NCBI GenBank assembly: GCA_964036045.1
Contig: OZ038378.1
Coordinates: 145,762,001 to 145,826,000 of the forward strand
Length of the DNA: 64,000 nt
Reading direction: 5' to 3'
DNA from: Eutreptiella sp. 'Long Island Sound 2002'
Lineage: Eukaryota; Protista; Euglenida
The position numbers were made by a program, and so were the translations under genes. Within the stretch, counting starts at the first letter, position 1; the number at the start of each line of letters is the position of its first letter. Positions 1-64,000 of this stretch are shown here, one piece after another. A model generated the notes under the pieces. The model saw only the letters and a program-made list of their open reading frames with translations. It had not been told where the DNA came from and searched no databases.

Positions 1-1103
1 AACATGCGAAAGCCTCCATTGAATCGCTACAAGGCTGGTTGATTTGGTCTGCGATGTATGTCAACTGCTTTCTACGATGTGACAGTCTGACTGGTCCCCA
101 CCCAACGACCGATCCACGGCGGTGCTTCAATGGTGGTACTCGTGCTAGGGAGTTGCCTCACAGCAACCAGCGGGGTGCTGCCTGTGGCGATGGTCAAAAT
201 TACAAGGGTGGCACTCGTGAAGTTTTTCCGAGTCCGGGATGTCAGAGATTCGTTAGCAGCTCTTGTCCGGTACTGTAGGGCGGGGGCGATGCAGCCCGCT
301 TCTCAAACATAAGAGTGCAAGAGAGCCCCCCCCCTCCCCATATTCAGGTGTGTTTGAAACTAGCACTAGCCACTACCTAGGGCAAGGCCGAAGGAGTGCC
401 ATGCTTGGCAGCCCACAGATGGTGAGCAAATGGTGCTATGCAGTTAGTCGTTGGTCAACGCTTATTGCTCTTTGGCAAGGATTGACTTAGCGTCACCCGA
501 CACATTGTATGTAGCTCACCCGTGGCCACCAGTTGTACACACGTGAAGAAGCGATTTGTGTCAACAACAAGCTTTGCGGCGAATTGGACTTATAGTTTCA
601 AGTATTTATGGCGGGGGCATGCAGTCAATCAGTACGGACTATGGAGCCCCTCAGCTGTGGGGGTGGCGGGGTAATAGCATGAATCCGGCAAGGTGATCTA
701 TGGTTTCACGTTTGGCACCCCTCAAATGGGGCGGTACTGCATTGTTGCCACGGGGACATTGAATCAAAGAGGGAGAACAACAGGGCATCTTTTCTATTTT
801 GGGAGGGGACCTCCCCTGCAGATCTGGTGCTTGCACCGATCACTATAGACTCTGCTGCAATTCTATATACACAACTAGACAGAAGTGGGCTAGAATCAGG
901 TTCCCGAGAGGGTCATACCCATGCACCTACGGCTGCAAGCCGCGTACAGCCTATTGAAGGTGCAGTAGGAGGCCACCCTTTGGTTGACCATTCAGATAGG
1001 TGGTCACATGAAGGCACTGATTTGTTTTCTGGGTACGGACTAGGGCGGCTAGTTTTCGGGCCCCAATTTCAGTTACATGCAAGGAGCCAGCAGTTGTCAT
1101 GCA

Positions 1104-1160
1104 GGGGGTCCTTAAGGAACAATAATTTTTTTTTGTGAAGGACCCTCCTTAAGGACCCCC
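1104..1160. repeat. 57-bp mini inverted-repeat element
   Basis: Perfect 15-bp inverted repeat GGGGGTCCTTAAGGA (1104-1118) / TCCTTAAGGACCCCC (1146-1160) around an AT-rich core. Confidence 0.7.
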
Positions 1161-1280
1161 CGAAAGGGCCTTTTTCCCAGATCCGATGCCGGACAGCCCT
1201 AACCAGGACTGAATATTGGGACCAAGCTGGTGGGGGAAGGAACGGCAGCTACGAGTGTTGAGGGACACGAAGAATGATTC

Positions 1281-1333
1281 ATGCCACTTTCCCCCTGATG
1301 CCACTTTCCCCCTGATGCCACTTTCCCCCTGAT
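1281..1333. repeat. 17-bp tandem repeat x3
   Basis: ATGCCACTTTCCCCCTG repeated three times. Confidence 0.85.
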
Positions 1334-2340
1334 ACCACCCCCGAAGGTGGACTAGAGCGGGTCAAAATGGGCTCAAAACGAGCTCTATTCATCCGTTTCG
1401 GCACCCCAATTGGGCTAGGATCATTTTTGGAAAAAAAGATGTTTTGGACACATTCGCAAACCATTTGTGGGTCCTAAATAGCCCATTCTCAAGGCTGTTT
1501 CGGACTTGAGAGGGGCCAGCATTGCTCAACCTGGGCTCAAAATGGGCTCATTTCACTTGCCTGTGCACCCCTGGACCATTGGGGGTGGTGCACCAAAATG
1601 ACCCTTTCTCCCAGCCATTATACCAAATATGGGGTTTCTTGGGACTCATTTGAACCCTGAAACCATGCTCCATCCAAAGAAACTGGGTTTTCAGATTATT
1701 TCATCGAACACCTTTGAGATATTTTGTGCTTTTGTGGCACTACGGTCCGGTTCCCCGCCAAAATGTGTAAGTGAGATACCAAGCAACTAATGGAATGGCC
1801 TGCACTAAAATGACTGTGTGGCTTTAATTAAAATGAAGAAAAATCTGACTGTCCAGTAGCCAGCTCAGCATTTAGGCGCACAATTGTGTAATTGGGTGGC
1901 ACTTGAAGGGCAACCGATGGCGTTTGGAGGGTAACCGACAGCTGTTTGGGGGGGGGGGGGGGGGGCGACGGCGGTTGGAGGTTTAACGGGCAAAAAAAAA
2001 ACCTGTCCCATATTCAACGCCCTGTGTGGACAAAAGGGAGCCCACGACATGTGCTGGGGATGCAAACAGACCCAACAATTCCAAATTGGCGGCCAGGTAC
2101 CAGCGACGCGGCAAATATGCGATGGAATATGCCGCTTTAGAAGGGCACCTCCGCGATGGAGGACCGCACCGGCCCGGCCCAGGGGTGACTGTGTGTTGGC
2201 AAGAGCTGGTGAACCAAATCATTGGGGACAGTGGAATCAGTTCGATCATACCTGACTACAAATCGCCGGACGGATCGGCAAAGGCATGTGTGTGCATTGG
2301 TATACAGCGTTGAGCTGCTGATGTGATCAATCAACCATCT

Positions 2341-2690
2341 GTACCCCCCCCCCTTTGTATAAGCTACGCCCTTGTCCAAGCTACAGTAGGCGTAGGGACC
2401 GTAATAATTTTGTACGTAATTTAATTACGTACAAAATGTAGTGTGGCCACATAAGACTTGGGTGTGTCGTCACATTTGCCAATTTCAGCACATGAGGCCC
2501 CCTGCTGGTGCACCAGGAATTTTTTTTTTTTAGTCTGATGCATCCCATAGGTCCTGAATTGCCAAGTTCAGCACATGTGGCCTGCGCACGTGTGTTACGC
2601 GCAAGCCACGCCCTTGTCCAAGCTACAGCAGGTGTAGGGACTGTAATAATTGTGTACATTGGCGTAGCTTATACAAGGGGGGGGGGCTAC
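2341..2690. mobile_element. MITE-like element with 30-bp TIRs
   Basis: 2341-2370 (GTACCCCCCCCCCTTTGTATAAGCTACGCC) vs the reverse complement of 2661-2690 differ at 2 of 30 positions; internal ~45-bp direct duplication (~2365-2410 and ~2607-2650). No ORF. Confidence 0.65.
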
Positions 2691-2769
2691 ATCGATGTAT
2701 CCACCTCCCGTGACACCCACCCACCCCCCCTGACTGGGCGCCCCCTCGCGGGTGGTCCTGGGTGGTCCC

Positions 2770-2852
2770 GGACTTGTCCCCCCCTCCTCTGCCCTCCCGT
2801 CCCCTGGACCCCCCCCTCGCCCCACTCGCCACGCCCTCTGTCACTCCGGTAG
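2770..2852 (+). promoter_or_regulatory. polypyrimidine tract plus AG acceptor directly before the ATG (possible trans-splice or cis-splice acceptor)
   Basis: C/T-rich run ends in ...CACTCCGGTAG, immediately followed by ATG at 2853. Confidence 0.5.
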
Positions 2853-3389
2853 ATGTATGGAGCTGCCCGGGGCTGCCTCTGGACGTCCCTCACGGTCCTC
2901 TTCGCATGTGTCATGGGCTGGCTGAACATGATCCGCCCCGGGAAGGCCGGCCCCGCGCCGTTGCACAACGCGGCCCCGGGCCGGGTCCCGTCGCCCCGGC
3001 CCCGCGCGCCGGAGCGCGCGCGCGACCTGCAGTACGTCCCGATGAACTGCTCGCGGCGGCCGCCCCGGCCCTCGTCGTACAGCACCCCGGCGGACCACCC
3101 CCACCTGACCCAGCAGTGCTGCTACTTCCTGCACGGGTACACCAACGAGTTCTTTAACTACTGCAAACCCGGCACCAAAAGTACTCCCCTGAGCAAAGCA
3201 GAACGGGCGCGGGCCGCGGCAAAGGGGCCCGTGGCAACGCCGCAGGGCCCGGAGGGGGAGGACATGGCGAGAATGTACCGGAAGTACGACATCGGCGAGG
3301 CCAAGAAGGCGTGGACGCGACTCCCGGTGGATGGACTGGGGTACACCTCCAGTCACGAGATGCTGCAGTGGAGCGATGCGAAGTTGAAG
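2853..3389 (+). CDS. class I SAM-dependent methyltransferase, exon 1 (N-terminal hydrophobic anchor)
   Basis: GC-rich ORF; hydrophobic segment CLWTSLTVLFACVMGWL; phase-0 donor AAG|GTCTGC at 3389/3390. Confidence 0.7.
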
Positions 3390-3464
3390 GTCTGCGCCCT
3401 GACGGCCAGGGGCCCTCTGATGCAGTCACTCCGCTGCACACACTCAGGGGGAATGGCAGTGATT

Positions 3465-3580
3465 GAGGCGGCATGGCAGTGTGTGAGGGGGTAGGGCAGT
3501 GATTTAGTGAGTGAGGGCGTAGGGCAGTGATTCAGTGAGTGAGGGGGTATGGCAGTGACTGTGGGGCATGGCAGTGATTG
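3465..3580. repeat. intronic ~28-bp tandem repeat
   Basis: GGCAGTGATT(T/C)AGTGAGTGAGGG..GTA units inside intron 1 of the methyltransferase gene. Confidence 0.7.
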
Positions 3581-3656
3581 AGGGGCTCCAGACTTTGTCC
3601 CTCCGCACCCGCACCAACGCCCTCCGTCCTTGCACGTCCTCCGCCGCCCCCTGCAG

Positions 3657-4091
3657 GCCCACATCGACAAGTTCATGACGGCGCGGTTCGGGCCCGGGGG
3701 CCGCGTGGGTTCCGGCCCCATCCACTGCGACCACTGGCACAACGGCGGGAACTTGTGGGTGGAGCACCTCCACAAGCCCCAGTGCACCAAGGGCAAGCAC
3801 ATCTTGGACTACGGCTCCGGGGTCGGCATCGAGTCTCTGGCCCTGGCGCGGCTGGGCAATACGGTCTCCATCGCCGACATCAACGCCGCCAACCTGGACC
3901 TTGTGGAGCGGGTGCTGCGGGTGTCGGGGTACGGCCACGCCCTGCGGCACAAGCTCCTACTCAACGCCAGCTACCCGTACTTCGTGCTGCCGGAGGGGGA
4001 GACTGTCGACGTGTTCTACAGCAACGGCGTCCTGCACCACACGCCGGAGCTGCCGCGCATCCTGCAGCGCGTCAGCCCCATCGTGACGGAG
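3657..4091 (+). CDS. class I SAM-dependent methyltransferase, exon 2 (catalytic core)
   Basis: Acceptor CTGCAG| at 3656; motif I ILDYGSGVG, motif II VSIADIN, and DVFYSNGVLHHTP; donor GAG|GTGTGG at 4091/4092; 145 codons, phase 0. Confidence 0.85.
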
Positions 4092-6444
4092 GTGTGGGGG
4101 TCTTTGGAGCACTTGTGGGGGGTCGGTAGCCAGGCCATGCGGCGCCAGGAGGGCCAGGTCCCCATGGTGCTCACGGAGGTGGGTTCGCAGGGCAGGGCTG
4201 AGCTCTACCGGTACTGTTCCCGCCGCACCGAGCGAGTAGTAGAGGGGCCCCTTGTTCGGGTGCCCTGGGCACCTGTGCGCCACACACTCCGCGGGGTAGA
4301 GTTCGAGTCACGCCCGCGCCATCGCGGGAGGAATGCAGGGTGCGGCCCATGGGGCCCCTGTTTGCGGGTGAAGGGGGTGAGGCCGGGGGCAGGGGGGGGC
4401 GTCTCCGCAATGGACTGCACCCCCCTACCCCCCCCTACAAACGCTGTAGATGCGGGGCCACCCACCGCGGTGCCCATGGGAATGACGGGGGGGGGAGGGG
4501 GGGCAGGGTACGGCCATGGACGCCTCTTACATGTTGCCCGCAGACTGGCCTTGTGCTCGACTCGGAAAAGGGGGAGGAGGAAGGTCACCTCCCCACCCTC
4601 CAGGGACTCGCTTGCAGGCAGGGGAGTAACCCCCCGCCCCCAAGACTCCGGCCCTCGCTCTATCCCAAAGGCGTTCCCGTACCCCAACACCCGCCCTGAT
4701 GACATTGTCAACCGCCAGTAACCGCCCCACAACCGCTTTCACTGTCCCGTGTAACCGCTCTGCAGCTGGTCTGGAATTGCCCCCATAATCCCCCTCCCCC
4801 TCAAGCAAACGTCTGCTTCCCCCCTCCCAGGCTGAATGGGGCCATTCACAGTACGACCACCCTCGGCAGCACAGGCACGCAACATGAGGCACCTCAGGAA
4901 CGCCGCGCTCAATAACCCATGACCAGACACACGAGAGTAACAGGCAAGGAACCACCATAAGATTACACAATGCAATTCTCTGACCCTGTTCAGGGAGGAA
5001 GGGACTGCGCCTGGCACCCAGCCCAAGAGCAGGGCCAAACCGATGTCCAGCACGCCGTCACCGATGCCAGTCAAGTGGACTTAGGGGACCACCCGACAGG
5101 CCTCTAGCAATCACCCGGCACACCACCCGTCAAAATAGAAAAAAGCCATTTTCCCGTTTTCTTTTTGTTTCCCCCCGTTTTCCCCCGTTTGGGGGGGGGT
5201 TTCAGTGTTTTTTTTTAGGTTTTTTTTGAGCCATGAAAGTTCCACATTTCTGAAAATTTTGCATGTTTTTTGTGCAATTTGTTGTGCGCGCATCATCCTA
5301 CTGAACAGGTTCATTAGGTTGCCACTAATCATGCCCATTACGGGGGGGGGGGTATTTCACAGGGTAGAATTTCTGCGTCACAAATTCTGTGCGAAATTTT
5401 TGCGCGCAATTTGTTTGGTGTTTTTAAGGATTTGCACGGGTATACATTAGGCTCTGCCTTTGCCCACTTGTCCACTAGGAAATAACAGCAACTGTGCACT
5501 GTTTCTTGCGACCAATTTTGGGAAGCCTACATAATTTGTTCGCTCATTTTAAGAAATGGCACGGATTTTCTTGCTGCGGAATTTGTAGATTTAAAATTTG
5601 TCAGACACAGAATCCCCCCCCCCCCGCTTGCGGTTGATCTATGTTTGGGAAGGTTTACAATCAAGCGCAGAACATGGAGGAGGGTTGAGGTGGATAACTA
5701 AGGGGACCAAGGCAATGCATGATGATTGGTTGTGGCTCCCCTCAGACAAGGGTTCGTAGAGATCGGGTTGAACCCGATCTCTACAATGTTGTGCAAGTGG
5801 GAACCAAGTACTGTGCATGCGCACACCAGTACCCAACGTCAAATACCCAAGGGTGTGGTGAGGGTTGGGTGAGGGTTGGCGAGAGTGTGGCGAGGGTTGG
5901 TGACCTCGCCCCCTAAACGCAGCGCTGCGAACACTCAATGAGCACCCGGACCAAGCATTTGGAACTGACGAGGCGATGAAGGCCATGTGAAGGCAGGCGC
6001 AGCTGGAGCTCAGTGGTGGGTCCAAACCCGACCTTTGGAGCCCCCTGCCCCCACCCTCTGCAGCCCCCCCCCCCACCCCCTGCCCCCATACAACCAGGCG
6101 TCATGCCAACCGCCCCACCCCCACCCCCGGACACAACCGATGGCCCAACATGCGATAGCTACCCTGGTACAGTGGAAAAGGGAGGGTCCTTGCCCTAACC
6201 CCAGCCATTGGACTCTTGGATAGCACAGGCAGTGAACAGGATCTGGGGCCCTGAACTGCGAGCAATGAAGACCACGGTGGCCGGTGCGGTTGGAGCTAAT
6301 TGCAGTGAAGCAGCCCTGACCCATTCTCCCCCCCCCCCCCAGGGGGTCGTCAAAAACTTCTTCAGGGGGAAAATTGAATCGTGCAAAGGGGAAAGATTTT
6401 CGGGATTCTTTCTTGGTACACAAAGTTTATTTCTTCCCCCCCGT

Positions 6445-6600
6445 TTTTTATTTTTTATTTATTTATTATTCATTCATTCATTCATTCATTCATTCATTCA
6501 TTCATTTAATCAATTATTTATTTATTTATTTGATTATTTCTCTACTGATTTATTCATTTACTTATTGTATTATTATTTATATTTCTATTATTTCTATTGA
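6445..6600. repeat. (ATTC)n/(ATTT)n microsatellite in intron 2
   Basis: Direct reading of sequence. Confidence 0.9.
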
Positions 6601-6727
6601 TTTATATTTTTTCCTCCACAAACTCTCGGAACTCATACCCCCCCCCCTCCAAAAGCAGCCTGCTGCAGGCGCTGTGCCTGTGCTGTGCCCCCCACCCCCT
6701 CCCCCCCTCTCTCACCCTCTCAAACAG

Positions 6728-7021
6728 GAGGTCAGGCTCATGCTCTACAACGAGAAGATGTGGCAGAAGGCGACCGCCAGCCCCGCGCCGCAGTGTGGCG
6801 ACGACATCACACGGCACCCGCGCTTCTACGCGTTCCTGCGGTACTGCGACCCCGTGGGTTGGTACGCGGACTTCTACACCCTCGACAAGGTGAGCGCCGC
6901 CGTGGGCCACGAGTTCACGGTGACGGCGTACCACGACATCGGGCCCCAGGCCGGCTGGATCCACTCGGTGATGACGCTGGTGCCCCGGCGCCTGCAGGGG
7001 GGCCGCCCCGCGTGTGCGTGA
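6728..7021 (+). CDS. class I SAM-dependent methyltransferase, exon 3 (last)
   Basis: Pyrimidine tract then AAACAG|GAG (an alternative NAGNAG acceptor lies 3 nt downstream); in frame with exon 2, continuing ...PIVTE-(E)VRLMLY; GC3-rich codons; TGA at 7019-7021. Confidence 0.75.
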   Translation, partial: EVRLMLYNEKMWQKATASPAPQCGDDITRHPRFYAFLRYCDPVGWYADFYTLDKVSAAVGHEFTVTAYHDIGPQAGWIHSVMTLVPRRLQGGRPACA

Positions 7022-7790
7022 CAAACCACCACGTCGGACTTCACAGAAGTGTCTGGGGGTGAGTATCAGGAGCGGTGCGCGCGCGGTGCACACGCCGTGC
7101 GTGCACTGGGGTTGTTGCGTGGACCGTTTCAGCTGTTTACGTGCTGTTGGCGTCCTATGCTTTTGCCTGTACCTGTCACTGCAGAAGGAACTTGGGCAGT
7201 GTAGCCACATGCAAAATTGGGATTGGTGTGCAATAGTTTGTCATCCTTCATCGTGTTGCTGCACTGGTTGCATGTGAGCTCGCCCCAGGGGGCCCTCACA
7301 CCCTGCCACAACTCTTTCCCCAGCAGGGCAGTGCTTACAAGGGCTTCAAAGGTAGACCATTTCCTAGACAATCTGTTCAAATACCCGACGCGGTGCCCGC
7401 ACGGTGCGTGCGCGGCGCGTGGGCGGTGCGCGCGCGGTGCGTGGACTCCCTTTCGGGATCGAAGTTTGTTTTGCCGATGGAGCGATGGACTGCGCTGCAC
7501 GAAAGATCCAAAGGGGAAGTTCTCGCTCTGGGGGCGTCTCTTTGCTGGTGGTGACTGATGTGGCTGCCCAAGGGCTCGATCTTCCTCAATTGGACCGTGT
7601 GATCGATTGCCGTTTTCCAGACAGACCGAAGCCCTTTGTTGCTCGAGTACGGGGTTGTTGCACGAGCTGGTCGTCGTGGAAGTGCCATCTCGATTCTGGA
7701 TCGTTCTGAACTGCCCCAAGCTCTTGACACGGCTTCGTTCCTTCTGATGGCTCCGGCGCCAACGGCACCTGATTCTGGACACGTTGGAGG
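7010..7790 (+). pseudogene. DBP10: frameshifted DEAD-box helicase (DBP10/DDX54-like) HELICc fragment interrupted by a MITE
   Basis: 7452 onward reads FGIEVCFADGAMDCAARKIQ..VSLLVVTDVAAQGLDLPQLDRVIDCRFPDRPKPFVARV, then a +1 shift gives GVVARAGRRGSAISIL, matching helicase motifs V/VI as in DBP10. 7010-7035 reads VCVTNHHV (cf. ATKHHV). Confidence 0.7.
7056..7450. mobile_element. degenerate MITE with GC-rich subterminal repeats (PIF-like family)
   Basis: GCGGTGCGCGCGCGGTGC motifs at both ends (~7072 and ~7423) and degenerate GAGT/ACTC termini, the same layout as the PIF-like elements at 54989 and 57251. Confidence 0.45.
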
Positions 7791-7993
7791 AGAAGGTGAT
7801 CAGGGACGACAGCCGGCAGTTTCGTCACAGCTGCGTGACCGCCCCGTCCCCCCGGAGATGGGGGTCTGTGGGGCCGGGGCGGGGCCTGCACAGCCTGTGG
7901 TTTTGCCGATCCGCTGTGTGCCTGACATCAGGCTTGGCCCACTGTTTGTAGCCGTTGGTAGCGTGATGCATTGAACACACCATCTTGGACTAA

Positions 7994-8348
7994 GGGGGCG
8001 CCTTAAGCGCAGTGCGCGCGCAGTGCAACTATTTGGGCGTCTGGCCGTACTAGAGACCCATACTTTGAGATACTAGGGGCACCTAGGGGCATCATGGTGA
8101 CCCCTAGCGGAGGTTTTGACTTCTGATTTTTCCACAACATGCTTGTGTGGAGGTTTGCTGTTTTATTTCCAGATTTATAATGCCTCCTGGATGTATTTTG
8201 GATATCACCTAGGTTATGTCGCTAGTGTTGGACTACTGGATTGGTGAGTTTGGGTCACCTAATTCTATGGGCGTTTCCAAGGGGTGTGTCTGGGGGCTCT
8301 TCGGGGGGAACATAGTCTAAAAGTAGCGCGCAGTGCGAGGATTCCCCT
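7994..8348. mobile_element. PIF/Harbinger-like non-autonomous element
   Basis: GGGGG... left end after TAA and ...ATTCCCC right end; 7994-8080 is the reverse complement of ~30895-30984; 8250-8335 is the reverse complement of ~55030-55115. Confidence 0.6.
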
Positions 8349-8715
8349 TGAGGGTTGAACGTGCCGATGGCGGGGGCATTCCGTCACTGAGAACCGGCTG
8401 TTGCTCTCTGTCCTGCACGGCGCCGGGGCCGCCGGGGGCCCAGTGCACGGTGGACAGGGGTCGCGGGAACGGGGCTGAGGGGTTTGGGGAGCGGCGTGTG
8501 GGTCCGCCTGCGACAGACCCGTCGACTGCTGCGCATCGGGACGTTGGGCTTGCGCTGTTCCGGGGGGGGGGGGGGCTGCAGGTTGCGTTCTGCTGCAGGG
8601 CGGCTGCTTACTTGTCGGTGTCCTATCTACAGGCTGCGTGTGATGGGCTGGCCGTTCCTGAATGCCCTGGAGGGTGACCGGACATTGTGCTCCCAAAAGG
8701 CAGACAGAGAGAGAG

Positions 8716-8880
8716 AGGGAGGGAGGGAGGGACGGGGGGAGGGAGGGAGGGAGGGAGGGAGGGAGGGAGGGAGAGGGAGGGAGGGAGGGAGGGAGGGAGG
8801 GAGGGAGGGAGAGGGAGGGAGGGAGGGAGGGAGGGAGGGAGGGAGGGAGGGAGGGAGGGAGGGAGGGAGGGAGGGAGGGA
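8716..8880. repeat. (GGGA)n polypurine microsatellite
   Basis: Direct reading; G-quadruplex/triplex-prone by composition. Confidence 0.95.
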
Positions 8881-9429
8881 GATATTGGCGCACCTGCCGG
8901 TTTGCCTCACGCCTGGACGGTCGGAGAGCGGCCACCGTCATGCGCTAGAGGCCCGCCCGCACCCTGGGTGGCCTCCACACGCGGTGTGGTGGGGCAGCCC
9001 GTCGCATGCTCCGCGGCGCTCCGTGTGCTTCGTCGTGTCGGTGCGTGCCCGTCAGGCACGCCGGGATCCACCGCCGGCGGGCAGCGCCTTGTCCCACCGC
9101 TGTGCTGGTGCCCCCTGGTGCCTCTGGGTGCCGGCTGGGCGGCGTCTTGGGTCTCGTCGGTGATGGGGGCTGGCGCTTCGTTGAGGCGGTGTCTCCTATC
9201 CGGTGTCCCGCGGACTGTCTGTGCCGCCGCGGGTCCTGGGTGCTGCGGTGTGGCTCTTTTGTCGCTTGCTCTGCCGTTTGGTGGCTTGTGGGGTGCTGTT
9301 TGTCCCGTGTTGGACCCCCGTTTGTTACCGGCCCACCCTTCAGGTCACGCTGGTTTAGGGCTGTTGGTGTGCCTTACCTCTCTGTGCCCCGCCCTTGGTC
9401 CCATTCCCCTGTACCTCGCCCGACCTTCT

Positions 9430-12400
9430 TAAGGCACACAATATGCACTGGTTAGGGCTGGTGTCATTGTCAGGGATCCACAACCGCGTTCGGGTCCCAC
9501 GGGACACCATGGGTGATGGCGACTTGTGCGCACACATTGCGGTGTACCACGCGTAGTGGTGTGCTGTCATATATGGTCGCCTCAGCATCCTTGTGGGCTG
9601 GGATAGGAATGCCAGCTGCTGTAGCACGTGGAGCTCGCCCCGTGTCAGGTGCAAACTGCATACCATACAGAGGCACTCCAGACTTGGCAGAGGCCTGGGT
9701 GCCTGTAGTGGCAAAACAGAGGCGGCTGAGAGCCAAAACTGACTCCAGGGCACTGATCGCAGGACCAGGCTGAGTATTAAGCTATGCACCACAGACATCA
9801 TGGGGGCCCCCATGGCGTCCTGGTGGAGCATCATCCCGTGAGGTACTGTTTGACGGATGGGGGCTTGCCATCGGAGCGGGCGTCCCGCCAGGCTCTTTGG
9901 TAGTCGCTGAAGGAGGCCATGCAGGTGCTGTCTGGGACGTTGCGTGGTGTGGGTGCTCAGGAGGGCCTGCATCATATATTGGCGGTCGCCTGGTTGGAGT
10001 AAGCCTGTGTGGCCGCTTGGGCTTGAAGTGTGCCATAGGCCTGTGAGGGACACAATCTCTGCGGTGTGCACACCCGCTGGGACGGTTGGGACGTCGACGC
10101 CGAGCCGCACCCCGAACACTGCTGCAGACCGTCTGGGATGTTGCGCGGTGGAGGTACGCTTTCGCCAGGTTGTGCGCTCCTCGATTGAGAGCCGCCAGTG
10201 GGTCCTCATGCCCTATGTCGTGCTGTGCGCGAGTCCAGAGCTCCCTGAAGCGAAGGTGTGCGCAGGCTGCCATCACGAACTTGAAGTAGTGGGCGATTAC
10301 CGTCTGCGGCCGAGGGCCCCGCGTAAAACAATGTGTGCACCTGGCTGCCTTGTCGGTCACCAGGATGACATGGCCACTCCAGTTGGCCAACTGATACAGC
10401 GGCACAAGGCGTGCCAGCCACTCACCTTCGTCCGATGAGGGCCGGAAAACGCGCAGAGCAAACTGCAACGTTAGGAGCTCGCCGTGGAGGGGGTGCCAGA
10501 AGGTGGCTGCGGCGGCAACTTGGTTGGCATGTATGGCCGTGTCATATGCCATATACACCACAGGTAGATGGGCCAGGCTTTGTGGATTCTCATTCACGGA
10601 CATGGGGTGCTGTCAATGTGGGCCCTGGCACTGCGTGTAGCTGGAAGCCGTGGGGTTCGAGTTGCTGCAAAATGGCCAGCCTGTCAGACAGGGGACTTCT
10701 ATCGTGCAGCAGAAACTGGGCCGCTGCCTGCGCCTGGGAATGCCGCAAGAGCGTCGCCCGGAGCATGGTGGACATCAACTGGGTGGCATTGCGCTGGTGT
10801 AGGTGGGGGCACCCTGCGCCACCCGCCGTCGGCGGTTGGTATAGGTACCATAATGGCGTCCACTTGGGTGGCTTGAAGGTGCGCCAGTAGTGCCTGGCGC
10901 TTAAGACCTGGCCCCTGCGAGGGCTTTGGGGGGGAGGTACGCGCCGTGTGTGATGTAGTCCAGTGCCGAGAGGGCGTAGGCTGCAAAGGCGCGTGTACGA
11001 AGGGTGGGGTTCATCCGCTTCTCTCGGTGGAGGCGCGCGACCGTTTTTCGAAACGTAGCGAGCGTTTTGTGGGGGCTACCAGCCGGCGTAGGGAGGGGGC
11101 CAGGAAGATGCGGTCGTCACTAAAGCTTGCCCGAATGCAGGGCAGAGGACCACCCATGCTCGGGACATGGACCACCCCCCCATTGTGAATCTTTTATTTG
11201 CATTTTTGGGCCACTTACCAATTTGGGTCATTTTGGTAAGTTGCCCTAAAACAGTCGGCCCAGTTGCATCTCAAGAGGCCCCGCCCCCCCTTTGAGAAAC
11301 GTTTATTTCGTTTTTGGGCCACTTACCAATTTGGGTCATTTTGGTAAGTGGCCCTGAAACGCAATAAAACCTTGCTGGAACACCTACATCCCTAACGGTC
11401 GGCCCGGTTGCATCTCAAGAGGCCCCACCCCCCCTTTGGAAAACTTTTATTGCGTTTTTGGGCCACTTACAGATTTGGGTCATTTTGGTAAGTGGCCCTA
11501 AAACGCAATAAAACCTTGCCGGAACTCTTACAACCCTAACGGTGAGCCCAATTGCATCTAAAGAGGCCCCACCACCCCTTTGGCAGTCTTTTATTGCGTT
11601 TTTGGGCCACTTACCAATTTTGGTCATTTTGGTAAGTCGCCCTAAAAAGCAATGTAACCTTGCTGCAACCGCTACATCCCTAACAGTCGGCCCAATTGCA
11701 TCACAAGAGGCCCCACCACCCCTTTGGGAGTCTTTTATTGCGATTTTGGGCCACTTGGCAATTTTGGTCATTTTGGCAAGTTGCCCTAAAAAGCAATAAA
11801 GCGTTGCTGGAACCCCTACATCCCTAACGGTCAGCCCACTTGCATCTCAAGAGGCCCCACCCCCCTTTGGGAAACTTTTGTTGCATTTTTGGGCCACTTA
11901 CCAATTTGGGTCATTTTGGTAAGTGGCCCTAAAACATAATAAAACCTTGCCGGAACCACTACATCCCTAACGGCCGGCCCAATAGCATCTCAAGAGGCCC
12001 CACCCCTCCTTTGGGAATGTTTTATTGCGTTTTTGGGGCACTTACCAATTTGGGTCATTTTTGTAAGTGGCCCTAAAACACAATAAAACCTTGCCGGAAC
12101 CCATACATCCCTAACGGTCGGCCCAATTGCATCTCAAGAGGCCCCACCCCCCCTTTGGGAATCTTTTATTGCGTTTTTGGGCCACTTACCAATTTGGGTC
12201 ATTTTGATAAATGGCACTGAAACGCAATGAAACCTGCTGCAACCTCTACATAAAACCTTGCTGGAACCCTTACAACCCTAACGGTGAGCCCAATTCCATA
12301 TCAAGAGGCCCCACCACCCCTTTGGCAGTCTTCCATTGCGTTTTTGGGCCACTTACCAATTTTGGTCATTTTGGTAAGTCGCCCTAAAAAACAATTAAAC

Positions 12401-13250
12401 CTCGCCCAAACCCCTACACCCCTAACGGTCGGCCCAGCTGCATCTCAAGAGGCCCCACCGTCATCATACTGGCGGAGGGTTGAGGATAGACCACCGTGGG
12501 GTAGAGACCCACGACCCACTGGTATCAACATGGAGGGTTAGAGCCCTAAAGGTCTGGACCAATCAAGGGTCTTAACTGTGAGCACACGTGTCCCCAAGGA
12601 GGGTCACCACGCCTTGCCTATCTTCACCTTGCTTGTTAGTTCTGACTTGTATAGGAAGCCACCGCTCCGCATTGGCTCCCCTCAGGTTATCACACCATGG
12701 CATATACTCATGCGCCACATAGTCAACAAGGCAAAGGTAACCACAAGCATGAGTAGTGCAGGGCACCGCCATGGCATGGGAGGGGTTCCATGAGCAAACG
12801 CGGAGGGCGTTAGCAGCTTCAGCAAAAACCGATCCCAGAGTTGTACCGGAATCTCAAACCTGCTGTGATACACACTGATTAGGCCTAGTTGCAAGCACTA
12901 TGAGCGCACACCGCCCCTAGGAGGTTAGACAGACAGAGAGGGGTTGCGAGTAAAGGGCTTCACAGCTTAGTGCCACGCCACTCAGGACCCGCCCCTGAGC
13001 AAGCTCTGTTGACGTAGGCCAACGTCTTCATCGGATTGGCCTGTGAGGTGGTCGTTTGGAGGTGGGAATTCAAGACTGAACCGCCCCCAAGGGTACCTAG
13101 TTCAGCGCGTGGGCGGGTTTTTGGTACTACACAGTGCGGAACGATGGCACGTGGGAGGCTGGGGAAGTAGGTCCCATTGACCATGGCTGCAACGCGGATA
13201 ACAGCAGGTGGTAATAGTTCATACATGCAGTAGTTGGTAAACGGTGATTT
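9430..13250 (-). mobile_element. decayed non-LTR retrotransposon (RT, RNase H, Cys-rich C-terminus), split by a satellite insertion at 11187-12459
   Basis: Minus ORF 9782-10603 has RNase H-like motifs (VYMAYD..SSDEGEWLA..VILVTD..LNRGAHNLAK). ~11186-10920 reads GGPLPCIRASFSDD (RT domain 5-like) then, shifted, RMNPTLRTRAFAAYALSALDY. 12460-13230 has weaker RT-like segments. Several frameshifts. Confidence 0.7.
11187..12459. repeat. tandem array of nine ~144-bp units, each containing a ~28-bp-stem hairpin
   Basis: GAGGCC(CC) anchors at 11275, 11419, 11563, 11707, 11851, 11994, 12138, 12305, 12449. Each unit carries TTTATTGCGTTTTTGGGCCACTTACCAA-11 nt-TTGGTAAGTGGCCCTAAAACGCAATAAA. Confidence 0.95.
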
Positions 13251-13364
13251 GAAAGGTGCTTTTCATGCAGCGTTCGGGAACGGACTGTTGTTTTTCCATG
13301 TAAAAGTTGGTAGGACCCTCTTTTCGCCAACTTAATCATTGTTTTTTGTGTTGTTCTTTTTCTT

Positions 13365-13745
13365 CTGTAGGTAATGTATCATTTTACAACCTTTTTTTTC
13401 CCCAAAATTTCTACTGTTTTTCATTGGAATACCAATTTCACTTTTTTCTTTTGCTTTTTTCCCCGGAGACCTTTGTGTTTTCATTTGAATAACAATTTCA
13501 CTTTTTATCTTTTTTTTTTCCAGGGAGTTTTGGGCAACTGTTTTGTGAGTGTAGCTCTACCCCAGCAACACCTGGACTTTTTTTTGTGTTTTCTTCTTGC
13601 TTCTATAGGTAATGTATCATTTTACAAGCATTCTTTGTTTCAAAAGTTCTGGTGTTTTCATTTGAATGACAGTTTCACTTTTTTTCGTCTTTTTTCAAGA
13701 AAATTTTAGGAAACTGTTTTATGGCTGTAGCTCTACCGCAGCAAT
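13365..13745. repeat. AT-rich tandem duplication (~240-bp unit, second copy partial)
   Basis: TAGGTAATGTATCATTTTACAA...TTTCATTTGAAT...GTAGCTCTACC occurs twice (from ~13367 and ~13605). Confidence 0.7.
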
Positions 13746-14029
13746 GCCTGGCCCCCGTGTATGGGTCCCACCCCCTAGATATACTTTGTTCAGGGGGCGT
13801 CTAGGGTGGTGGGACAGGCTGCAGCTCTGTATGTGAACATTTTTTGACATGAAACTGAAATTTACCCAAAAATTTGCGAAAAATGAACAGGAGTTGTTCT
13901 TGCATGCAAGTCGCATGAGCCTACAAAACAGACTACTATGTGTAGGAGATAGATTCCAACATGTAGTTGTTGCAATGGATGAAATAGAGATTTTATTCAA
14001 CAGGAAACATGAGGTGCTACTACCGCTCA

Positions 14030-14560
14030 CTCAGCCAACCGTGCCCACGGTAGCAAGGACTGAGGGTACTTTTTAGGCTGCTCCACCAGCTCTACGCAGT
14101 CACGTGTCCATTTGTTGTCGAGCACCAAGCCAGACACTGTGGAAGGGAGGCGCTCCATTGTGATCTTCTTAAGACAACCCATCTTGTGCCTGCGCCGAAA
14201 GTTTGCAGCCCATGGCGGTCCAAAACAGGAGCAAGAATTGGACCACGAGACCTTTCAGCGATGGTTCTTGCAAGTGCCACAATGGTGTTCAGGTCAATCG
14301 CTGCAGCCTCATACGTTAGCTCTTTGATGAACTTCAGAATGGTCTCCTCCTCTGCGCAGCTGAGAACTGAGTTGGTGCCATACCGGATCACTTTGTTGTA
14401 GTTCGTTAACCCGGGTGCGCAGTGTGGTAAGCGGCGGTGCTCCAGACCCATAACGTAGCACGACGTGGTTGTAGTTTCCTTCTAGCTTTACTTGCAAGCA
14501 AGCGCCTTTTGGGGCTGTGTCCACTCTAGCCAAGTCTTCGGCGTTGAACTCTTGTATTGA
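14030..14560 (-). mobile_element. pogo/Tc5-like transposase remnant (CENP-B-type HTH)
   Basis: LSCAEEETILKFIKELTYEAAAIDLNTIVALARTIAE resembles the HTH_Tnp_Tc5 pattern; frameshifted continuation RRRHKMGCLKKITMERLP. Confidence 0.5.
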
Positions 14561-14935
14561 CGGGCTTTAGAAATCTTGGCTGCCTTCTTGTTTTGCGGCT
14601 CTAGGAATACGGCGAGGACATCGTTTATGGACTGTCTTTCTTTTGTGAAGAAGCGCTGCATGATTGAGGGACAAGGAGCATAACTCGGAACTTATCAATA
14701 TTATAAATCATTGTTGTTCAATATTACTGTTTTTTGACCATTTTGAGGTCAATATGCCGCGGCGTTTCGATTTCGGATGATTTTCTCAAAAGCGGTACCG
14801 GTCTCCCGGAAAAGAGGCACCACTTTTTCACTGTGGTCATTGCTTAATGAATGACATGGAAGAAAAACATGTTTTGCATTGCTGCAACTATGATTTTATA
14901 ATGTATTCAACATGGTTTTATGATGCTTTTATCGA

Positions 14936-15033
14936 GGGGTGCTCTGTTCCGCCCCCGCATGGGAGCATTCTCCGCTCCTGCTCCCATGGAGCTCGTGCTC
15001 GTGCTCCTATGCGGGGGCGGCACAAAGCACCCC
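14936..15033. other. isolated long hairpin (~31-bp stem)
   Basis: GGGGTGCTCTGTTCCGCCCCCGCATGGGAGC (14936-14966) pairs with GCTCCTATGCGGGGGCGGCACAAAGCACCCC (15003-15033) with 2 mismatches and 1 G-U pair. Confidence 0.75.
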
Positions 15034-16295
15034 CCTATATATTTGCGACACACGCAAAGCACATGCAACGCTGCAAGGGGGGGGGGGGGGTTAGATGGAC
15101 GCACTGAGGCTGTTTCGTTTTGCGAACAAGGCTGTTTCTATGAGCATTTAGCTATTAATCCGAAGTTAGGTCGACCGATCAATGGATTTTCTACAGCAAT
15201 GGACGCGAAGCAACCAATCCCAGAATTCACATCATGAACAAAGAGAATGTATAGTAAAACTAACGAATGGCTGGAGATGATCGTCACTGAAAGATCCACA
15301 GGACCTCAATTGTACAAAATCAGTCCTTGATGCAGAAATGGCATCATGGTCCACGTGGTGGATCATAGAGGCCAATAAGTTGTCGGTTGGGGAAATAAAG
15401 GTCAAAACTGAACTGAGGTGATAGTAAAAGGCCCAGAAAGCACAGAAACATACTTTTATGTGTATTTTACACTCTAAAGGAATGTACAGAGGTTTGGGTC
15501 ATTTCTTTAGCCTTTTATGCCATGGACCTACAATTGGTGGTCGACTTTCTTCAGCAACATTGATCCTGAATTGTTGCTTTGCGCTAGGGTGTAAGGCAGA
15601 AATCTTTCTTGTCTTTAACTATCTTCTGTTTGCTGCCGTCAAAATTTGATCTGTTGTTGCTTATATCCAATTTTTCGAAAGCCGCCATCTCTTTTGCACT
15701 GCAGCCTTTCATGTTTGGGGTTATTTGATCCTGATCACCTGCATTGCCCTACTTGGTTTTGCATTATCGGTTATTTGTTTATCTTGAAAACTATTTGGAA
15801 AAAATCTTGCAGACGAATAAGAACTAGCAGCAAAGCAGCACGCAAAAAAAATCAAGAAGCAGCTGGGATACTGCAAGAACTAGTGCCTCAAACTTCCTCA
15901 AGGAGGTGTTTGGCCTCCTTTTTAGCGCCCCGCCTTAGGCCTCGGCAAGGCTTCCCGCTGGTGATAGGGACAATGCGTGCGAGGGCCGGCTCACTAGTTG
16001 TCAAACTGACTCCTAGGTAGCGGGCCACCCTTATTTGCAAAAGCGTACGCATGTTTTATCTGCCATGAGTACCCTTTTCGGCAAGATTTTTCAACAATGC
16101 ATCGCGCCGGACTGAAAAGCATCCGGGCTACCCATTGTGACAGGTTCCGGCCCTCATGTGGTGCTAAGTCTAGATGCAAAATGGAGGTGTACAATTTGGA
16201 GATTGGTGACATACCATGCCAACGAGCGCATTTCTAGGTCCGGAAAGGTTCGCTCGTATCTTCACTCTCTAGGTGTCATGGTCCGTCGAAAATAG

Positions 16296-16565
16296 GAGGG
16301 AGGGGGGTGTGGCAGGGCAGAGCGAGCGGGGCAGGGTGGGCGGGGTGGGTGGGCCGGGGCGAGCGAAGCGGGGCGGACGGGGCGGGCAGGCGGGATGGGG
16401 CGAGCAGGTCGGGGCATGTGGGCGGGGTGCGCCGGCTGGGCGGGTAGAGCGGGCAGGTGGGACGGGCGGGGCGGGGTGGGCGGGCGGGGTGGCCGGGCGT
16501 GGAAGGCACGCGGGGCGGGCGTGCGAGGTGGACGGGCAAGGTGGACGGGCAACGTGGGACGGGGG
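16296..16565. repeat. G-rich low-complexity tract (GGGC/GGGT)
   Basis: Dense runs of GGG; the overlapping Pro/Arg/Gly ORFs are compositional artefacts. Confidence 0.85.
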
Positions 16566-17439
16566 GGCTAACAAGCGCAAAAGTCTATGCGAAATATGCA
16601 TGTCAAATGACCCTTGCAAAACATCCCACTTCTACATGTTCGCGGTAGGCGTGCCAAATGCAACCACAATAGGCATCTGCTTTTCGCTTTTTGTTTTTAA
16701 AACAAAATCATGAAATCATGATGACATCATCGATCCGAAGCATTCGTGGACAACTAGCTTAACAACTATCACTGTCAAGAGCTACATGATATCGTGATGC
16801 CACTCCCTACCTCCAACCTGAAATGGGAGTGGTACCTCGCCTATTTACGATTGTTCCAAATTGACCGAAGAGGATATCCTGGATGCCTCAAACCCTCGCA
16901 AACAAGATTGTGTCCTCCACCACGTGTATCCCGCCAACCGCATTTCACACGTGCCCCACTGGTACTCCATCCAACATATGTAACCCACTAACCACATTCA
17001 ATCCAACCACCATCATTAACGCGCCGACTATATTTACCCAACTAACGAGAGTTACCCCATCCAACATATCTACCCCGCAAACCACATTTACCTCGGCTTT
17101 TGTGTTTACTTCATCCTATATGTGGCATTGCAAGATTTTATGATAGGCGCTCTTCCTGTGGAAAATGACTCGCTGTCACTGGGGTACATAGAAAAAGGTA
17201 AATGTGGGTGGGGTGAATGGGGTCGGCTGAGTAAATCTTTTGAGCGGGGTATGTGTGGAGGGTGTATTAGATGTAGAATAGACAGACGGGTGCTCCCAGC
17301 ATACCCTAATGCTAGATTGAGCTAGAAGCGAGATCGAGAGTTCATTTTGAGCCTTAGGCCCCTATCATTAACATAATATCCATTCAAATGGTAGAGACCA
17401 GCCCCGAAATGAACCTTTTTGGGCGTTATTTTGTCTATG

Positions 17440-17660
17440 AATGCACATCATGATCTCATCGATGTTCCCATTGGTTATCCCAATGACGTCAGCTATGATA
17501 TTGAAATTCATCGATTAATGTTCCCATTGATCTTCACAGTGATACTCCCAATTCGCATTGATGGTCCTACAAATGTTCCCATTGATATTCCAAGTGGCAT
17601 TGCCAGTGGCCGTGATGTTCCCATGGATGGTCCCATTTATAGCACCATTCATTTTGGCAC
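17440..17660. repeat. degenerate 12-bp GATGTTCCCATT minisatellite
   Basis: Same motif family recurs at ~28490-28715 and ~29840-29970. Confidence 0.75.
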
Positions 17661-19959
17661 TTGATCCCAGTGAGGTCCGCACTGATGCTCAAAACTGCGT
17701 ACTCAAGCTAGTTCACGGAAGGCGGGCATGTGACTCATATGATACAATATGTTCCGAAAATAGCAGGGCAGATGAACAATGGCACACGCGGTGCCTGTTG
17801 TGAGGCTGTTTATTACGGTAGGTGACCGCCACGCCAAAGGCTACCTATCTTCTGACGAGTAGAATTCATTGTGCGGCACTCTCGCCGATGTAGCGCATAA
17901 GGGTAATGATGTTTCATCGGGATGGCTTGAAAGAGGAGTGTATGCATCGAGATTGTGGAAAAATTCATTTGATCTTTGGTCAACTTCGGAGAAAGGGGTG
18001 CTATGAGAAACATGGTAAAAAAGCACCAACAACCTGCCACGGAGTTGAACAAAAGTTGGTTACCTGCAGTTCGCCAAGAAAAAATGATTAAGAAACCATC
18101 CCGGCAACATTGGTCCCAAATCAAAATTAAATTGGATACTACAAACTTGCTATACACCGTTTTAGAGCTTTGGACAAGCTTCAACTTGAATTGAAAAGCC
18201 AAGCAAAGATGCATTCGAGCAGAGAGGGGTCGGAGGTGGGGGGTTTGGACCTGGGGGTGAGGGGGCGGGGGTTGAGGGCCCTTCTTAACAACTAGCATTT
18301 GGTATGGGATTGGGTACCATAGGCGCTGGAATTTTGTTTGTAGTTGTATAACTATTGATATGATTGCATTGGATATTGTGGGCTCTGGATGCTCGGTAAT
18401 GTTTCTTGGTGGATGCTTGTTGTTGCTTGCTGCCAGATGGGCTTCAAAAAACTTTCCTAGTGGGCTCTGGGTGCGTGCACCTAATTCCTAGTGGCATCGT
18501 TGCCTGCAATTCTTGGTGGGTGCTAGAGGCTTGCTGAGGTTTCTTGGTACCTCCGGCATACTTCTTGGTACTCGTCCGGGTCTCAATATTTGCTTTTAAT
18601 TCTTCTGGGTGGTTGCTAGTAATTCTTGGTGGGCTCGGGTTGGTGACTGCTAATTCCTGGTCATGGGGTGATGCTACCACCAGGTGCGCCTTGTCAGCCC
18701 CAAAGCTGCTCCTCTAGCATGTACCGTTCAGTGTATCATTGCACATCCATAATCATTCGGTATGTCATTTGGAGAACCCAAAAATGAACACACACAAGCA
18801 CACAAACATTCATCAACACAGCAGTTGTGTATGACGCAAAGCGGCGCAGTGGGTCACGAAAATTCTAAAGTTTGGTCACTTCATGGTAAGAGCCTGCACT
18901 TGCTGTCCTGTGGACTGAACCTCCATCGACATGGAAAATTTTCCGGTTGTCCAACTCAGTGTTTCACCCGCATGGAATGGGGGTGGGCGGGCTGCCACCT
19001 GATATGTTCTATTGCTTGTCGTCAAGAGACCTGGAAAAGGGAGGGAGCACAGTCACTCAATCAGTTAGGTACGAAGTCATTCGGAAGCCACCAACTGGTG
19101 AAAAACACATAAAGAGGGTCTAAAATGTTACGTAGGATTCTTGAACATGAACATGAATGATGAACATGAATGATCAGAAAATAGGGGAAATCGGGTTTGA
19201 AAGTTGCCATTTTTGAGCTGTAGAGGCTGGAAAGCTGCATAAGGGGGTGCAGCTTGTGCCGCAGCCCCCTTGGGACCGCCCCCCCGCCGCCCCAAAATAG
19301 GGTGAAAAGGACACAGAGAGGGTCTAAAACATGCGTTACATAGGATTTTCAACCATTGTAAATGGTCAGAGTATCAAAAAAAAATTGAACAGTTTCCATT
19401 TTTGAGCTGTAGAGGGTGGAGAACTCCTTATACAGTTTATGCGCACACCAAATGCCACCGACAAACAGCATATGGCCCGGGCCACATGGGCCAAGTGGCC
19501 ACTACGTGGGTCCCTATGGGTGCTCAGTATCCATATTGTCACCAAATGATCACCCAAACCCATCCCGGGGACGACAGAAGGGTTCCCGGAAAAAAATCGA
19601 ATTTTGAAAATTTTGCGGGTGTCACTAAACAGCCTACACAACAGCAAATTTTGGAGCCTTGCGGGGGCCCATGGCTCAGGCTACATGGGCCTAGCGGCCA
19701 CTATATGGGTCCCTATGGGGGCTTAAGTCCCCATATTGTCACCAAATGATCACCCAAACCCATCTCAGGGGCGACAGAAGGGTTCTGGAAAGAGTCGAAG
19801 TTTGAAAACTTTTCAGGTGCCACAGAATAGCCAGCGTGAAAACACCCAAGTCCTCACTAGCAAGGGGCCATGGGGGGGGGGGGGTATCCGGAGTTTGGAC
19901 CCGGGACCCCCCGCCATGGGTTAGGGGCTCCATATACAAGAAAAAAGTTGTTCAAGACG

Positions 19960-20260
19960 GAGGTCTGAATCCACAGACAACAGCCGCAATACGCAAAGAA
20001 GTTTTGACCCCCCAACCCCACCCCCACGCCCCCACACACCAAAATGGAAAAATTCATCGGGGGATCATTTTCTTCCCCAAAATGATGATTTTACAAGGGG
20101 TTAAACACCCGGAACCCTTGGGGTATCCTACGCGAATGACCCCCCAAAAAGGGAGGTATATGGCGTCCGCGCCTGCGCTTGATCCAACAACCCTCTTCGA
20201 GGTGATCTTTTTTTCTAATGCATCCCTGGGGCTAAGCCTCCTTCGTGACCAGAAACAAGT
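19960..20260 (+). repeat. dispersed repeat shared with ~36270-36470
   Basis: ...GTCCGCG(C/G)CTGCGCTTGATC(C/T)AACAACCCTCTT... present at both loci. Confidence 0.65.
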
Positions 20261-22243
20261 GGCTTCCAGGCGAGAACACAAAGGGGGGCAGGAGGCCAGG
20301 GGGGGGGGGCAGGTTTGTCTAGGGGGAAGCACACGGTTACTTTCGAAGGCCCTGTGCAATGAAGCCCTGGATGCCCCCCACGGCGCAGTTCGGATACTTC
20401 ATGAAGGCAAGGTCCACCCCCAGCGTGTAGTCAGGCTGTTCAAGGGTTACCCACAGGTCAAGCCCTCGGTCCGCCACCCTGACGGGGAGGCTTAGGGATG
20501 GATGGGGGGGATCCCGAGAAACCCAACTCTGAGGTATGGGCGACGCAGCAGAAGTGAGTGCGGCACCATTCGGTTGGCGCACAGGTTCCGAACACCAACA
20601 GGACCAACCCAATAAAGGTAATTTGAGCCCATTGCTCTGGAACGAAACAGGGATGACCTGACTTTGCTCTCTGAGCTTCCCGTTGCTGCCCCGGTCCATC
20701 GGTGCGCCCCATCCTCTGCATGAGTGTCAACAACCTCTTCTCCCCCTACTCCAGTGCCTCCGTCCCTCACTACCAACCTCCCTTACTCCCCCCACCAGGC
20801 CCCCCTCCTTCACCTGCTCCATGCGTACGTCCCTCACCCCTTCCCTCTCTGAGAATTGCTCCCGTCAGCCGCCTTTCCTCCCCAACCCCCAACACCCAAT
20901 CGCCCCCGCCCCATCCCGTCGCCTCCTCCCCTCCAACGCCACCCGAAGGCAGCAAGACACCCCATCCACCATCCCTCTTGGTGCCCTGCTGCCCCTGTCA
21001 GCTCCTCCGGAGGGCGATGGTTGATTGTGCCTCGGTGCCCTGCAGTTCAGTCTGTGGGGACTGGGCATCTTCCCTTGGGTCGAGGCCGCGCATCACCGGC
21101 ATGTTCCCCCTGCGCCCGTCCCTGCCTCCCTGTGTGACACAGCCCAGTGCATGTCATGAAGCCCCAGTTCCGCGTCGCCGGGGGCGCCAGAGCCACGCGC
21201 AACGGATTCTGGTCCATGTTGCTCATGGCCGGGAGAGGATCGCGCTCGGGTTCAGCACCTCCCGGTGGCGAGCGCCGCCACTGCTCCTCGGAGGGCGATG
21301 CGGAGGTGGGCCCCACAGGCCCAGAGGGCATCAACACGGAACTGGAAACTCGAAAGTGCACCCGAAAGTGCATGGGCAACCAAAACCTCGGCACTAACTT
21401 GCTTGTTACAATATTGTACACCATCGAGCGGTTCCTGACTCGGATCGACTGAATTTTGCCTGATCGTACAAGTGGTAAATACCTTTGGAGGCCTTGTACT
21501 GATCATCTTTGGTGTTGTCTGTAGTGTGCCCCTTTTGGGGGCACTTACAACGAAGGGGACACGGAGGCTCCACACCAAGAAACACAGGGCCCTGCCTGTG
21601 CTGTCCCATAGGTCACACAAACGAGTGAAACAACTGCAGAAAAGGGCAGAAGTGAGGGGGTAAGTGCACGGGGGGCTCTGGTCCTCGAAATGCCAAACGC
21701 AATGCCATGTATGCGTACCACACTCGGTGGAGGGCGCTTGCAACGCGAGGACAAGAAAACACCCTCAGGGACAGTCCAGGCGATGGACGGGAGATGGAAG
21801 ATTGTTATTACTCAGGGAAATCCACAATGACTCTTGCATCTTGGAGCGTGTGGATAAGCATGACTGGCGGGGGAAAGGGCCAACTGGCAAGGACAACAGG
21901 TCCAGACACCCGTTTGCTGGTGCCAAAACCGGTGGTATGTTAAGAGACTCCCCCACGTTGGAGCGCATGGCACCGTCCAGCGCAGCCCAGCGCTGCATTG
22001 CTTGGGTTTGCAATGTCCAACCAGAGCTTTGGACCCGCACACGCTGAGTCTCGAGTGTTTGGGTGGTTTTGAGGTCAGTTCCGGTGCAAGCCCCCCAACG
22101 GGCGCTGGCGGTGGTGCAAAGGCCAGGCAGCTCGCCTCCGTTTCATACCGCCCTCCCAGGCCCGGCGGTGATCGCACCTTCCATTTCCGGTGCCCGCACA
22201 CCAAAGCCCTTCCCCCTCCTGCCAACGGCCCCGCAAACGAGGG

Positions 22244-25200
22244 TCACGCCATCTGCGAGAAGTGCTGCGCCGTGTCCGTCAGGAGCACCTCGAAGAAGAA
22301 GTCCGAGAGGGAGTCGACGACGTCGGCCAGGCCGCACTCCCGCTTCATGTCCCACTGCAGCGGGGCTTCCTCCGCCACCTGCGTCCAGTGCAGCTCCTCG
22401 CCGCCGCACGGGGCCGGGGCCATCCACCGCCGCACCCGCCCCCGCACGAAGCCCTCCAGCTCCGCCAGCGTCAGCAGGTCCTCGGAGCGCGCGGCCTCCG
22501 CGGGCAGAGCGCTCCGGAGCCGGTCCCGCTCCTCCCGGCGCTGCTGCCGCCGCTTCCAGTACTCCGTCGTCGGGAGACAGAGCGGGACCGTCTTGGCGGT
22601 GGTGAACTCCGCGGCGGCCTCACGCACGCAGTCGAGGACCAGGGGCTTGTTGATCAGCTCGAAGGCCTGGGAGTAGCAGAACGACATGGCGGAGTTCAGC
22701 GAATCGTCGTCCTCCGTCCGGTCGTTGAGCATGTCCTCGACCGCCCCCGCGAGATCCGCCGGGAGGACGACGCCGTCCGTGCCCTCGACCTGCAGCTCCC
22801 CGGCCTCGCACTTCTTCCGCAGGGCCTCGAACAGGACGGAGACGTACACCACTGCGGCCTCCATCTCCAGCTGCTTGCCGTCGTCGGCCAGGGCGGAGGC
22901 GGCGGCCGAGGAGACGGACCCCGAGTCGTCCTCCAGCTCCTCCATCGACGTGTCCAGGGGCGGCGCGCCGAGGGGGGACGTGGGGGCGGGGGAGGCGTCG
23001 GAGCCGGCGGAGGGGGACGCCGCGGGCTTGTGCGGGGACGGGGCCCCGTCCGCCGGGGCTGCGCCGAGGGGCGGCGGGGGGTGGGCCGCGGTGGGGCTCG
23101 GGCAGAAGTCGACGTCGGGGCGCACCGCCGCCTTCGGCGAGAGGGAGGGCGGGGGGGTGAGCGCGACGGGCTCGCTGCGGGACAGGAACGGGGACGTGGG
23201 GGGCGTGGTCGCGGCGGCGCCGCGGGACGGGGACATGGGGGGGGACGCCAGGGGCCCAAGGCCCAGGGCCTGGGAGCACAGATGGGGGGGGGCGCCCCCG
23301 CCGCGCCCAGACCCCCGGGACGGGGGGGGGCTGGACGGCGGGGGCGGGGCGGCGGGGGCGGCCCCGCCGGACCCGCCGGGGGGCCCGACCCCCGGGCCAC
23401 CCCCGCCGTCGCTGCTGTCGTCGTCGCTCGGCTGGATCCAGTCGTCCTCCGCGTCGTCGACGAGGATGCGGTCCTCCGGGCCGCTGCCGCTGTCGGAGCG
23501 CTGCAGCTGCGGGGGCGTCGAGAGGCCGTCGCCCGACTCGTTGTCCGAGAGCTCGAGGTACGTCGCGCCCTCTTCACTGATGGGGCCCCGGGCGCACACC
23601 AGCCGCTCCAGCGCCTCCATCGTCTCCGGCGGCACCGGGGCCCTGGACACGAACCGGCCGATGTGCTGCGTGATCTGCGACACCGTCGCGCGGTCCTTCC
23701 GGGAGATGCGCGGCGCGGCGCGCGGGCCCGGCCGCGCCGCCTGCCGCCGCAGCTGCGCGAAGATGTCGTCCTCGACGGCGGGCGCGCTGCCCCCCGGAGC
23801 GTCCGCGGCGCTGGAGGCGCTGGAGGGGGCGTGAAGGCGCCGGTGGGAGCCGTCCTCGCTGCCGCTCTCCGCAACGAAGTCGTCGTCGTCGAACGCGTGT
23901 TCGATATGCGCGCGCGGCGCTTGGGGGGCGGCGGGGGCGGCGTCTGCCTCGGGCCGGGCGTGCTCCGCCGCCCAGAGCTCCGCCTGGCGCTCCTCCGCCT
24001 TCTCCGCCTCCACTTGCTCCTGCACGCGCTGCTGCAGGAACGCCATGTGCCGCGCGTGCTGCTCCGCCTCCTGCTGCCGCTGTTGCCGCATCTTCTCGAC
24101 GATGTCCACCGCCACATCCGTCGGGCGTTGACTCTGGCCGGCCGGGGCCATCGGAGGCCCCGCGGACGCCTCCGTGGGGCCCAGCACCGCCGCCAGCGGC
24201 GGATGGTATTGCCCACCGTTCGGTGCCTCCGGGCAATGCTCCGCGCTGCTACTGCCTCCCTCGCGGGGCAAGGGGGAAGCGGAGGCCGGCTCTGCCGCCT
24301 CACCGTCGGCAGCCACGGACACAATGCCCTCGTTTCGGGGTGTGGCGGTGTCGGCTGCATCGGACATTCCTGAGTTCCCGGAGGCGGAGGACGCGGACTC
24401 CATGGCTCGAAGGTCACTGGCAGCGTCCTCCTGCAGGCCTTCTTCCTCGACGACTTCTGAGAATGTGTCAGAGTACTGCTCTTCTTCAGAGTCAGCCTCC
24501 GGACTGTCTGCGGCGGAGCTTGCCATCTTTGACTCTGCTTCTGCCCGTGCCTGCGCTTCTGCCGCAGCAAGGGCCTCTGCCTCTGCCTCTGCCTGTGCCC
24601 TCGCCTCTGCCTCTGCCTGTGCCCTCGCCTCTGCCTCTGCCTGTGCCCTCGCCTCTGCCTCTGCCTGTGCCCTCGCCTCTGCCTCTGCCTGTGCCCTCGC
24701 CTCTGCCTCTGCCTGTGCCCTCGCCTCTGCCTCTGCCTGTGCCCTCGCCTCTGCCTCTGCCTGTGCCCTCGCCTCTGCCTCTGCCTGTGCCCTCGCCTCT
24801 GCCTCTGCCTGTGCCCTCGCCTCTGCCTCTGCCTGTGCCCTCGCCTCTGCCTCTGCCTGTGCCCTCGCCTCTGCCTCTGCCTGTGCCCTCGCCTCTGCCT
24901 CTGCCTGTGCCCTCGCCTCTGCCTCTGCCTGTGCCCTCGCCTCTGCCTCTGCCTGTGCCTCTGCCTCTGCCTCTGCCTGTGCCTCTGCCTCGGCCCGTGC
25001 CTCTGCCTGTGCCTCTGCCTCGGCCCGTGCCTCTGCCTGTGCCTCTGCCTCGGCCCGTGCCTGTGCCTCTGCCTCTGCCTCGGCCCGTGCCTGTGCCTCT
25101 GCCTCGGCCCGTGCCTCTGCCTCTGCCTTCGCTCTTGCCTCGGCCTCGGCCTCTGCCCGCGCCGCTTCCTCTGCCCGCGCCTGCGCCAACGCTTGTGCAC

Positions 25201-28200
25201 GGGCCCCTGTCCCCCCGCCCCATTCGGCCAGCGCCTCCGCCTCCGCCGCAGCCGTTGAGTCTTCGGTGCTAAACTGCGCTTCGGCCTCTGCGCTGGTCTC
25301 CGCCTCCGAGTCGCTTGGGCTGAGGTCCGCGGAATCAACGCCCGGGCGGGCGGGGCTCGGCGGCGAATCGCGTGCCGCGCGGTGCGGCACCGCGGCGAAC
25401 CCGGGGGACGGCCCTGCGGGATCGGAGGCCTCGCTCTCGGAGGCCTCGGAGAGGGCGGAGTGCCCCTCGTGGGGGCAGGAGAGGTCCGACCCGGTGCCGT
25501 CCCCGCGGGGCCCCTGGTCGGCGAGGCCCAAGAGGGAACTGGCGGAGGAGTGGACCGAAGGGACGTCCTCCGCCGCCCCCGAGGCCCGGCCCCCGCCCCT
25601 CGTCCCATACGCCGGGGCCGGGGCCGGCGCCCCCCCCGGGGCCGCGCTCGGGGCCCCGGACGCCCGGGAGCTTCGCAGGTCCGAGGCCGTGAGGCCGGCG
25701 GGCCGACCGGAGCTTTGCAGGTCCGACGCGGTCAGGCCGGGGAGCCCCGTCGCGGAGGGCGAGGCGGCGCTGAGGTCGGCCCCCGGGGGCAGCGCGTGGC
25801 CCCGGAGGTCGCCGGCGCGGGCGCCGCCGCCGCGGTCCAGCGCGGAGGAGGCGGCGAGGGCTGCGGGGTCGTCGGCGCTCTCGATGGACATGAGGGAGTG
25901 GTCCGTCGCCGCGGAGGCCGCGCCCTCAACGGGGTAGTCCAGCGCGAGGCAGCGGGGCCGCAGAGGCTCGGCGGAGGGGTCCGCGGCGCGCGGGGCGGGG
26001 CCCGGGGCCGCGCCAAACCCCGGCGGCGGCTTGGCGGCGAACGCGTCCGGCGGCGCGTGCGGGGCCGGGGCGAGGCCGAGGCCCAGCAGCGTGCGCTCCC
26101 GGGAGGCGTCCGGGCGGAGGGTGGGCGTGGGGGGGTCGGTGGCCACGTCGACCATGTCCGGGCGCCGGGGCCGGCGGCGGCCGGCGGAGGAGTGCCGCGA
26201 CGCGGAGGAGCCGCGGGAGGACGCGGAGGGGCTGTGCCGGCGGTGGTAGGCCTCGTCGCCGCGGAAGAGGTGAGTGGCGAGGAGGCTGATGGCGCTCTCG
26301 GACGCGGGAGTGTCGGACAGGGAGATGCGCCACGGCCGTTGCGGGCCCGGGCCCTCGAGGTCGGGGGCGCCGGGGGCCGCCCGCGCGGGCCACGCGTGGT
26401 CGGCGGAGCTGAGCGGCTGGAAGCACCGCGTGTGGCGCGCGTCCTGCGACGCGTCCGTGGCGGACTCGCTGCAGGAGCAGAGGTGGGACGAGCTGCTGGA
26501 GGTCTGGCTGGTGTCGGCCAGGACGCGATCGAAGCCGTGGACCCCCGGGGCACTGGGGGCGCCGTGCGCCCCGGAGACGTCGCTGCCGGAGGCCGACGGG
26601 GCCGGGTCTGGCACGCGACCGGTCCGGTGTTCGGGGCGGTCGCGCGCGTTCCCGCGGAGCGGGGGAGGCGGACTGCCCTGCAGGAGGTTGCCCTCCGGAT
26701 GGGCCGCACCCTCGGCGTGGCTGAGGGCCGTGGCCATCGCGTACAGCGGAAGGGGGTCCGCCGTGGTCGACGCGTAGTGGACGGCCGCGGCGTCGGGGCC
26801 CGGGCCATGGGGGCCCTGAGGGGGCGGGGGGTGGCGCATGGGGCGGGGGGGCGTGGCCGGGAGGTCCGTGGGTGCGAGCGGTCGGGATGCCGCGGCGTCG
26901 GGCACCGGATGCGCCGGCGCGGCGTTGCCGTTGGGGGACGGGTAGAGGGCGTTGACCTGTGCGTTGAGCTGCTGCAGTTCGTGCTGCTGCGACCGGATCT
27001 GCGACTGGACTTGCGCGACCATGTCATGCAGTGGGCCCTCCTCTTGGTCCCGGCCGCCCGGGTACCGGCTACTGGCCGCCGCCCCGGCATCCCTCCCTCG
27101 CCTCTGGTCCTCCAGTTGCTTGTGACGCCGCTGCTCGTGATCCAGTTGCTCTTTGAGGGTCTCCAGTCGGCGCTCGATCTCCTCGGTCGACACAGACCAC
27201 GTCGATGCAGCCGAGACCGCGGACTGGGGCGACATGGTGCGGAGCGCGGGCGACCGTTTGACGGCGGCGGCGGGGCTCCGCAGCACCGCCGGATCGTTGG
27301 GATTGGGGCCGGTGCGGCCGTGCGGGTCCCACGCTGCAAGGGCCAGCTCGTAAGGGGCCGGGAGCGGGTCCGGCTCCACAAACGTCGTGGAGGACGGGGA
27401 ATAGGTCCGCAGTTCTTGCACCAAATGCTGCAGCCGCACGTAAGGGTCCTCCGGATAGCCGAGGTGGGCCCGGAGGGACGACGGCTCCGGCGGTGGAGGC
27501 AGGACTGCGGGCGGCTCCTGCGGACTCAGTGGGGCCTTTGCCCTTCCGGACCCTGCGTCGAGGCTGGGGCCCGCGCCGTGGTATCTCGCTTCGCCCATCG
27601 GGTCCTGAGGCGCTGCACTCTGTCGGGGGTGTGCGGCCATCGCATCGCTGGCCCGGCCCACCGCACCCGGACCCGGTGCCCCGTACGCCGCCCCAACACC
27701 GGGCCTCAGCAACATCTGCACGCGCGTCAACAGATCCGCCGCCTGTTGCCGCAGCTTGCACAGCCTCTCATCCGCCACGTCGTGGGGCAGAGGAGGCAGG
27801 TCCACCACCTGCAGCATTTGTAGGGTGGATGGGTCAACTGTGGAGCCACGAGGCTGCGGGGCCATGAATGGGGGCGCCGTATGCTGCGGATAGACTGCCG
27901 GCTGCCGGTACTGGTGCACCAGGCTGGAGATTAGCTCACTTTCCGTTTGGGCGGACGAGGACTTGGCCCGGCGCGGGGCGGCGGCCATCGTGCCCACGGT
28001 AAAGGTTGGGTACGGATGCTTCAGACTGATGGGCGGGTGTTGGGGCACCATCTTGACCTTCTTCGTGGCGGCCTTGCGGGTCGGATTGGCACCGCCTTGG
28101 CACCGCTCATCCCTCGCGGCGCTGCGAGCCGAAGCGTTGTGGCGGCGGGTTCGCGTTGCCGTCCCAGCGGCACTGACCTGCCCTTTGGATGCCCGTTCGG

Positions 28201-28444
28201 TGGGAAATGCACGTCCTTGAGGGGCGCCACCTCCAAGCTCCAAGGCCAATTGTGCAGCGACTTTGGCCTTCACCTCTTCGGGTACCAGAGTGTACCTGCC
28301 GCTGTTTGTAGAGTGCTGCAGCTTGTGCCCCGGCATGGGGCCGGATGCTCCTTGGGTCTTGCTGGCAACGTTGCCATGTTGCGTCCTTTTGTGGCCTTGA
28401 GTCGTCAAGGAATGATTCATCGACTTGCCAACTGGACCTTGCAA
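22244..28444 (-). CDS. large low-complexity/coiled-coil protein with DUF4378-like (CEP350/TRM-type) C-terminal domain; putative centrosomal or basal-body scaffold
   Basis: Uninterrupted 2066-codon GC-rich ORF (true start may be the ATG at 27988). C-terminus has [14 protein letters not shown] and [31 protein letters not shown], resembling the LFDCVNE and W...IFE.LL.DT motifs of DUF4378/CEP350. Confidence 0.75.
24580..25140 (-). repeat. coding 24-bp tandem repeat (AEAEARAQ) x15 plus degenerate flanks
   Basis: GCCCTC anchors every 24 bp from 24597 to 24933. Confidence 0.95.
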
Positions 28445-28489
28445 GACATCATGGCATCACGAACAAAAAGACACTCAGAAAGTGGTCCG

Positions 28490-28895
28490 CAGTGATGTTG
28501 CCATTGATGCCCTCATTAATGTTCCCATTGACGCTCACATCGAAGTTGCCATTGAGGTTCTCATGGATGATCCCATGGATGTTCCCATTGATGCTCCCAT
28601 GGATGTTTCAATTGATGGTCCCCAGTAAGGTCCCCATTGATATTCCCAATGACGTTCGCACTTATGTTCCCAGTGATGTTCCCATTGATGTAGCCATTGT
28701 TGTTCCCAATGATGTGCCCAGTCAGCGCCCCCGGAGATTGCTGTCCCAACCCCTATCCCAAACTCTATCACAACCTCTACCCCAACCTCTTTCCCCATCC
28801 CTATACCAACCCCTATCCCAACCCCTATGCCAACCCCTGTTCTAGCCTCCATCCCAACCTCTACCCCAACCTCTGTCCCAATCCCTATCCCAACC
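28490..28895. repeat. GATGTTCCCATT minisatellite followed by CCCAACCTCTA-type 12-bp repeat
   Basis: Direct reading. Confidence 0.8.
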
Positions 28896-30169
28896 TCTAT
28901 GGCCCCACAGACCTCCAATCATATCTCCAGTGATACCTCTAGCCATAGCTCCAACCATAAATCCACCGAGATAGACACCCAGGACAACCAAGTGGCAGAG
29001 GCATGGGCCCCATACATCTACTTAGCTCACCCCTTTCAGACATCCTCTTTCTTCGCTCGCAACAACTCCTACCAACCCCAACAACAATCATTAGAACAAA
29101 GAGTGAGCACAAAAATGCCACAAACAGCAGCACATTGTTGCGTTCATGGGCTGAAGGGTGCCGAGCAGGTGCAACATCAAATAGGCATGCGCCGACAAAC
29201 GAATGCACAAGAAAAGCTGCAGCAGGCATGCAATCAGGGCAGAGAAAAACAAACATGTGGTCAAGGAGAGATGGCCCCGAAAAAGTCGATGTATCAAGCA
29301 GTCCCAGGCAACACAAGAAGATTACAATGGAGTGAAAGCATGCTGCCACAAGGACAGAGTGAGGGACCATCAAGGACGATGGGGCAATCTAAGGCAACAT
29401 TCACAAGAAAAGAAACAGCATTCGAAAAAGTTTGTTTCTTATGCTTTCCCTACCAAAAAACAAATAAAAGTAAAAAAAAAACACTCGAGTGACAATCTCC
29501 TGGCCACTAGCCAAAACCCTTCTGACCAGAGTTTCTTTCAAGCTTGTCTATCCTCCCTCTATTGGCGTCCATTACTGGGTACTCCTTGCCTCCACAGGCG
29601 AACTTTTGATTTTTCCAAGTTTTTGGCTTGCTGCCGGCTAGGCACCAGAGGGGCGTGTCACCTTGGCACGTCCTATTCCTCCGACGTTTTGTCAGTTGGT
29701 GGTCAAGTCATTTTGGGTAGATTTGTTGTATTTGATGTGTCGAAGTCATGTGCAAACTGGCACCCCTCAACTCAATGATGTGTTGGCTAATTTGACCGAT
29801 AACCACCGCAAACATCCCCCTGCGCAGCTTGATGCAAACTACCATTGATGTTTGTAGTGATGTTTCCATTGGTGTGCCCAATCATGTTCCCAGTGATGCT
29901 CCCATTGATTTCTGCATTGATTTTCCAATTCATATTCCCGATTATTGTCCTAGTGATGTTCCCAGCTATGTTTCTAGAGATCCATGTGTATGCATCTTTG
30001 CATACATTGTGTGTATGTTCAGGTATACACATACACGTGTGTATGGATATATGCAGGCGTTGTTTGTAAATTATGCAGAAATATATGCATGTGTGGGCTT
30101 CCATACTGTAATAGCGACAGCATGTTCTATAATAGCGACAGGCATGTTAACATGAACCCCATCAAACCT

Positions 30170-30984
30170 GACTTTTGGGGTTCATGGCCTGTTGTTAGAG
30201 AGGACAGGTGCCACCAAACATCCAGACTATGCCATCATCAAGTAATCCCTGGTAGGGGCCGCATGCGACATCATTGGCTTGACGCACCACCAAAGAGCAC
30301 CCAGACACGCCAGACACGGAAACACCCTTAGAATTAGGCGACCCAAATTGGACTGGAGGGGACGTTGAGGGGGACATTCCCGGTTCTTGTGGCATGGTGA
30401 AGGACCAGGGGCCTTTTGGGGGGGAACTTGACTGTGTGTTGGGCAATGGAGAGAGGCAGCGGCAATTAGGTGGCGAGTCTGAACTTGGGATGGCAAAGGA
30501 GATGGACTCCATCTTGCATTGCCGATTCACCACTCTCAACCCGTCTTGGTAGTATTCCAAGTGAAGGGGTCCGTCTTCAGCCGTCCCAACCACCGTGGCA
30601 GGAGGTCGCAGGCCATTGGAGCGGGTGTAGAACACCCTATCCCCAATACTGAGATCCATAGAGAAAATGGGCCTGAGAAATGAGGAGGGAAGTATGATGT
30701 CCTGTAGCAGGCACCCTCAAAGTGTATCACCATATCAATCAACCAAGAAAAAGAGTAGATGTGGTGGAAACGGGCAAAAAAGGTGTGCAAAAAAGTAGAA
30801 ATGGGTGAAACAGGGTGAACATCCAAAAATGCCAGATCCCCAATGCATCAAAACCTACTACCAAACAACAATGATGCCCAAAGTACCACAAAGTATGGGT
30901 TTCTACTACGGCCAGACGCCCAAATAGTTGCAGTGCGCGCGCACTGCGTGCGCACTGCACGCGCACTGCGCTTAAGGCGCCCCC
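30170..30984 (-). mobile_element. PIF/Harbinger-family derivative with a short ORF (SIGDRVFYTRSNG...)
   Basis: Right end GCGCACTGCG...GGCGCCCCC matches the 7994 element in reverse; shares the TTAGAATTAGG(C/T)GACCCAAA segment with 55090-55110 and ~8240-8265. Confidence 0.55.
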
Positions 30985-32329
30985 TTTGTAGGGGCCATTT
31001 CAGGCAGGCGTAAACACCACACTGTTCCTGGTAAACACACTGTAAAAGCACTGCAGGCACGGTGCCCAAACTCCCCCAGGTGTTGATGCCGAACTCTGTG
31101 ATCTAGGTGGCGGATTTGGAACGGGCTTCTGCAGTGGGCAATTCTTGAGGGATCAGGTGCGCTCTTCATTTTGGCGGGTCCGTCAGTGCCAAACGTCCTT
31201 TGGAAGCCTATAATTGTCTGAGTTTGTTTGCTCAATAGAGATGTTCGATCTCACTGAAATTGATAGATTTGCTGTTGCGATTCAAGTTGTTTGGCGGTGC
31301 TGTGGAACTGAATGCATGAGAGATAACATAACATGACAAACGGAGCCCCCCCTCAGTGGTCGGTGATGCATGGTCAGTTGATGGGAAATGGGAAAGAGAT
31401 GAGGGCAGGGGGTGGGACAGGCACTACAGCGGGAACAAGCGAGCGGGGCAAGGCCACTGCACACGCGGCAGCCTGCTTCATTCCCCCTACAGCCCCAACA
31501 CTACCCCACACCTCCTCCACACTCCCCGGTACTTCCCAATACCTCCGCGGCACTAGTCTCCCAAACTCCTACATACCCGCTGCCTCTGCCACCTGCTGCG
31601 GATTGTGCCTACATGAGCACGGACCGACCCAAATATCTGCATTCCAGAGCGAGGGAAGGCACCACTTGCAGACACCCTCCACGGCATCACGGAAGGCATC
31701 ACTCCCCACCACACCACGCAGGGGCTGCAGGTTCTGGGGAGGGGCATGCAACAATGAAAGGCGCCAAGCAGACCGCTTGCACTCAGGACAGGTCTTGGTG
31801 GCCAACCGACGGAAACGACGCCTCTTCATGATCTGACAAGGGCATTGGTGATGCACGCCCTTGTGCAAACACCTGCTGGGGGTGGGCAGGAGGCTTTACT
31901 CCAGGAAGGGGGGGCGAGGGGGGTCAATGCAGACCTGCCCCCTCCCCCAACAAAGGGCTCAAGGTACGAACCCCCCAAAACCAAAAAGGAAGGGACGGGG
32001 GGCAGGGATGTGTAGAAGGGAAGGGGCCTCGGAGGCAGCCCCAGAAGCGGGTAGACAGGCGGTTAAAGGAGGTTGCCAAAGCGGTTGGGGGCGGTTACTG
32101 TTGGTTACAAATGCTGTTGAGGCTGGCACTTGGCGTCAAACGAAATTTAAGTCCCCCAGGTACAGTGATCACAAACATACCTTGTGCAGGCACGCTTCGC
32201 TAACCCCCAAGGGTACCCTCAAGTGCCGTCGGTTAGGGGTCCTGAAAGGGGGGGGGGAACAGCCTCCCGAAGGCAGCCCCTGGTCATCAGTGCGTGTGAG
32301 CAGGCAGAGCAAGGCTTGCGGCTGCCTGT

Positions 32330-32640
32330 CCGCGAGACACGCTCAGCACCCACAAGCCCCCCCCCCCCTGTGTGACATTCCGTCTGGTTGTTGCTCCTTT
32401 ACGGGGCCCTGGACAGTCACCCGTTCTTCCCTTCGCATATTGCGTCGGGTCGCTGCGTTCTGGCGGCCGCTGCGGCCGGTGCTCCTGCTGGTGTCGTTTC
32501 CGCGTTCGCGGAGCCCAGTAGTTGGGGTGTTGGGGCTGTGCTGAATGTGGCGGGATGTGCCGTTTGCGCGTCCGCGGCGCCCAATAATTGGCGTGTTGGC
32601 GTTGTGCTGGTTGTTGGCGGGGTCGTTTGACTGTTTTTGC
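32330..32640 (+). repeat. dispersed repeat; partial inverted copy at ~36610-36670
   Basis: CTTTACGGGGCCCTGGACAGTC.C.CGTTCTTCCC is present in reverse at 36620-36657. Confidence 0.7.
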
Positions 32641-32980
32641 TGTCCACACACCTCTGTCCACAGGCCGTCCATAGCCTGCCTCGCTGTGGTTCTGTGTGCG
32701 TGAGGCCCAGGTGCCCTGTTCCTCCACGCGCTGTCCGGGCCGTCCACCATATGTCCTTTTCCCCCTCATGGCTGGTCTGCCCCTGATGGACTCCCGCTCT
32801 TGTTGCGCAAACAGCCCATCTGGGCTGTGGGAGACACCCCCCACCTGATGCCGGTTGAGCAGGGGTTGCCCTGGCACCCGGTAACCCCTTCCCCCCGTTG
32901 CACAAAGGCAGCCCGGAAAGCGGAGAAGCATTGTCACTGAACACTGCGTGTTCTGAGTGGGACCTGAGATCAGGGGTGGG

Positions 32981-33615
32981 GGAAAATTGGCTTGCGCCCA
33001 CGGGGGGTCACGGATGTCCATTTCCCAAACCCCCCCCCCCTTCTGGCCCGCCGTGACGGGGCAATGACAACCGGTATACACAGCCCCCCAGTCCCCCCCC
33101 CACCCCCAACGGTGGTGGTATTTATGTCCGGTCTATTCCGGTTGCATCCCATAGCACGGGGGGGAGGGGGGGGATGCAACGCCCCACCATGGCCATCTCT
33201 GCAGCAGGAAGGGCTATGTCACTGGGTAGGCACACAGCATCCCTCAATTTTGCCTTCTGCACAGCCTCCGTCCTCTCCTCCCCCCCCAGTTGGGCAAGAA
33301 GGTGAAAAGGGGGGCATGCACATGCAAACATGCAAACATGAAGACATAAAAAAGACCAAAAAAGCGAAGGGAAAAACATTGCATGAAGCTGGGTTGGAAC
33401 TCAGGACCTGTGGGAATGGAGCCTAGGCCTACTACCAACTAAGCTAAGTCAGGCTCTGCCTAAATTCAAAAATCAGAGAGTCTATAGCATGGTAAAAAAA
33501 AAAGGCTGACAATGAGGACCATACATAGGTCCTGTCACAGGTGTCCATTTCCCAAACCCCCCCCCCCTCCTTCAGGCGACAGCCGTGACCCCCCCCGGGC
33601 GCAAGCCAATTTTCC
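32981..33615. mobile_element. MITE with 33-bp TIRs
   Basis: GGAAAATTGGCTTGCGCCCACGGGGGGTCACGG (32981-33013) vs the reverse complement of 33583-33615: 2 mismatches. Related ends at ~59557-59670 and ~59990-60090. Confidence 0.7.
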
Positions 33616-34485
33616 ACCTCCCCAGGACATTCCTGGGGAAGATACAAGTGTGGGCGTTAGGGGGCGAAAAAGGGCGGCTCACCGACGGCGGTGGGCTGGC
33701 CAATGGCCCAGCGCTGTTGAGGGGTGATCCAACAGAATGGACCGTAACCGCCAGCGGTTGGCGGTTGACGGACGGTCGGTAACCAGCGGCCCGGGGCTGT
33801 GTGTGGCTCCTTCACAGAAAAACACGCACGAAACTGCGGGCGTCCCTGGGGAACGTCCTGCCCGAAGTTCTACCAAATGGGGGGTGAGATGGGGGGGGGC
33901 GTGCCGTACTTTGTGTCCCGGCACAGAAACGTGATGTCCCTGGAACACCATCCGTAAACAGAGAGATATTTGAAATATATGTACTGTACAAAGATGAGCC
34001 CTCGACAGAAATGACCGGCATCCCGCATCAGAACAGCCCATGGCTGGTCATGGCCTTTTTGGAGGACCCAAAGAGAAAGCAGCAATACCGGCCAACGCTT
34101 ATCAACACCGGCGGGCACTCGACCAGGTGGCCCTGAGGGAGAGGGGGGGGGGGGGGATGCGCAGGGCCGGCCTTGGGGGGGGGGCTGCCAAGGGGGTTTG
34201 TACAATGCCCCTGTGCCGGGAAAACATCACAGGTCACGCCTGGCGTGCGCTCATCAATCGCTACCTCCAACCGCAGCCCCCGTCGCACTCAGCCCTCGGA
34301 GCACGCTTTGGCTTTAGTGTACAACCCAAACCACTTCGTTTCGGGATACAAAGAGCGGTCCCTCTGCCACCTTTGGTGATCAGGACCCCAGGCGCCCAGC
34401 GGCCCCCGTGGCCCGGGTGCGTGCGTGGGCGCCGATGTTGGTGCGTGCAAATGCGCTTTGTGTGTGACGGGATCCGGAGGTATTT

Positions 34486-34540
34486 GTGGGGACGGGCGCA
34501 CGGCGCGCGCACGGCGCGCGTGCGGTGCGCCCGTCCCCCC
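34486..34540. mobile_element. 55-bp minimal PIF-like MITE
   Basis: G(T)GGGGACGGGCGCAC ... GTGCGCCCGTCCCCCC inverted ends, flanked by TTT on both sides. Confidence 0.6.
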
Positions 34541-35064
34541 TTTGAGTCTGCTGCAGTGGTACAATGTGCACCAACGCGACGACTGCGTTTTGTGCGGCTG
34601 CCGTTGTCGCACTTGTCTGCGTGGGGAAGCAGGAGACTCTACGGGGCCCGTGTGCTGCTCTGCAGTTCTGGCGGAATAAAATGAAAGGTCTGTGGGTCCG
34701 CGTCATTGAGGTTAGCGACCACGTGGGGGGTGCTTGGCTGCAGTTCTGGAGTGGGCGGGGGGGCCAGGGGGCGCTTAAGTGCAGTCCCGGGCCCCAACCC
34801 CCGCAGCGTTGGCGGGGGGTCCGGAGGGGGGGGGGGGTAAATGCAATTCTGGACCCCAAACCCCCTCTGCGTTGGCAGGAGCCGCTGCCCATGGGGCCCT
34901 GGCAGGACAACGGCCACCGTCGTCGGCAGCAAGGCTGCAGCCGCTTGGGTGGCGAGCGCAGATGAGCCACTGTCCAAAAGGTCTATTGCTCTTCAGCAAG
35001 GCACCTCGAAGAGGGACGGAGCACTTGGATGCGAGAACACTAGAATCGGGCAGTTCGGCAGATA

Positions 35065-35445
35065 GTCAGTCAATCAGTCACTCAGTCAGTCAGTCAGTCA
35101 CTTCGGCAGGCAGTCAGTCCGCCAAGCACTCAGTCAATAAGGCAATCAGTCAGTCAGTCGGTTGGTCGGTCGGTTAGCCAGTCAGTCAGTTAGTCAGTCC
35201 ATGAGGCAGGCACGCAGTCAGTCAGTCTCGCAGTCACGCATTCAGTTGGTCAGCCAGTCAATCAGACAGGCAGGCAGGTAGGCAGTCGGGTAGTTCGTCA
35301 ATCAGTCAGTCAGTCAGTCTATCAGTGAGTCGGTCACTAAGTCAGGCAGGCACTCAATCGAGCAGTCAGGCAGGCAGTCAGTCAGTACAGGCAGGCAGCC
35401 AAGCAGGCTGGCAGACAGTCGAACAGTCAAACAGGCAGGCAGGTC
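35065..35445. repeat. (CAGT)n/(CAGG)n degenerate microsatellite
   Basis: Direct reading. Confidence 0.9.
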
Positions 35446-36860
35446 GGCAGAAACACCCGGTTTGGGTTTTGGTGGCGGTCTACATCTGCGGGTGATCAGC
35501 ACCACCGGATGTGCAGTGGGCTTTGGTGGCCACACGGATATAGCATACGTCTGCCAGACTGCTACACCAGTTGGCCAACACCACGCCGATTTGTAAACCC
35601 TATGCCGTTTTGCAGACCTGGGTTCGAATCCTGCTCCACACAAAAATCTGACCTCTCACCCAACCCAACAGCCCTTTCAAGGGCCGATGGACACCACTAG
35701 GTGGGCCGTAATAATGTTATGCGGCTCCCCACTTTTGTGAGGGGGGTGGCCCAGGCGTTTCGAGCAGTGCTGCGTGATCGGGAGGTCAGGGACATTTGGA
35801 GTGACCTGGGCCTCGAGGAGATGGATGACCCCAGTGATGATGACATTAGTGGGGGGGTGACAAGATGGGGCACAGGCAGATAGTGATTTCACAGATGATA
35901 CGGACAGTGATGAGGCAGACGTACTCGATAGCAGTAGCGAGGGGTCGCCAGTGCCGTGTACCTTACCCCTGCATAAGAGACAGTTCACCGGGTTCTGAGG
36001 GCGGGGGATGAGCTGACCCAAACCAGCCTCAGAAATATTCGATAGCCTGCGGGCAAACTCAAGGCAACATTCAGTACTGGTTTGGAAGTGCTGCAGTGCG
36101 GCAGAGCAGTGATGAGCTACGACCGGTCGCCTGTGACACGGGGGCATTCGGTACCTGAGTTTCCGTTGCTTCATGGCCACACACACCAACCCCCCAAAAG
36201 GGGAAACCTGGTGGCAGGGCCAAACTCAAAGAATCTCCTCGTCAATTGTTTTCTGGCACAAAAAAAAATTGCATCCTCCGAAAAATAAATAGGGGGTCGG
36301 GCCTCTGGGGGGTATGGGAACTGGGCAACACCCAAAACAGAGGGTACATGACGTCCGCGGCTGCGCTTGATCTAACAACCCTCTTTGCGGTCATTCTGTT
36401 TGGTTTTGGGAATAATCGTATTCCCCGTTTCGTTCTGAGCATTTTGAAGACACACCAGTACACACCATCCCTCGGTCCTTCCCTGTTTCACAAAGAGGCT
36501 GACAACCGTTTTCCGGGCTCCATTGCCCCCCACATTGCCCGTTCTCCGTTTGACCACTCGTGTGAGTGGGGGTCCAAGAGGGGGGGGAGAGGGGGGCTTG
36601 GCACCCGGCAGACGACGCGCCGGGAAGAACGAGCGACTGTCCAGGGCCCCGTAAAGCAGCGGACACTGCGTCAGGAGGAGATGGAGAAGCCGACGCTGCG
36701 TCATGCGGCGAAGGATGAGCGGGTGAGTGCCCACGCCCCCCCAGAGAACCCACAGAGGGGCTGTACGTCACACAGGGGGGCGGGGGGGCTGGCCTCACAC
36801 GGCAGCACCCCCGATGGTAGCGACCCTTGCTCCCAGTGTTCGGGTGGGCAGCCCGGCTCG

Positions 36861-37622
36861 TCAGTCGTCGAGCATTGACAGGAGCGCCACCCCGCGCAAA
36901 CACCAGTGGTCCGGTCTGCAATCCGGGGGAGACGGCAGTGCCAGGGTCGTGATGAAGTTGGTGGAGTGCCCCGTCACGTCCAGCGTCCCCACGCGGGCGC
37001 TGGTCCGGTACACCGGGCAGCCGTACCGGTCCGGCGGCGGGGCCTGCGCCGCGAACCGGAGGTGCATCACCGGCATTTCCTGATGCAGCGCGTGCTCCTG
37101 GGGCTCCGCCAGGGCCGCCGCGCGCGCGTCCCACCGGGCCCCCTCCAGGAAGAGGCCGTGGAGGTAAATCCCCGCGTCCGGGCCCCGCGCCACCTCCTCC
37201 GGCCGCTGCGCCAGCACCTCCACGTGCGTCTGCAGGTCGTTGGCCTCCACCTGCGCTCGCTGGGCGTGCGCCCGCATCGCGCCCTCGATGAGCTGCTGCG
37301 GGAACGCGAAGGCGCCGAGCCAATAGGACGCCGGCGGGCCGCGCGCCCACGCCGCCGAGACGCGGCAGCGCTGCAGGAGGTCATGGAACCACGCGCCCAG
37401 GGGCTTGAGGGAGGCGTACGCGACGCGGCGCCACGCGTCCGGGACCCGGCCGTACCAGAGGTCCTCGAGCATCGCGTCCGTGTCCGGGGCCGCGGCCGCG
37501 AGGCCCTCGAGGACGCGGAGGAGGCGCTGCAGCGAGGCACGGATGGCCTCCAGAAGGCGGTTGAGGAACTCGGTCTGGGACCGCAGCGCGCGCGACAGGG
37601 GCCCTGCGGCGCCCTCCGGGAC
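36861..37622 (-). CDS. ART-NACHT-dynein fusion gene, exon 6 (dynein C-terminal domain)
   Basis: Acceptor TTTCCCCAG|GTC; GIYLHGLFLEGARWD, CPVYRTSARVGTLDVTGHSTNF and HWCLRGVALLSMLDD* are typical of axonemal inner-arm-type dynein C-termini. Confidence 0.9.
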   Translation of the reverse strand, partial: VPEGAAGPLSRALRSQTEFLNRLLEAIRASLQRLLRVLEGLAAAAPDTDAMLEDLWYGRVPDAWRRVAYASLKPLGAWFHDLLQRCRVSAAWARGPPASYWLGAFAFPQQLIEGAMRAHAQRAQVEANDLQTHVEVLAQRPEEVARGPDAGIYLHGLFLEGARWDARAAALAEPQEHALHQEMPVMHLRFAAQAPPPDRYGCPVYRTSARVGTLDVTGHSTNFITTLALPSPPDCRPDHWCLRGVALLSMLDD

Positions 37623-38225
37623 CTGGGGAAAGGGGCGGAGGGCGGAAGTAGGGGTAGAGGAAAAGGGGAAAGGGAGGCGTAGAGGTCCGCCAAAGCCGAA
37701 AGGAGGACTAAACCCAGAGCCACGTGGCACGCGCGCCAAAGACACCCCCTGCGCGCGCGCCTCGTGCGCGCCAAAGACAGCCCCTCCGCGCGCGCCTCGT
37801 CGAATAAGGCGCGCAGTCTCGGCCGAACTATGGACGGCGGTCGTCATCCACCCAAACACGCCCCAGTGGAGGTACAAGTAGAGGCAACAGTTGACGAAGG
37901 GATGTGGATGGAGAGCAGGATGCACCTGAACAGGGAAACCTCTAGACGTCCGCATTTTTGGGGCACGAAAGTAAAAGCTGAGCCGGCCGCCAGACAACGG
38001 CGGTTTTCTCATCACCGACGGCGGTTGACTGATCAACCGACAGCGGTTGGCGATTAACCAACAAACTTTGGCTGTTCGCCGCCGGCGGTCGGGGGCTCAC
38101 CGACAACGGTTGGCCAGTAACTGCCGGCGGTTGGCCTGCAACCGCCCGCCCGGGGGCGTCGGCGTTCCTCGGCAAAACGGACAACCGTTGGTGTCCCCAG
38201 GGACCGTCCTGACGCAGAGGCAGAC

Positions 38226-38631
38226 CTGGACCGACCCGTCCAGAGGGTCGGGCAGCCTCGCGAGGAAGTCCTTCGCTTTGGCCGCCACGAAGGCCGCGCT
38301 CTCCACATGTTCGCTTGCCTTGGGCTGCACGGCGACCAGGGCCTGGGCGAGGCGCTGGGACTCCCGCTGCCACACGACGCGCGCCCCGTTCGCGCCCAGC
38401 CCCAGGGCCGCGGGCGGGTCGTCGGCGGGCAGCTGCGACACGTGCGCCCGCAGGCGGTCGAGGTCGCAGCCCTCGACGGGGCCCGGGGGGTAGTACTGCC
38501 GGGCCGGGGCCCACTCGTAGCCGCCCGCCAGGCACTCGGGCCGCAGGAGGTGCGCGAGCAGCGTGTTCAGTGTGCGGCGGTCGATGTGGTCCGTGAGGTG
38601 GCCCCCCAGCACCAACTCGCCGAGGACGTAC
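38226..38631 (-). CDS. ART-NACHT-dynein fusion gene, exon 5 (AAA6 lid region)
   Basis: Acceptor TTCTCAG|G; (R)YVLGELVLGGHLTDHIDRRTL matches dynein LRYL.GE..YGG.VTD.WDRR; phase-0 donor CCAG|GTCTGC. Confidence 0.9.
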
Positions 38632-39545
38632 CTGAGAACACCCGCGGGGGCAGGGCTTGGCGCGAAGGGGCGGGGGTGCGATCGGGGAAATTCCAGAGCG
38701 GTTGCAGAGCGGCCGCAGGGGATGTGAAGCGGTTGGGGGGCGGTTACTGGCGGTTGGAAATGCGTTGGTTGGGGCGTCGGGGTATGGGAATTCCTTTGGG
38801 GTCAAGTCAGGGCCGCAGTGTTGGGGGGGAGGGGGTAATCCCCCCCTCCTTGAAGCGATTCCCTGCGCGGGGGGGGGGGGGTCATGGGTGGGGGGGTATA
38901 TGAACCAAATACCACAGGAATCGCGAGCAGTTCGCGCACTGCGGTCGATTTCACTGCCGCCCAACGTGGCATTTGGGTGTACGTTCGGCGAAGGTGGGCT
39001 TCTTCAGCATAACGTGGCGGTGTTTGGTGGTCTGGTTAGGATTTGGGGCAGTCGCGATGAAAACCGTCAACACTGGCTGTTGACCCCGGGTTTTCCCTTC
39101 GTGGAGCCCCCCAACCCCCATTGGCTTGTCTGACCCTGAAACCCACTTTTTTGTGCCTTCGGGCCCCCAAATAGAGGGGGCGGGGGTCCCAAGACCTCCC
39201 CCAAAGCGCACCCGCTGGCCTGGGTAGGGGGGCGAGAAGGGGGGGGGGGGTCTGGTATAAGCCGCACACACGCCCGCGGGGACTGCCAACGAGAAGAAAC
39301 CTTTTTGCGGAAACCGAACCGCTCGACATCTGGGGATTGTACAAGGCAATGCACGCAGACCTTTGGGGCCTGAACACGCCCTTCAGCCCCCCATTTGGAG
39401 GCAGGAGATCGCATGTTGGCGAGCCCACTTTTGCGTGCAAAACGGCAAATCCTCAGAAGATGCGGCGATTGAAGGCCAGCACACAGCTTTGGCCAGAAAA
39501 CATGACTGCGCATATCAATTGGGGGGGCGCTGAAGTGCAGTTCTA

Positions 39546-39857
39546 GAGGGTACGTTTGCCCGGCGCGCCCGGCATCCAAATGAACGTTCCAGCCATCTAT
39601 CGCAGTGCTTTACCCCCAAACATCACTCCCTCCTCTAGTCCGGGAACCCTAAGTACAAGCACCTTGTATGACTGTTGGCGATCAATGAAATTCCCATTTT
39701 TTCGCCCAATAAATGGGACGGTCACACGCACCCGACCCTTGTAGGCCCCATCATGGCCACCCACCTCAAAATCAAAGAATCCCCTTCTTGTGCGTGACGG
39801 ACCACTCGAGGGGCCAAAACTTTGCCCGGCGGATGCCCGGCGTTCTCGCATACTCTC
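39546..39857 (-). mobile_element. PIF/Harbinger-like derivative with a DDE fragment, inside dynein-gene intron 4
   Basis: Reads FDFEVGGHDGAYKGRVRVTVPFIGRKNG (near-identical to the 55420-55731 ORF); GCCCGGCG subterminal repeats; degenerate GAG(G/A)GTA(C/T)G ends. Confidence 0.7.
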
Positions 39858-40286
39858 CGAGACACGCAACCCCCGCGCGGGGGGGGGGGGGGTATTCTTT
39901 CGGACTTCGGGGGCATTTTTGGATTCTCTGTTTCATTTGGAGTATTTTGAATATACACGAGTCCGTGGGGTGAGATCTTCCTTCCCAATTTCACGTGTCA
40001 CATGGCTCAACAGCAGTTTCCGGGCGCCATTGGCCCCCACATTGCCTGTTCTCCATCGCTGGCCACTAGTCTGGGCTGGAAGGGGGGGGGGGGGCAAGAG
40101 GAGAGGGGGGGTCCGGTCTCACACGCAAGTGCTCCCCGGTGGATGGCACACAGCAATGCACGCAGACCCTGAGGGCCTGACACTCCCAATCGGAGGCTCG
40201 AGATCGCACGCAAAATGGCAAATCCTCAGAGGCCGCGCCGCCGAGGCTTGAGCCGGCAACCCACGGACCTCCCCGGGACCACGTAC

Positions 40287-43200
40287 CTGAGGGCGTTCAG
40301 CCCGTCCTCCGAGCCGCGTTGCTGGTCCCACTGCGGGCTCTGCCGGCGGAGGGACTCGAGGTGCATGAGGGCGGCGCGGGCCCCGCTGGCGGCGTCCTCG
40401 CACCGGAACTCGCCCACCGCGACCCAGCCCAACGGCCCGAACCGGCGCCGCTGGTCCGCAATGGCGTGGCACAGCACGACGGCGAAGATCAGCTGCTTCT
40501 CCCGGGCCGACCGCGCGTTCCACAGTTCATCCGGCGCGAGGGCCGCGAAGCGCTGCAGGAGCGCGCCGCGGACCCCCCGCGGGGGCTCGTCCGGGTACCG
40601 CAGGCTCAGCCGCAGGATGCCGATCGGGAACTGGGCCGTGTGGAGGACACTGCAGAAGAGACGGAAATCGCGATGCACCGCGCGACTGCTCTGGAGGTCG
40701 GCGACCGCGCGCTCCAAGACCGGCAGCCCCGCGGGGCTGCTCTCGCAGTTCTGGAGGAACACCCAGTGCCCCGCGCCCATCGCCGCGGGGAGCGCCGCGG
40801 CGCCGGGGCCCAGGAACTGCTCCATGTCCATCAGCGTCACGCGGTCCGCCATCGCCTTCTCGCGGGCGAAGGCCTCGAAGGCGGCCCGGCAGTCGGACCC
40901 GGCGGCCATCACGAAGACGATGGGCACGGCCGCCGCGGAGTACCGGAAGAGCTCCGCCAGAGGGACGGCGGGCGGCTGCAGCACCGCGGGGCCCAGGACC
41001 TCCAAAACCAGCTGCCGGAGCCCCAGCGCGAGCGACCCGGGGCGGAGCACCCGCGACAGGACCACCCGCTGCCACACCCCAAGCCCCAGCCCCCCCGGGG
41101 CCGGGGCCGCGGGGGGGCACTCCGCCTGCGCCCAGGCCTCCCACTCGCGGGGCCGCCCCGCCACCGCCCGGTCCACGCCCTCGAACCCCGCGAGCGCCCC
41201 GAGCGCCCGCAGCTGCGCCCACTGCCGGCGGGAGAGCCAGGGCGGGTGGCCGGCCCCGTCGCCCTCCCCCCCGTCCGGCCGCAGGAAGAACCCCCAGACC
41301 GGCCCCGAGATGGCGCCCTCGCGCGCGAGGACCTCGACGGCGAGCAGCACCGCCAGCAGCGCCCGGTCCGGCTCGTGGAGGCCGCGGCTGACGACGGCGT
41401 GGACGCGGGCGGTCGCGCCGGCCACGAGGGCCGGGACCCGCTCCGCACCGCCGGCCGGCGGGCCGAGGCCCTGCAGGGCCTTGCGGAACAGCCGCGCGAA
41501 CAGCTGCACGGAGCCGTGGTACATGTGGTCCAGGGCGGTCATCTTGGCGAGCGCGCGGTACATCAGGGCCCCCCGGCGGGCCACGGGGCGGTACTCCTCC
41601 GCGGCGGCCTCGGCCTCCGCCGCCACCGCCTGCAGCACGTCCGCCTGCCGCTGGGTCTCCTCGTACGTCTGCTGCGTGTGGGCGAGCGCGTGCGCCACGG
41701 CCTCGTCCTCGACCATCTCCCCGACCCGCGTCGCCAGCAGCGACAGCATCGTGTCCTCGAGCTCGCGCAGCTCCTGCCGGAGCCCGGGGTCGTGCGGCTC
41801 CGCCTCGTCGGCCGCCCCCGTCTCGTGCCGGACGACGGCCCCGAGCAGCTGGTCCTCGAGGGCCTCCGGGCCCACCGCGAAGTTGACGAGCGAGAGGTAC
41901 CCCTGGAGCGCGGCGGTGCAGTGGGGGTTGGCGGCGGTGGTGGTGAGGTACAGCCTGAAGCCCGGGTGGTAGTCCACCGCCGTGTCCCCGAGCTGCACCA
42001 TCACGCGGCCCAGGGTCTCGTAGACCCGCTTCTTGAGGAGCCCGTGCAGCGCCACCGGGACGGCCTCCGCGTCGCCCTCCAACAGAAACGGGAGCCCGGT
42101 CTCGATGCTCCTCCGGAGGGCGGCCGGCATGTCCGGGTCGGACGCGCGCGCGACCTGCAGGCCGCTCCCGCGCTCCATGTTCATGATCCACAGCCGGGCC
42201 TGCTGCTGCGGGTCGATCGCCAGGCTCCAGCTCGAGCTTTGGGTCAGGAGGACGGCGTTGTCCCGGGAGGTGCGGTCGGTGGGGAGGCCGTGCCGGCCCC
42301 ACTCCACGACCGCCAGCGGGTCCACCAACGCCCGCAGATCGAACGCCTCCTCGACCTGGACCCCCAGTTCGCCGCACTGCCGCGCCCAGTCCCGCAGCAG
42401 GTCCCGCCGGTAGACGTGGTCGAAGGGGCCGAGGTACGCGACGGCGCCCGCCGCCAGGAGCATGTCCCCTTTGAGCCGCTGCCGGGCCAGCCCGACGGTC
42501 CGCAGGCGCGCCTCCCACCGGCTCTTCTCGGGCGCGAGGGCCCGGACCAGGGCCGCCGCGCGCTCCCAACGCCCGTCGGCTCCGCCGGGGCCCGGGGCCC
42601 CGGCGGTGCCCTGCGCGACCATCTCCAGAGCGGTCAGCTGGTTCAGCCCCTGGCGGTACTTCTCCTGCTGCGCGTCCATGGCCTTGCCCCGCTCGTCCAG
42701 CAGCCGCACGTACGTGTCGAGCAGGCGGAGGAAGTGCCGGTTGGTCGTGTAGACCGGCCGCCTCAGGGCCTGGGAGAACTCCGCGGCCTTGCCCCGCACG
42801 GAGGCGTGCATGGCCGCGCACACGCGGCAGGCGACGGCGATGAACTCCGGGGCCTCGGCCTCCACGGCCCCGAGGACGTGCTCCGCGACGCGCAGCAGCG
42901 CCGGGCGGGACCACGGCTCGAGCCACACGATGTTCACGAGCTGCGAGAGGGCGGGGAACGTGCGGAAGCGCGCGCGGAGCTGGGCGCTCGAGGGCTGCAG
43001 CGCCAGGACGACGTGCACGTTCCTGCGGCACCGCTCTTCGAAGCGGGCGAGGTACGCGTCACCGGCGCTGGGCTCCGTCTGCCCCGATTTCCGGTCCATT
43101 GCACCGAAGAGAGTCGTGACAAGGTTGACGTCGTCGGGCTGCAGACCGCCCGCGAGCTGCGCGGTGGTCAGGAAATTGTTGATGTCGCTCAGAAACGCCT

Positions 43201-46200
43201 CCTCGACGATGTGCGTCTCCTCCATGAACACCACCACCTCGCGATCGTGGCACCCGGCCTCCATCGCCGCCGCCTTGAGGTCGCGGCGGAACTCCGCCAG
43301 CGCGTACCCGCTCGAAACCGCCCGGATCTCGCGCAGCTCCAGCCCCTTCATGAAGGCCGCCAGCCGCGTGAACAGCCGGCACCCGGACCCCGGCTCGCCC
43401 ACCAACAGGGCGCTGCCCCCGGGGAGACGGAGGACGCGGGCCACCTTGATCAGGTGGAGGACGGCTTCCTCGAGGAGGATCATGTTCAGCTGCTGGTGCG
43501 AGGCCGTGACGTGCATGTTGTAGGAGGCCAGGACGCCGGTCAGGGTATCGTAGATGGGGCCCAGGGCCTCGGCCTCCCGATAGTACGTGGTGCTCGCGGA
43601 GGTGCGGTCGAGGAAGTCGCAGAACACCAGGCGCTCGTAGCCGGGGGCCCAGGCGGTGGCGAAGTGCTGCTCCACGAGCGGCGGCAGGGCGCGCCACCAC
43701 CACCGCCGGTCCTCGTCCGCGCACAGGGGGTCGTGGAACACGCGGGTGCATTCGTGGATCCACAGCCTCAGGAGCGAGTCCGCCGTGCTGCAGTGGGCGG
43801 GCTGCACGGAATGCATCCCCTGGAACACGCGCTTGATCTGGTGGACGGAGTACGTGTAGTGGGGCTTGAGAGGCGTGGGGCGCATGGCATCGATCAGGGC
43901 CTCATAGACACCGATGGTCGCGCGCACCATCGCCGTGACCAGCCCCGCGACCTCCGGGGCGAAATTCGCGAAATGCCCTCCGTTGACCACCTGGAAGACC
44001 CGGTTCAGCGACGCCGGGCCCAAGGGCGCGGACGCGAGGCAGTGGAATCGGGACACGAGGCGCGTCGGGAGCACGCTGCGGCACCCACCTGGCGGAGCGC
44101 ACGCGGCTATGAGGGACAGCCCCTGGATCGTTCGCCAGTGCAGCCGGTCACAATCGTAGAACCCGCCATCGCCACGAATCTGCCGCAGGAGCTCAATTGA
44201 AGGGCACGTCCCAGAGCGCTCAAGGGCGGGCAAATTGACGTCATCCACGAATATCAACGTCCTCCGGCCCTGAGGCCCTGCGAGGACGTCCTCGGAAATC
44301 CAGTGCATGCGCGCCTCGATCCAACGCTGCAGATCCCCAGAGGAGGTGCGCAGGCCCATTTTGAAGTGGAAGGCCGCGTGCGCGAGCGTCGGGAGCAGGG
44401 CGGACACGGCGGTGGTCTTGCCGCCCGTAGGACCGTTGATAAGGACGCCGCGGTCCACCCGCAGGAGGTTGGTGAGGAGCGTGTGGAATATCACCGTCTC
44501 GACCGTGGGCACGAACGCGCGACTGTCCGTTGCGGCACTCAGTTCGCCGAGCGGGGGGAGCAGCTCCGTCCACCGGGCGAAGCTCATGGACTCGGGCCGG
44601 AAGCACCAGTCGTACACCGTGTGTTCCTCCGGAAAGGCGTCGCACACCGCCTGCACGACGGGCAGCAGCGCGGCGTGGCACTTCGCACGATCTGCGGCAA
44701 CGACGTTGCCGCACAGCGACCACACGAAGCTCAACGCAAGATACGCGTCGAAGACCCGCGCACGATCTGCGGACCGGCCGCTGCCATCCGCCGGTTCAGA
44801 CGCCGGTGAACCACACGCCGAGGTCAGCGGGCTTGCGGCCGGGCCGCTGGAGCGTCGCGCGCGCACGACGGCATCGAGGCTGCGGGGGCTGCCGCTTTCA
44901 TCCTCGTCCTCACTCGCCAGGAACGACGCCACCATAATGAGCAGCGATTCCACACGCTGCGCCTCCACCGTGGCGATGTCCTCCTTCGTGTTGGCCCGCA
45001 CAAACGCCAGCACGGGGTCGCAGTGCTCCGTGAGGACCTCCCAGGCCCGCCCCTGCAACCACCGACCGCCGTACGTGCCGGCCAGTGCCTCGCCACGGCA
45101 CCGGGCGATGGTGCGCCAGCCCTCCAAGTGGCTGGGTTCGAGACTCAGGACGCCGCAGCGGGAGATCAAGGCCGGAGTGGCCAGGGCTGTGCTGTCGGTC
45201 TCGAGGATGATGCGCATCGTACTCGGCATTTTGAGGGCCTCCCCCGTCCACAAGGTCAGGCACTTGTTGTCGTCGAGCATCGTCATCAGACCCGAGGCCC
45301 ACGACGGGTCCGGGCTGCCGTCCAGCACGATCCACGTGGCGGTGTCCGCGCTGGCGACGCCCTGGCGCACGCGATGCGCCAGCAGCCCGTCGCGCCAGGC
45401 GCCCGTCGCGGGGTCCGACCGCCCGTACAGCTCCGCGCAGGCGACCGCCGAGGGGTTGATGGCGCACGCCGCCACCCCGCGGCCGGCGTCGGCGGCGTGC
45501 AGCTCCGGGAACGCGCGCGCCACGGCCCTCCATGCCTCGGTCTTGCCGCTCATGGAGGGGCCCACGAGGACTAGCCCGTGCCGGACGAGGAGCGTGTTGT
45601 GCAGGGCCACGAGCTTCGCCACGAAGTCCGGCGGGGCGGCGCGGCCGTGGCGGTCCAGCGCGCGCCGGAGCACCGTCTCCAGCGCGGTGCCCTGCGCCGC
45701 CTCCGCGACGCGAACCCCCGGGAAGCACGACCTCAGGATCTCTCCGAAGACGGCCACGTCGGCGTCGACGAGGATCGGGAGCCACTGCCGGCGCAGCGCC
45801 TGGACGACCTGGGCCGCCTCGTCCTCCCCCGGCGCCGCCTGGCGCTGCTGCCCGGCCACTTTGCAGCACGCCTTGACCGCCCGCATCCCGAAGTCGTAGT
45901 GGTGCTGCCGGGACAACTGCACCGCGCTCATCCGCAGGACCTGGACTAGCCCCCGGGCGAGGGCGGCGGCGCGGCGGTAGCCCTCGCAGTACAAATTGTA
46001 CTTCGCGACGACCTCGTAGTCCGGGAGCACCATGGCGCAGGGGCGCAGCACGGCCTTCAGGGCCTCCGGCACCTCCGTGCCGCCCGCGCACCCGGGGTTG
46101 ATCGTGGCGAACAGGCCGAACGAGGCCTTGAGGGGGAGCCGCCGCCCGTCGAACCAGAGCAGCGCCTGCCGCGCGCGCAGGGCGCTGTAGACGGCGGTCG

Positions 46201-47872
46201 CCAGCGCGGCGAACGGGAACAGCACGTCGATGGCGATCCGGTTGAACTGGTCGAAGATGACCCACCCCCCCATCTGCGCGGCGGCGGCGGTCAGCCGCGA
46301 CAGCACCGCGAGCGCCATCCCGTCGTGGGCGTTGACGACGAAGAAGGGCCGGCCCGCGAGCTGCGCGAGGCCCTTCGCGGTCTCGGTCTTGCCCGTGCCC
46401 GCGGGGCCCACCATTCCCACGCCCATACCGGACTGCACGGCCTGCGCGAGGGCCAGCCAGGCGCGGCCGGTGACCGGCGTCCGGACCAGCAGCGCCCCGG
46501 ATCCGTCGTTGTACTCGTACCCGTGCGCCAGGGAGACGGAGCCGAGGTCCAGGAACACGGCCCCCTCGTGCAGGCGGTAGCGCGCCTGCGACACCCACTG
46601 GAACGACTCCGCCGTCGCGCCCTCGGCCCGGGACGCTTTGGCGCGCGCCGCGTGATCCCCCAACACGTTGATCAGGGCGTACAGGACACGCCGCTGCAAC
46701 GCCGTGAGCCCCGTCCGGGTGCGGTCCACCACCTCCTCGAACCGGTTCTGGAGGGTGCCGCAGGCCGCCGCCAACGCGCCGGGGTCCGCCGCCGCGTTGG
46801 CGAACGCGGCCTCCATCGTCTGCACGTACCCGATCGCGGTGGCCACCAGGACGCACTGGAGCGGGAACGACCAGTACCACAGCGGGCGCGGCATGGTCGC
46901 GTGCGCCTCCACGGCAGCGACCACTTGCTGGCGGACGGTTTGCCGGATGGCGTCCTCCAAGCAATTGGTCCAGGAGTCCAGCGCTTCGCCCTTGCACTGG
47001 ACGGCGTCCACAAACGTCACCGTCTCCCCGATTTTGCTACGCACCCCGCGAATGGCCTCCGGCGAGCCCACATCGGCCGCCGGCTCAGACATGAGATCGT
47101 GAACATCGGGAAAGAGGCCCACAACGGGCCGCACGTCCCCGTCGAGGAGCGCGTACAAGTCGGTGCTGGACACGCACCAGAGGCGCGGGGAGGCCCGCTG
47201 CTTGTCCTCGAGGAACGAGTCGTGGAAGGCCCGGCTTGCCTCCATAACGCACCGCGCGTCCTGCAGAAGGGCCGGCAGCCCTGCGGGCGCGCTGAGTTGG
47301 GCCACGTTCGCGGTGTAGCGCGCGCGCGCGTTGAGGGTGCAGAGCTGCGCGGCGGCGCCCGCGAAGGCCTTGGCCTCGGCCGGGCACTGCCGCTGTATCA
47401 CGGCCATGTCGAAGAATTCGTGCAGGGCCATCCAGTGGGACTGCACCGCCTGCCACTCTGCGACCACGCGCTGCATGAGCTCAAGCCGCTCGATCAGCGC
47501 GTCCGCGCGCGGCCGCATCGTCTCGGTCAGCAGCGGCGACGCGCGGCACGCGCGCGCGGTCATCAGGTTGTCCTCCAGTCCGGCGGTGACGGCCTCCCAC
47601 CCGGAGACCGTGTACCAGTCCCCCGCAGCGCCACGAAGCGGGTGGGTCTGGACCTCCAGGGCCTGGCACGCCTCCCCCGCCCGGGACAGGGACGTCGCGA
47701 GGTCCTGCTCTTTGGTGGCCGCCGCCGACTGCTCGTCGACCAGGCCCTTGTGCTCTGCGATGTGGCACGCCCACAAGTCCTGCAGCGTGAACGGGTCGTC
47801 GGCGGAGAACGGCGCCTGCAACCGCGTCAAGATCTGGGCCCAGTGCTTCTTCTGCAGGGCCCTGTTGCCCAC
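40287..47872 (-). CDS. ART-NACHT-dynein fusion gene, exon 4 (DHC_N2/linker, AAA1-AAA6; stalk deleted)
   Basis: 7586-nt open exon: GPAGTGKTETAK (AAA1), GPSMSGKT (AAA2), FVDDVNLP..IELLRQ (AAA3), ALLVGEPGSG (AAA4), GDMLLAAGAVAYLGPF and AIDPQQQA (AAA5), HWVFLQNC (AAA6). Confidence 0.95.
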
Positions 47873-48373
47873 CTGCATCGAAAGGGCCGCGAATCACGTG
47901 CAAAGAGTACCCACGTCCTTGTGTAAAGGGGGTGCGGCAGGGGTGGATGTAGTGAGGGGGGGGAGGGCAGGTCTCAAAGCGCTCTACACATGCACGTCCT
48001 GGTATGCATATGCAGCAATGTCCGGCAGTTCCACAAGATCATTGGTATGATACACGTGTGCTACCATACAATTGTCTGCACCTGATGGCCTTTGTTTTGT
48101 CAACACAACCGTGTTTGTATGCTACAGTACAGTGAGGTGGGGAGGGCGGGGGTTTGCAGAAGGGGGACATTTGTGCGCGCGCCTCGATTCCCCCTTCCGG
48201 GCAGAACGGCTTGGAGCTCCATACGCATTGCCCGCTTTGGAGGTCCAGCATCGATGGGGGGGGCGGGGGGTATTGGGCGGCAGTATCAGTGTTCGGTTCG
48301 CTTTATTTTTGACTGCATTTGGGGTCGGTGCTCTTTTGGATCGGGCTCCGTGTTTGGGGGGTTGGTGCCACAC

Positions 48374-48841
48374 CTGCATCAAGATCGGGAGGTACGCCTT
48401 CCCGTCGCGGATGGAGGCCAACAGGAGCCGGACCAAGGGCTCGTCGTGCGTCATCTCGTCCTGCATCATCATCTGCAACTCAAAGGCCCTCTGATAGTGC
48501 GCCCCCACGCCGTCGCTCACGCTCCGCACGTCCAGTCCCGTCACGGGCGCGGTGAGCCACAGCCGCTGCTCCCGGCGCCAGGACGCCAGCAGCGCCCACA
48601 CGGCGCTCCGGTGCGTGTGCCGCTTCTGAATGGCCTGGAGGGTGGCCTGGAGGGCCGCGTGCTCCTCGGCGCCCTCGAGCACGTCGCCCAGCAGCGTGAT
48701 GCTGTTGGCCGCCCGTAGGGCCTGGGCCCGCGCCCCGTTGTGGGACGCCTCGAGGGTCCGCAGCAGCGCCTCCCGGACCCCCGTCAGGTCCTCCCCACCG
48801 CCCTTGAGCATCCGGTAGATCTGGCGGAAATACCGCCGGAC
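48374..48841 (-). CDS. ART-NACHT-dynein fusion gene, exon 3 (NACHT tail into start of DHC_N2)
   Basis: Acceptor TTTCCCTCGCAG|GTC, donor ATGCAG|GTGTGG, 156 codons, phase 0 at both ends. AVWALLASW...WLTAPVTGLDV...IRDGKAYLPILMQ joins VGNRALQKKHW, the dynein LP....L.N.AL..RHW motif. Confidence 0.8.
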
Positions 48842-49282
48842 CTGCGAGGGAAACGGAGATTGCGTCCGGAAACAAGCGGGCGTTGTCTTACGTAGGTCGC
48901 GGGCTCCAGGGGATCGATCCACTCGAGGGGCCACCAAAAGCGGGGATTGTGAGCTCGTATCCCCAGCTCGAGGGGCCACCACTGTCACTTTTTTTTTCAA
49001 ACGCGCCCTACCGCAAAAGAACAAATACGCGCACCACAACCAGCGGGGCCTTAAGAGAAAAAAAAAAGCGTCCCTGAACGGCAGTTTTGCAAAAAGACCA
49101 CGTGTAGCTGATGTGCTCAACCATGGTTGGTGGTGATTGGCGGTTGGCGGTTGGTCGCCGCTGGCGGTTGGCGGCGGTGGGCGGTTGGTGGTCCCTTGGG
49201 GCGATCCTTGAGGGCGGTCCCCCCCCCCCAAAAAAACATCCAGTTCCTACAGGACCCCCCCTGACCACAACAGACATCGGAC

Positions 49283-50656
49283 CTGCTGGTCCTCGTGCAG
49301 CTGGATCTCCCCCAGGCTCTTGACGCTGCGGCGCCTGATGTGGTGCAGCAGGTAATGCGCCACGAGGTACTCCTGCAGGCTCTTGTGGCGGAAGCTGTAC
49401 GTCGCCTCCGGCGTGAAGTTGGCGACGCGCAGGGGGCAGCTCCGGAACAGGCGGTCCTCGCACAGGGCCCCCACGGTCCCGTGGGTCATGCCCCGCCGGT
49501 GCAGCGTCCAGGCCAGCGCCCCCGCGTACGCCACGCACTCCGGGATCTGCGCGGCCGCGTGCCCCTTCAGGCAGAACCAGCCCCGGATCCACTGCTCGTA
49601 CAAGTGGCCCTCGCTGCGGAACGTGTCCGCGTCGCGGCGGTTCTGGCAGTGCAGGTCCATGGCCATGAACAACTGGAACGGGTTGGCGAGGACCTTCGCG
49701 ATGGGGCAGCCCTGGATGATGCCCAGCACCTCCGTGGTCTCGGGGCTGGGCCCCGCGCACTCCGCGGCCTCCTCCGGCGCCTCCCGGTCCTCCGGCGTCG
49801 CCGCGTCGCCGCGCTGCGCGCGCGACCCCGCGTGCATCTGTCGGATGCGGCAATCCACGTACTGCGCCATTTGCCGGTGGTTGAAGGGCAGCAGGAACAG
49901 GGACTGGAAATCGTGGCCCATGCAGTTGCCGAACTTGTGCATGGCCTCGACGCGGCACGTCACGATCAGTTTCACACTCTGCCACTCCTCGAAGGCGTTG
50001 AGGGCCATCCACGTGCGCGCGGGCGGCTCGTCGCGGTGGTCCACCTCGTCGAGGCTGTCAAGGACCAGGACCACATTGCGCAGCCGGAGCTCCGCCATCG
50101 CGCCATCCGCGAACCCGAACGCGGACTGGAGGTAATCGACGATACCGTTGGGGTCGAAGACGGTCGCGCGCCCGTCGCGCTTCACGGAGGGCAGGGACAC
50201 GAACAGCCACACCCACCCGTCCCGCTCGCAGTCCTTGGCCAAATGCAGTGCGCAGGTGGTCTTGCCCATGCCCGCCTGCGCGGCAATCAGCAGCACGCTG
50301 TTCTGGCTCCGCAGCAACGCCGTGACCTCCTCATCCAGCGGGACCTGCGTGACGGAACTGCGGTAGCGTTTGGCCAGCGGCGGGACGTAGTTCTGCAGCA
50401 GGTTGTCGTAGATGAACCCGATCTGAGACAGGGCGTTCAGGTGCAGGTGGAGGGGCAGGGCCGCCGAGCCGGACTTGAACGTGATGATGTTGAAGTTGAG
50501 GGAGAGCATCTGCAGGATCGAGGCCGGGACCGCCGAGCACACCTCCAGCTCCAGGTTGGCGCTGTGCAGGAACTCCATCTCCTCAGGGAAAACGGACGCG
50601 AAGAACACGGCCTTGGCGGACTGGGACAGGACCATGCAGTAGGTCCCCTTCGTGAC
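49283..50656 (-). CDS. ART-NACHT-dynein fusion gene, exon 2 (ART catalytic end plus NACHT/STAND NTPase)
   Basis: SVFPEEMEFL (ART E-x-E); Walker A AQAGMGKTT, Walker B VLVLDSLDEV, KLIVTCR, LLPFN, LANPFQL, YSFRHKSLQEYLVAHYL (NACHT winged helix); 458 codons, phase 0. Confidence 0.85.
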
Positions 50657-50689
50657 CTGCATGGTGCATTTGGTAAACCCAGTCCCTCA

Positions 50690-51600
50690 AAACCTAGTAA
50701 ATCTCATGACATCTAGTAAAACGTGGTAGAATCTAGTGATTTCTCGCAAAACCTAGTAAAATCTCGTGACATCCAGTAAAACGTGAGTGATTTCTCGGAA
50801 AACCTAGTAGAATCTAGTAACTTCTATCAAAAGACCAAGTTAAAGTCTGTAGAATCCAGTGAAATCAGGTAAAACCAAGTAACACGTGGTAGAACCTCTA
50901 GTAGAACATCGCAAAAACCATTGTAAAATCCAGTAGACTCTCTGAAACCCAAGTAAAATTAAGGAAAATCTCTTAAAACCTAGCAAACTCCAGTAAAGTC
51001 CAGTAAAAAGTCTTGTAAAACCTAGTAAAATCTAGTCAGACCATCAGACCATAGTAATTTCTGGCAAAAAAAACTTGTAAATCCAGTAGAGTCGAGTAAA
51101 ACCAAGTAAAATCTAGCAGAACACAGCAAAACCTAGCAAAATCTAATGGAATCTAGACCTAGTAAAATCCAGTAAAGTCCTATCCTAGTAACATGTCGTA
51201 GAACATAGTACACTCTAGCAAAACCTAGTAAAATCCCGTCGAACATAGTAACTTCTCGCAAAACCTAGTAAAATCTAGTAAAATCTAGTAAAACCTGGCA
51301 ACATCTGGTCGAACTTAGTAACTTCTAGCAAAACCTAGTAAAATCCAGTAAAATCTAGCAAACCCTGGTAACATCTAGTAGAATGTAGTAAATTCTAGCA
51401 AAATCTGGTAAAATCCAGAACAATCTATGAACATCTAGTGGAACATAGTAACTTCTAGCGAGTAAAACCTGGTAACATGTAGTAGATCATAGTAAATTCT
51501 AGCAAAACCTATTCAAAATCCAGTAGAACATAGTAAATTCTAGCAAATCCTAGTGAAACCTAGTAGAATCTAGAGACAACCCAGTAAAATCTACCAGAAC
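50690..51600. repeat. degenerate ~10-bp CTAGTAAAAT minisatellite, block 1 (intron 1)
   Basis: Direct reading. Confidence 0.9.
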
Positions 51601-52089
51601 ACAGTCAATTCGCTGTTGGGGGGGACCAAACAACGGCCAAGGTCCATCGCCAAATGTCATCAGGAGTACCCACAGCACGAGGTCAAGAAGAGCCCAGAAC
51701 AATTCCTTTTGGTGGGCTAATGGGTGGGTGACTGAGGGCTTGGATGATAGTTGGGCCGAATGCAATTAACTCGGAAAAATGAACAAAGACGGCATCATCT
51801 CATGTGACCGCCCCATTCCCGCAATCGTGGGTGGTAGCAAACATACGCGGGCACGCAGAGGGCCGGCTGCTGCCGAACAGCAGAACCCGGTCATGCGTAA
51901 CAAGAACAAGGCACAGATGAGGTTCGTCGGAGCAAGAATGTGATGGGAGGGACCGGGAGAGAGTGTGGAGGGCTGGTTGATGGGGGCATGTCACGCATCG
52001 GGGTGGGGGAGGGGCAGCGGGGGCTGGGTACGGATGATGGTCAATGTGGAGGGCACAATCGTTGGAATGGACTATGGGGTCGGTTACCC

Positions 52090-52790
52090 TGTAAAATCTA
52101 GTACAACATAGTGAATTCTAGTTAAAAAAAAAACAGGAAAATCAAGTAGAATCTAGTAAAACCCAGTAAAACCAAGTAAAATGTAGTAGTGCCCAGAAAA
52201 TTTTGGTAGAAACTACTAATCCTCGTAAAATCCAGTAGAGTCTTGAAAAGCGTACAAAACTCTATTGGAACGAGCAAATTCCAGCAAAATCTAGCAAATC
52301 TTGGTAAAATCCAGTAAAAATACTAGTAAAACCTGGTAAATCATGTAGAAAATGGTAAATTCTAGCAAAACCCAGTAAAATCTAGTGAAACCTCGTGAAA
52401 ACCAGAATAATTCTGGTTTAACCTGCAAAATGCGAATAGAACATAGTAAATTCTCGCAAAATCTAGTAAAAAATCTAGTAGAATCTGGTAAACTTCAGTA
52501 AAATCTGCTGAACTGGCACAAACTGTTGAAATCTAGTGGAACATACTACAGTAAGCTAGTACAATTTGGGAGAACCTCGCAAAACCCAGTCAAAACCAGT
52601 AAAATCTGGCAGAAACTAGCAAAAACTATTGAAATCTGGTGGAAAATAGTAAATTCTAATAAAACACAGTATAATTTAGTAGAACCGAGGAAAATCTGGT
52701 CAAAACCAGTGAAATCTGGTAAAACCTAGAATCCACTGACATCTAGTAAGAACTAGCAAAACCTAGTACATTCCAGCAAAACAAGGCACC
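52090..52790. repeat. degenerate ~10-bp CTAGTAAAAT minisatellite, block 2 (intron 1)
   Basis: Direct reading; same orientation as block 1. Confidence 0.9.
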
Positions 52791-52917
52791 ATCCAGAAGA
52801 ATGTTGCAAAGCCTGGTAGAATCTGATGACAAAAATCGTTTGTCAAAGTTGCTGGAAAAATTTTGCAACTACGTTCTGGTGGAGACCCACTGTTTTCAAA
52901 AGAAGAAAGAACAAGAC

Positions 52918-53955
52918 CTGCATGCCGCCAAGGAACGCCTTCGCCTGGTCCCGGTCGAGGGTGAGGCTGGAGAAGCCGCCCCATACGATGCGCCGGCCGG
53001 TCTGGAAGTAGTCGGGGAGGGAGAAGGTGAGCCCGCGGAACAGCACGACCTCACTGGACGGGAGGCGCTGGATGGCCCGATCCACGTGGACCACGAAGGG
53101 GCGGTAGAGGGCCCATTCCTGCCGAAGTTTGGGCGGGGGGACCCGTACTGCCCCGAGATCGCGGCAGATCTGATTGCACACGGCGTATAACTGATGGACG
53201 TGGTCCTTCCCGTCCGCGTCCTTCAACTGTGCCGAGTACCACAGGATCGCGAACAAATCCGCGTCGGACATGGCGGGGACGCCGTGCGCAAAGTAGGTCT
53301 CGATGTACTGTCGCATGCGCGCCGGCAGTTTGGTGTTGCGGTGCCACTTGTTGCGTTCCCGGGTGACGCTTGCGATGAGGGTCTCCGCCCCCGGGGGGGC
53401 CTGGCGGAAGGCCAGCAGACTGTCGTCGATGTCGCTGAGGGCGGCGTCGATGATGGCCCTGGGGAATCGGCCGGGGTCCTGATTCGGCAAGTCCCGGACC
53501 CAGTCTCGGAGCGGGGGTACGGGGGCCTTCAAGTCGAAGTGCTGCGTGTAGAAATGTGCGTTCCCAGAGGAGCTATCGATACGGCCCTTCGCAGTACTGG
53601 TGTCGATGGGCGGGTCCTTGCCGGAAGGCTGCACATCAGGCGATCGCGTGCGCTCCTCGGTTGCGTCCCCTGCCTCCAGTACTTTGCCCTCATTGGCGAG
53701 CATCTCCTTTGCAATGGCATGCACCTGTTTCAGTCGGCGATACAAAGTGCGGTGCTGCCGTGAGCTGTGGGGCGTGCCACGGCCATGCACATCCTTGACC
53801 TCAAGCAGCAAAGTGTGGCCCGCGTCGATCCAGTTCATAAACCTCTCCATCAGCGACTCGGGCCATGCCTCGGAGGGCGGCTCAATGCCCTCAACATCCG
53901 ACCCCGAGACCGTGGTCTCAGAATCCGACTGGTCATCAAAGCAGCTGCCGGGCAT
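52918..53955 (-). CDS. ART-NACHT-dynein fusion gene, exon 1 (ADP-ribosyltransferase domain, first part)
   Basis: AILWYS...LYAVCN...RAIQRLP.SEVVLFRGL...GRRIVWGGFSSLT is the R-S-E (Vip2/ART-like) fold pattern; donor ATGCAG|GTCTTG; 346 codons, phase 0. An upstream exon is not excluded. Confidence 0.8.
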
Positions 53956-54769
53956 CCCAGAGCCCCATGCAACGCAAACGGCACCTCAGGAATCTCGCTC
54001 GCCGACTTCAACCGGCCGCATTTGGTCAGGCACAGGCTCTTCTCATTTACGAGAGGCGAAGAAAAGAGACACTCAGAGATGGAAAAGCAAAGACACCAAA
54101 TAGGTGCGGCACAGAGATGGGTATGAGGGGCTCGGGGTGGGGGGGGGGGGGGCGTTGGCACTGCACGGACTGCGGGCACATGTCTTTTCGGCAGACGGCC
54201 AACAACCCCAAAGCCTAGCCCCCCTCCAACAACGCCAATTTACTGGCCACGGTCGTGAAAGGGAGAGGCAATAAACCCGAAAAAGTGGTTTAACAAAAGG
54301 TGCCTGCATGTATACACCACTATATTGTCCCCTATTCTGGGAAAATTCTGGGAAAGGGATGGTCACCCGGTGTTCCCCTCGCAGTATGTGTTGGGTCACA
54401 TGTATGCACGCGTACGTGTGGTTGTTGAGAGGGGCCCAGTAGCTGGCCCCCCCATCCAGGGGGTATTCACAATATGACTGCCAATCGTCATACACACTTA
54501 GTGCTTCCGATGGGTCCTCAGTAATGCCCATTTGCAATGCAGTGGACCGCTCTTCATCTGCCGATAAACTGGAGCTCCTGTAAATGGGGGTGGGTGCATC
54601 CCCTCTCTAGCGCTGGTATATGACCCATCGGTCACATTTGGTTCTGATGGCAGCAATAAAGTCCGATGTGGCTCATCTTGCTTCTGGCAATTCAAAGCGC
54701 CGGTCAAGCGGGGGTATGGGGGAATGTTTGCTCAGCGGATTCATGGTGCGCTGCTTTTGTATTGAGCAT

Positions 54770-54980
54770 CCTGACTTAAGCCCCAGTGTTACCCTTCCCT
54801 AGAGAAGCCCCCCTAGTAGACCACAATCGACCACAAACCCTCCTTACAAAGCACACCACAGCATACAAAATCTGCAAATTCGATTTGCTCAACACGTGAT
54901 ATGCGATGTGCGTAATAAATAGTGTCACCCCCAACACACTCCTAAAAGAACCCCAATGCCACAAACGAGCAAACAATTGT
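54770..54980 (-). mobile_element. PIF/Harbinger transposase C-terminal fragment
   Basis: MFARLWHWG... continues the EQLFARLWH motif of the 55420 ORF. Confidence 0.55.
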
Positions 54981-54988
54981 TCATGTTA

Positions 54989-55779
54989 GGGGGAATGTTT
55001 GCCCGGCGCGCGCCCGGCGCGCGCCCGGCGCGCTATTTTTAGACTATGTTCCCCCCGAAGAGCCCCCAAGCACACCCCTTGGAAACGCCCTTAGAATTAG
55101 GTGACCCAAACTGCCCCAGCTCAAGAAAGTTGCAAACTGGGGTACACGAGACCACTCTCGCTCCTTTAAGGGCGATCTTGGTCAACACCTTAGCAAGCTG
55201 GGAGAATGAGGGGTTAGGATAGCACAACCGCATCGATCTCCAGTAGAAGCGATAGGCGTTATTGAGGTATCGCGAACAGTAGAGCTGCATCATAACATTG
55301 GTCCCACAAGTGTGGGTGTCAATACATTCAGTACAATAGTGCTCCTTACACTCATCACAAACTGCGACGGTGGAGCGTTCTGGCAACACAACACACACAC
55401 TTCTGCCTCATCCTCTGCCTCATCTTGCGTGCCACAACCGAGCAAACAGCTGCTCAATGTGTGCCCTATACCACCCGTGCACGTCATTGTAACATTGTTG
55501 GCGGGCTGTCAAAGTGCCATTCTTTCTTCCAATGAATGGCACAATGACATGAATCCGGCCCTTATAAGCACCATCATGGCCCCCAACTTCGAAACCAAAG
55601 AAATCACCTCGGGTACGAGAAGGTCCATACCCATCCCAAATCAAAACATCTGCTGATGTCCCGGGGGCCAAGGGGCAAATCCATATAATGTTGCCCAACA
55701 TATCAACGGCAACAGTCCACCGGTAGGGCACGGGTCACAAAAGATGCCCGGCGCACGCCCGGCGCGCTAACGTTCCCCC
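54989..55779 (-). mobile_element. PIF/Harbinger non-autonomous element with intact ends
   Basis: TIR GGGGGAA(T/C)GTT, TTA target duplication (54986-54988 / 55780-55782); internal DDE_Tnp_4-like segment GHDGAYKG..VIVPF..RK..LTARQQCYN..H..YRAHIEQLF; Cys-rich CDECKEHYCTECIDTHTC. Confidence 0.85.
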
Positions 55780-55782
55780 TTA

Positions 55783-56470
55783 TGCCCTATGCGAGGCGTA
55801 TGATGCATTAGACGACTTTATACGCCTTGTCAGCCTGGCAAAGTGCTATTCTATCTGCCCACAAAAGGCAAACATTCACTCGCCCCTTGTATGCCCCATC
55901 ATGGCTCCCAACCTCTAAATGAAAGAAATCACCTCGAGTTGAGAACTTTGATGCCCATCCTGTGGATTGTGGCACCATATCCCCAAACCAAGGGGCTACA
56001 CACCAAACTGTGTGGAATTAAAGCTAGCTACATGACCCCCTGCCTTCTTGGGGTCCCCAAAGCAAGAAGGAACCAAGATTTGCTACATAATCCATGCCTG
56101 CTCCGAATGGTGCCCATAGGCATCCGCATGTGTGTGTCTTGGAAAAAGTGAAAGAGGTTGGTCAAGGGGCAGGTTAAGCCCGAAAAGATGTCCACCACGT
56201 GCTTGGCGTGCTGACACTCCCCCATGGTGTATTCTCGGACACTCTCCCAATAACTAGGACTTCCCAATAGCCGATGCCTTTAAACATCGCCAACAGTGAT
56301 CTTTGGACCAACTCAAGCGACGGTCCTGCAAGGACGAGTGAGAGGTGTATAGGCTAGGTACGTGTGGTTTTAGATGGCCCATGACCATTCATCTGCCCAT
56401 GGCCCCATTTGTGCTTGTCTCCACTAACCCCCCGTCATATTGTCATAAAACGACCATCGGAATGGTGTGG
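55783..56470 (-). mobile_element. decayed PIF/Harbinger transposase fragment
   Basis: Nucleotide similarity to 55540-55690 (CCCCTTGTATGCCCCATCATGGCTCC...AAAGAAATCACCTCG). Confidence 0.6.
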
Positions 56471-56912
56471 CAATATTGACCTTGCGTATTGCGGCAGCTT
56501 TACCCACCGTAGGAGGTGAGCGGATAAGATGCACGCCAGCCCGAGGACACTGAAGTCCCATGAGCTGGAAAGTCCCACATGAGCCCACCACAGGAGCTTC
56601 CACATGAGCATGTCACAGCACACTGCACCGTGGTGGAGATGGAGTGCAGAGTTTTGGAAACACTTGTGCCAAAAGCACCAATGCCAGCATTGGTCATCGG
56701 GCCTAAAAGAATTAGACTTATAGCGGGGGCCTGCAGGAATCAGGCTTGTAGCTCGGGCCTAAAGGAATTAGCCTTATACTGCACACCCCTGCACGGGAGA
56801 CACAGTGTGACATGAGTTGAGGTGCTGGGCTATGGAATGGTTAATAAGATTTGCTTTGCTCTTCCAAGTGGGTGTCATGCTGTGCATCATGTTGTCTGCA
56901 CTACTTCAACGG

Positions 56913-57002
56913 TGGATTGGATTGGATTGGATTGGATTGGATTGGATTGGATTGGATTGGATTGGATTGGATTGGATTGGATCCGATTGGATTGGATTGG
57001 AT
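56913..57002. repeat. (GGATT)n microsatellite
   Basis: Direct reading. Confidence 0.95.
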
Positions 57003-57250
57003 GACAAGAGGCTTCTGCCACTGCGGCAACCCTCGGATTGCCCTGCAGCTGCATGCCCACGCAGGTCCAAGCCGGAAACCATCGACGTTCTAATGCGGGG
57101 TGTGTTTGTCGTGTGCCGCTTGCACCCAGACCGCCTGCTGCGTGCCATGCCCCCAAACATCCCCAGGGATGACGGCCCTGGGCCCTGAGCTGAACGCGCT
57201 GGCGTGAAGCATCGTGTTGGCATCATCAGAGACTGTGTGGGGTGGACGTT

Positions 57251-57627
57251 GGGGGAACGTTTGCCCGGCGTGCGTCCGGCGCATGCCCGGCGCGCTACCT
57301 TTGTATTAAGTATCTTATCTCTAGCCCCAAGTTTATCCTCACCTTGGGAAGTCCCCCAAGTGGACCACACTAGACCGCAAACCTTTCGTGCCAAGCACGT
57401 TGTATAAGCCGAAATATGAGAATTCAACAACACAAAATGTCACTTCCACCACTTCCAACCACCACCCTTGCCATCGTCATAAACTGGATGCAAAGGATGG
57501 GCCAAATTCTTAGACACGGCGAGAAGGTACTCCAAATTGTTTGGTGAGGGGAGGTAAAACAGGCACAAGTGGGGAATGGTCCAAAAAAAAGATGCCTGGC
57601 GCGCGGCCGGCGCGCTAACGCTCCCCC
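57251..57627. mobile_element. PIF/Harbinger MITE (377 bp)
   Basis: GGGGGAACGTT ... AACGCTCCCCC TIRs with GTT/GTT 3-bp TSD; GCCCGGCGCGC subterminal repeats. Confidence 0.85.
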
Positions 57628-57689
57628 GTTGATTTCACACTGCAATGTGCTACTGACGAACGGAACAGGCAACCTGGCGAGGATTTTTT

Positions 57690-58310
57690 GTGGTTTGGTG
57701 ACAAGGTTTGGGGTTCGGTGAGGAGTGTGGGGAGTTCGGTGACGAGTTTCGACGTTCAGTGACGGATTTTGGGGGTTTGGTGACGAGTTTGGGAGTGTGA
57801 TGACGAGGCTTGGGGTTCGCTGACAAGGTTTGGGGTGCGACGACGACTTTTCGGGTTTGGTGACGAGTTTTGTGCGTTGGCTGACGAGTTTTGGAGAAAT
57901 CCCGAGTTCTTGGGTTTGGTGACGAATTTCGCAGATTGTTGAGGAGTTTTGGGGTTCGCTGACAAGTCTTGGGGGTCGGTGACGAGTTTTTGGGTTTGGT
58001 GATGAGTTTTGGGGCTCCGTGGGCGCACACGCCGCGGCAGTAGGTCCGGAACCAGAGCCCTCGCCGGGGTACTCACCGGTTGCGCGGTCACTGACGCCAT
58101 CGTCGGAGGCCTCATCGCCTCTGCCACCTTCTCCAGTGGATTCGCCAGTGGCAAGGCCATTGACCCCAAGTCCACAGCTGCCGCCCTCTCCTGTGCACTC
58201 ACTGGTAGCTGGGTCACGGACACCGAGCCCACAGTTGCCACCATCTCCCATACACTGGGCGGTGGCATGGTCACTGACGCCAAGCCCGCAGCCAAGCGTG
58301 TCCATGCCCC
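57690..58310. repeat. degenerate ~20-bp (GACGAGTTTTGGG) array followed by ~51-bp tandem repeats
   Basis: Direct reading; the minus-strand ORF shows ~17-aa GLGV...ATGE.TGEGG periodicity. Confidence 0.7.
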
Positions 58311-60963
58311 CAGGGGATGCCAAAAGGCGCAAGAGAGCGAGGCGGTGGTTCCAACAACAAGCCGACTCACCAGCGGCGTAGTATCGCTTGTTCGTTGCGG
58401 TGTTTCCCTGTGCTAAGCAATTCTGCATTGTTCGATGTGGGGGGGCGGATGCGTCATGCTCATGGGGCCAGCTCACAGGGGGGAGGGGGGGGCATAGCAA
58501 TGGGCCGTACGCCGACTCCCTCCCACTTTCCAGTCACTTTCAGGGGGGTGGGGGGGGGGATGAGTCGGCGTCCAGGGCCCGGGCCTGGCGCCCCCCCCCC
58601 CCCGGTGGGCCAGCGTGCATTGCAATGCATAGCCAAGTCTGACGTCGGACCTCTGCCCCGAAGCTGTGGACCAGTGTGTTCGACGCCGGCCTGCCAGCGA
58701 GGCCCTTCGAACTTGGAACTCATGGTTTCGCTGATGAACGGTAGGAGGCTCAGGTCTGTTGGGCCTCGCAGTTTGAGGACGTTGCCGTGGGTCAGGGGCA
58801 CGGGGGAGGCAGGGGTAGGGCAAGGCGCAGGACTCGTTCCCCAGCCACCTGACCGCTCCTTAAGAGGATTAAGGGCCATCACCCCCACTGAGGCCTGTCA
58901 CCGGCCTCTGAACTGCTTTGCGCACGCCCAAGCGCACATCGTCTCTCTCTCTCTCTCTCCCTCCCTCTCTGTGCCCCCCCGTAAATCACTCTCAAGAAGC
59001 ACTGGCACCGGGTTGGGCGGCAGCCTTTCAACGCGACCTCTCTTGTGTTGTTTTTCAGGTTGTGGATGGCGTTTGGGGGAATCGGTGGTGTGGAGAACGC
59101 ACTTGTGGAGGAGCTGAGGCTCGAGTGAGCGAAGGAGCATTGGGGTGTGCAACTGCATGTGGAACGGAGTGGCGACGTCGCGCTGGGTGAGGGTTCAGGA
59201 TTGGGCTGTGTCATCTGTCGTGTCAAGAAGTTTGGCTGCAAGGTAAGTGTGGCAGCTTCCCGTCGCGCTCAGATACAAGAGGCGATGTCACACCAAATGG
59301 CAGAGGGGCTGTAGATCTTTATAGTTCTTTATATTTCTTTATATTCAATGGAAAGCTGGCAAGCCATTGTCGCTGCCACAAAGTACGGACCAGTACAATA
59401 GTGGAGCTCAGGGTTGCAAAATGTCAAAGGACAGGCAAACTACAGTCCCAATGGCTCAAGAATGCAAGTGAAAGAAAAGCATGTTTCAATGGGGAGGGGA
59501 CCGAGATGATATCGCAGCGCAAAGCCCCTCCACTCGCCCGTTGAGATGAGGGGTGGGGGAAATTGGCTTGCACCCCAACGGGGGGGGGGGGGGGGGTCAC
59601 AGATGTCACTAGAAGGAGGGGGGGGGGGGGCTGGGAAACGGACATCTGTGACGGGACCCCTGTTAGGTCCCCACTTACCGTCTTGTTTTTGGCCTATACC
59701 GGGAGGTCAAATTTGTATATATGTTCACATGTTTATACTCAAAATGCACAGAGTTCTATGGAGAATCCGTGTATGCATGCAAAGCATGAAGAAAACGGTT
59801 ACCACCACCACCAACCACGTTCCATGCAGCTCTGGATCCCCCAGCGGCAGGGTACAACAAGTTCTCTGCAAAGAGATCTTCACGCCCCTTCAGTTCAGCG
59901 CGTCGCGCTGATCATTTTGATACCCATATGTTGGGGTCCGACCCACCCGCTCCCGGGCTGACCCCGCCCGCCCCCCACCCCAGCCCCGTCACGGCTGGTC
60001 AGGAGGGGGGGGGGGGGGGAGGGGCGGAAATGGACATCCGTGACCCCCCCCCTGCCGCCGCCCCGGAGGCGCAGGCCCATTTTCGGGATCCCTAACGCTG
60101 CAGCTCCACGGTCGACCGGCCGGAGATCGTGCACCAGCTCGACGACAGGAGGCCGATCCAGGGGACCCACCGACGGCCCAGTGGATGGCAGACAGGGCCA
60201 CAGGGCAAGGCCTCGTCCAAACGACGCGTTGGAGGGAGGCTGCCCCGGAGGGCCCTGTCTCATGGCGGTGCGAAGGCGCTCGGGGGGCGACGGGCCCACG
60301 GGCCAAACACCAACGACAGGTCCCTCCCGTTGGCCGCGCCGTCGGGGCCCCGACGCCCCTTTCGGTGCGGGGGTTGGGGTCGGACCGACGGCGCACGGGG
60401 CCCATCGGGGCCAGAGCCCCCCCCCCCCCCCACCCGACCCGCCACAACCACCGCCCCTTTTCGGTGAGGCCCTTCGCAGCGTCGCTCGCGCACGCGTCGC
60501 CGGCCCCGCCCCCCGCGTTCCGTTGCGGACGAGGGCCCGGCACAAAGCCCCGGTCCTGCGCGCCCACTACGCCCCCCGCCGCCTCCCTCGCCAATGCGAC
60601 GGTGCGTGCCCCCTCACCACCGCGTCCCCAGCGATCCGGCGGGAGTGGGCGCGGCACACGCAGACGGGGGAGCGCTGAGCAGCAACGACCCACGCCGCCA
60701 GAGCACTGCGTCTGAGCGAGGCAGACGTCTCGCAGGCCTCTCATCCCGCCTCCTGCTCCTCCCCCTCTGTCGCCTCTGAGACGTGCCGCAGCGGTCGGTG
60801 GCAGACCAAGTTCAAGTCCCGGACATGAGAGAGACCCGAGGAAGAGGACAGGGGCACTATGACGACCAATGTGAGGCTGCAGCACGCCCGGGAGACGTCC
60901 TGCACGCCTCAAAGCCCCGCAGCCCGGGCGGGCGGCGCCGCGGCGGCGCGCGCGCGCGACGCG

Positions 60964-61329
60964 TCACTTCGCGAAGTACCACGACCGGACGCGGCGGGAC
61001 GCGGTCGTCGGCATCACGTTGCGGCCCACGGACTCGGCGAACCGGAGCACGCGGGAGCGGACGTCCGGGACCACGCGGTGCGCGGCCGCGCGGCAGTACC
61101 GCCGGGTCGCGGCGTCGTCGCAGTCCGACCACCAGAAGCCCCCGATGTAGCCCTGGGGCCGCAGCTTGGCCCACAACAGCGGCAGCAGCGCCAACTCCTG
61201 TGGCCCGTGTTGCGGGGCCATGAGGAAGATGAAGTCCAGTGACGCGTCTGCGACGCCATCCAAATACCGGGCCAACGGCATGTCTGCCATGTGAAGGATG
61301 GCGGCGTCAGCCCAGGGTTTCAGCAACTC
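60964..61329 (-). CDS. last exon of a class I SAM-dependent methyltransferase (Methyltransf_24-like)
   Basis: Pyrimidine tract plus CTCACAG|GAG acceptor; ASLDFIFL...LWAKLRPQGYIGG...VLRFAESVG..SWYFAK*; GC3-rich. Upstream exons not identified in the window. Confidence 0.65.
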   Translation of the reverse strand, partial: ELLKPWADAAILHMADMPLARYLDGVADASLDFIFLMAPQHGPQELALLPLLWAKLRPQGYIGGFWWSDCDDAATRRYCRAAAHRVVPDVRSRVLRFAESVGRNVMPTTASRRVRSWYFAK

Positions 61330-62719
61330 CTGTGAGCGGCAGGACTGATGGGAGGCGTGCACAGAGTAGAGGCAGAGTCAGAGGCAGAGGCACAGTTGGA
61401 GGCAGAGGTCGAGGTGGAGGCAGAGGTAGAGGTGGAGGTGGTATAAGTGCAGGTAGAGGTAGAGGTGGAGGTGGAAGCAAAGTGAATTGCACCAAAGTAC
61501 AAAACACTCGAGGCCAAACAATGTCTTCAGCCGCCGCACCAAGGCGGTAGCAAGATACTGCAAGTTTCATATCTCTGAGCATCGGTGGCGAATCTGCCAA
61601 CTTTTCGCGTTTTAGGGGGTCGCTGCCCTTGTTGCCACATTTGTGTCCACTGAGTGTCCCATAGGGGGGGGGTATGTGGGGTGGATTCGGAAAGCCCTTG
61701 AAAATGGCTATTCGTGACACCCAGGTTTGCATGCTGTACGGACAATATGTTTGAGATTTCTGTCCGTTTAGGACGGTGCCTGTGTGGTTCGCTGCCTCGT
61801 TTTGTCGACAGTCAGCCACCATGTCCTCAGATAAATTCACGCCACGTGCTGTTGCTTCCCCCGATGCACCACAAAAGCCTTTGGTGCGCAAACGAGCTCG
61901 CTCTGGGGGTGCTACGTGGGTGCATGTGCGTGAGCCTGACAGCCGGGCCAAAAAGCCTTGTACTGCCAAGTCGCAGCAACCTGCACGCACTGACAAAGAG
62001 CACCAAATTCTGTCCACTGCTGAGGCCACTAATTTTGCCGCCCAGTATCGGGATAAAACGACATACCCCACCAAGGTTGCACAGCAGGAATTTTTGGCCA
62101 CGTGCATTGACGTCAATGTCGACAAGAACCTGAAGTGCAAACATCGACAGAAGTACACGATCAAAAGGGGGCATTGAACAAAAAGCAACGTAAATGACGA
62201 TGATGTTCTGAATAAACATGATGGATCTGTGCAGTACATGTTTGTGTGCCCCGTCCAATGGGCAGCTCTGTATTGAGAAATGTGAGCACCCCCCCCCCCC
62301 AACCCCCAACCCCAACCCATACATTTCTGAAACGGCCTTTTCTCACAGATTTCAAAAAGTATACACATACCCCCCCCCCCCCCTAACGTGGTGACATGTT
62401 TGTACATCGGCACAAAAATTGTAAACAATTACAAAAAAGTGGCAAAACGCACAAGTTGGCAGCTTCTGAATGAGGCCGAGAGATATGTATCATCTGATAA
62501 TGGCATAAAAACCCGAAATGGTCAATTTTGGGCTTTAAAAACAGGGCATTTTGAATCACACATGGGGTGCACCGCTGGAAGCGCTCCGCCGGAACCCCCC
62601 TTCAAGTGCAAATTTTCAGCACTTCTTAGTTTCCGATGCAAAGGATGTTGCCATCACCCGTTGCACACCCAAATGTCTTGCACTATGACCCCCTTGCTAG
62701 TACAAATCTTGGCCATTGC

Positions 62720-63500
62720 CGGTCACCCCGCCCTTGCAGAGCACTTGAGCACGCAAAACTGCTCGGGCCCTGCTAGAACCCCCTTGTTGCAAGCTTCCAA
62801 CAGCTTTTGAGGCCCCCTTCCAGCGCTTGAAGCCCCGCTAGAACCCCATTCCAGTGCCCCCTTCCACTGCTGGAACCCCCCCTTCCAGTGTTGGCACCCC
62901 AACCTTACGGCACACACCCCGGCTTCACTACCACGTTTGCCAAAGGCAGAAACGCATTCGATGTCAACTCGGTTGTCCCGCGCGGCATCCTTGCCGTTTA
63001 ACGGTGTTGTCTCTTCAATGATGCACGGCACTTGCGTGCATATATAGTGCCACGAGCCAATTTGCATGTTCTCCATGTTAAGCACACGGTGCAAATCCCG
63101 TTATGATACACAAGCTTTTGTAGCGACCAACCATGAATAGAGTTTTTCACTTGCACCTTCAATCGGTAGGGCCGGTGTCAGTCCGGCCGGCACACCTGAA
63201 AATAAATATAATGTGTGGTATTTGGCAAGGAAGTAGTGGGAGTGGGCCACAGTCCAATGGACCCATGGAGTGGGCTTCCACCCCAACTTCTCCCAACATG
63301 TCCCGATGCTTCTACACAAAGTTTTGGCACAAGCCACCTCGACATCTATCAGAGAAACCTTCTTTCGCCATAATTTTTGAAGTGCACAAAAATCATGCCA
63401 AAAAACGGCAACAAGAACATCTATGCACACAAATTTGGAAACAACGGTTGAAAAGTGGGTTTGGAGACAAGCCATTGTTGAAATGTGGGTCGGTCCCAAA
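62720..63500 (-). mobile_element. decayed DNA-transposon-like coding remnant
   Basis: Frameshifted protein-like text ...WEKLGWKPTPWVHWTVAHSHYFLAKYHTLYLFSG...; superfamily uncertain. Confidence 0.35.
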
Positions 63501-63943
63501 ACAGTCTCGCCGTGCTGATGTCAAATGTTCCCTCCTTCACTTTTCGAGGGAGAAGCTCCTTGCGCTCCGAGGCAGGAATAGAGTGGGCCTCATGCAACAA
63601 ATCCATCCAAATTTCATTCTAGTCGCGTGCCATGGCACGCCTGCCAACCACACCCACTAATCATCGTGCAACACCACACAATCGCTTTTTGAAAGCGTTG
63701 GTCACGCAGCAAGGAACATGGACCACATCTCCCACCCGGCCGTCTGGATTGATACTCCGCGGGAATGAGCCCCAACAATTGGGCTATAATTGCTTCATGG
63801 CTATGGCCCAGTAGTGCATAAAAAAATAGGTTGCCATCACTTTATGCACGGCAAATCGCTGCACGGTCGCACTACCGTAAGCACAATGTTGCTCAGTGTT
63901 GCAAAGATGAGAAACGTGACACTAGACTGGACTAAGCTGGACT

Positions 63944-63980
63944 CACACACATCACACACTCACACACACACACACACACT
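63944..63980. repeat. (CA)n microsatellite
   Basis: Direct reading. Confidence 0.9.
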
Positions 63981-64000
63981 AACAAGGGTGTCTCTTTAGG

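Follow-up and report, generated by a model that had tools for sequence, protein, structure and literature searches.

A candidate ADP-ribosyltransferase–NACHT–dynein fusion gene in the euglenid Eutreptiella sp. 'Long Island Sound 2002'

The locus described here raises the question of whether a single euglenid gene joins an ADP-ribosyltransferase (ART), a NACHT NTPase and a dynein motor ring, and what kind of protein such a gene would encode. An earlier note on the window (the whole stretch of 64,000 nt that was analysed) had proposed this fusion. Our analysis directly covers the gene structure, the domain order, the state of the motifs and the family context; from these we infer expression as one protein, the catalytic functions of its domains, a role of the ring as a sensor and any immune or cell-death output.

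The gene lies on the minus strand at 53955..36861 and consists of six exons with GT-AG borders throughout and a total length of 11,634 nt. Its reading frame comprises 3,877 codons followed by one terminal TGA and is free of internal stops and frameshifts. The exon coordinates and lengths, the phases (0,0,0,2,0), the GT-AG borders and the single terminal stop of the earlier note were reproduced exactly. The domain order given there (ART, NACHT, linker, AAA1-6, Dynein_C) was borne out by Pfam and, in the case of the ART, by paralogs. The exons and introns are as follows.

52918..53955, minus strand: exon 1; 346 codons, GC3 0.82
50657..52917, minus strand: intron 1; 2,261 nt, GC 0.40, 9-bp direct repeat ATGCAG/GTC at both borders
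49283..50656, minus strand: exon 2; 458 codons, second ART half, NACHT NTPase and winged-helix region
48842..49282, minus strand: intron 2; 441 nt, GCAG/GTCCG at both borders, nested high-copy repeat inside
48374..48841, minus strand: exon 3 (fusion exon); 156 codons, NACHT-family tail and start of DHC_N2
47873..48373, minus strand: intron 3; 501 nt, GATGCAG/GTG at both borders, nested repeat inside
40287..47872, minus strand: exon 4; 7,586 nt, remaining linker, AAA1-AAA6 and start of AAA_lid_11
38632..40286, minus strand: intron 4; 1,655 nt, phase 2, CTCAG/GTACGT at both borders
38226..38631, minus strand: exon 5; AAA_lid_11 positions 62-139 and, by position, start of Dynein_C
37623..38225, minus strand: intron 5; 603 nt, CCAG/GTC at both borders
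36861..37622, minus strand: exon 6; Dynein_C positions 60-308 of 309, TGA stop at 36861-36863

In the model frame, GC3 was 0.94-0.96 in exons 2-6 and 0.82 in exon 1, whereas third-position GC across the introns was flat at 0.40-0.66. Together with domain E-values down to 7e-89, this places the gene model well beyond chance, and the six exons probably form one gene; unbroken homology spans all five exon junctions. No additional coding signal was found in the upstream 7 kb or in intron 1. The locus also holds an antisense ORF of 1,293 aa, which indicates that long open frames come easily in DNA this GC-rich.

Direct repeats of 7-11 bp across CAG/GT flank all five introns, and the introns would suit insertions into a formerly continuous frame. 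Intron 1 cuts the ART domain, which the intronless paralogs keep continuous, and the NACHT module is cut by intron 2 in its conserved tail. DHC_N2 (between profile positions 83 and 85), AAA_lid_11 (between 59 and 62) and Dynein_C are cut by introns 3, 4 and 5, respectively. The nested repeat of intron 3 is ~170 bp long and has at least 993 candidate copies. Elsewhere in this genome, dyneins and ART-NACHT paralogs alike are encoded by single open frames.

The earlier note had named long reads showing an assembly chimera as a refutation of the fusion. DNA contigs from two samples cover the locus and break only at the nested intronic repeats; a contig from run X2 spans 49162-53600 with zero differences, and a 617-kb ENA contig holds an identical 27.6 kb. 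The RNA trace consisted of one 214-nt low-depth metatranscriptome contig with an exact match to 52915-53122. It overruns the exon 1 donor by 3 nt, which are common to the starts of intron 1 and exon 2, and its last 6 letters, themselves unread, do not fit intron 1. Junction 32-mers were absent from the JGI metagenome contigs, and the protein collections held no transcript-derived protein from this gene. Euglenids add a leader to their mRNAs by trans-splicing, and the genome contains thousands of leader copies, so the DNA alone still allows a dynein-only or an ART-NACHT-only mRNA.

Exon 1 begins with ~115 residues without a domain match, followed by the N-terminal helical part and the first half of the ART. 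Exon 1 carries the catalytic Arg, within LFRG (53032-53043), as well as the Ser motif FSSLT (52960-52974); exon 2 carries the E-x-E motif, within EEMEF (50570-50584). In an alignment with eight intronless paralogs, exons 1 and 2 adjoin without gap or overlap, and R, S and E-x-E are conserved, with LFRG, SSLT and EEME opposite VLYRG, SASS and EEME. The fusion protein keeps 47 of the 63 family-invariant ART columns (75%). Pfam, including PF01129, gave no match to the two separate exon pieces; on one paralog PF01129 scored 18.9 bits, under the 22.3 cut-off, and an ART-family profile retrieved no ART from the PDB sequences. Since the domain of the fusion gene is split by an intron, a structure model was made for the paralog L027 only (pLDDT 80.4). 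The top Foldseek matches of this model were the R-S-E ADP-ribosyltransferases Tre1, HopU1, ART2.2 and C3 (best E 3e-8). There were 113 PDB matches at E<=0.001; among the 50 that were listed, all are ADP-ribosyltransferases or closely related proteins, e.g., the XopAI effector. The assignment of the N-terminus as a probable R-S-E mono-ADP-ribosyltransferase was thus confirmed indirectly, by homology to the modelled paralog and by the motifs, and the E-x-E motif predicts arginine specificity. Like ART2.2, C3, HopU1, Tre1 and ExoS, the domain has the Arg, the Ser and the E-x-E motif, and the paralog model has their fold. It differs from them in that the sequence similarity of its family falls under the Pfam cut-off and in that it is intracellular and part of a STAND protein, not secreted.

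The NACHT domain was recognized in exon 2 by PF05729 (33.6 bits vs. a cut-off of 26.7), and its Walker A (AGMGKTT, 50255-50275) and Walker B (VLDSLDE, 50045-50065) motifs are intact. The join to the dynein lies within exon 3. Residues 3-51 of this exon form the tail that is conserved in the ART-NACHT family, ending in AANSITLL (48689-48712), directly after which the join falls; residues 68-155 correspond to positions 1-83 of the DHC_N2 linker profile. Residues 73-154 match residues 829-909 of PDB chain 9e5c_6c, and exon 4 resumes at residue 912. When a tail HMM derived from the paralogs was run against the 871 ORFs of the window, its sole match was the exon 3 frame (E 5.5e-4; next 1.5). Because the join is inside an exon, the fusion is independent of any splice call. 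No second copy of exon 3 was found in the genome, and none among 1.84 billion representative proteins.

Pfam returned DHC_N2, AAA_6, AAA_5, AAA_7, AAA_8, AAA_9, Dynein_heavy, AAA_lid_11 and Dynein_C in this order. DHC_N2 is divided between exon 3 (1-83) and exon 4 (85-401), the domains from AAA_6 to Dynein_heavy lie within exon 4, and AAA_lid_11 is divided between exon 4 (2-59) and exon 5 (62-139). Scores against PDB dyneins reached 1,337 bits. The best PDB and database matches were single-headed inner-arm axonemal dyneins, and chain 9e5c_6c aligns collinearly with the protein from its residue 829 on. Judged by this homology, the ring is a genuine dynein heavy chain homolog, and the motor is one that stems from a single-headed inner-arm axonemal dynein. 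The features required for movement are altered. The DHC_N1 tail was absent from a Pfam search of exons 1-3, and the stretch from AAA4 to AAA5 has lost its stalk with the microtubule-binding domain: ~252 aligned residues are missing after ORF residue 1749, and PF12777 matches a 56-residue remnant at E 0.0075. At this site lies:

42563..42631, minus strand: stalk stump; 23-residue Gly/Pro/Ala-rich loop in place of coiled coil 1, the microtubule-binding domain and coiled coil 2

The AAA1 Walker A motif (GPAGTGKT, 46385-46408) is intact. The Walker B motif reads FDQFNR (46238-46255), whereas all six reference dyneins have FDEFNR. With this change of Glu to Gln, AAA1 should bind ATP and barely hydrolyse it. 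The AAA3 P-loop (44414-44434) is short by one residue, and that of AAA4 (43376-43399) has lost its Lys/Arg. With the stalk lost, the Glu-to-Gln change in AAA1 and AAA3 and AAA4 degenerate, the ring can, as predicted from its motifs, no longer act as a microtubule motor. Overall, the motor retains ~63% of the residues that do not vary among canonical dyneins (49-89% per module), and identity to the nearest dynein of the same genome is 27-29% over the linker and AAA1. The dynein phylogeny for which the earlier note had called gave a branch of 6.04 vs. a median of 0.5, i.e., ~12 times that of canonical dyneins; the tree settles no position for the ring.

The genome contains 85 exon-level matches to exon 2 (NACHT) and 64 to exon 1 (ART). 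The paralogs are 35-45% identical to exon 2; eight of their open frames were read, and four were scanned full-length with Pfam. All four are ART-NACHT-(pentapeptide-like)-WD40 proteins; one member of the family has a kinesin head at its N-terminus. The earlier note knew of no described ART-NACHT-dynein protein, and our searches likewise found none: the protein collections, including 1.84 billion representative proteins, held no ortholog, and no publication on the combination was found. A literature search on ARTs as NLR effectors in euglenids found no description, and the PADLOC models gave no convincing match to the gene. The earlier note had further held that a dynein tail was replaced by an effector and a STAND switch. 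This agrees with the absence of DHC_N1 and with ~870 residues of ART-NACHT in the place of the tail, but the four scanned paralogs allow the event to be read the other way, as a member of an NLR-like family whose WD40 sensor was exchanged for a tail-less dynein motor.

A comparison with known systems places the two halves of the protein in different families. Like the NACHT-WD40 STAND/NLR-like proteins (fungal NWD/HNWD, TEP1-type) and the paralogs in this genome, it has an N-terminal enzymatic effector and a NACHT with intact Walker motifs, and it shares the tail motif AANSI(S/T)LL with the ART-NACHT-WD40 paralogs. Where they carry a C-terminal pentapeptide-like/WD40 array, it has a dynein motor of ~3,000 residues; a C-terminal repeat array (LRR, WD40, TPR), the STAND hallmark, is absent. 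With the inner-arm dyneins (DNAH1/3/6/7/12; PDB 9e5c_6c, 9y6s_7C and 8glv chains) it has in common the full linker, six AAA modules, AAA_lid_11 and the C-terminal domain, and it differs from them by the missing tail, stalk and microtubule-binding domain and by the Glu-to-Gln change in AAA1. Dynein heavy chains stripped of motility features are known: in DNAHX, AAA1 is poorly conserved and ATP-locked, and both the stalk and the binding domain are disrupted; DNHD1 is without catalytic Walker B residues (PMC11785096); and DNAH12 is reported to lack the microtubule-binding domain (PMC11949491). None of the three is joined to NACHT or ART. As far as is known, all of them retain the dynein tail. RNF213, a giant cytosolic protein of cell-autonomous immunity, couples an enzymatic output module to a six-AAA ring that resembles that of dynein and lacks a stalk for microtubule binding. 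The resemblance of its ring to dynein is confined to the fold, it acts as an E3 ligase, and a STAND switch is missing from it, whereas the ring described here is a true dynein heavy chain homolog; the relationship is one of analogy, not membership.

We lean, by a modest degree, towards a single gene whose product, ~3,877 residues long, follows the three-part plan of STAND/NLR proteins, with a switch mechanism that involves the dynein ring. The N-terminal R-S-E mono-ADP-ribosyltransferase would be the effector, the central NACHT NTPase the switch, and the tail-less dynein motor the third module, at the place where the scanned paralogs hold pentapeptide-like and WD40 repeats. Ring and linker would sit at the position of the domain that, in this plan, is autoinhibitory and senses the ligand. 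The NACHT module would be freed when a ligand or partner binds, or when ring and linker change with their nucleotide state; it would then exchange nucleotide and oligomerise. This would activate the ART or bring ART domains together, and target proteins would be labelled. It is solely the place of the ring in the protein that suggests a sensing role. The ring may also serve as a decoy or scaffold, which the earlier note had proposed alongside a putative immune role and the parallel with RNF213.

Three other explanations were weighed. Two expression units may have been merged, with an ART-NACHT mRNA ending at or near intron 2 and a dynein mRNA receiving its trans-spliced leader at the acceptor site of either exon 3 or exon 4. 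The thousands of leader copies in this euglenid genome speak for it, as do the stop after 11 codons of read-through past exon 2, the Met at exon 3 residue 11, the ATG 6 nt upstream of exon 4 and the lack of RNA linking exons in the metatranscriptome contigs or the JGI junction 32-mer search. However, the NACHT-family tail and the linker start share one frame within exon 3 alone: a dynein begun at exon 4 would miss linker positions 1-83, and an ART-NACHT protein stopping at exon 2 would miss its conserved tail. GC3 is also alike in exons 2-6 (0.94-0.96), and we consider this explanation very unlikely. Just as improbable, in our judgement, is a silent or decaying chimera born of a rearrangement, in which the oddities of the dynein would be neutral damage. 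Such damage would agree with the extreme divergence (6.04 vs. 0.5), the lost stalk and catalytic residues, the nearly nil RNA signal and a single-copy gene for which no ortholog was found. Yet unconstrained divergence on this scale would have wrecked the frame, whereas 3,877 codons run without stop or frameshift, the profile matches are full-length, GC3 is 0.94 vs. ~0.6 in the introns of the same locus, and 49-89% of the dynein-invariant columns per module and 75% of the ART-family-invariant columns are retained.

The third explanation, unlikely though less so than these two, is a non-motile ciliary dynein of the DNAHX/DNHD1/DNAH12 kind, still at work in or near the flagellum, with ART-NACHT as a new regulatory 'tail' for the labelling of proteins of the axoneme or of transport and not as a sensor of the immune type. 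Dyneins that are non-motile, have a degenerate AAA1 and are impaired in binding microtubules are on record (PMC11785096; PMC11949491). The origin of the motor in single-headed inner-arm axonemal dyneins points the same way, and the kinesin-bearing member of the family suggests a tie to microtubule systems. Against it, known non-motile dyneins retain an N-terminal tail for docking and for pairing with other chains, whereas the protein described here has neither DHC_N1 nor any other tail; the scanned ART-NACHT family members end in WD40 arrays, which is the plan of STAND receptors; and the branch in the tree far exceeds those of canonical axonemal dyneins.

If the STAND/NLR-type reading holds, an ART, a switch of the immune-receptor type and a dynein without microtubule binding would be united in a single euglenid gene, a combination of which our searches found no other description. 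A wider proposal, which we regard as rather doubtful, is that in euglenids an NLR-like system with ART output has expanded and that motors were built into it twice, as the stalk-less, hydrolysis-dead dynein ring at the sensor position, serving as an integrated decoy or AAA+ ligand sensor, and as the N-terminal kinesin of the paralog. Under this proposal the ring would sense parasite or virus factors that seize host dynein or, alternatively, signal the condition of the dynein machinery of the cell itself, and sensing would trigger NACHT assembly and ADP-ribosylation. Elsewhere in the family, the WD40 array of one paralog shows 93% DNA similarity among its 13.9 units.

The fusion gene proposed in an earlier note joins ADP-ribosyltransferase (ART), NACHT and dynein parts on the minus strand of the window (53955 to 36861; 3,877 codons and a stop). 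Its six-exon model was checked and found correct in coordinates, GT-AG borders, phases, summed length (11,634 nt) and single terminal stop. All five introns start with GT and end with AG, the phases are 0,0,0,2,0, and the terminal TGA is the sole stop codon.

Exons of the fusion gene, with length, GC3 in the model frame and Pfam matches
53955-52918, minus, exon 1: 1038 nt, GC3 0.82
50656-49283, minus, exon 2: 1374 nt, GC3 0.95; NACHT (33.6 bits, cut-off 26.7)
48841-48374, minus, exon 3: 468 nt, GC3 0.96; DHC_N2 positions 1-83 at exon residues 68-155
47872-40287, minus, exon 4: 7586 nt, GC3 0.94; DHC_N2 positions 85-401 as the first match, then AAA_6 (E 7e-89), AAA_5, AAA_7, AAA_8, AAA_9 and Dynein_heavy; AAA_lid_11 positions 2-59
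38631-38226, minus, exon 5: 406 nt, GC3 0.96; AAA_lid_11 positions 62-139
37622-36861, minus, exon 6: 762 nt, GC3 0.94; Dynein_C positions 60-308 of 309 (E 8e-73)

The introns gave a flat GC3-type signal of 0.40-0.66 without periodicity and contained in-frame stops. A whole-window periodicity scan detected no further coding signal in intron 1 or in the 7 kb that precede the start codon. The proposed domain order (ART, NACHT, linker, AAA1-6, C-terminal domain) was borne out by Pfam and, in the case of the ART, by paralogs, which were used because neither exon piece of the query ART gave a Pfam match. No DHC_N1 tail was found by Pfam in the fusion gene, and PADLOC gave no convincing match for it. 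The minus strand also carries a neighbouring gene of unassigned kind, an open frame of 2,066 codons (22244-28444) in a 74% GC stretch, whose sole Pfam match is the low-complexity, repeat-type Fibrinogen_BP, under the cut-off.

Five lines of evidence indicate that the fusion gene is one gene at the DNA level. Homology is unbroken over each of the five introns. At intron 2, the paralogs (ART-NACHT open frames elsewhere in the organism's own 2.28-Gb genome) run from HKSLQEYLVA through V-L-R-F-F to A-A-N-S-I-S-L-L, and the query follows the same course across the exon 2/exon 3 border. Of the window's 871 open frames, an HMM of the paralog tails hit only that of exon 3 (E 5.5e-4; next best 1.5). 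At intron 3, residues 73-154 of exon 3 correspond to residues 829-909 of 9e5c_6c, the best solved dynein chain in the PDB, and exon 4 resumes at residue 912. The switch from NACHT family to dynein falls between residues 51 and 68 of exon 3, so no splice prediction is needed to support the fusion. The genome contains exon 3 once only, and codon bias is uniform over the NACHT and dynein exons. All five introns carry a 7-11 bp direct repeat across CAG/GT at their borders (window 37615-52925), namely ATGCAGGTC, GCAGGTCCG, GATGCAGGTG, CTCAGGTACGT and CCAGGTC. These repeats resemble target-site duplications, as expected if the introns had been inserted into a frame that was formerly continuous. The ART-NACHT paralogs and the remaining dyneins of this genome each occupy a single open frame. 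A retrocopy origin was rejected, as there is no leader-like sequence anywhere in the window. None of the introns recurs as a whole in the rest of the genome; only nested pieces do.

Nested repeats in the introns of the fusion gene
47956-48132, intron 3: ~170 bp, 91-98% identical to other copies, at least 993 first-look candidates
~49030-49260, intron 2: ~150-220 bp with internal tandem structure, at least 2,405 candidates

The locus is covered without differences by short-read DNA contigs of two samples, which break solely at these high-copy repeats. A 617-kb ENA contig is identical over 27.6 kb and may derive from the same data. An assembly chimera was rejected as the main reading, since exactly continuous homology bridges both repeat-bearing introns and exon 3 alone holds the fusion. 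The sequencing runs that hold the locus are DNA-like, with introns evenly covered. The one RNA library found for the locus, an estuary metatranscriptome, yielded a single 214-nt contig identical to 52915-53122 (exon 1); the rest were intronic repeats only. The match ends 3 nt beyond the predicted donor, where GTC is common to the starts of intron 1 and exon 2, and is followed by six more letters that do not fit intron 1. The contig resembles a spliced exon 1/exon 2 read, which is only a hint. Of the junctions for which the earlier note proposed spliced reads, exon 1/2 has this hint, and the 32-mers of exon 2/3 and exon 3/4 were absent from JGI metagenome contigs.

The dynein part matches single-headed inner-arm axonemal dyneins best, and its identity to the closest dynein in this genome is only 27-29% over the linker and AAA1 (826-aa query). 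In a maximum-likelihood tree the fusion gene had no firm placement, with an end branch of 6.04 changes per site versus a median of 0.5; because of this long branch and a skewed composition, no dynein subfamily was assigned. About 252 aligned residues are absent, namely coiled coil 1, the microtubule-binding domain and coiled coil 2, and a 23-residue Gly/Pro/Ala-rich loop stands in place of the stalk and microtubule-binding domain. The AAA1 Walker A motif is intact (GPAGTGKT), and Walker B reads FDQFNR versus FDEFNR in all six reference dyneins. In AAA+ proteins, dynein included, this Glu-to-Gln change allows ATP binding and blocks hydrolysis. The P-loop of AAA3 is shorter by one residue, and that of AAA4 lacks its Lys/Arg. 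Of the columns that do not vary among six canonical dyneins, each module retains 49-89% (controls 82-98%), and no frameshift interrupts the 3,877 codons. Decay fits this pattern less well than does an altered function that is partly constrained.

Searches of the 2.28-Gb genome returned 85 matches to exon 2 and 64 to exon 1, many of which adjoin within one open frame of 1,000-2,200 codons. In an alignment of eight paralogs read as open frames, exon 1 ends just where exon 2 begins, neither overlapping it nor leaving out a segment. The query ART motifs LFRG (Arg), SSLT (Ser) and EEME (E-x-E) are in register with VLYRG, SASS and EEME of the family, and 47 of the 63 family-invariant columns are kept (leave-one-out controls 81-98%). 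In the R-S-E class of ARTs, the E-x-E motif goes with an arginine acceptor. An ART profile of the family retrieved no ART from PDB sequences, giving only chance-level AbiV matches (E 0.06). The ART domain of one paralog (L027) was modelled with a pLDDT of 80.4 and a pTM of 0.82, and Foldseek gave 113 PDB hits at E<=0.001. The best 50 of these were R-S-E ADP-ribosyltransferases or close relatives, among them Tre1, HopU1, ART2.2, C3, Vis, ExoS and the XopAI effector.

Four of the five paralogs scanned full-length with Pfam have ART-NACHT followed by a WD40 array, which in the alignment is preceded by a pentapeptide-like stretch. The array of one locus (L026:4297-6050) contains 13.9 copies of a 126-bp unit in tandem, 93% matching at the DNA level and free of indels; near-identical WD40 repeats are typical of fungal NWD-type STAND genes. 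The fifth paralog (L025:2705-9373, on sequence C20) is a 2,223-codon frame with ART- and NACHT-like parts and 45% identity to exon 2, and had no Pfam match anywhere, its C-terminal 1,500 residues included. One of the four carries a kinesin motor at its N-terminus, the sole such member of the family found in this genome:

C19:~26511800-26518380 (locus L024:2-6379), plus, kinesin-ART-NACHT-pentapeptide-like-WD40 in one frame of 2,192 codons

Its kinesin has the P-loop GQTGAGKT, SSRAH and DLAGNE (Pfam Kinesin, E 1e-81). This is the second case, independent of the first, in which a microtubule motor is fused to the ART-NACHT family.

The earlier note also proposed a search for the same architecture elsewhere, which was run on the linker, exon 2 and exon 3 and retrieved no ortholog. 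The linker region found canonical dyneins only, at <=27% identity, among 5.8 billion clusters; exon 3 matched only itself among 1.84 billion representatives; and the exon 2 search returned only paralogs of the same assembly and one short contig. The fusion gene is single-copy and so far species-specific. The sole named relative of the ART-NACHT family is the E. gracilis transcript EG_transcript_271, with only 34-48% identity to any locus of the genome, which therefore belongs to another species or strain than the one behind that transcriptome.

In STAND/NLR switches, a C-terminal module shuts the NTPase and senses a ligand, and oligomerisation then activates the N-terminal effector. An enzyme, a NACHT and a large C-terminal module is the plan of such switches, and the dynein ring occupies the position where the scanned paralogs have pentapeptide-like and WD40 repeats. 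On these two grounds we lean towards an NLR-like ART switch in which a retired dynein motor would do the sensing or gating. Carried over to the fusion protein, the scheme would have the ring shut the NACHT and sense a ligand until oligomerisation activates the ART. The anatomy of the earlier interpretation holds (domain plan, no DHC_N1, altered motor); the functional role is one that we infer. Two separate products from the locus are quite improbable: euglenid trans-splicing keeps separate mRNAs viable, but exon 3 alone spans the NACHT-family tail and the start of the dynein linker. A 24-nt Euglena-type spliced-leader sequence occurs in 5,458 copies on both strands of the genome, scattered along the chromosomes (reversed control 0), and in none in the window. 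These copies and the E. gracilis relative mark the genome as euglenid. A silent chimeric relic deserves little credence, given the dynein-invariant columns kept in every module and the intact frame.

Dynein motors are among the most conserved eukaryotic machines, and the dyneins DNAHX and DNHD1 retain their tails. Both are non-motile; DNAHX partners with another heavy chain, and DNHD1 is located in the axoneme (PMC11785096). DNAH12, also a non-motile dynein, is described without a microtubule-binding domain (PMC11949491), and in these sources all three are still linked to cilia or flagella (PMC11785096; PMC11949491). That the fusion gene encodes a non-motile dynein tied to the flagellum, with ART-NACHT as its regulatory head, is an unlikely reading. 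Its dynein ring is cut off from tail and stalk and joined to a STAND switch and an enzyme. The likeness to RNF213 is a functional analogy only. Some animal dyneins have NACHT entries in their precomputed Pfam lists, but these do not stand for an N-terminal NACHT; the tails of P0014 and P0021 are without it. A full-text literature search found no description of an ART-NACHT-dynein architecture or of an ART-NACHT-WD40 family. Both STAND/NLR-like proteins and non-motile dyneins are known kinds, of which the fusion gene is a new form. If the switch reading is true, the gene would show a motor put to new use for regulation or sensing, which is rarely seen, and would broaden the range of domains replacing repeat arrays in NLR-type proteins. 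The protein would offer a concrete case for testing the gating of a NACHT switch by an AAA+ ring. Taken with the kinesin-bearing paralog and the ART-NACHT-WD40 family, it suggests that euglenids have an innate-immunity-like or signalling system not described so far.

The ART part of exon 1 also has weaker matches in the genome (E 1e-4 to 1e-7), located within giant frames of 3,240-6,837 codons:

C1:199216871, weaker ART match
C2:175100270, weaker ART match
C21:37064069, weaker ART match
C8:4775457, weaker ART match
C12:21439823, weaker ART match
C11:14527405, weaker ART match

What the first reader, a model, noticed from the sequence alone, without database searches (positions are those of the whole stretch)
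46230..46410. AAA1 Walker B carries a natural E-to-Q substitution (FDQFNR)
Seen: Walker A GPAGTGKT is intact, but Walker B reads VIFDQFNRI (CAG codon at 46249-46247). Known: dyneins have FDEFNR, and E-to-Q at this site is the standard engineered mutation that blocks hydrolysis and traps ATP at the main catalytic site. Inference: the ring is an ATP-binding pseudo-ATPase locked in one conformation, consistent with a scaffold or sensor role.
Basis: partly seen in the sequence, partly recalled or inferred. Interest (0 to 1): 0.75.

Follow-up and report, generated by a model that had tools for sequence, protein, structure and literature searches.

The report
Dynein ring with dead main ATPase
A euglenid gene encodes a dynein motor ring whose main ATP-burning site carries, naturally, the glutamate-to-glutamine change that laboratories use to stop hydrolysis. 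Together with a missing stalk and two damaged side sites, this marks it as a non-motile "pseudo-motor", a kind only recently described in animals.

Summary
Codon 46249-46247 (minus strand) is CAG. It aligns without ambiguity to the catalytic Glu of FDEFNR in solved dyneins. Assembled contigs of two public runs show the same letters with no differences.

All roughly 400 other dyneins fetched have E there, except one unrelated outer-arm-like clade found by a metagenome pattern scan.

The ATP-contacting residues of AAA1 are all kept:
- Walker A (GPAGTGKT)
- Walker B Asp
- sensor-I Asn
- sensor-II Arg
- the Arg finger contributed by AAA2

The catalytic Glu, the sensor-I loop "backdoor" Tyr and its neighbouring Arg are lost. 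The AAA3 P-loop has a one-residue deletion, the AAA4 P-loop has lost its basic residue, and the stalk is absent.

The 2550-codon exon is open, with GC3 0.935, and it splices in frame, so this is not old decay.

No orthologue turned up in about 15 billion public proteins, with one stated gap in search coverage, so conservation of Q could not be tested. No RNA evidence was obtained.

"Locked" and "sensor" are inference.

Non-motile dyneins are already known (DNAHX, DNHD1), so I class this as a new variant of a known kind. The same scan has already reported this gene's missing stalk and NACHT fusion.

The parts
46247..46249 (-). CAG codon, Q544, at the Walker B catalytic-glutamate position of AAA1
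   Evidence: Sequence; aligned to E of FDEFNR in solved dyneins and 11 canonical dyneins; no differences in contigs of runs X1 and X3.
46238..46255 (-). AAA1 Walker B, FDQFNR (aa 542-547); the Mg-binding Asp543 is kept
   Evidence: beta strand WVIFD in the AF2 model.
46385..46408 (-). AAA1 Walker A (P-loop), GPAGTGKT (aa 491-498), identical to canonical dyneins
46079..46102 (-). AAA1 sensor-I strand and loop, INPGCAGG (aa 593-600). Sensor-I Asn and Pro are kept. The 'backdoor' Tyr is changed to Cys (Y597C) and the following Arg to Gly (R600G); canonical dyneins read MNPGYAGR.
   Evidence: alignment. The role of the Tyr in phosphate release comes from bioRxiv 10.1101/2025.01.18.633724.
45872..45889 (-). 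AAA1 sensor-II region, GMRAVK (aa 664-669); the Arg is kept
   Evidence: Naming this Arg as sensor II rests on my knowledge of dynein structures.
45539..45562 (-). AAA2 Walker A, GPSMSGKT (aa 773-780), intact
45152..45166 (-). AAA2 ISRCG (aa 905-909); this Arg is the finger that completes the AAA1 site, and it is kept
   Evidence: canonical VSRCG. Calling it the Arg finger is by analogy with the MoxR and dynein AAA_5 family, from my own knowledge.
44414..44434 (-). AAA3 P-loop, GPTG-GKT (aa 1149-1155), one residue shorter than GPTGVGK[ST] in all 11 relatives
43373..43390 (-). AAA4 P-loop, GSGCRL (aa 1497-1502); the canonical form is GSG[RK]QS, so the basic residue is replaced by Cys
40287..47872 (-). 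Main dynein exon: linker, AAA1-AAA4, a roughly 35-aa remnant in place of the stalk and microtubule-binding domain, AAA5 and AAA6. It is open throughout, with GC3 0.935.
   Evidence: Pfam hits. tblastn of E. gracilis EG_transcript_17 gives one frame, with its residues 2565-2840 missing. Splice sites.
47873..48372 (-). GT-AG intron upstream of the main exon, flanked by the 10-bp direct repeat GATGCAGGTG. Splicing joins ...LPILMQ to VGNRAL in frame.
   Evidence: High-copy repeat inside it at 47967-48126.
48371..48646 (-). Upstream exon segment encoding the start of the dynein linker (DHC_N2 positions 1-85)
49247..50662 (-). NACHT NTPase ORF upstream on the same strand. Walker A (AGMGKT) and Walker B (LVLDSLDE) are intact.
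   Evidence: Physical joining to the dynein part is not shown by RNA.
36867..38741 (-). Two downstream exons carrying the rest of AAA6 and the dynein C-terminal domain, through to the last residues of the canonical protein
   Evidence: tblastn; Pfam Dynein_C 1.4e-72.

Best explanation
The substitution is real. It sits in a maintained coding exon of a highly diverged, single-copy derivative of a DNAH6-type inner-arm dynein heavy chain. AAA1 keeps every residue that holds ATP and Mg: the P-loop, the Walker B Asp, the sensor-I Asn, the sensor-II Arg and the Arg finger from AAA2. It has lost the residues that carry out and complete hydrolysis: the catalytic Glu (now Gln) and the sensor-I loop Tyr and Arg that gate phosphate release. 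The AAA3 and AAA4 P-loops are damaged, the stalk and microtubule-binding domain are absent, and the tail is replaced by upstream NACHT-type sequence. The most likely working model is a non-motile dynein ring that binds ATP at AAA1, and at the always-bound AAA2, as a structural ligand with little or no turnover. Such a ring would sit mainly in the closed, ATP-type conformation and serve as a large static domain of the upstream NTPase protein rather than as a motor. Shown here: the sequence state, its rarity, the coding integrity, and the pattern of kept and lost residues. Inferred: nucleotide binding, the block of hydrolysis (by analogy with engineered E-to-Q dyneins), the conformational preference, and any scaffold or sensor role.
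For: The sequence and alignment place Q544 at the catalytic Glu. Contigs from two runs agree. The engineered E-to-Q change in AAA1 virtually abolishes dynein ATPase (PMC4359366). All 12 pocket residues I listed are kept, against 61% retention of invariant columns in AAA1 (0.61^12 is about 0.003, a post hoc figure). In contrast, E544, Y597 and R600 are lost. The AAA3 and AAA4 P-loops are altered. The stalk is missing, at 275 residues of the E. gracilis relative, with only a faint Pfam MT trace. Coding is maintained: there are 2550 codons with no stop or frameshift and one tblastn frame over 7.5 kb. GC1/2/3 are 0.72/0.50/0.935, and 615 single-base changes would create a stop, so an intact frame limits neutral drift to under about 0.015 substitutions per site at the 95% level. 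Splice junctions are in frame, and changed invariant sites are biased towards conservative replacements (0 of 5000 random draws reach the observed score). There is published precedent: DNAHX is a non-motile dynein whose AAA1 holds ATP, and DNHD1 lacks the catalytic Walker B residues.
Against: There is no biochemical evidence of any kind. No RNA run holding the locus was identified, and no orthologue is available to show that Q is conserved. The branch is about seven times longer than that of the canonical E. gracilis relative (1.70 against 0.23). AAA1 retains invariant columns no better than the other modules, so E-to-Q could be one hit of general relaxation rather than a selected 'trap'. The adenine-side motif TPLTDRCY is changed to TPVTGRAW. 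The AF2 model has pLDDT below 50 at the start of the P-loop and in the sensor-I loop, so loss of nucleotide binding is not excluded. The conservative-replacement bias is partly expected from the genetic code alone.
Confidence: 0.6

Rival explanations
1. Neutral decay. The gene is a recently dead or dying duplicate, and E-to-Q is one of many unselected lesions with no functional meaning.
For: No orthologue and no close paralogue were found in about 15 billion public proteins. No RNA holder was found. The branch is very long. Of the aligned invariant columns, 150 of 428 are changed. Several nucleotide sites are damaged.
Against: The frame is open for 2550 codons in a single frame, although 615 possible single-base changes would create a stop. 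That bounds any neutral phase to under about 1.5% divergence, far too little to account for the roughly 65% protein divergence. GC3 is 0.935 against GC2 0.50. Splice junctions are in frame, and the downstream exons are colinear and complete to the canonical C-terminus. All 12 pocket residues are kept. The NACHT motifs are intact.
Confidence: 0.13
2. Slow switch rather than dead site. Gln leaves a low residual hydrolysis rate, so AAA1 acts as a slow timer or nucleotide-dependent switch, as in many regulatory P-loop NTPases, instead of being permanently ATP-bound.
For: The binding pocket, sensor II and Arg finger are all kept, which would be unnecessary for a purely structural ligand. The upstream NACHT is itself a switch NTPase with intact motifs.
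Against: The E-to-Q change virtually abolishes ATPase in yeast dynein. The phosphate-release Tyr is also lost here. The outputs of a dynein switch are gone or damaged: the stalk is absent and AAA3 is altered.
Confidence: 0.15
3. Empty pocket. AAA1 no longer binds nucleotide at all, and the conserved P-loop residues persist only for folding. The ring would be a nucleotide-free scaffold.
For: The N-loop motif TPLTDRCY is changed at four positions. The AF2 model has low confidence at the start of the P-loop and in the sensor-I loop. Many AAA1 invariants are changed (46 of 119).
Against: All eight P-loop residues, the Walker B Asp, the sensor-I Asn, the sensor-II Arg and the trans Arg finger are retained while their surroundings diverge. 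DNAHX, with a more degenerate AAA1, still holds ATP.
Confidence: 0.1
4. Assembly or sequencing error at the codon; the true base gives GAG.
For: None found. The only weakness is that both supporting runs come from one study, which may be the source of the assembly.
Against: Contigs of two runs from two samples (depth 8.5 and 42.6) match with zero differences over kilobases around the codon, and no alternative letter is listed there.
Confidence: 0.02

Closest known systems
Engineered AAA1 Walker B E-to-Q dynein (yeast Dyn1 E1849Q and its Dictyostelium equivalent)
   Same: The same residue changes to the same amino acid, with the rest of the AAA1 pocket intact. The laboratory mutant binds ATP but its ATPase is virtually abolished (PMC4359366).
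   Different: This one is natural. It also has changes in the sensor-I loop (Y597C, R600G), altered AAA3 and AAA4 P-loops, no stalk or microtubule-binding domain, and no tail. It is therefore not a motor frozen mid-cycle but a ring that has left the motor cycle altogether.
DNAHX, the non-motile dynein heavy chain of sea urchin sperm (bioRxiv 10.1101/2025.01.18.633724)
   Same: It is a dynein heavy chain that is no longer a motor. Its AAA1 is not hydrolytic and holds ATP, its sensor-I loop has lost the phosphate 'backdoor' residues, and its microtubule binding is disabled.
   Different: DNAHX keeps its Walker B. Its changes are Walker A Thr to Val, sensor-II Arg to Lys and insertions. It keeps its stalk (disrupted by insertions) and its tail, dimerises, and descends from the outer-arm alpha chain in animals. 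The protein here keeps Walker A and sensor II, loses the Walker B Glu, has the stalk deleted and the tail replaced, and groups with DNAH6-type inner-arm dyneins of Discoba.
DNHD1, the 'orphan' dynein heavy chain of vertebrates
   Same: It is reported to lack the catalytic Walker B residues of AAA1 and is proposed to be non-motile.
   Different: DNHD1 is an ancient, widely conserved ciliary protein with many insertions. No sequence relationship closer than the general dynein family is seen here, and I did not align DNHD1 myself.
Uncharacterised outer-arm-like dynein clade P0288, P0289 and P0290 (metagenome contig QFZN01005177.1 and transcriptomes)
   Same: It has natural FDQF at the AAA1 Walker B, shared by three orthologues at 75-77% identity. 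This shows that the change can persist across species.
   Different: It is only 25% identical to the window protein and of outer-arm type. It is full length with tail and stalk, and its sensor-I NPGY is lost altogether. Its sister P0291 still has E.
Canonical DNAH6-type single-headed inner-arm dyneins (E. gracilis EG_transcript_17, Chlamydomonas DHC2 8glv_Lc)
   Same: These are the best sequence relatives, at 34-40% identity. Domain order is the same from linker to C-terminal domain.
   Different: They have FDEFNR, GYAGR, full P-loops at AAA3 and AAA4, a stalk with microtubule-binding domain, and an N-terminal tail.

Membership tests
Dynein heavy chain (motor-domain architecture) | Linker followed by six AAA+ modules in the canonical order, plus the C-terminal domain | tested here: met
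   Pfam hits to DHC_N2, AAA_6, AAA_5, AAA_7, AAA_8, AAA_9 and Dynein_heavy lie in order on the main exon. Dynein_C lies in a downstream exon. The locus is colinear with E. gracilis EG_transcript_17 residues 708-3979.
Dynein heavy chain (functional motor) | Catalytic Walker B Asp-Glu in AAA1 | tested here: not met
   It reads DQ at aa 543-544.
Dynein heavy chain (functional motor) | Coiled-coil stalk with a microtubule-binding domain between AAA4 and AAA5 | tested here: not met
   Residues 2565-2840 of the E. gracilis relative have no counterpart. The Pfam MT match is 15.8 bits, below the cut-off.
Dynein heavy chain (functional motor) | N-terminal tail (DHC_N1) for dimerisation and cargo or axoneme docking | tested here: not met
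   There is no DHC_N1 hit. Sequence upstream of the linker is a NACHT ORF.
Non-motile 'pseudo-motor' dyneins (functional class of DNAHX and DNHD1) | AAA1 hydrolysis motifs degenerate in an otherwise maintained dynein ring | tested here: met
   E544Q, Y597C and R600G sit in an open, codon-biased exon that splices in frame.
Non-motile 'pseudo-motor' dyneins (functional class of DNAHX and DNHD1) | AAA1 occupied by unhydrolysed ATP and the ring held in one state | not testable with these tools
   This needs biochemistry or cryo-EM. It has been shown only for DNAHX.
DNAHX subfamily (by descent) | Branches from the outer-arm alpha heavy chain; found in animals with external fertilisation | tested here: not met
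   A FastTree run on 1846 columns places the window protein in the DNAH6-type inner-arm clade next to Andalucia and Euglenozoa, not with the outer-arm dyneins. Long-branch uncertainty applies.
NLR-like STAND protein (NACHT NTPase with a C-terminal sensor domain) | NACHT domain with intact Walker A and Walker B | tested here: met
   Pfam NACHT 4.5e-08, with AGMGKT and LVLDSLDE.
NLR-like STAND protein (NACHT NTPase with a C-terminal sensor domain) | NACHT and the dynein ring on a single polypeptide | tested here: inconclusive
   They share a strand, lie adjacent, and the one junction I examined is in frame. The junction between the NACHT ORF and the linker exon was not resolved, and no RNA evidence exists.

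The most novel reading that the evidence does not exclude
The ring is an ATP-latched dynein 'dummy' built into a NACHT (NLR-like) receptor. In this reading it is an integrated decoy or sensing platform that mimics the host's inner-arm or cytoplasmic dynein for pathogen factors that target dynein. The natural Walker B trap holds the ring in one defined state, so that only ligand binding, and not ATP turnover, changes its shape and releases the NACHT switch.
Probability: 0.12. Interest if true: 0.85.

Novelty: new variant of a known kind. Interest (0 to 1): 0.5.

Why it matters
If the protein is expressed, it is a natural experiment. Evolution has made the same single change that dynein laboratories use to separate ATP binding from hydrolysis, kept the rest of the pocket, and removed the motor's output parts. 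That would extend the recently recognised class of non-motile dyneins (DNAHX, DNHD1) to protists, to the inner-arm lineage and to a non-ciliary architecture. It would also offer a compact stalkless ring for studying what an ATP-bound dynein ring does when it is not a motor. On its own, without expression data or orthologues, it remains a well-documented sequence state with an inferred consequence.

Tried and rejected
1. Orthologue test for conservation of Q. I ran a word-indexed search with the whole exon (candidates 1400-4460 aa), another with a 287-aa AAA1 piece (158-502 aa), and an exhaustive HMMER search of 1.84 billion representatives. Apart from the window's own protein, nothing exceeds 42% identity, so dN/dS could not be computed. 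One gap remains: relatives above 50% identity and 503-1399 aa or over 4460 aa long would be hidden inside the query's own 50% cluster and fall outside the length windows.

2. RNA evidence. The one run search found no holder on record as RNA. The contigs laid include intron sequence and look like DNA, and no splice joint for the 47873-48372 intron was seen. Expression is unresolved.

3. Runs X4 and X5, which carry other organism labels, hold identical short pieces but do not cover the codon. They give no information on E/Q polymorphism.

4. The metagenome pattern scan for W-x-x-F-D-Q-F-N-R-I gave 13 loci. Twelve are chance matches in non-coding or unrelated frames. One, L013, is a real dynein, but it is not an orthologue (25% identity).

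5. I looked up two top hits, P0140 and P0145, hoping to find the canonical parent gene in the same assembly. One is not on record and the other belongs to a different genome.

6. Literature search for a Euglena NACHT-dynein fusion returned nothing.

7. I rejected the idea that the long antisense ORFs across the site (for example 46325-47926 on the plus strand) are genes. With GC3 at 0.935, stop-poor alternative frames are expected: frames with only 4-13 stops over 7.6 kb occur.

All analysis was done exon by exon.

Full report
**The observation.** The minus strand of the window carries a 2550-codon open frame, 40226-47878. Pfam places these domains on it in order: the dynein linker (DHC_N2), AAA_6 (the hydrolytic AAA1 site, E 7e-89), AAA_5, AAA_7, AAA_8, AAA_9 and Dynein_heavy. 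Only a sub-threshold trace of the microtubule-binding stalk is present. Walker A reads GPAGTGKT at 46408-46385, and Walker B reads FDQFNR at 46255-46238.

A search against solved structures aligns 'wvifdqfnri' to 'wacfdefnri' of Chlamydomonas, trypanosome and other dyneins, with no gaps nearby. A multiple alignment with 11 canonical relatives gives the same column. An AlphaFold2 model of residues 430-1110 (mean pLDDT 76) has WVIFD as a strand with Q544 directly after it. The model superposes on dynein AAA1-AAA2 structures with TM 0.61-0.70.

**The base call.** Only Logan contigs were available, not raw reads. Contigs of two runs from two samples of one study cover the codon with no differences over 3.6 kb and 1.8 kb, at word depths 8.5 and 42.6, and no alternative letter is listed at the site. 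This excludes a consensus error, but these runs may be the data behind the assembly. Two runs under other organism labels hold identical short pieces but do not reach the codon.

**How unusual is Q here?**
- All 283 scorable dyneins from the first three searches have Glu.
- A pattern scan of metagenome contigs for W-x-x-F-D-Q-F-N-R-I returned twelve chance matches and one real dynein.
- That protein (P0288, 4510 aa) has a tail and a stalk, is of outer-arm type, and is only 25% identical to the window protein.
- Two orthologues at 75-77% identity share FDQF, while a 67% relative keeps LDEF.
- So natural E-to-Q at this site is rare but not unique, and it can persist across species.

**The rest of the ATP machinery.**
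- AAA1, kept: the P-loop (8 of 8 residues), the Walker B Asp, the sensor-I Asn and Pro, the Arg of GMRAVK (sensor II) and the Arg of AAA2's SRCG motif, which completes the AAA1 site.
- AAA1, lost: besides E544, the Tyr and Arg of the sensor-I loop (GYAGR became GCAGG). A recent preprint identifies that Tyr as the gate for phosphate release and reports its loss in the non-motile dynein DNAHX.
- AAA2: the P-loop is intact, as in all dyneins.
- AAA3: the P-loop is one residue short (GPTG-GKT).
- AAA4: the P-loop reads GSGCRL where relatives have GSG[RK]QS.
- Stalk: 275 residues of the E. gracilis relative, covering the stalk and microtubule-binding domain, have no counterpart.
- Tail: there is no tail domain. 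The upstream ORF is a NACHT NTPase with intact Walker A and B.

**Is the pattern more than general divergence?** Among 490 columns that are at least 97% invariant in 56 canonical relatives, the protein keeps 278, changes 150 and lacks 62. The missing ones fall mostly in the stalk or in other exons. Retention in AAA1 is 61%, no better than elsewhere. Losing any one invariant residue is therefore unremarkable. Keeping all 12 binding residues at that background has a probability of about 0.003, although this is a post hoc choice of residues, while the three hydrolysis and product-release residues are all lost. That asymmetry is the main sequence argument for "binds but does not hydrolyse".

**Is the gene alive?**
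- The exon has no stop and a single tblastn frame over 7.5 kb.
- GC by codon position is 0.72/0.50/0.935, and 615 possible single-base changes would create a stop. An intact frame therefore bounds any neutral phase to under about 0.015 substitutions per site, a tiny fraction of the divergence seen.
- The upstream intron (47873-48372) is GT-AG and joins LPILMQ to VGNRAL in frame. The exon ends at a CAG|GTACGT donor site at 40287.
- Two downstream exons complete the protein to the canonical C-terminus.
- Replacements at changed invariant sites are biased towards conservative ones (0 of 5000 random draws reach the observed score), though the genetic code contributes to that bias.
- Against this: no RNA holder was found; the branch is about seven times longer than that of the canonical E. 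gracilis relative; and no orthologue or close paralogue appears in the public protein collections, apart from the search gap set out under the searches that failed.

**Origin.** The best relatives are DNAH6-type single-headed inner-arm dyneins, led by the E. gracilis, other euglenid and kinetoplastid sequences at 31-35% identity. A tree on 1846 columns places the protein as a long branch beside Andalucia and Euglenozoa inside that clade. It is not related by descent to DNAHX, which derives from the outer-arm alpha chain, or to the FDQF clade found here.

**Mechanism.** The engineered E-to-Q change in AAA1 virtually abolishes dynein ATPase (PMC4359366). DNAHX shows that a degenerate AAA1 can hold ATP permanently in a ring fixed in the pre-powerstroke state, and DNHD1 is reported to lack the catalytic Walker B residues. 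By analogy, I consider it most likely (about 0.6) that this ring binds ATP at AAA1 and AAA2 as a structural ligand, turns it over little or not at all, cannot transmit anything to a microtubule, and serves as a static domain. Nucleotide binding, a "locked" conformation and a scaffold or sensor role are inferences.

The rivals are:
- recent neutral decay (0.13);
- a slow switch with residual hydrolysis (0.15);
- a pocket that no longer binds nucleotide (0.10), supported by changes in the TPLTDRCY motif and low model confidence at the P-loop and sensor-I loop;
- a sequencing error (0.02).

**Relation to earlier notes of this scan.** The stalk deletion and the NACHT context of this same gene were already reported (s1-206503), and I re-derived the stalk gap and the NACHT ORF independently. 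The direct repeats at intron ends (s1-206693) hold for the one intron I read. Notes on another dynein with a dismantled AAA1 (s1-222773) and another stalkless module (s1-203062) elsewhere in this genome suggest that dynein pseudo-motors may recur in this organism. I could not reach those sequences.

**Verdict.** This is a new variant of a known kind (non-motile dynein heavy chains). Its distinguishing features are the exact laboratory trap substitution in an otherwise intact AAA1 pocket, and its setting in a stalkless, tail-less ring next to a NACHT NTPase. Interest is moderate (0.5), limited by the lack of expression data, orthologues and biochemistry.

Noticed in passing
L013:75-12251 (+), metagenome contig QFZN01005177.1; proteins P0288, P0289, P0290, P0291: An uncharacterised clade of full-length, outer-arm-type dynein heavy chains. 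Three orthologues (75-77% identity) carry FDQF at the AAA1 Walker B and have lost the sensor-I NPGY motif, while a 67% relative still has LDEF. This looks like a protist analogue of the non-motile dyneins described in animals, of independent origin.
   Followed up: partly
window 47967-48126 and 49111-49220: Two short stretches inside introns of the gene are extremely abundant in the sequencing runs (summed contig word depth up to about 5.9e5, against about 40 for the exons), with many variant copies and loose ends. These are high-copy repeat families. The second is a GGTTGG-type simple repeat.
   Followed up: no
window 47873-48372 (-): The GT-AG intron is flanked by a 10-bp direct repeat, GATGCAGGTG, that spans both splice sites. 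The exact boundary is therefore ambiguous, and the intron looks like an insertion with a target-site duplication (introner-like).
   Followed up: partly
window 44414-44434 (-) and 43373-43390 (-): The AAA3 P-loop has a one-residue deletion (GPTG-GKT) and the AAA4 P-loop has Cys in place of the conserved Lys/Arg (GSGCRL). The regulatory nucleotide sites are damaged as well as AAA1.
   Followed up: yes
window 22244-28444 (-): A 2066-codon ORF in a 74% GC block. Its only Pfam hit is a sub-threshold match to the repetitive Fibrinogen_BP family (46 bits against a cut-off of 50). It may be a low-complexity repeat protein or a compositional ORF.
   Followed up: no
window 40319-44200 (+) and other antisense frames of the dynein exon: Antisense and off-frame ORFs of up to about 1300 codons overlap the exon. 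With GC3 at 0.935 these are compositional by-products, not genes.
   Followed up: yes
window 49247-49231 region (-): The NACHT ORF ends in a stop at 49247, just upstream of the simple repeat, so at least one more intron must lie between NACHT and the linker exon. This does not fit easily with the earlier first-reader note that the NACHT-to-dynein transition lies within a single exon.
   Followed up: no
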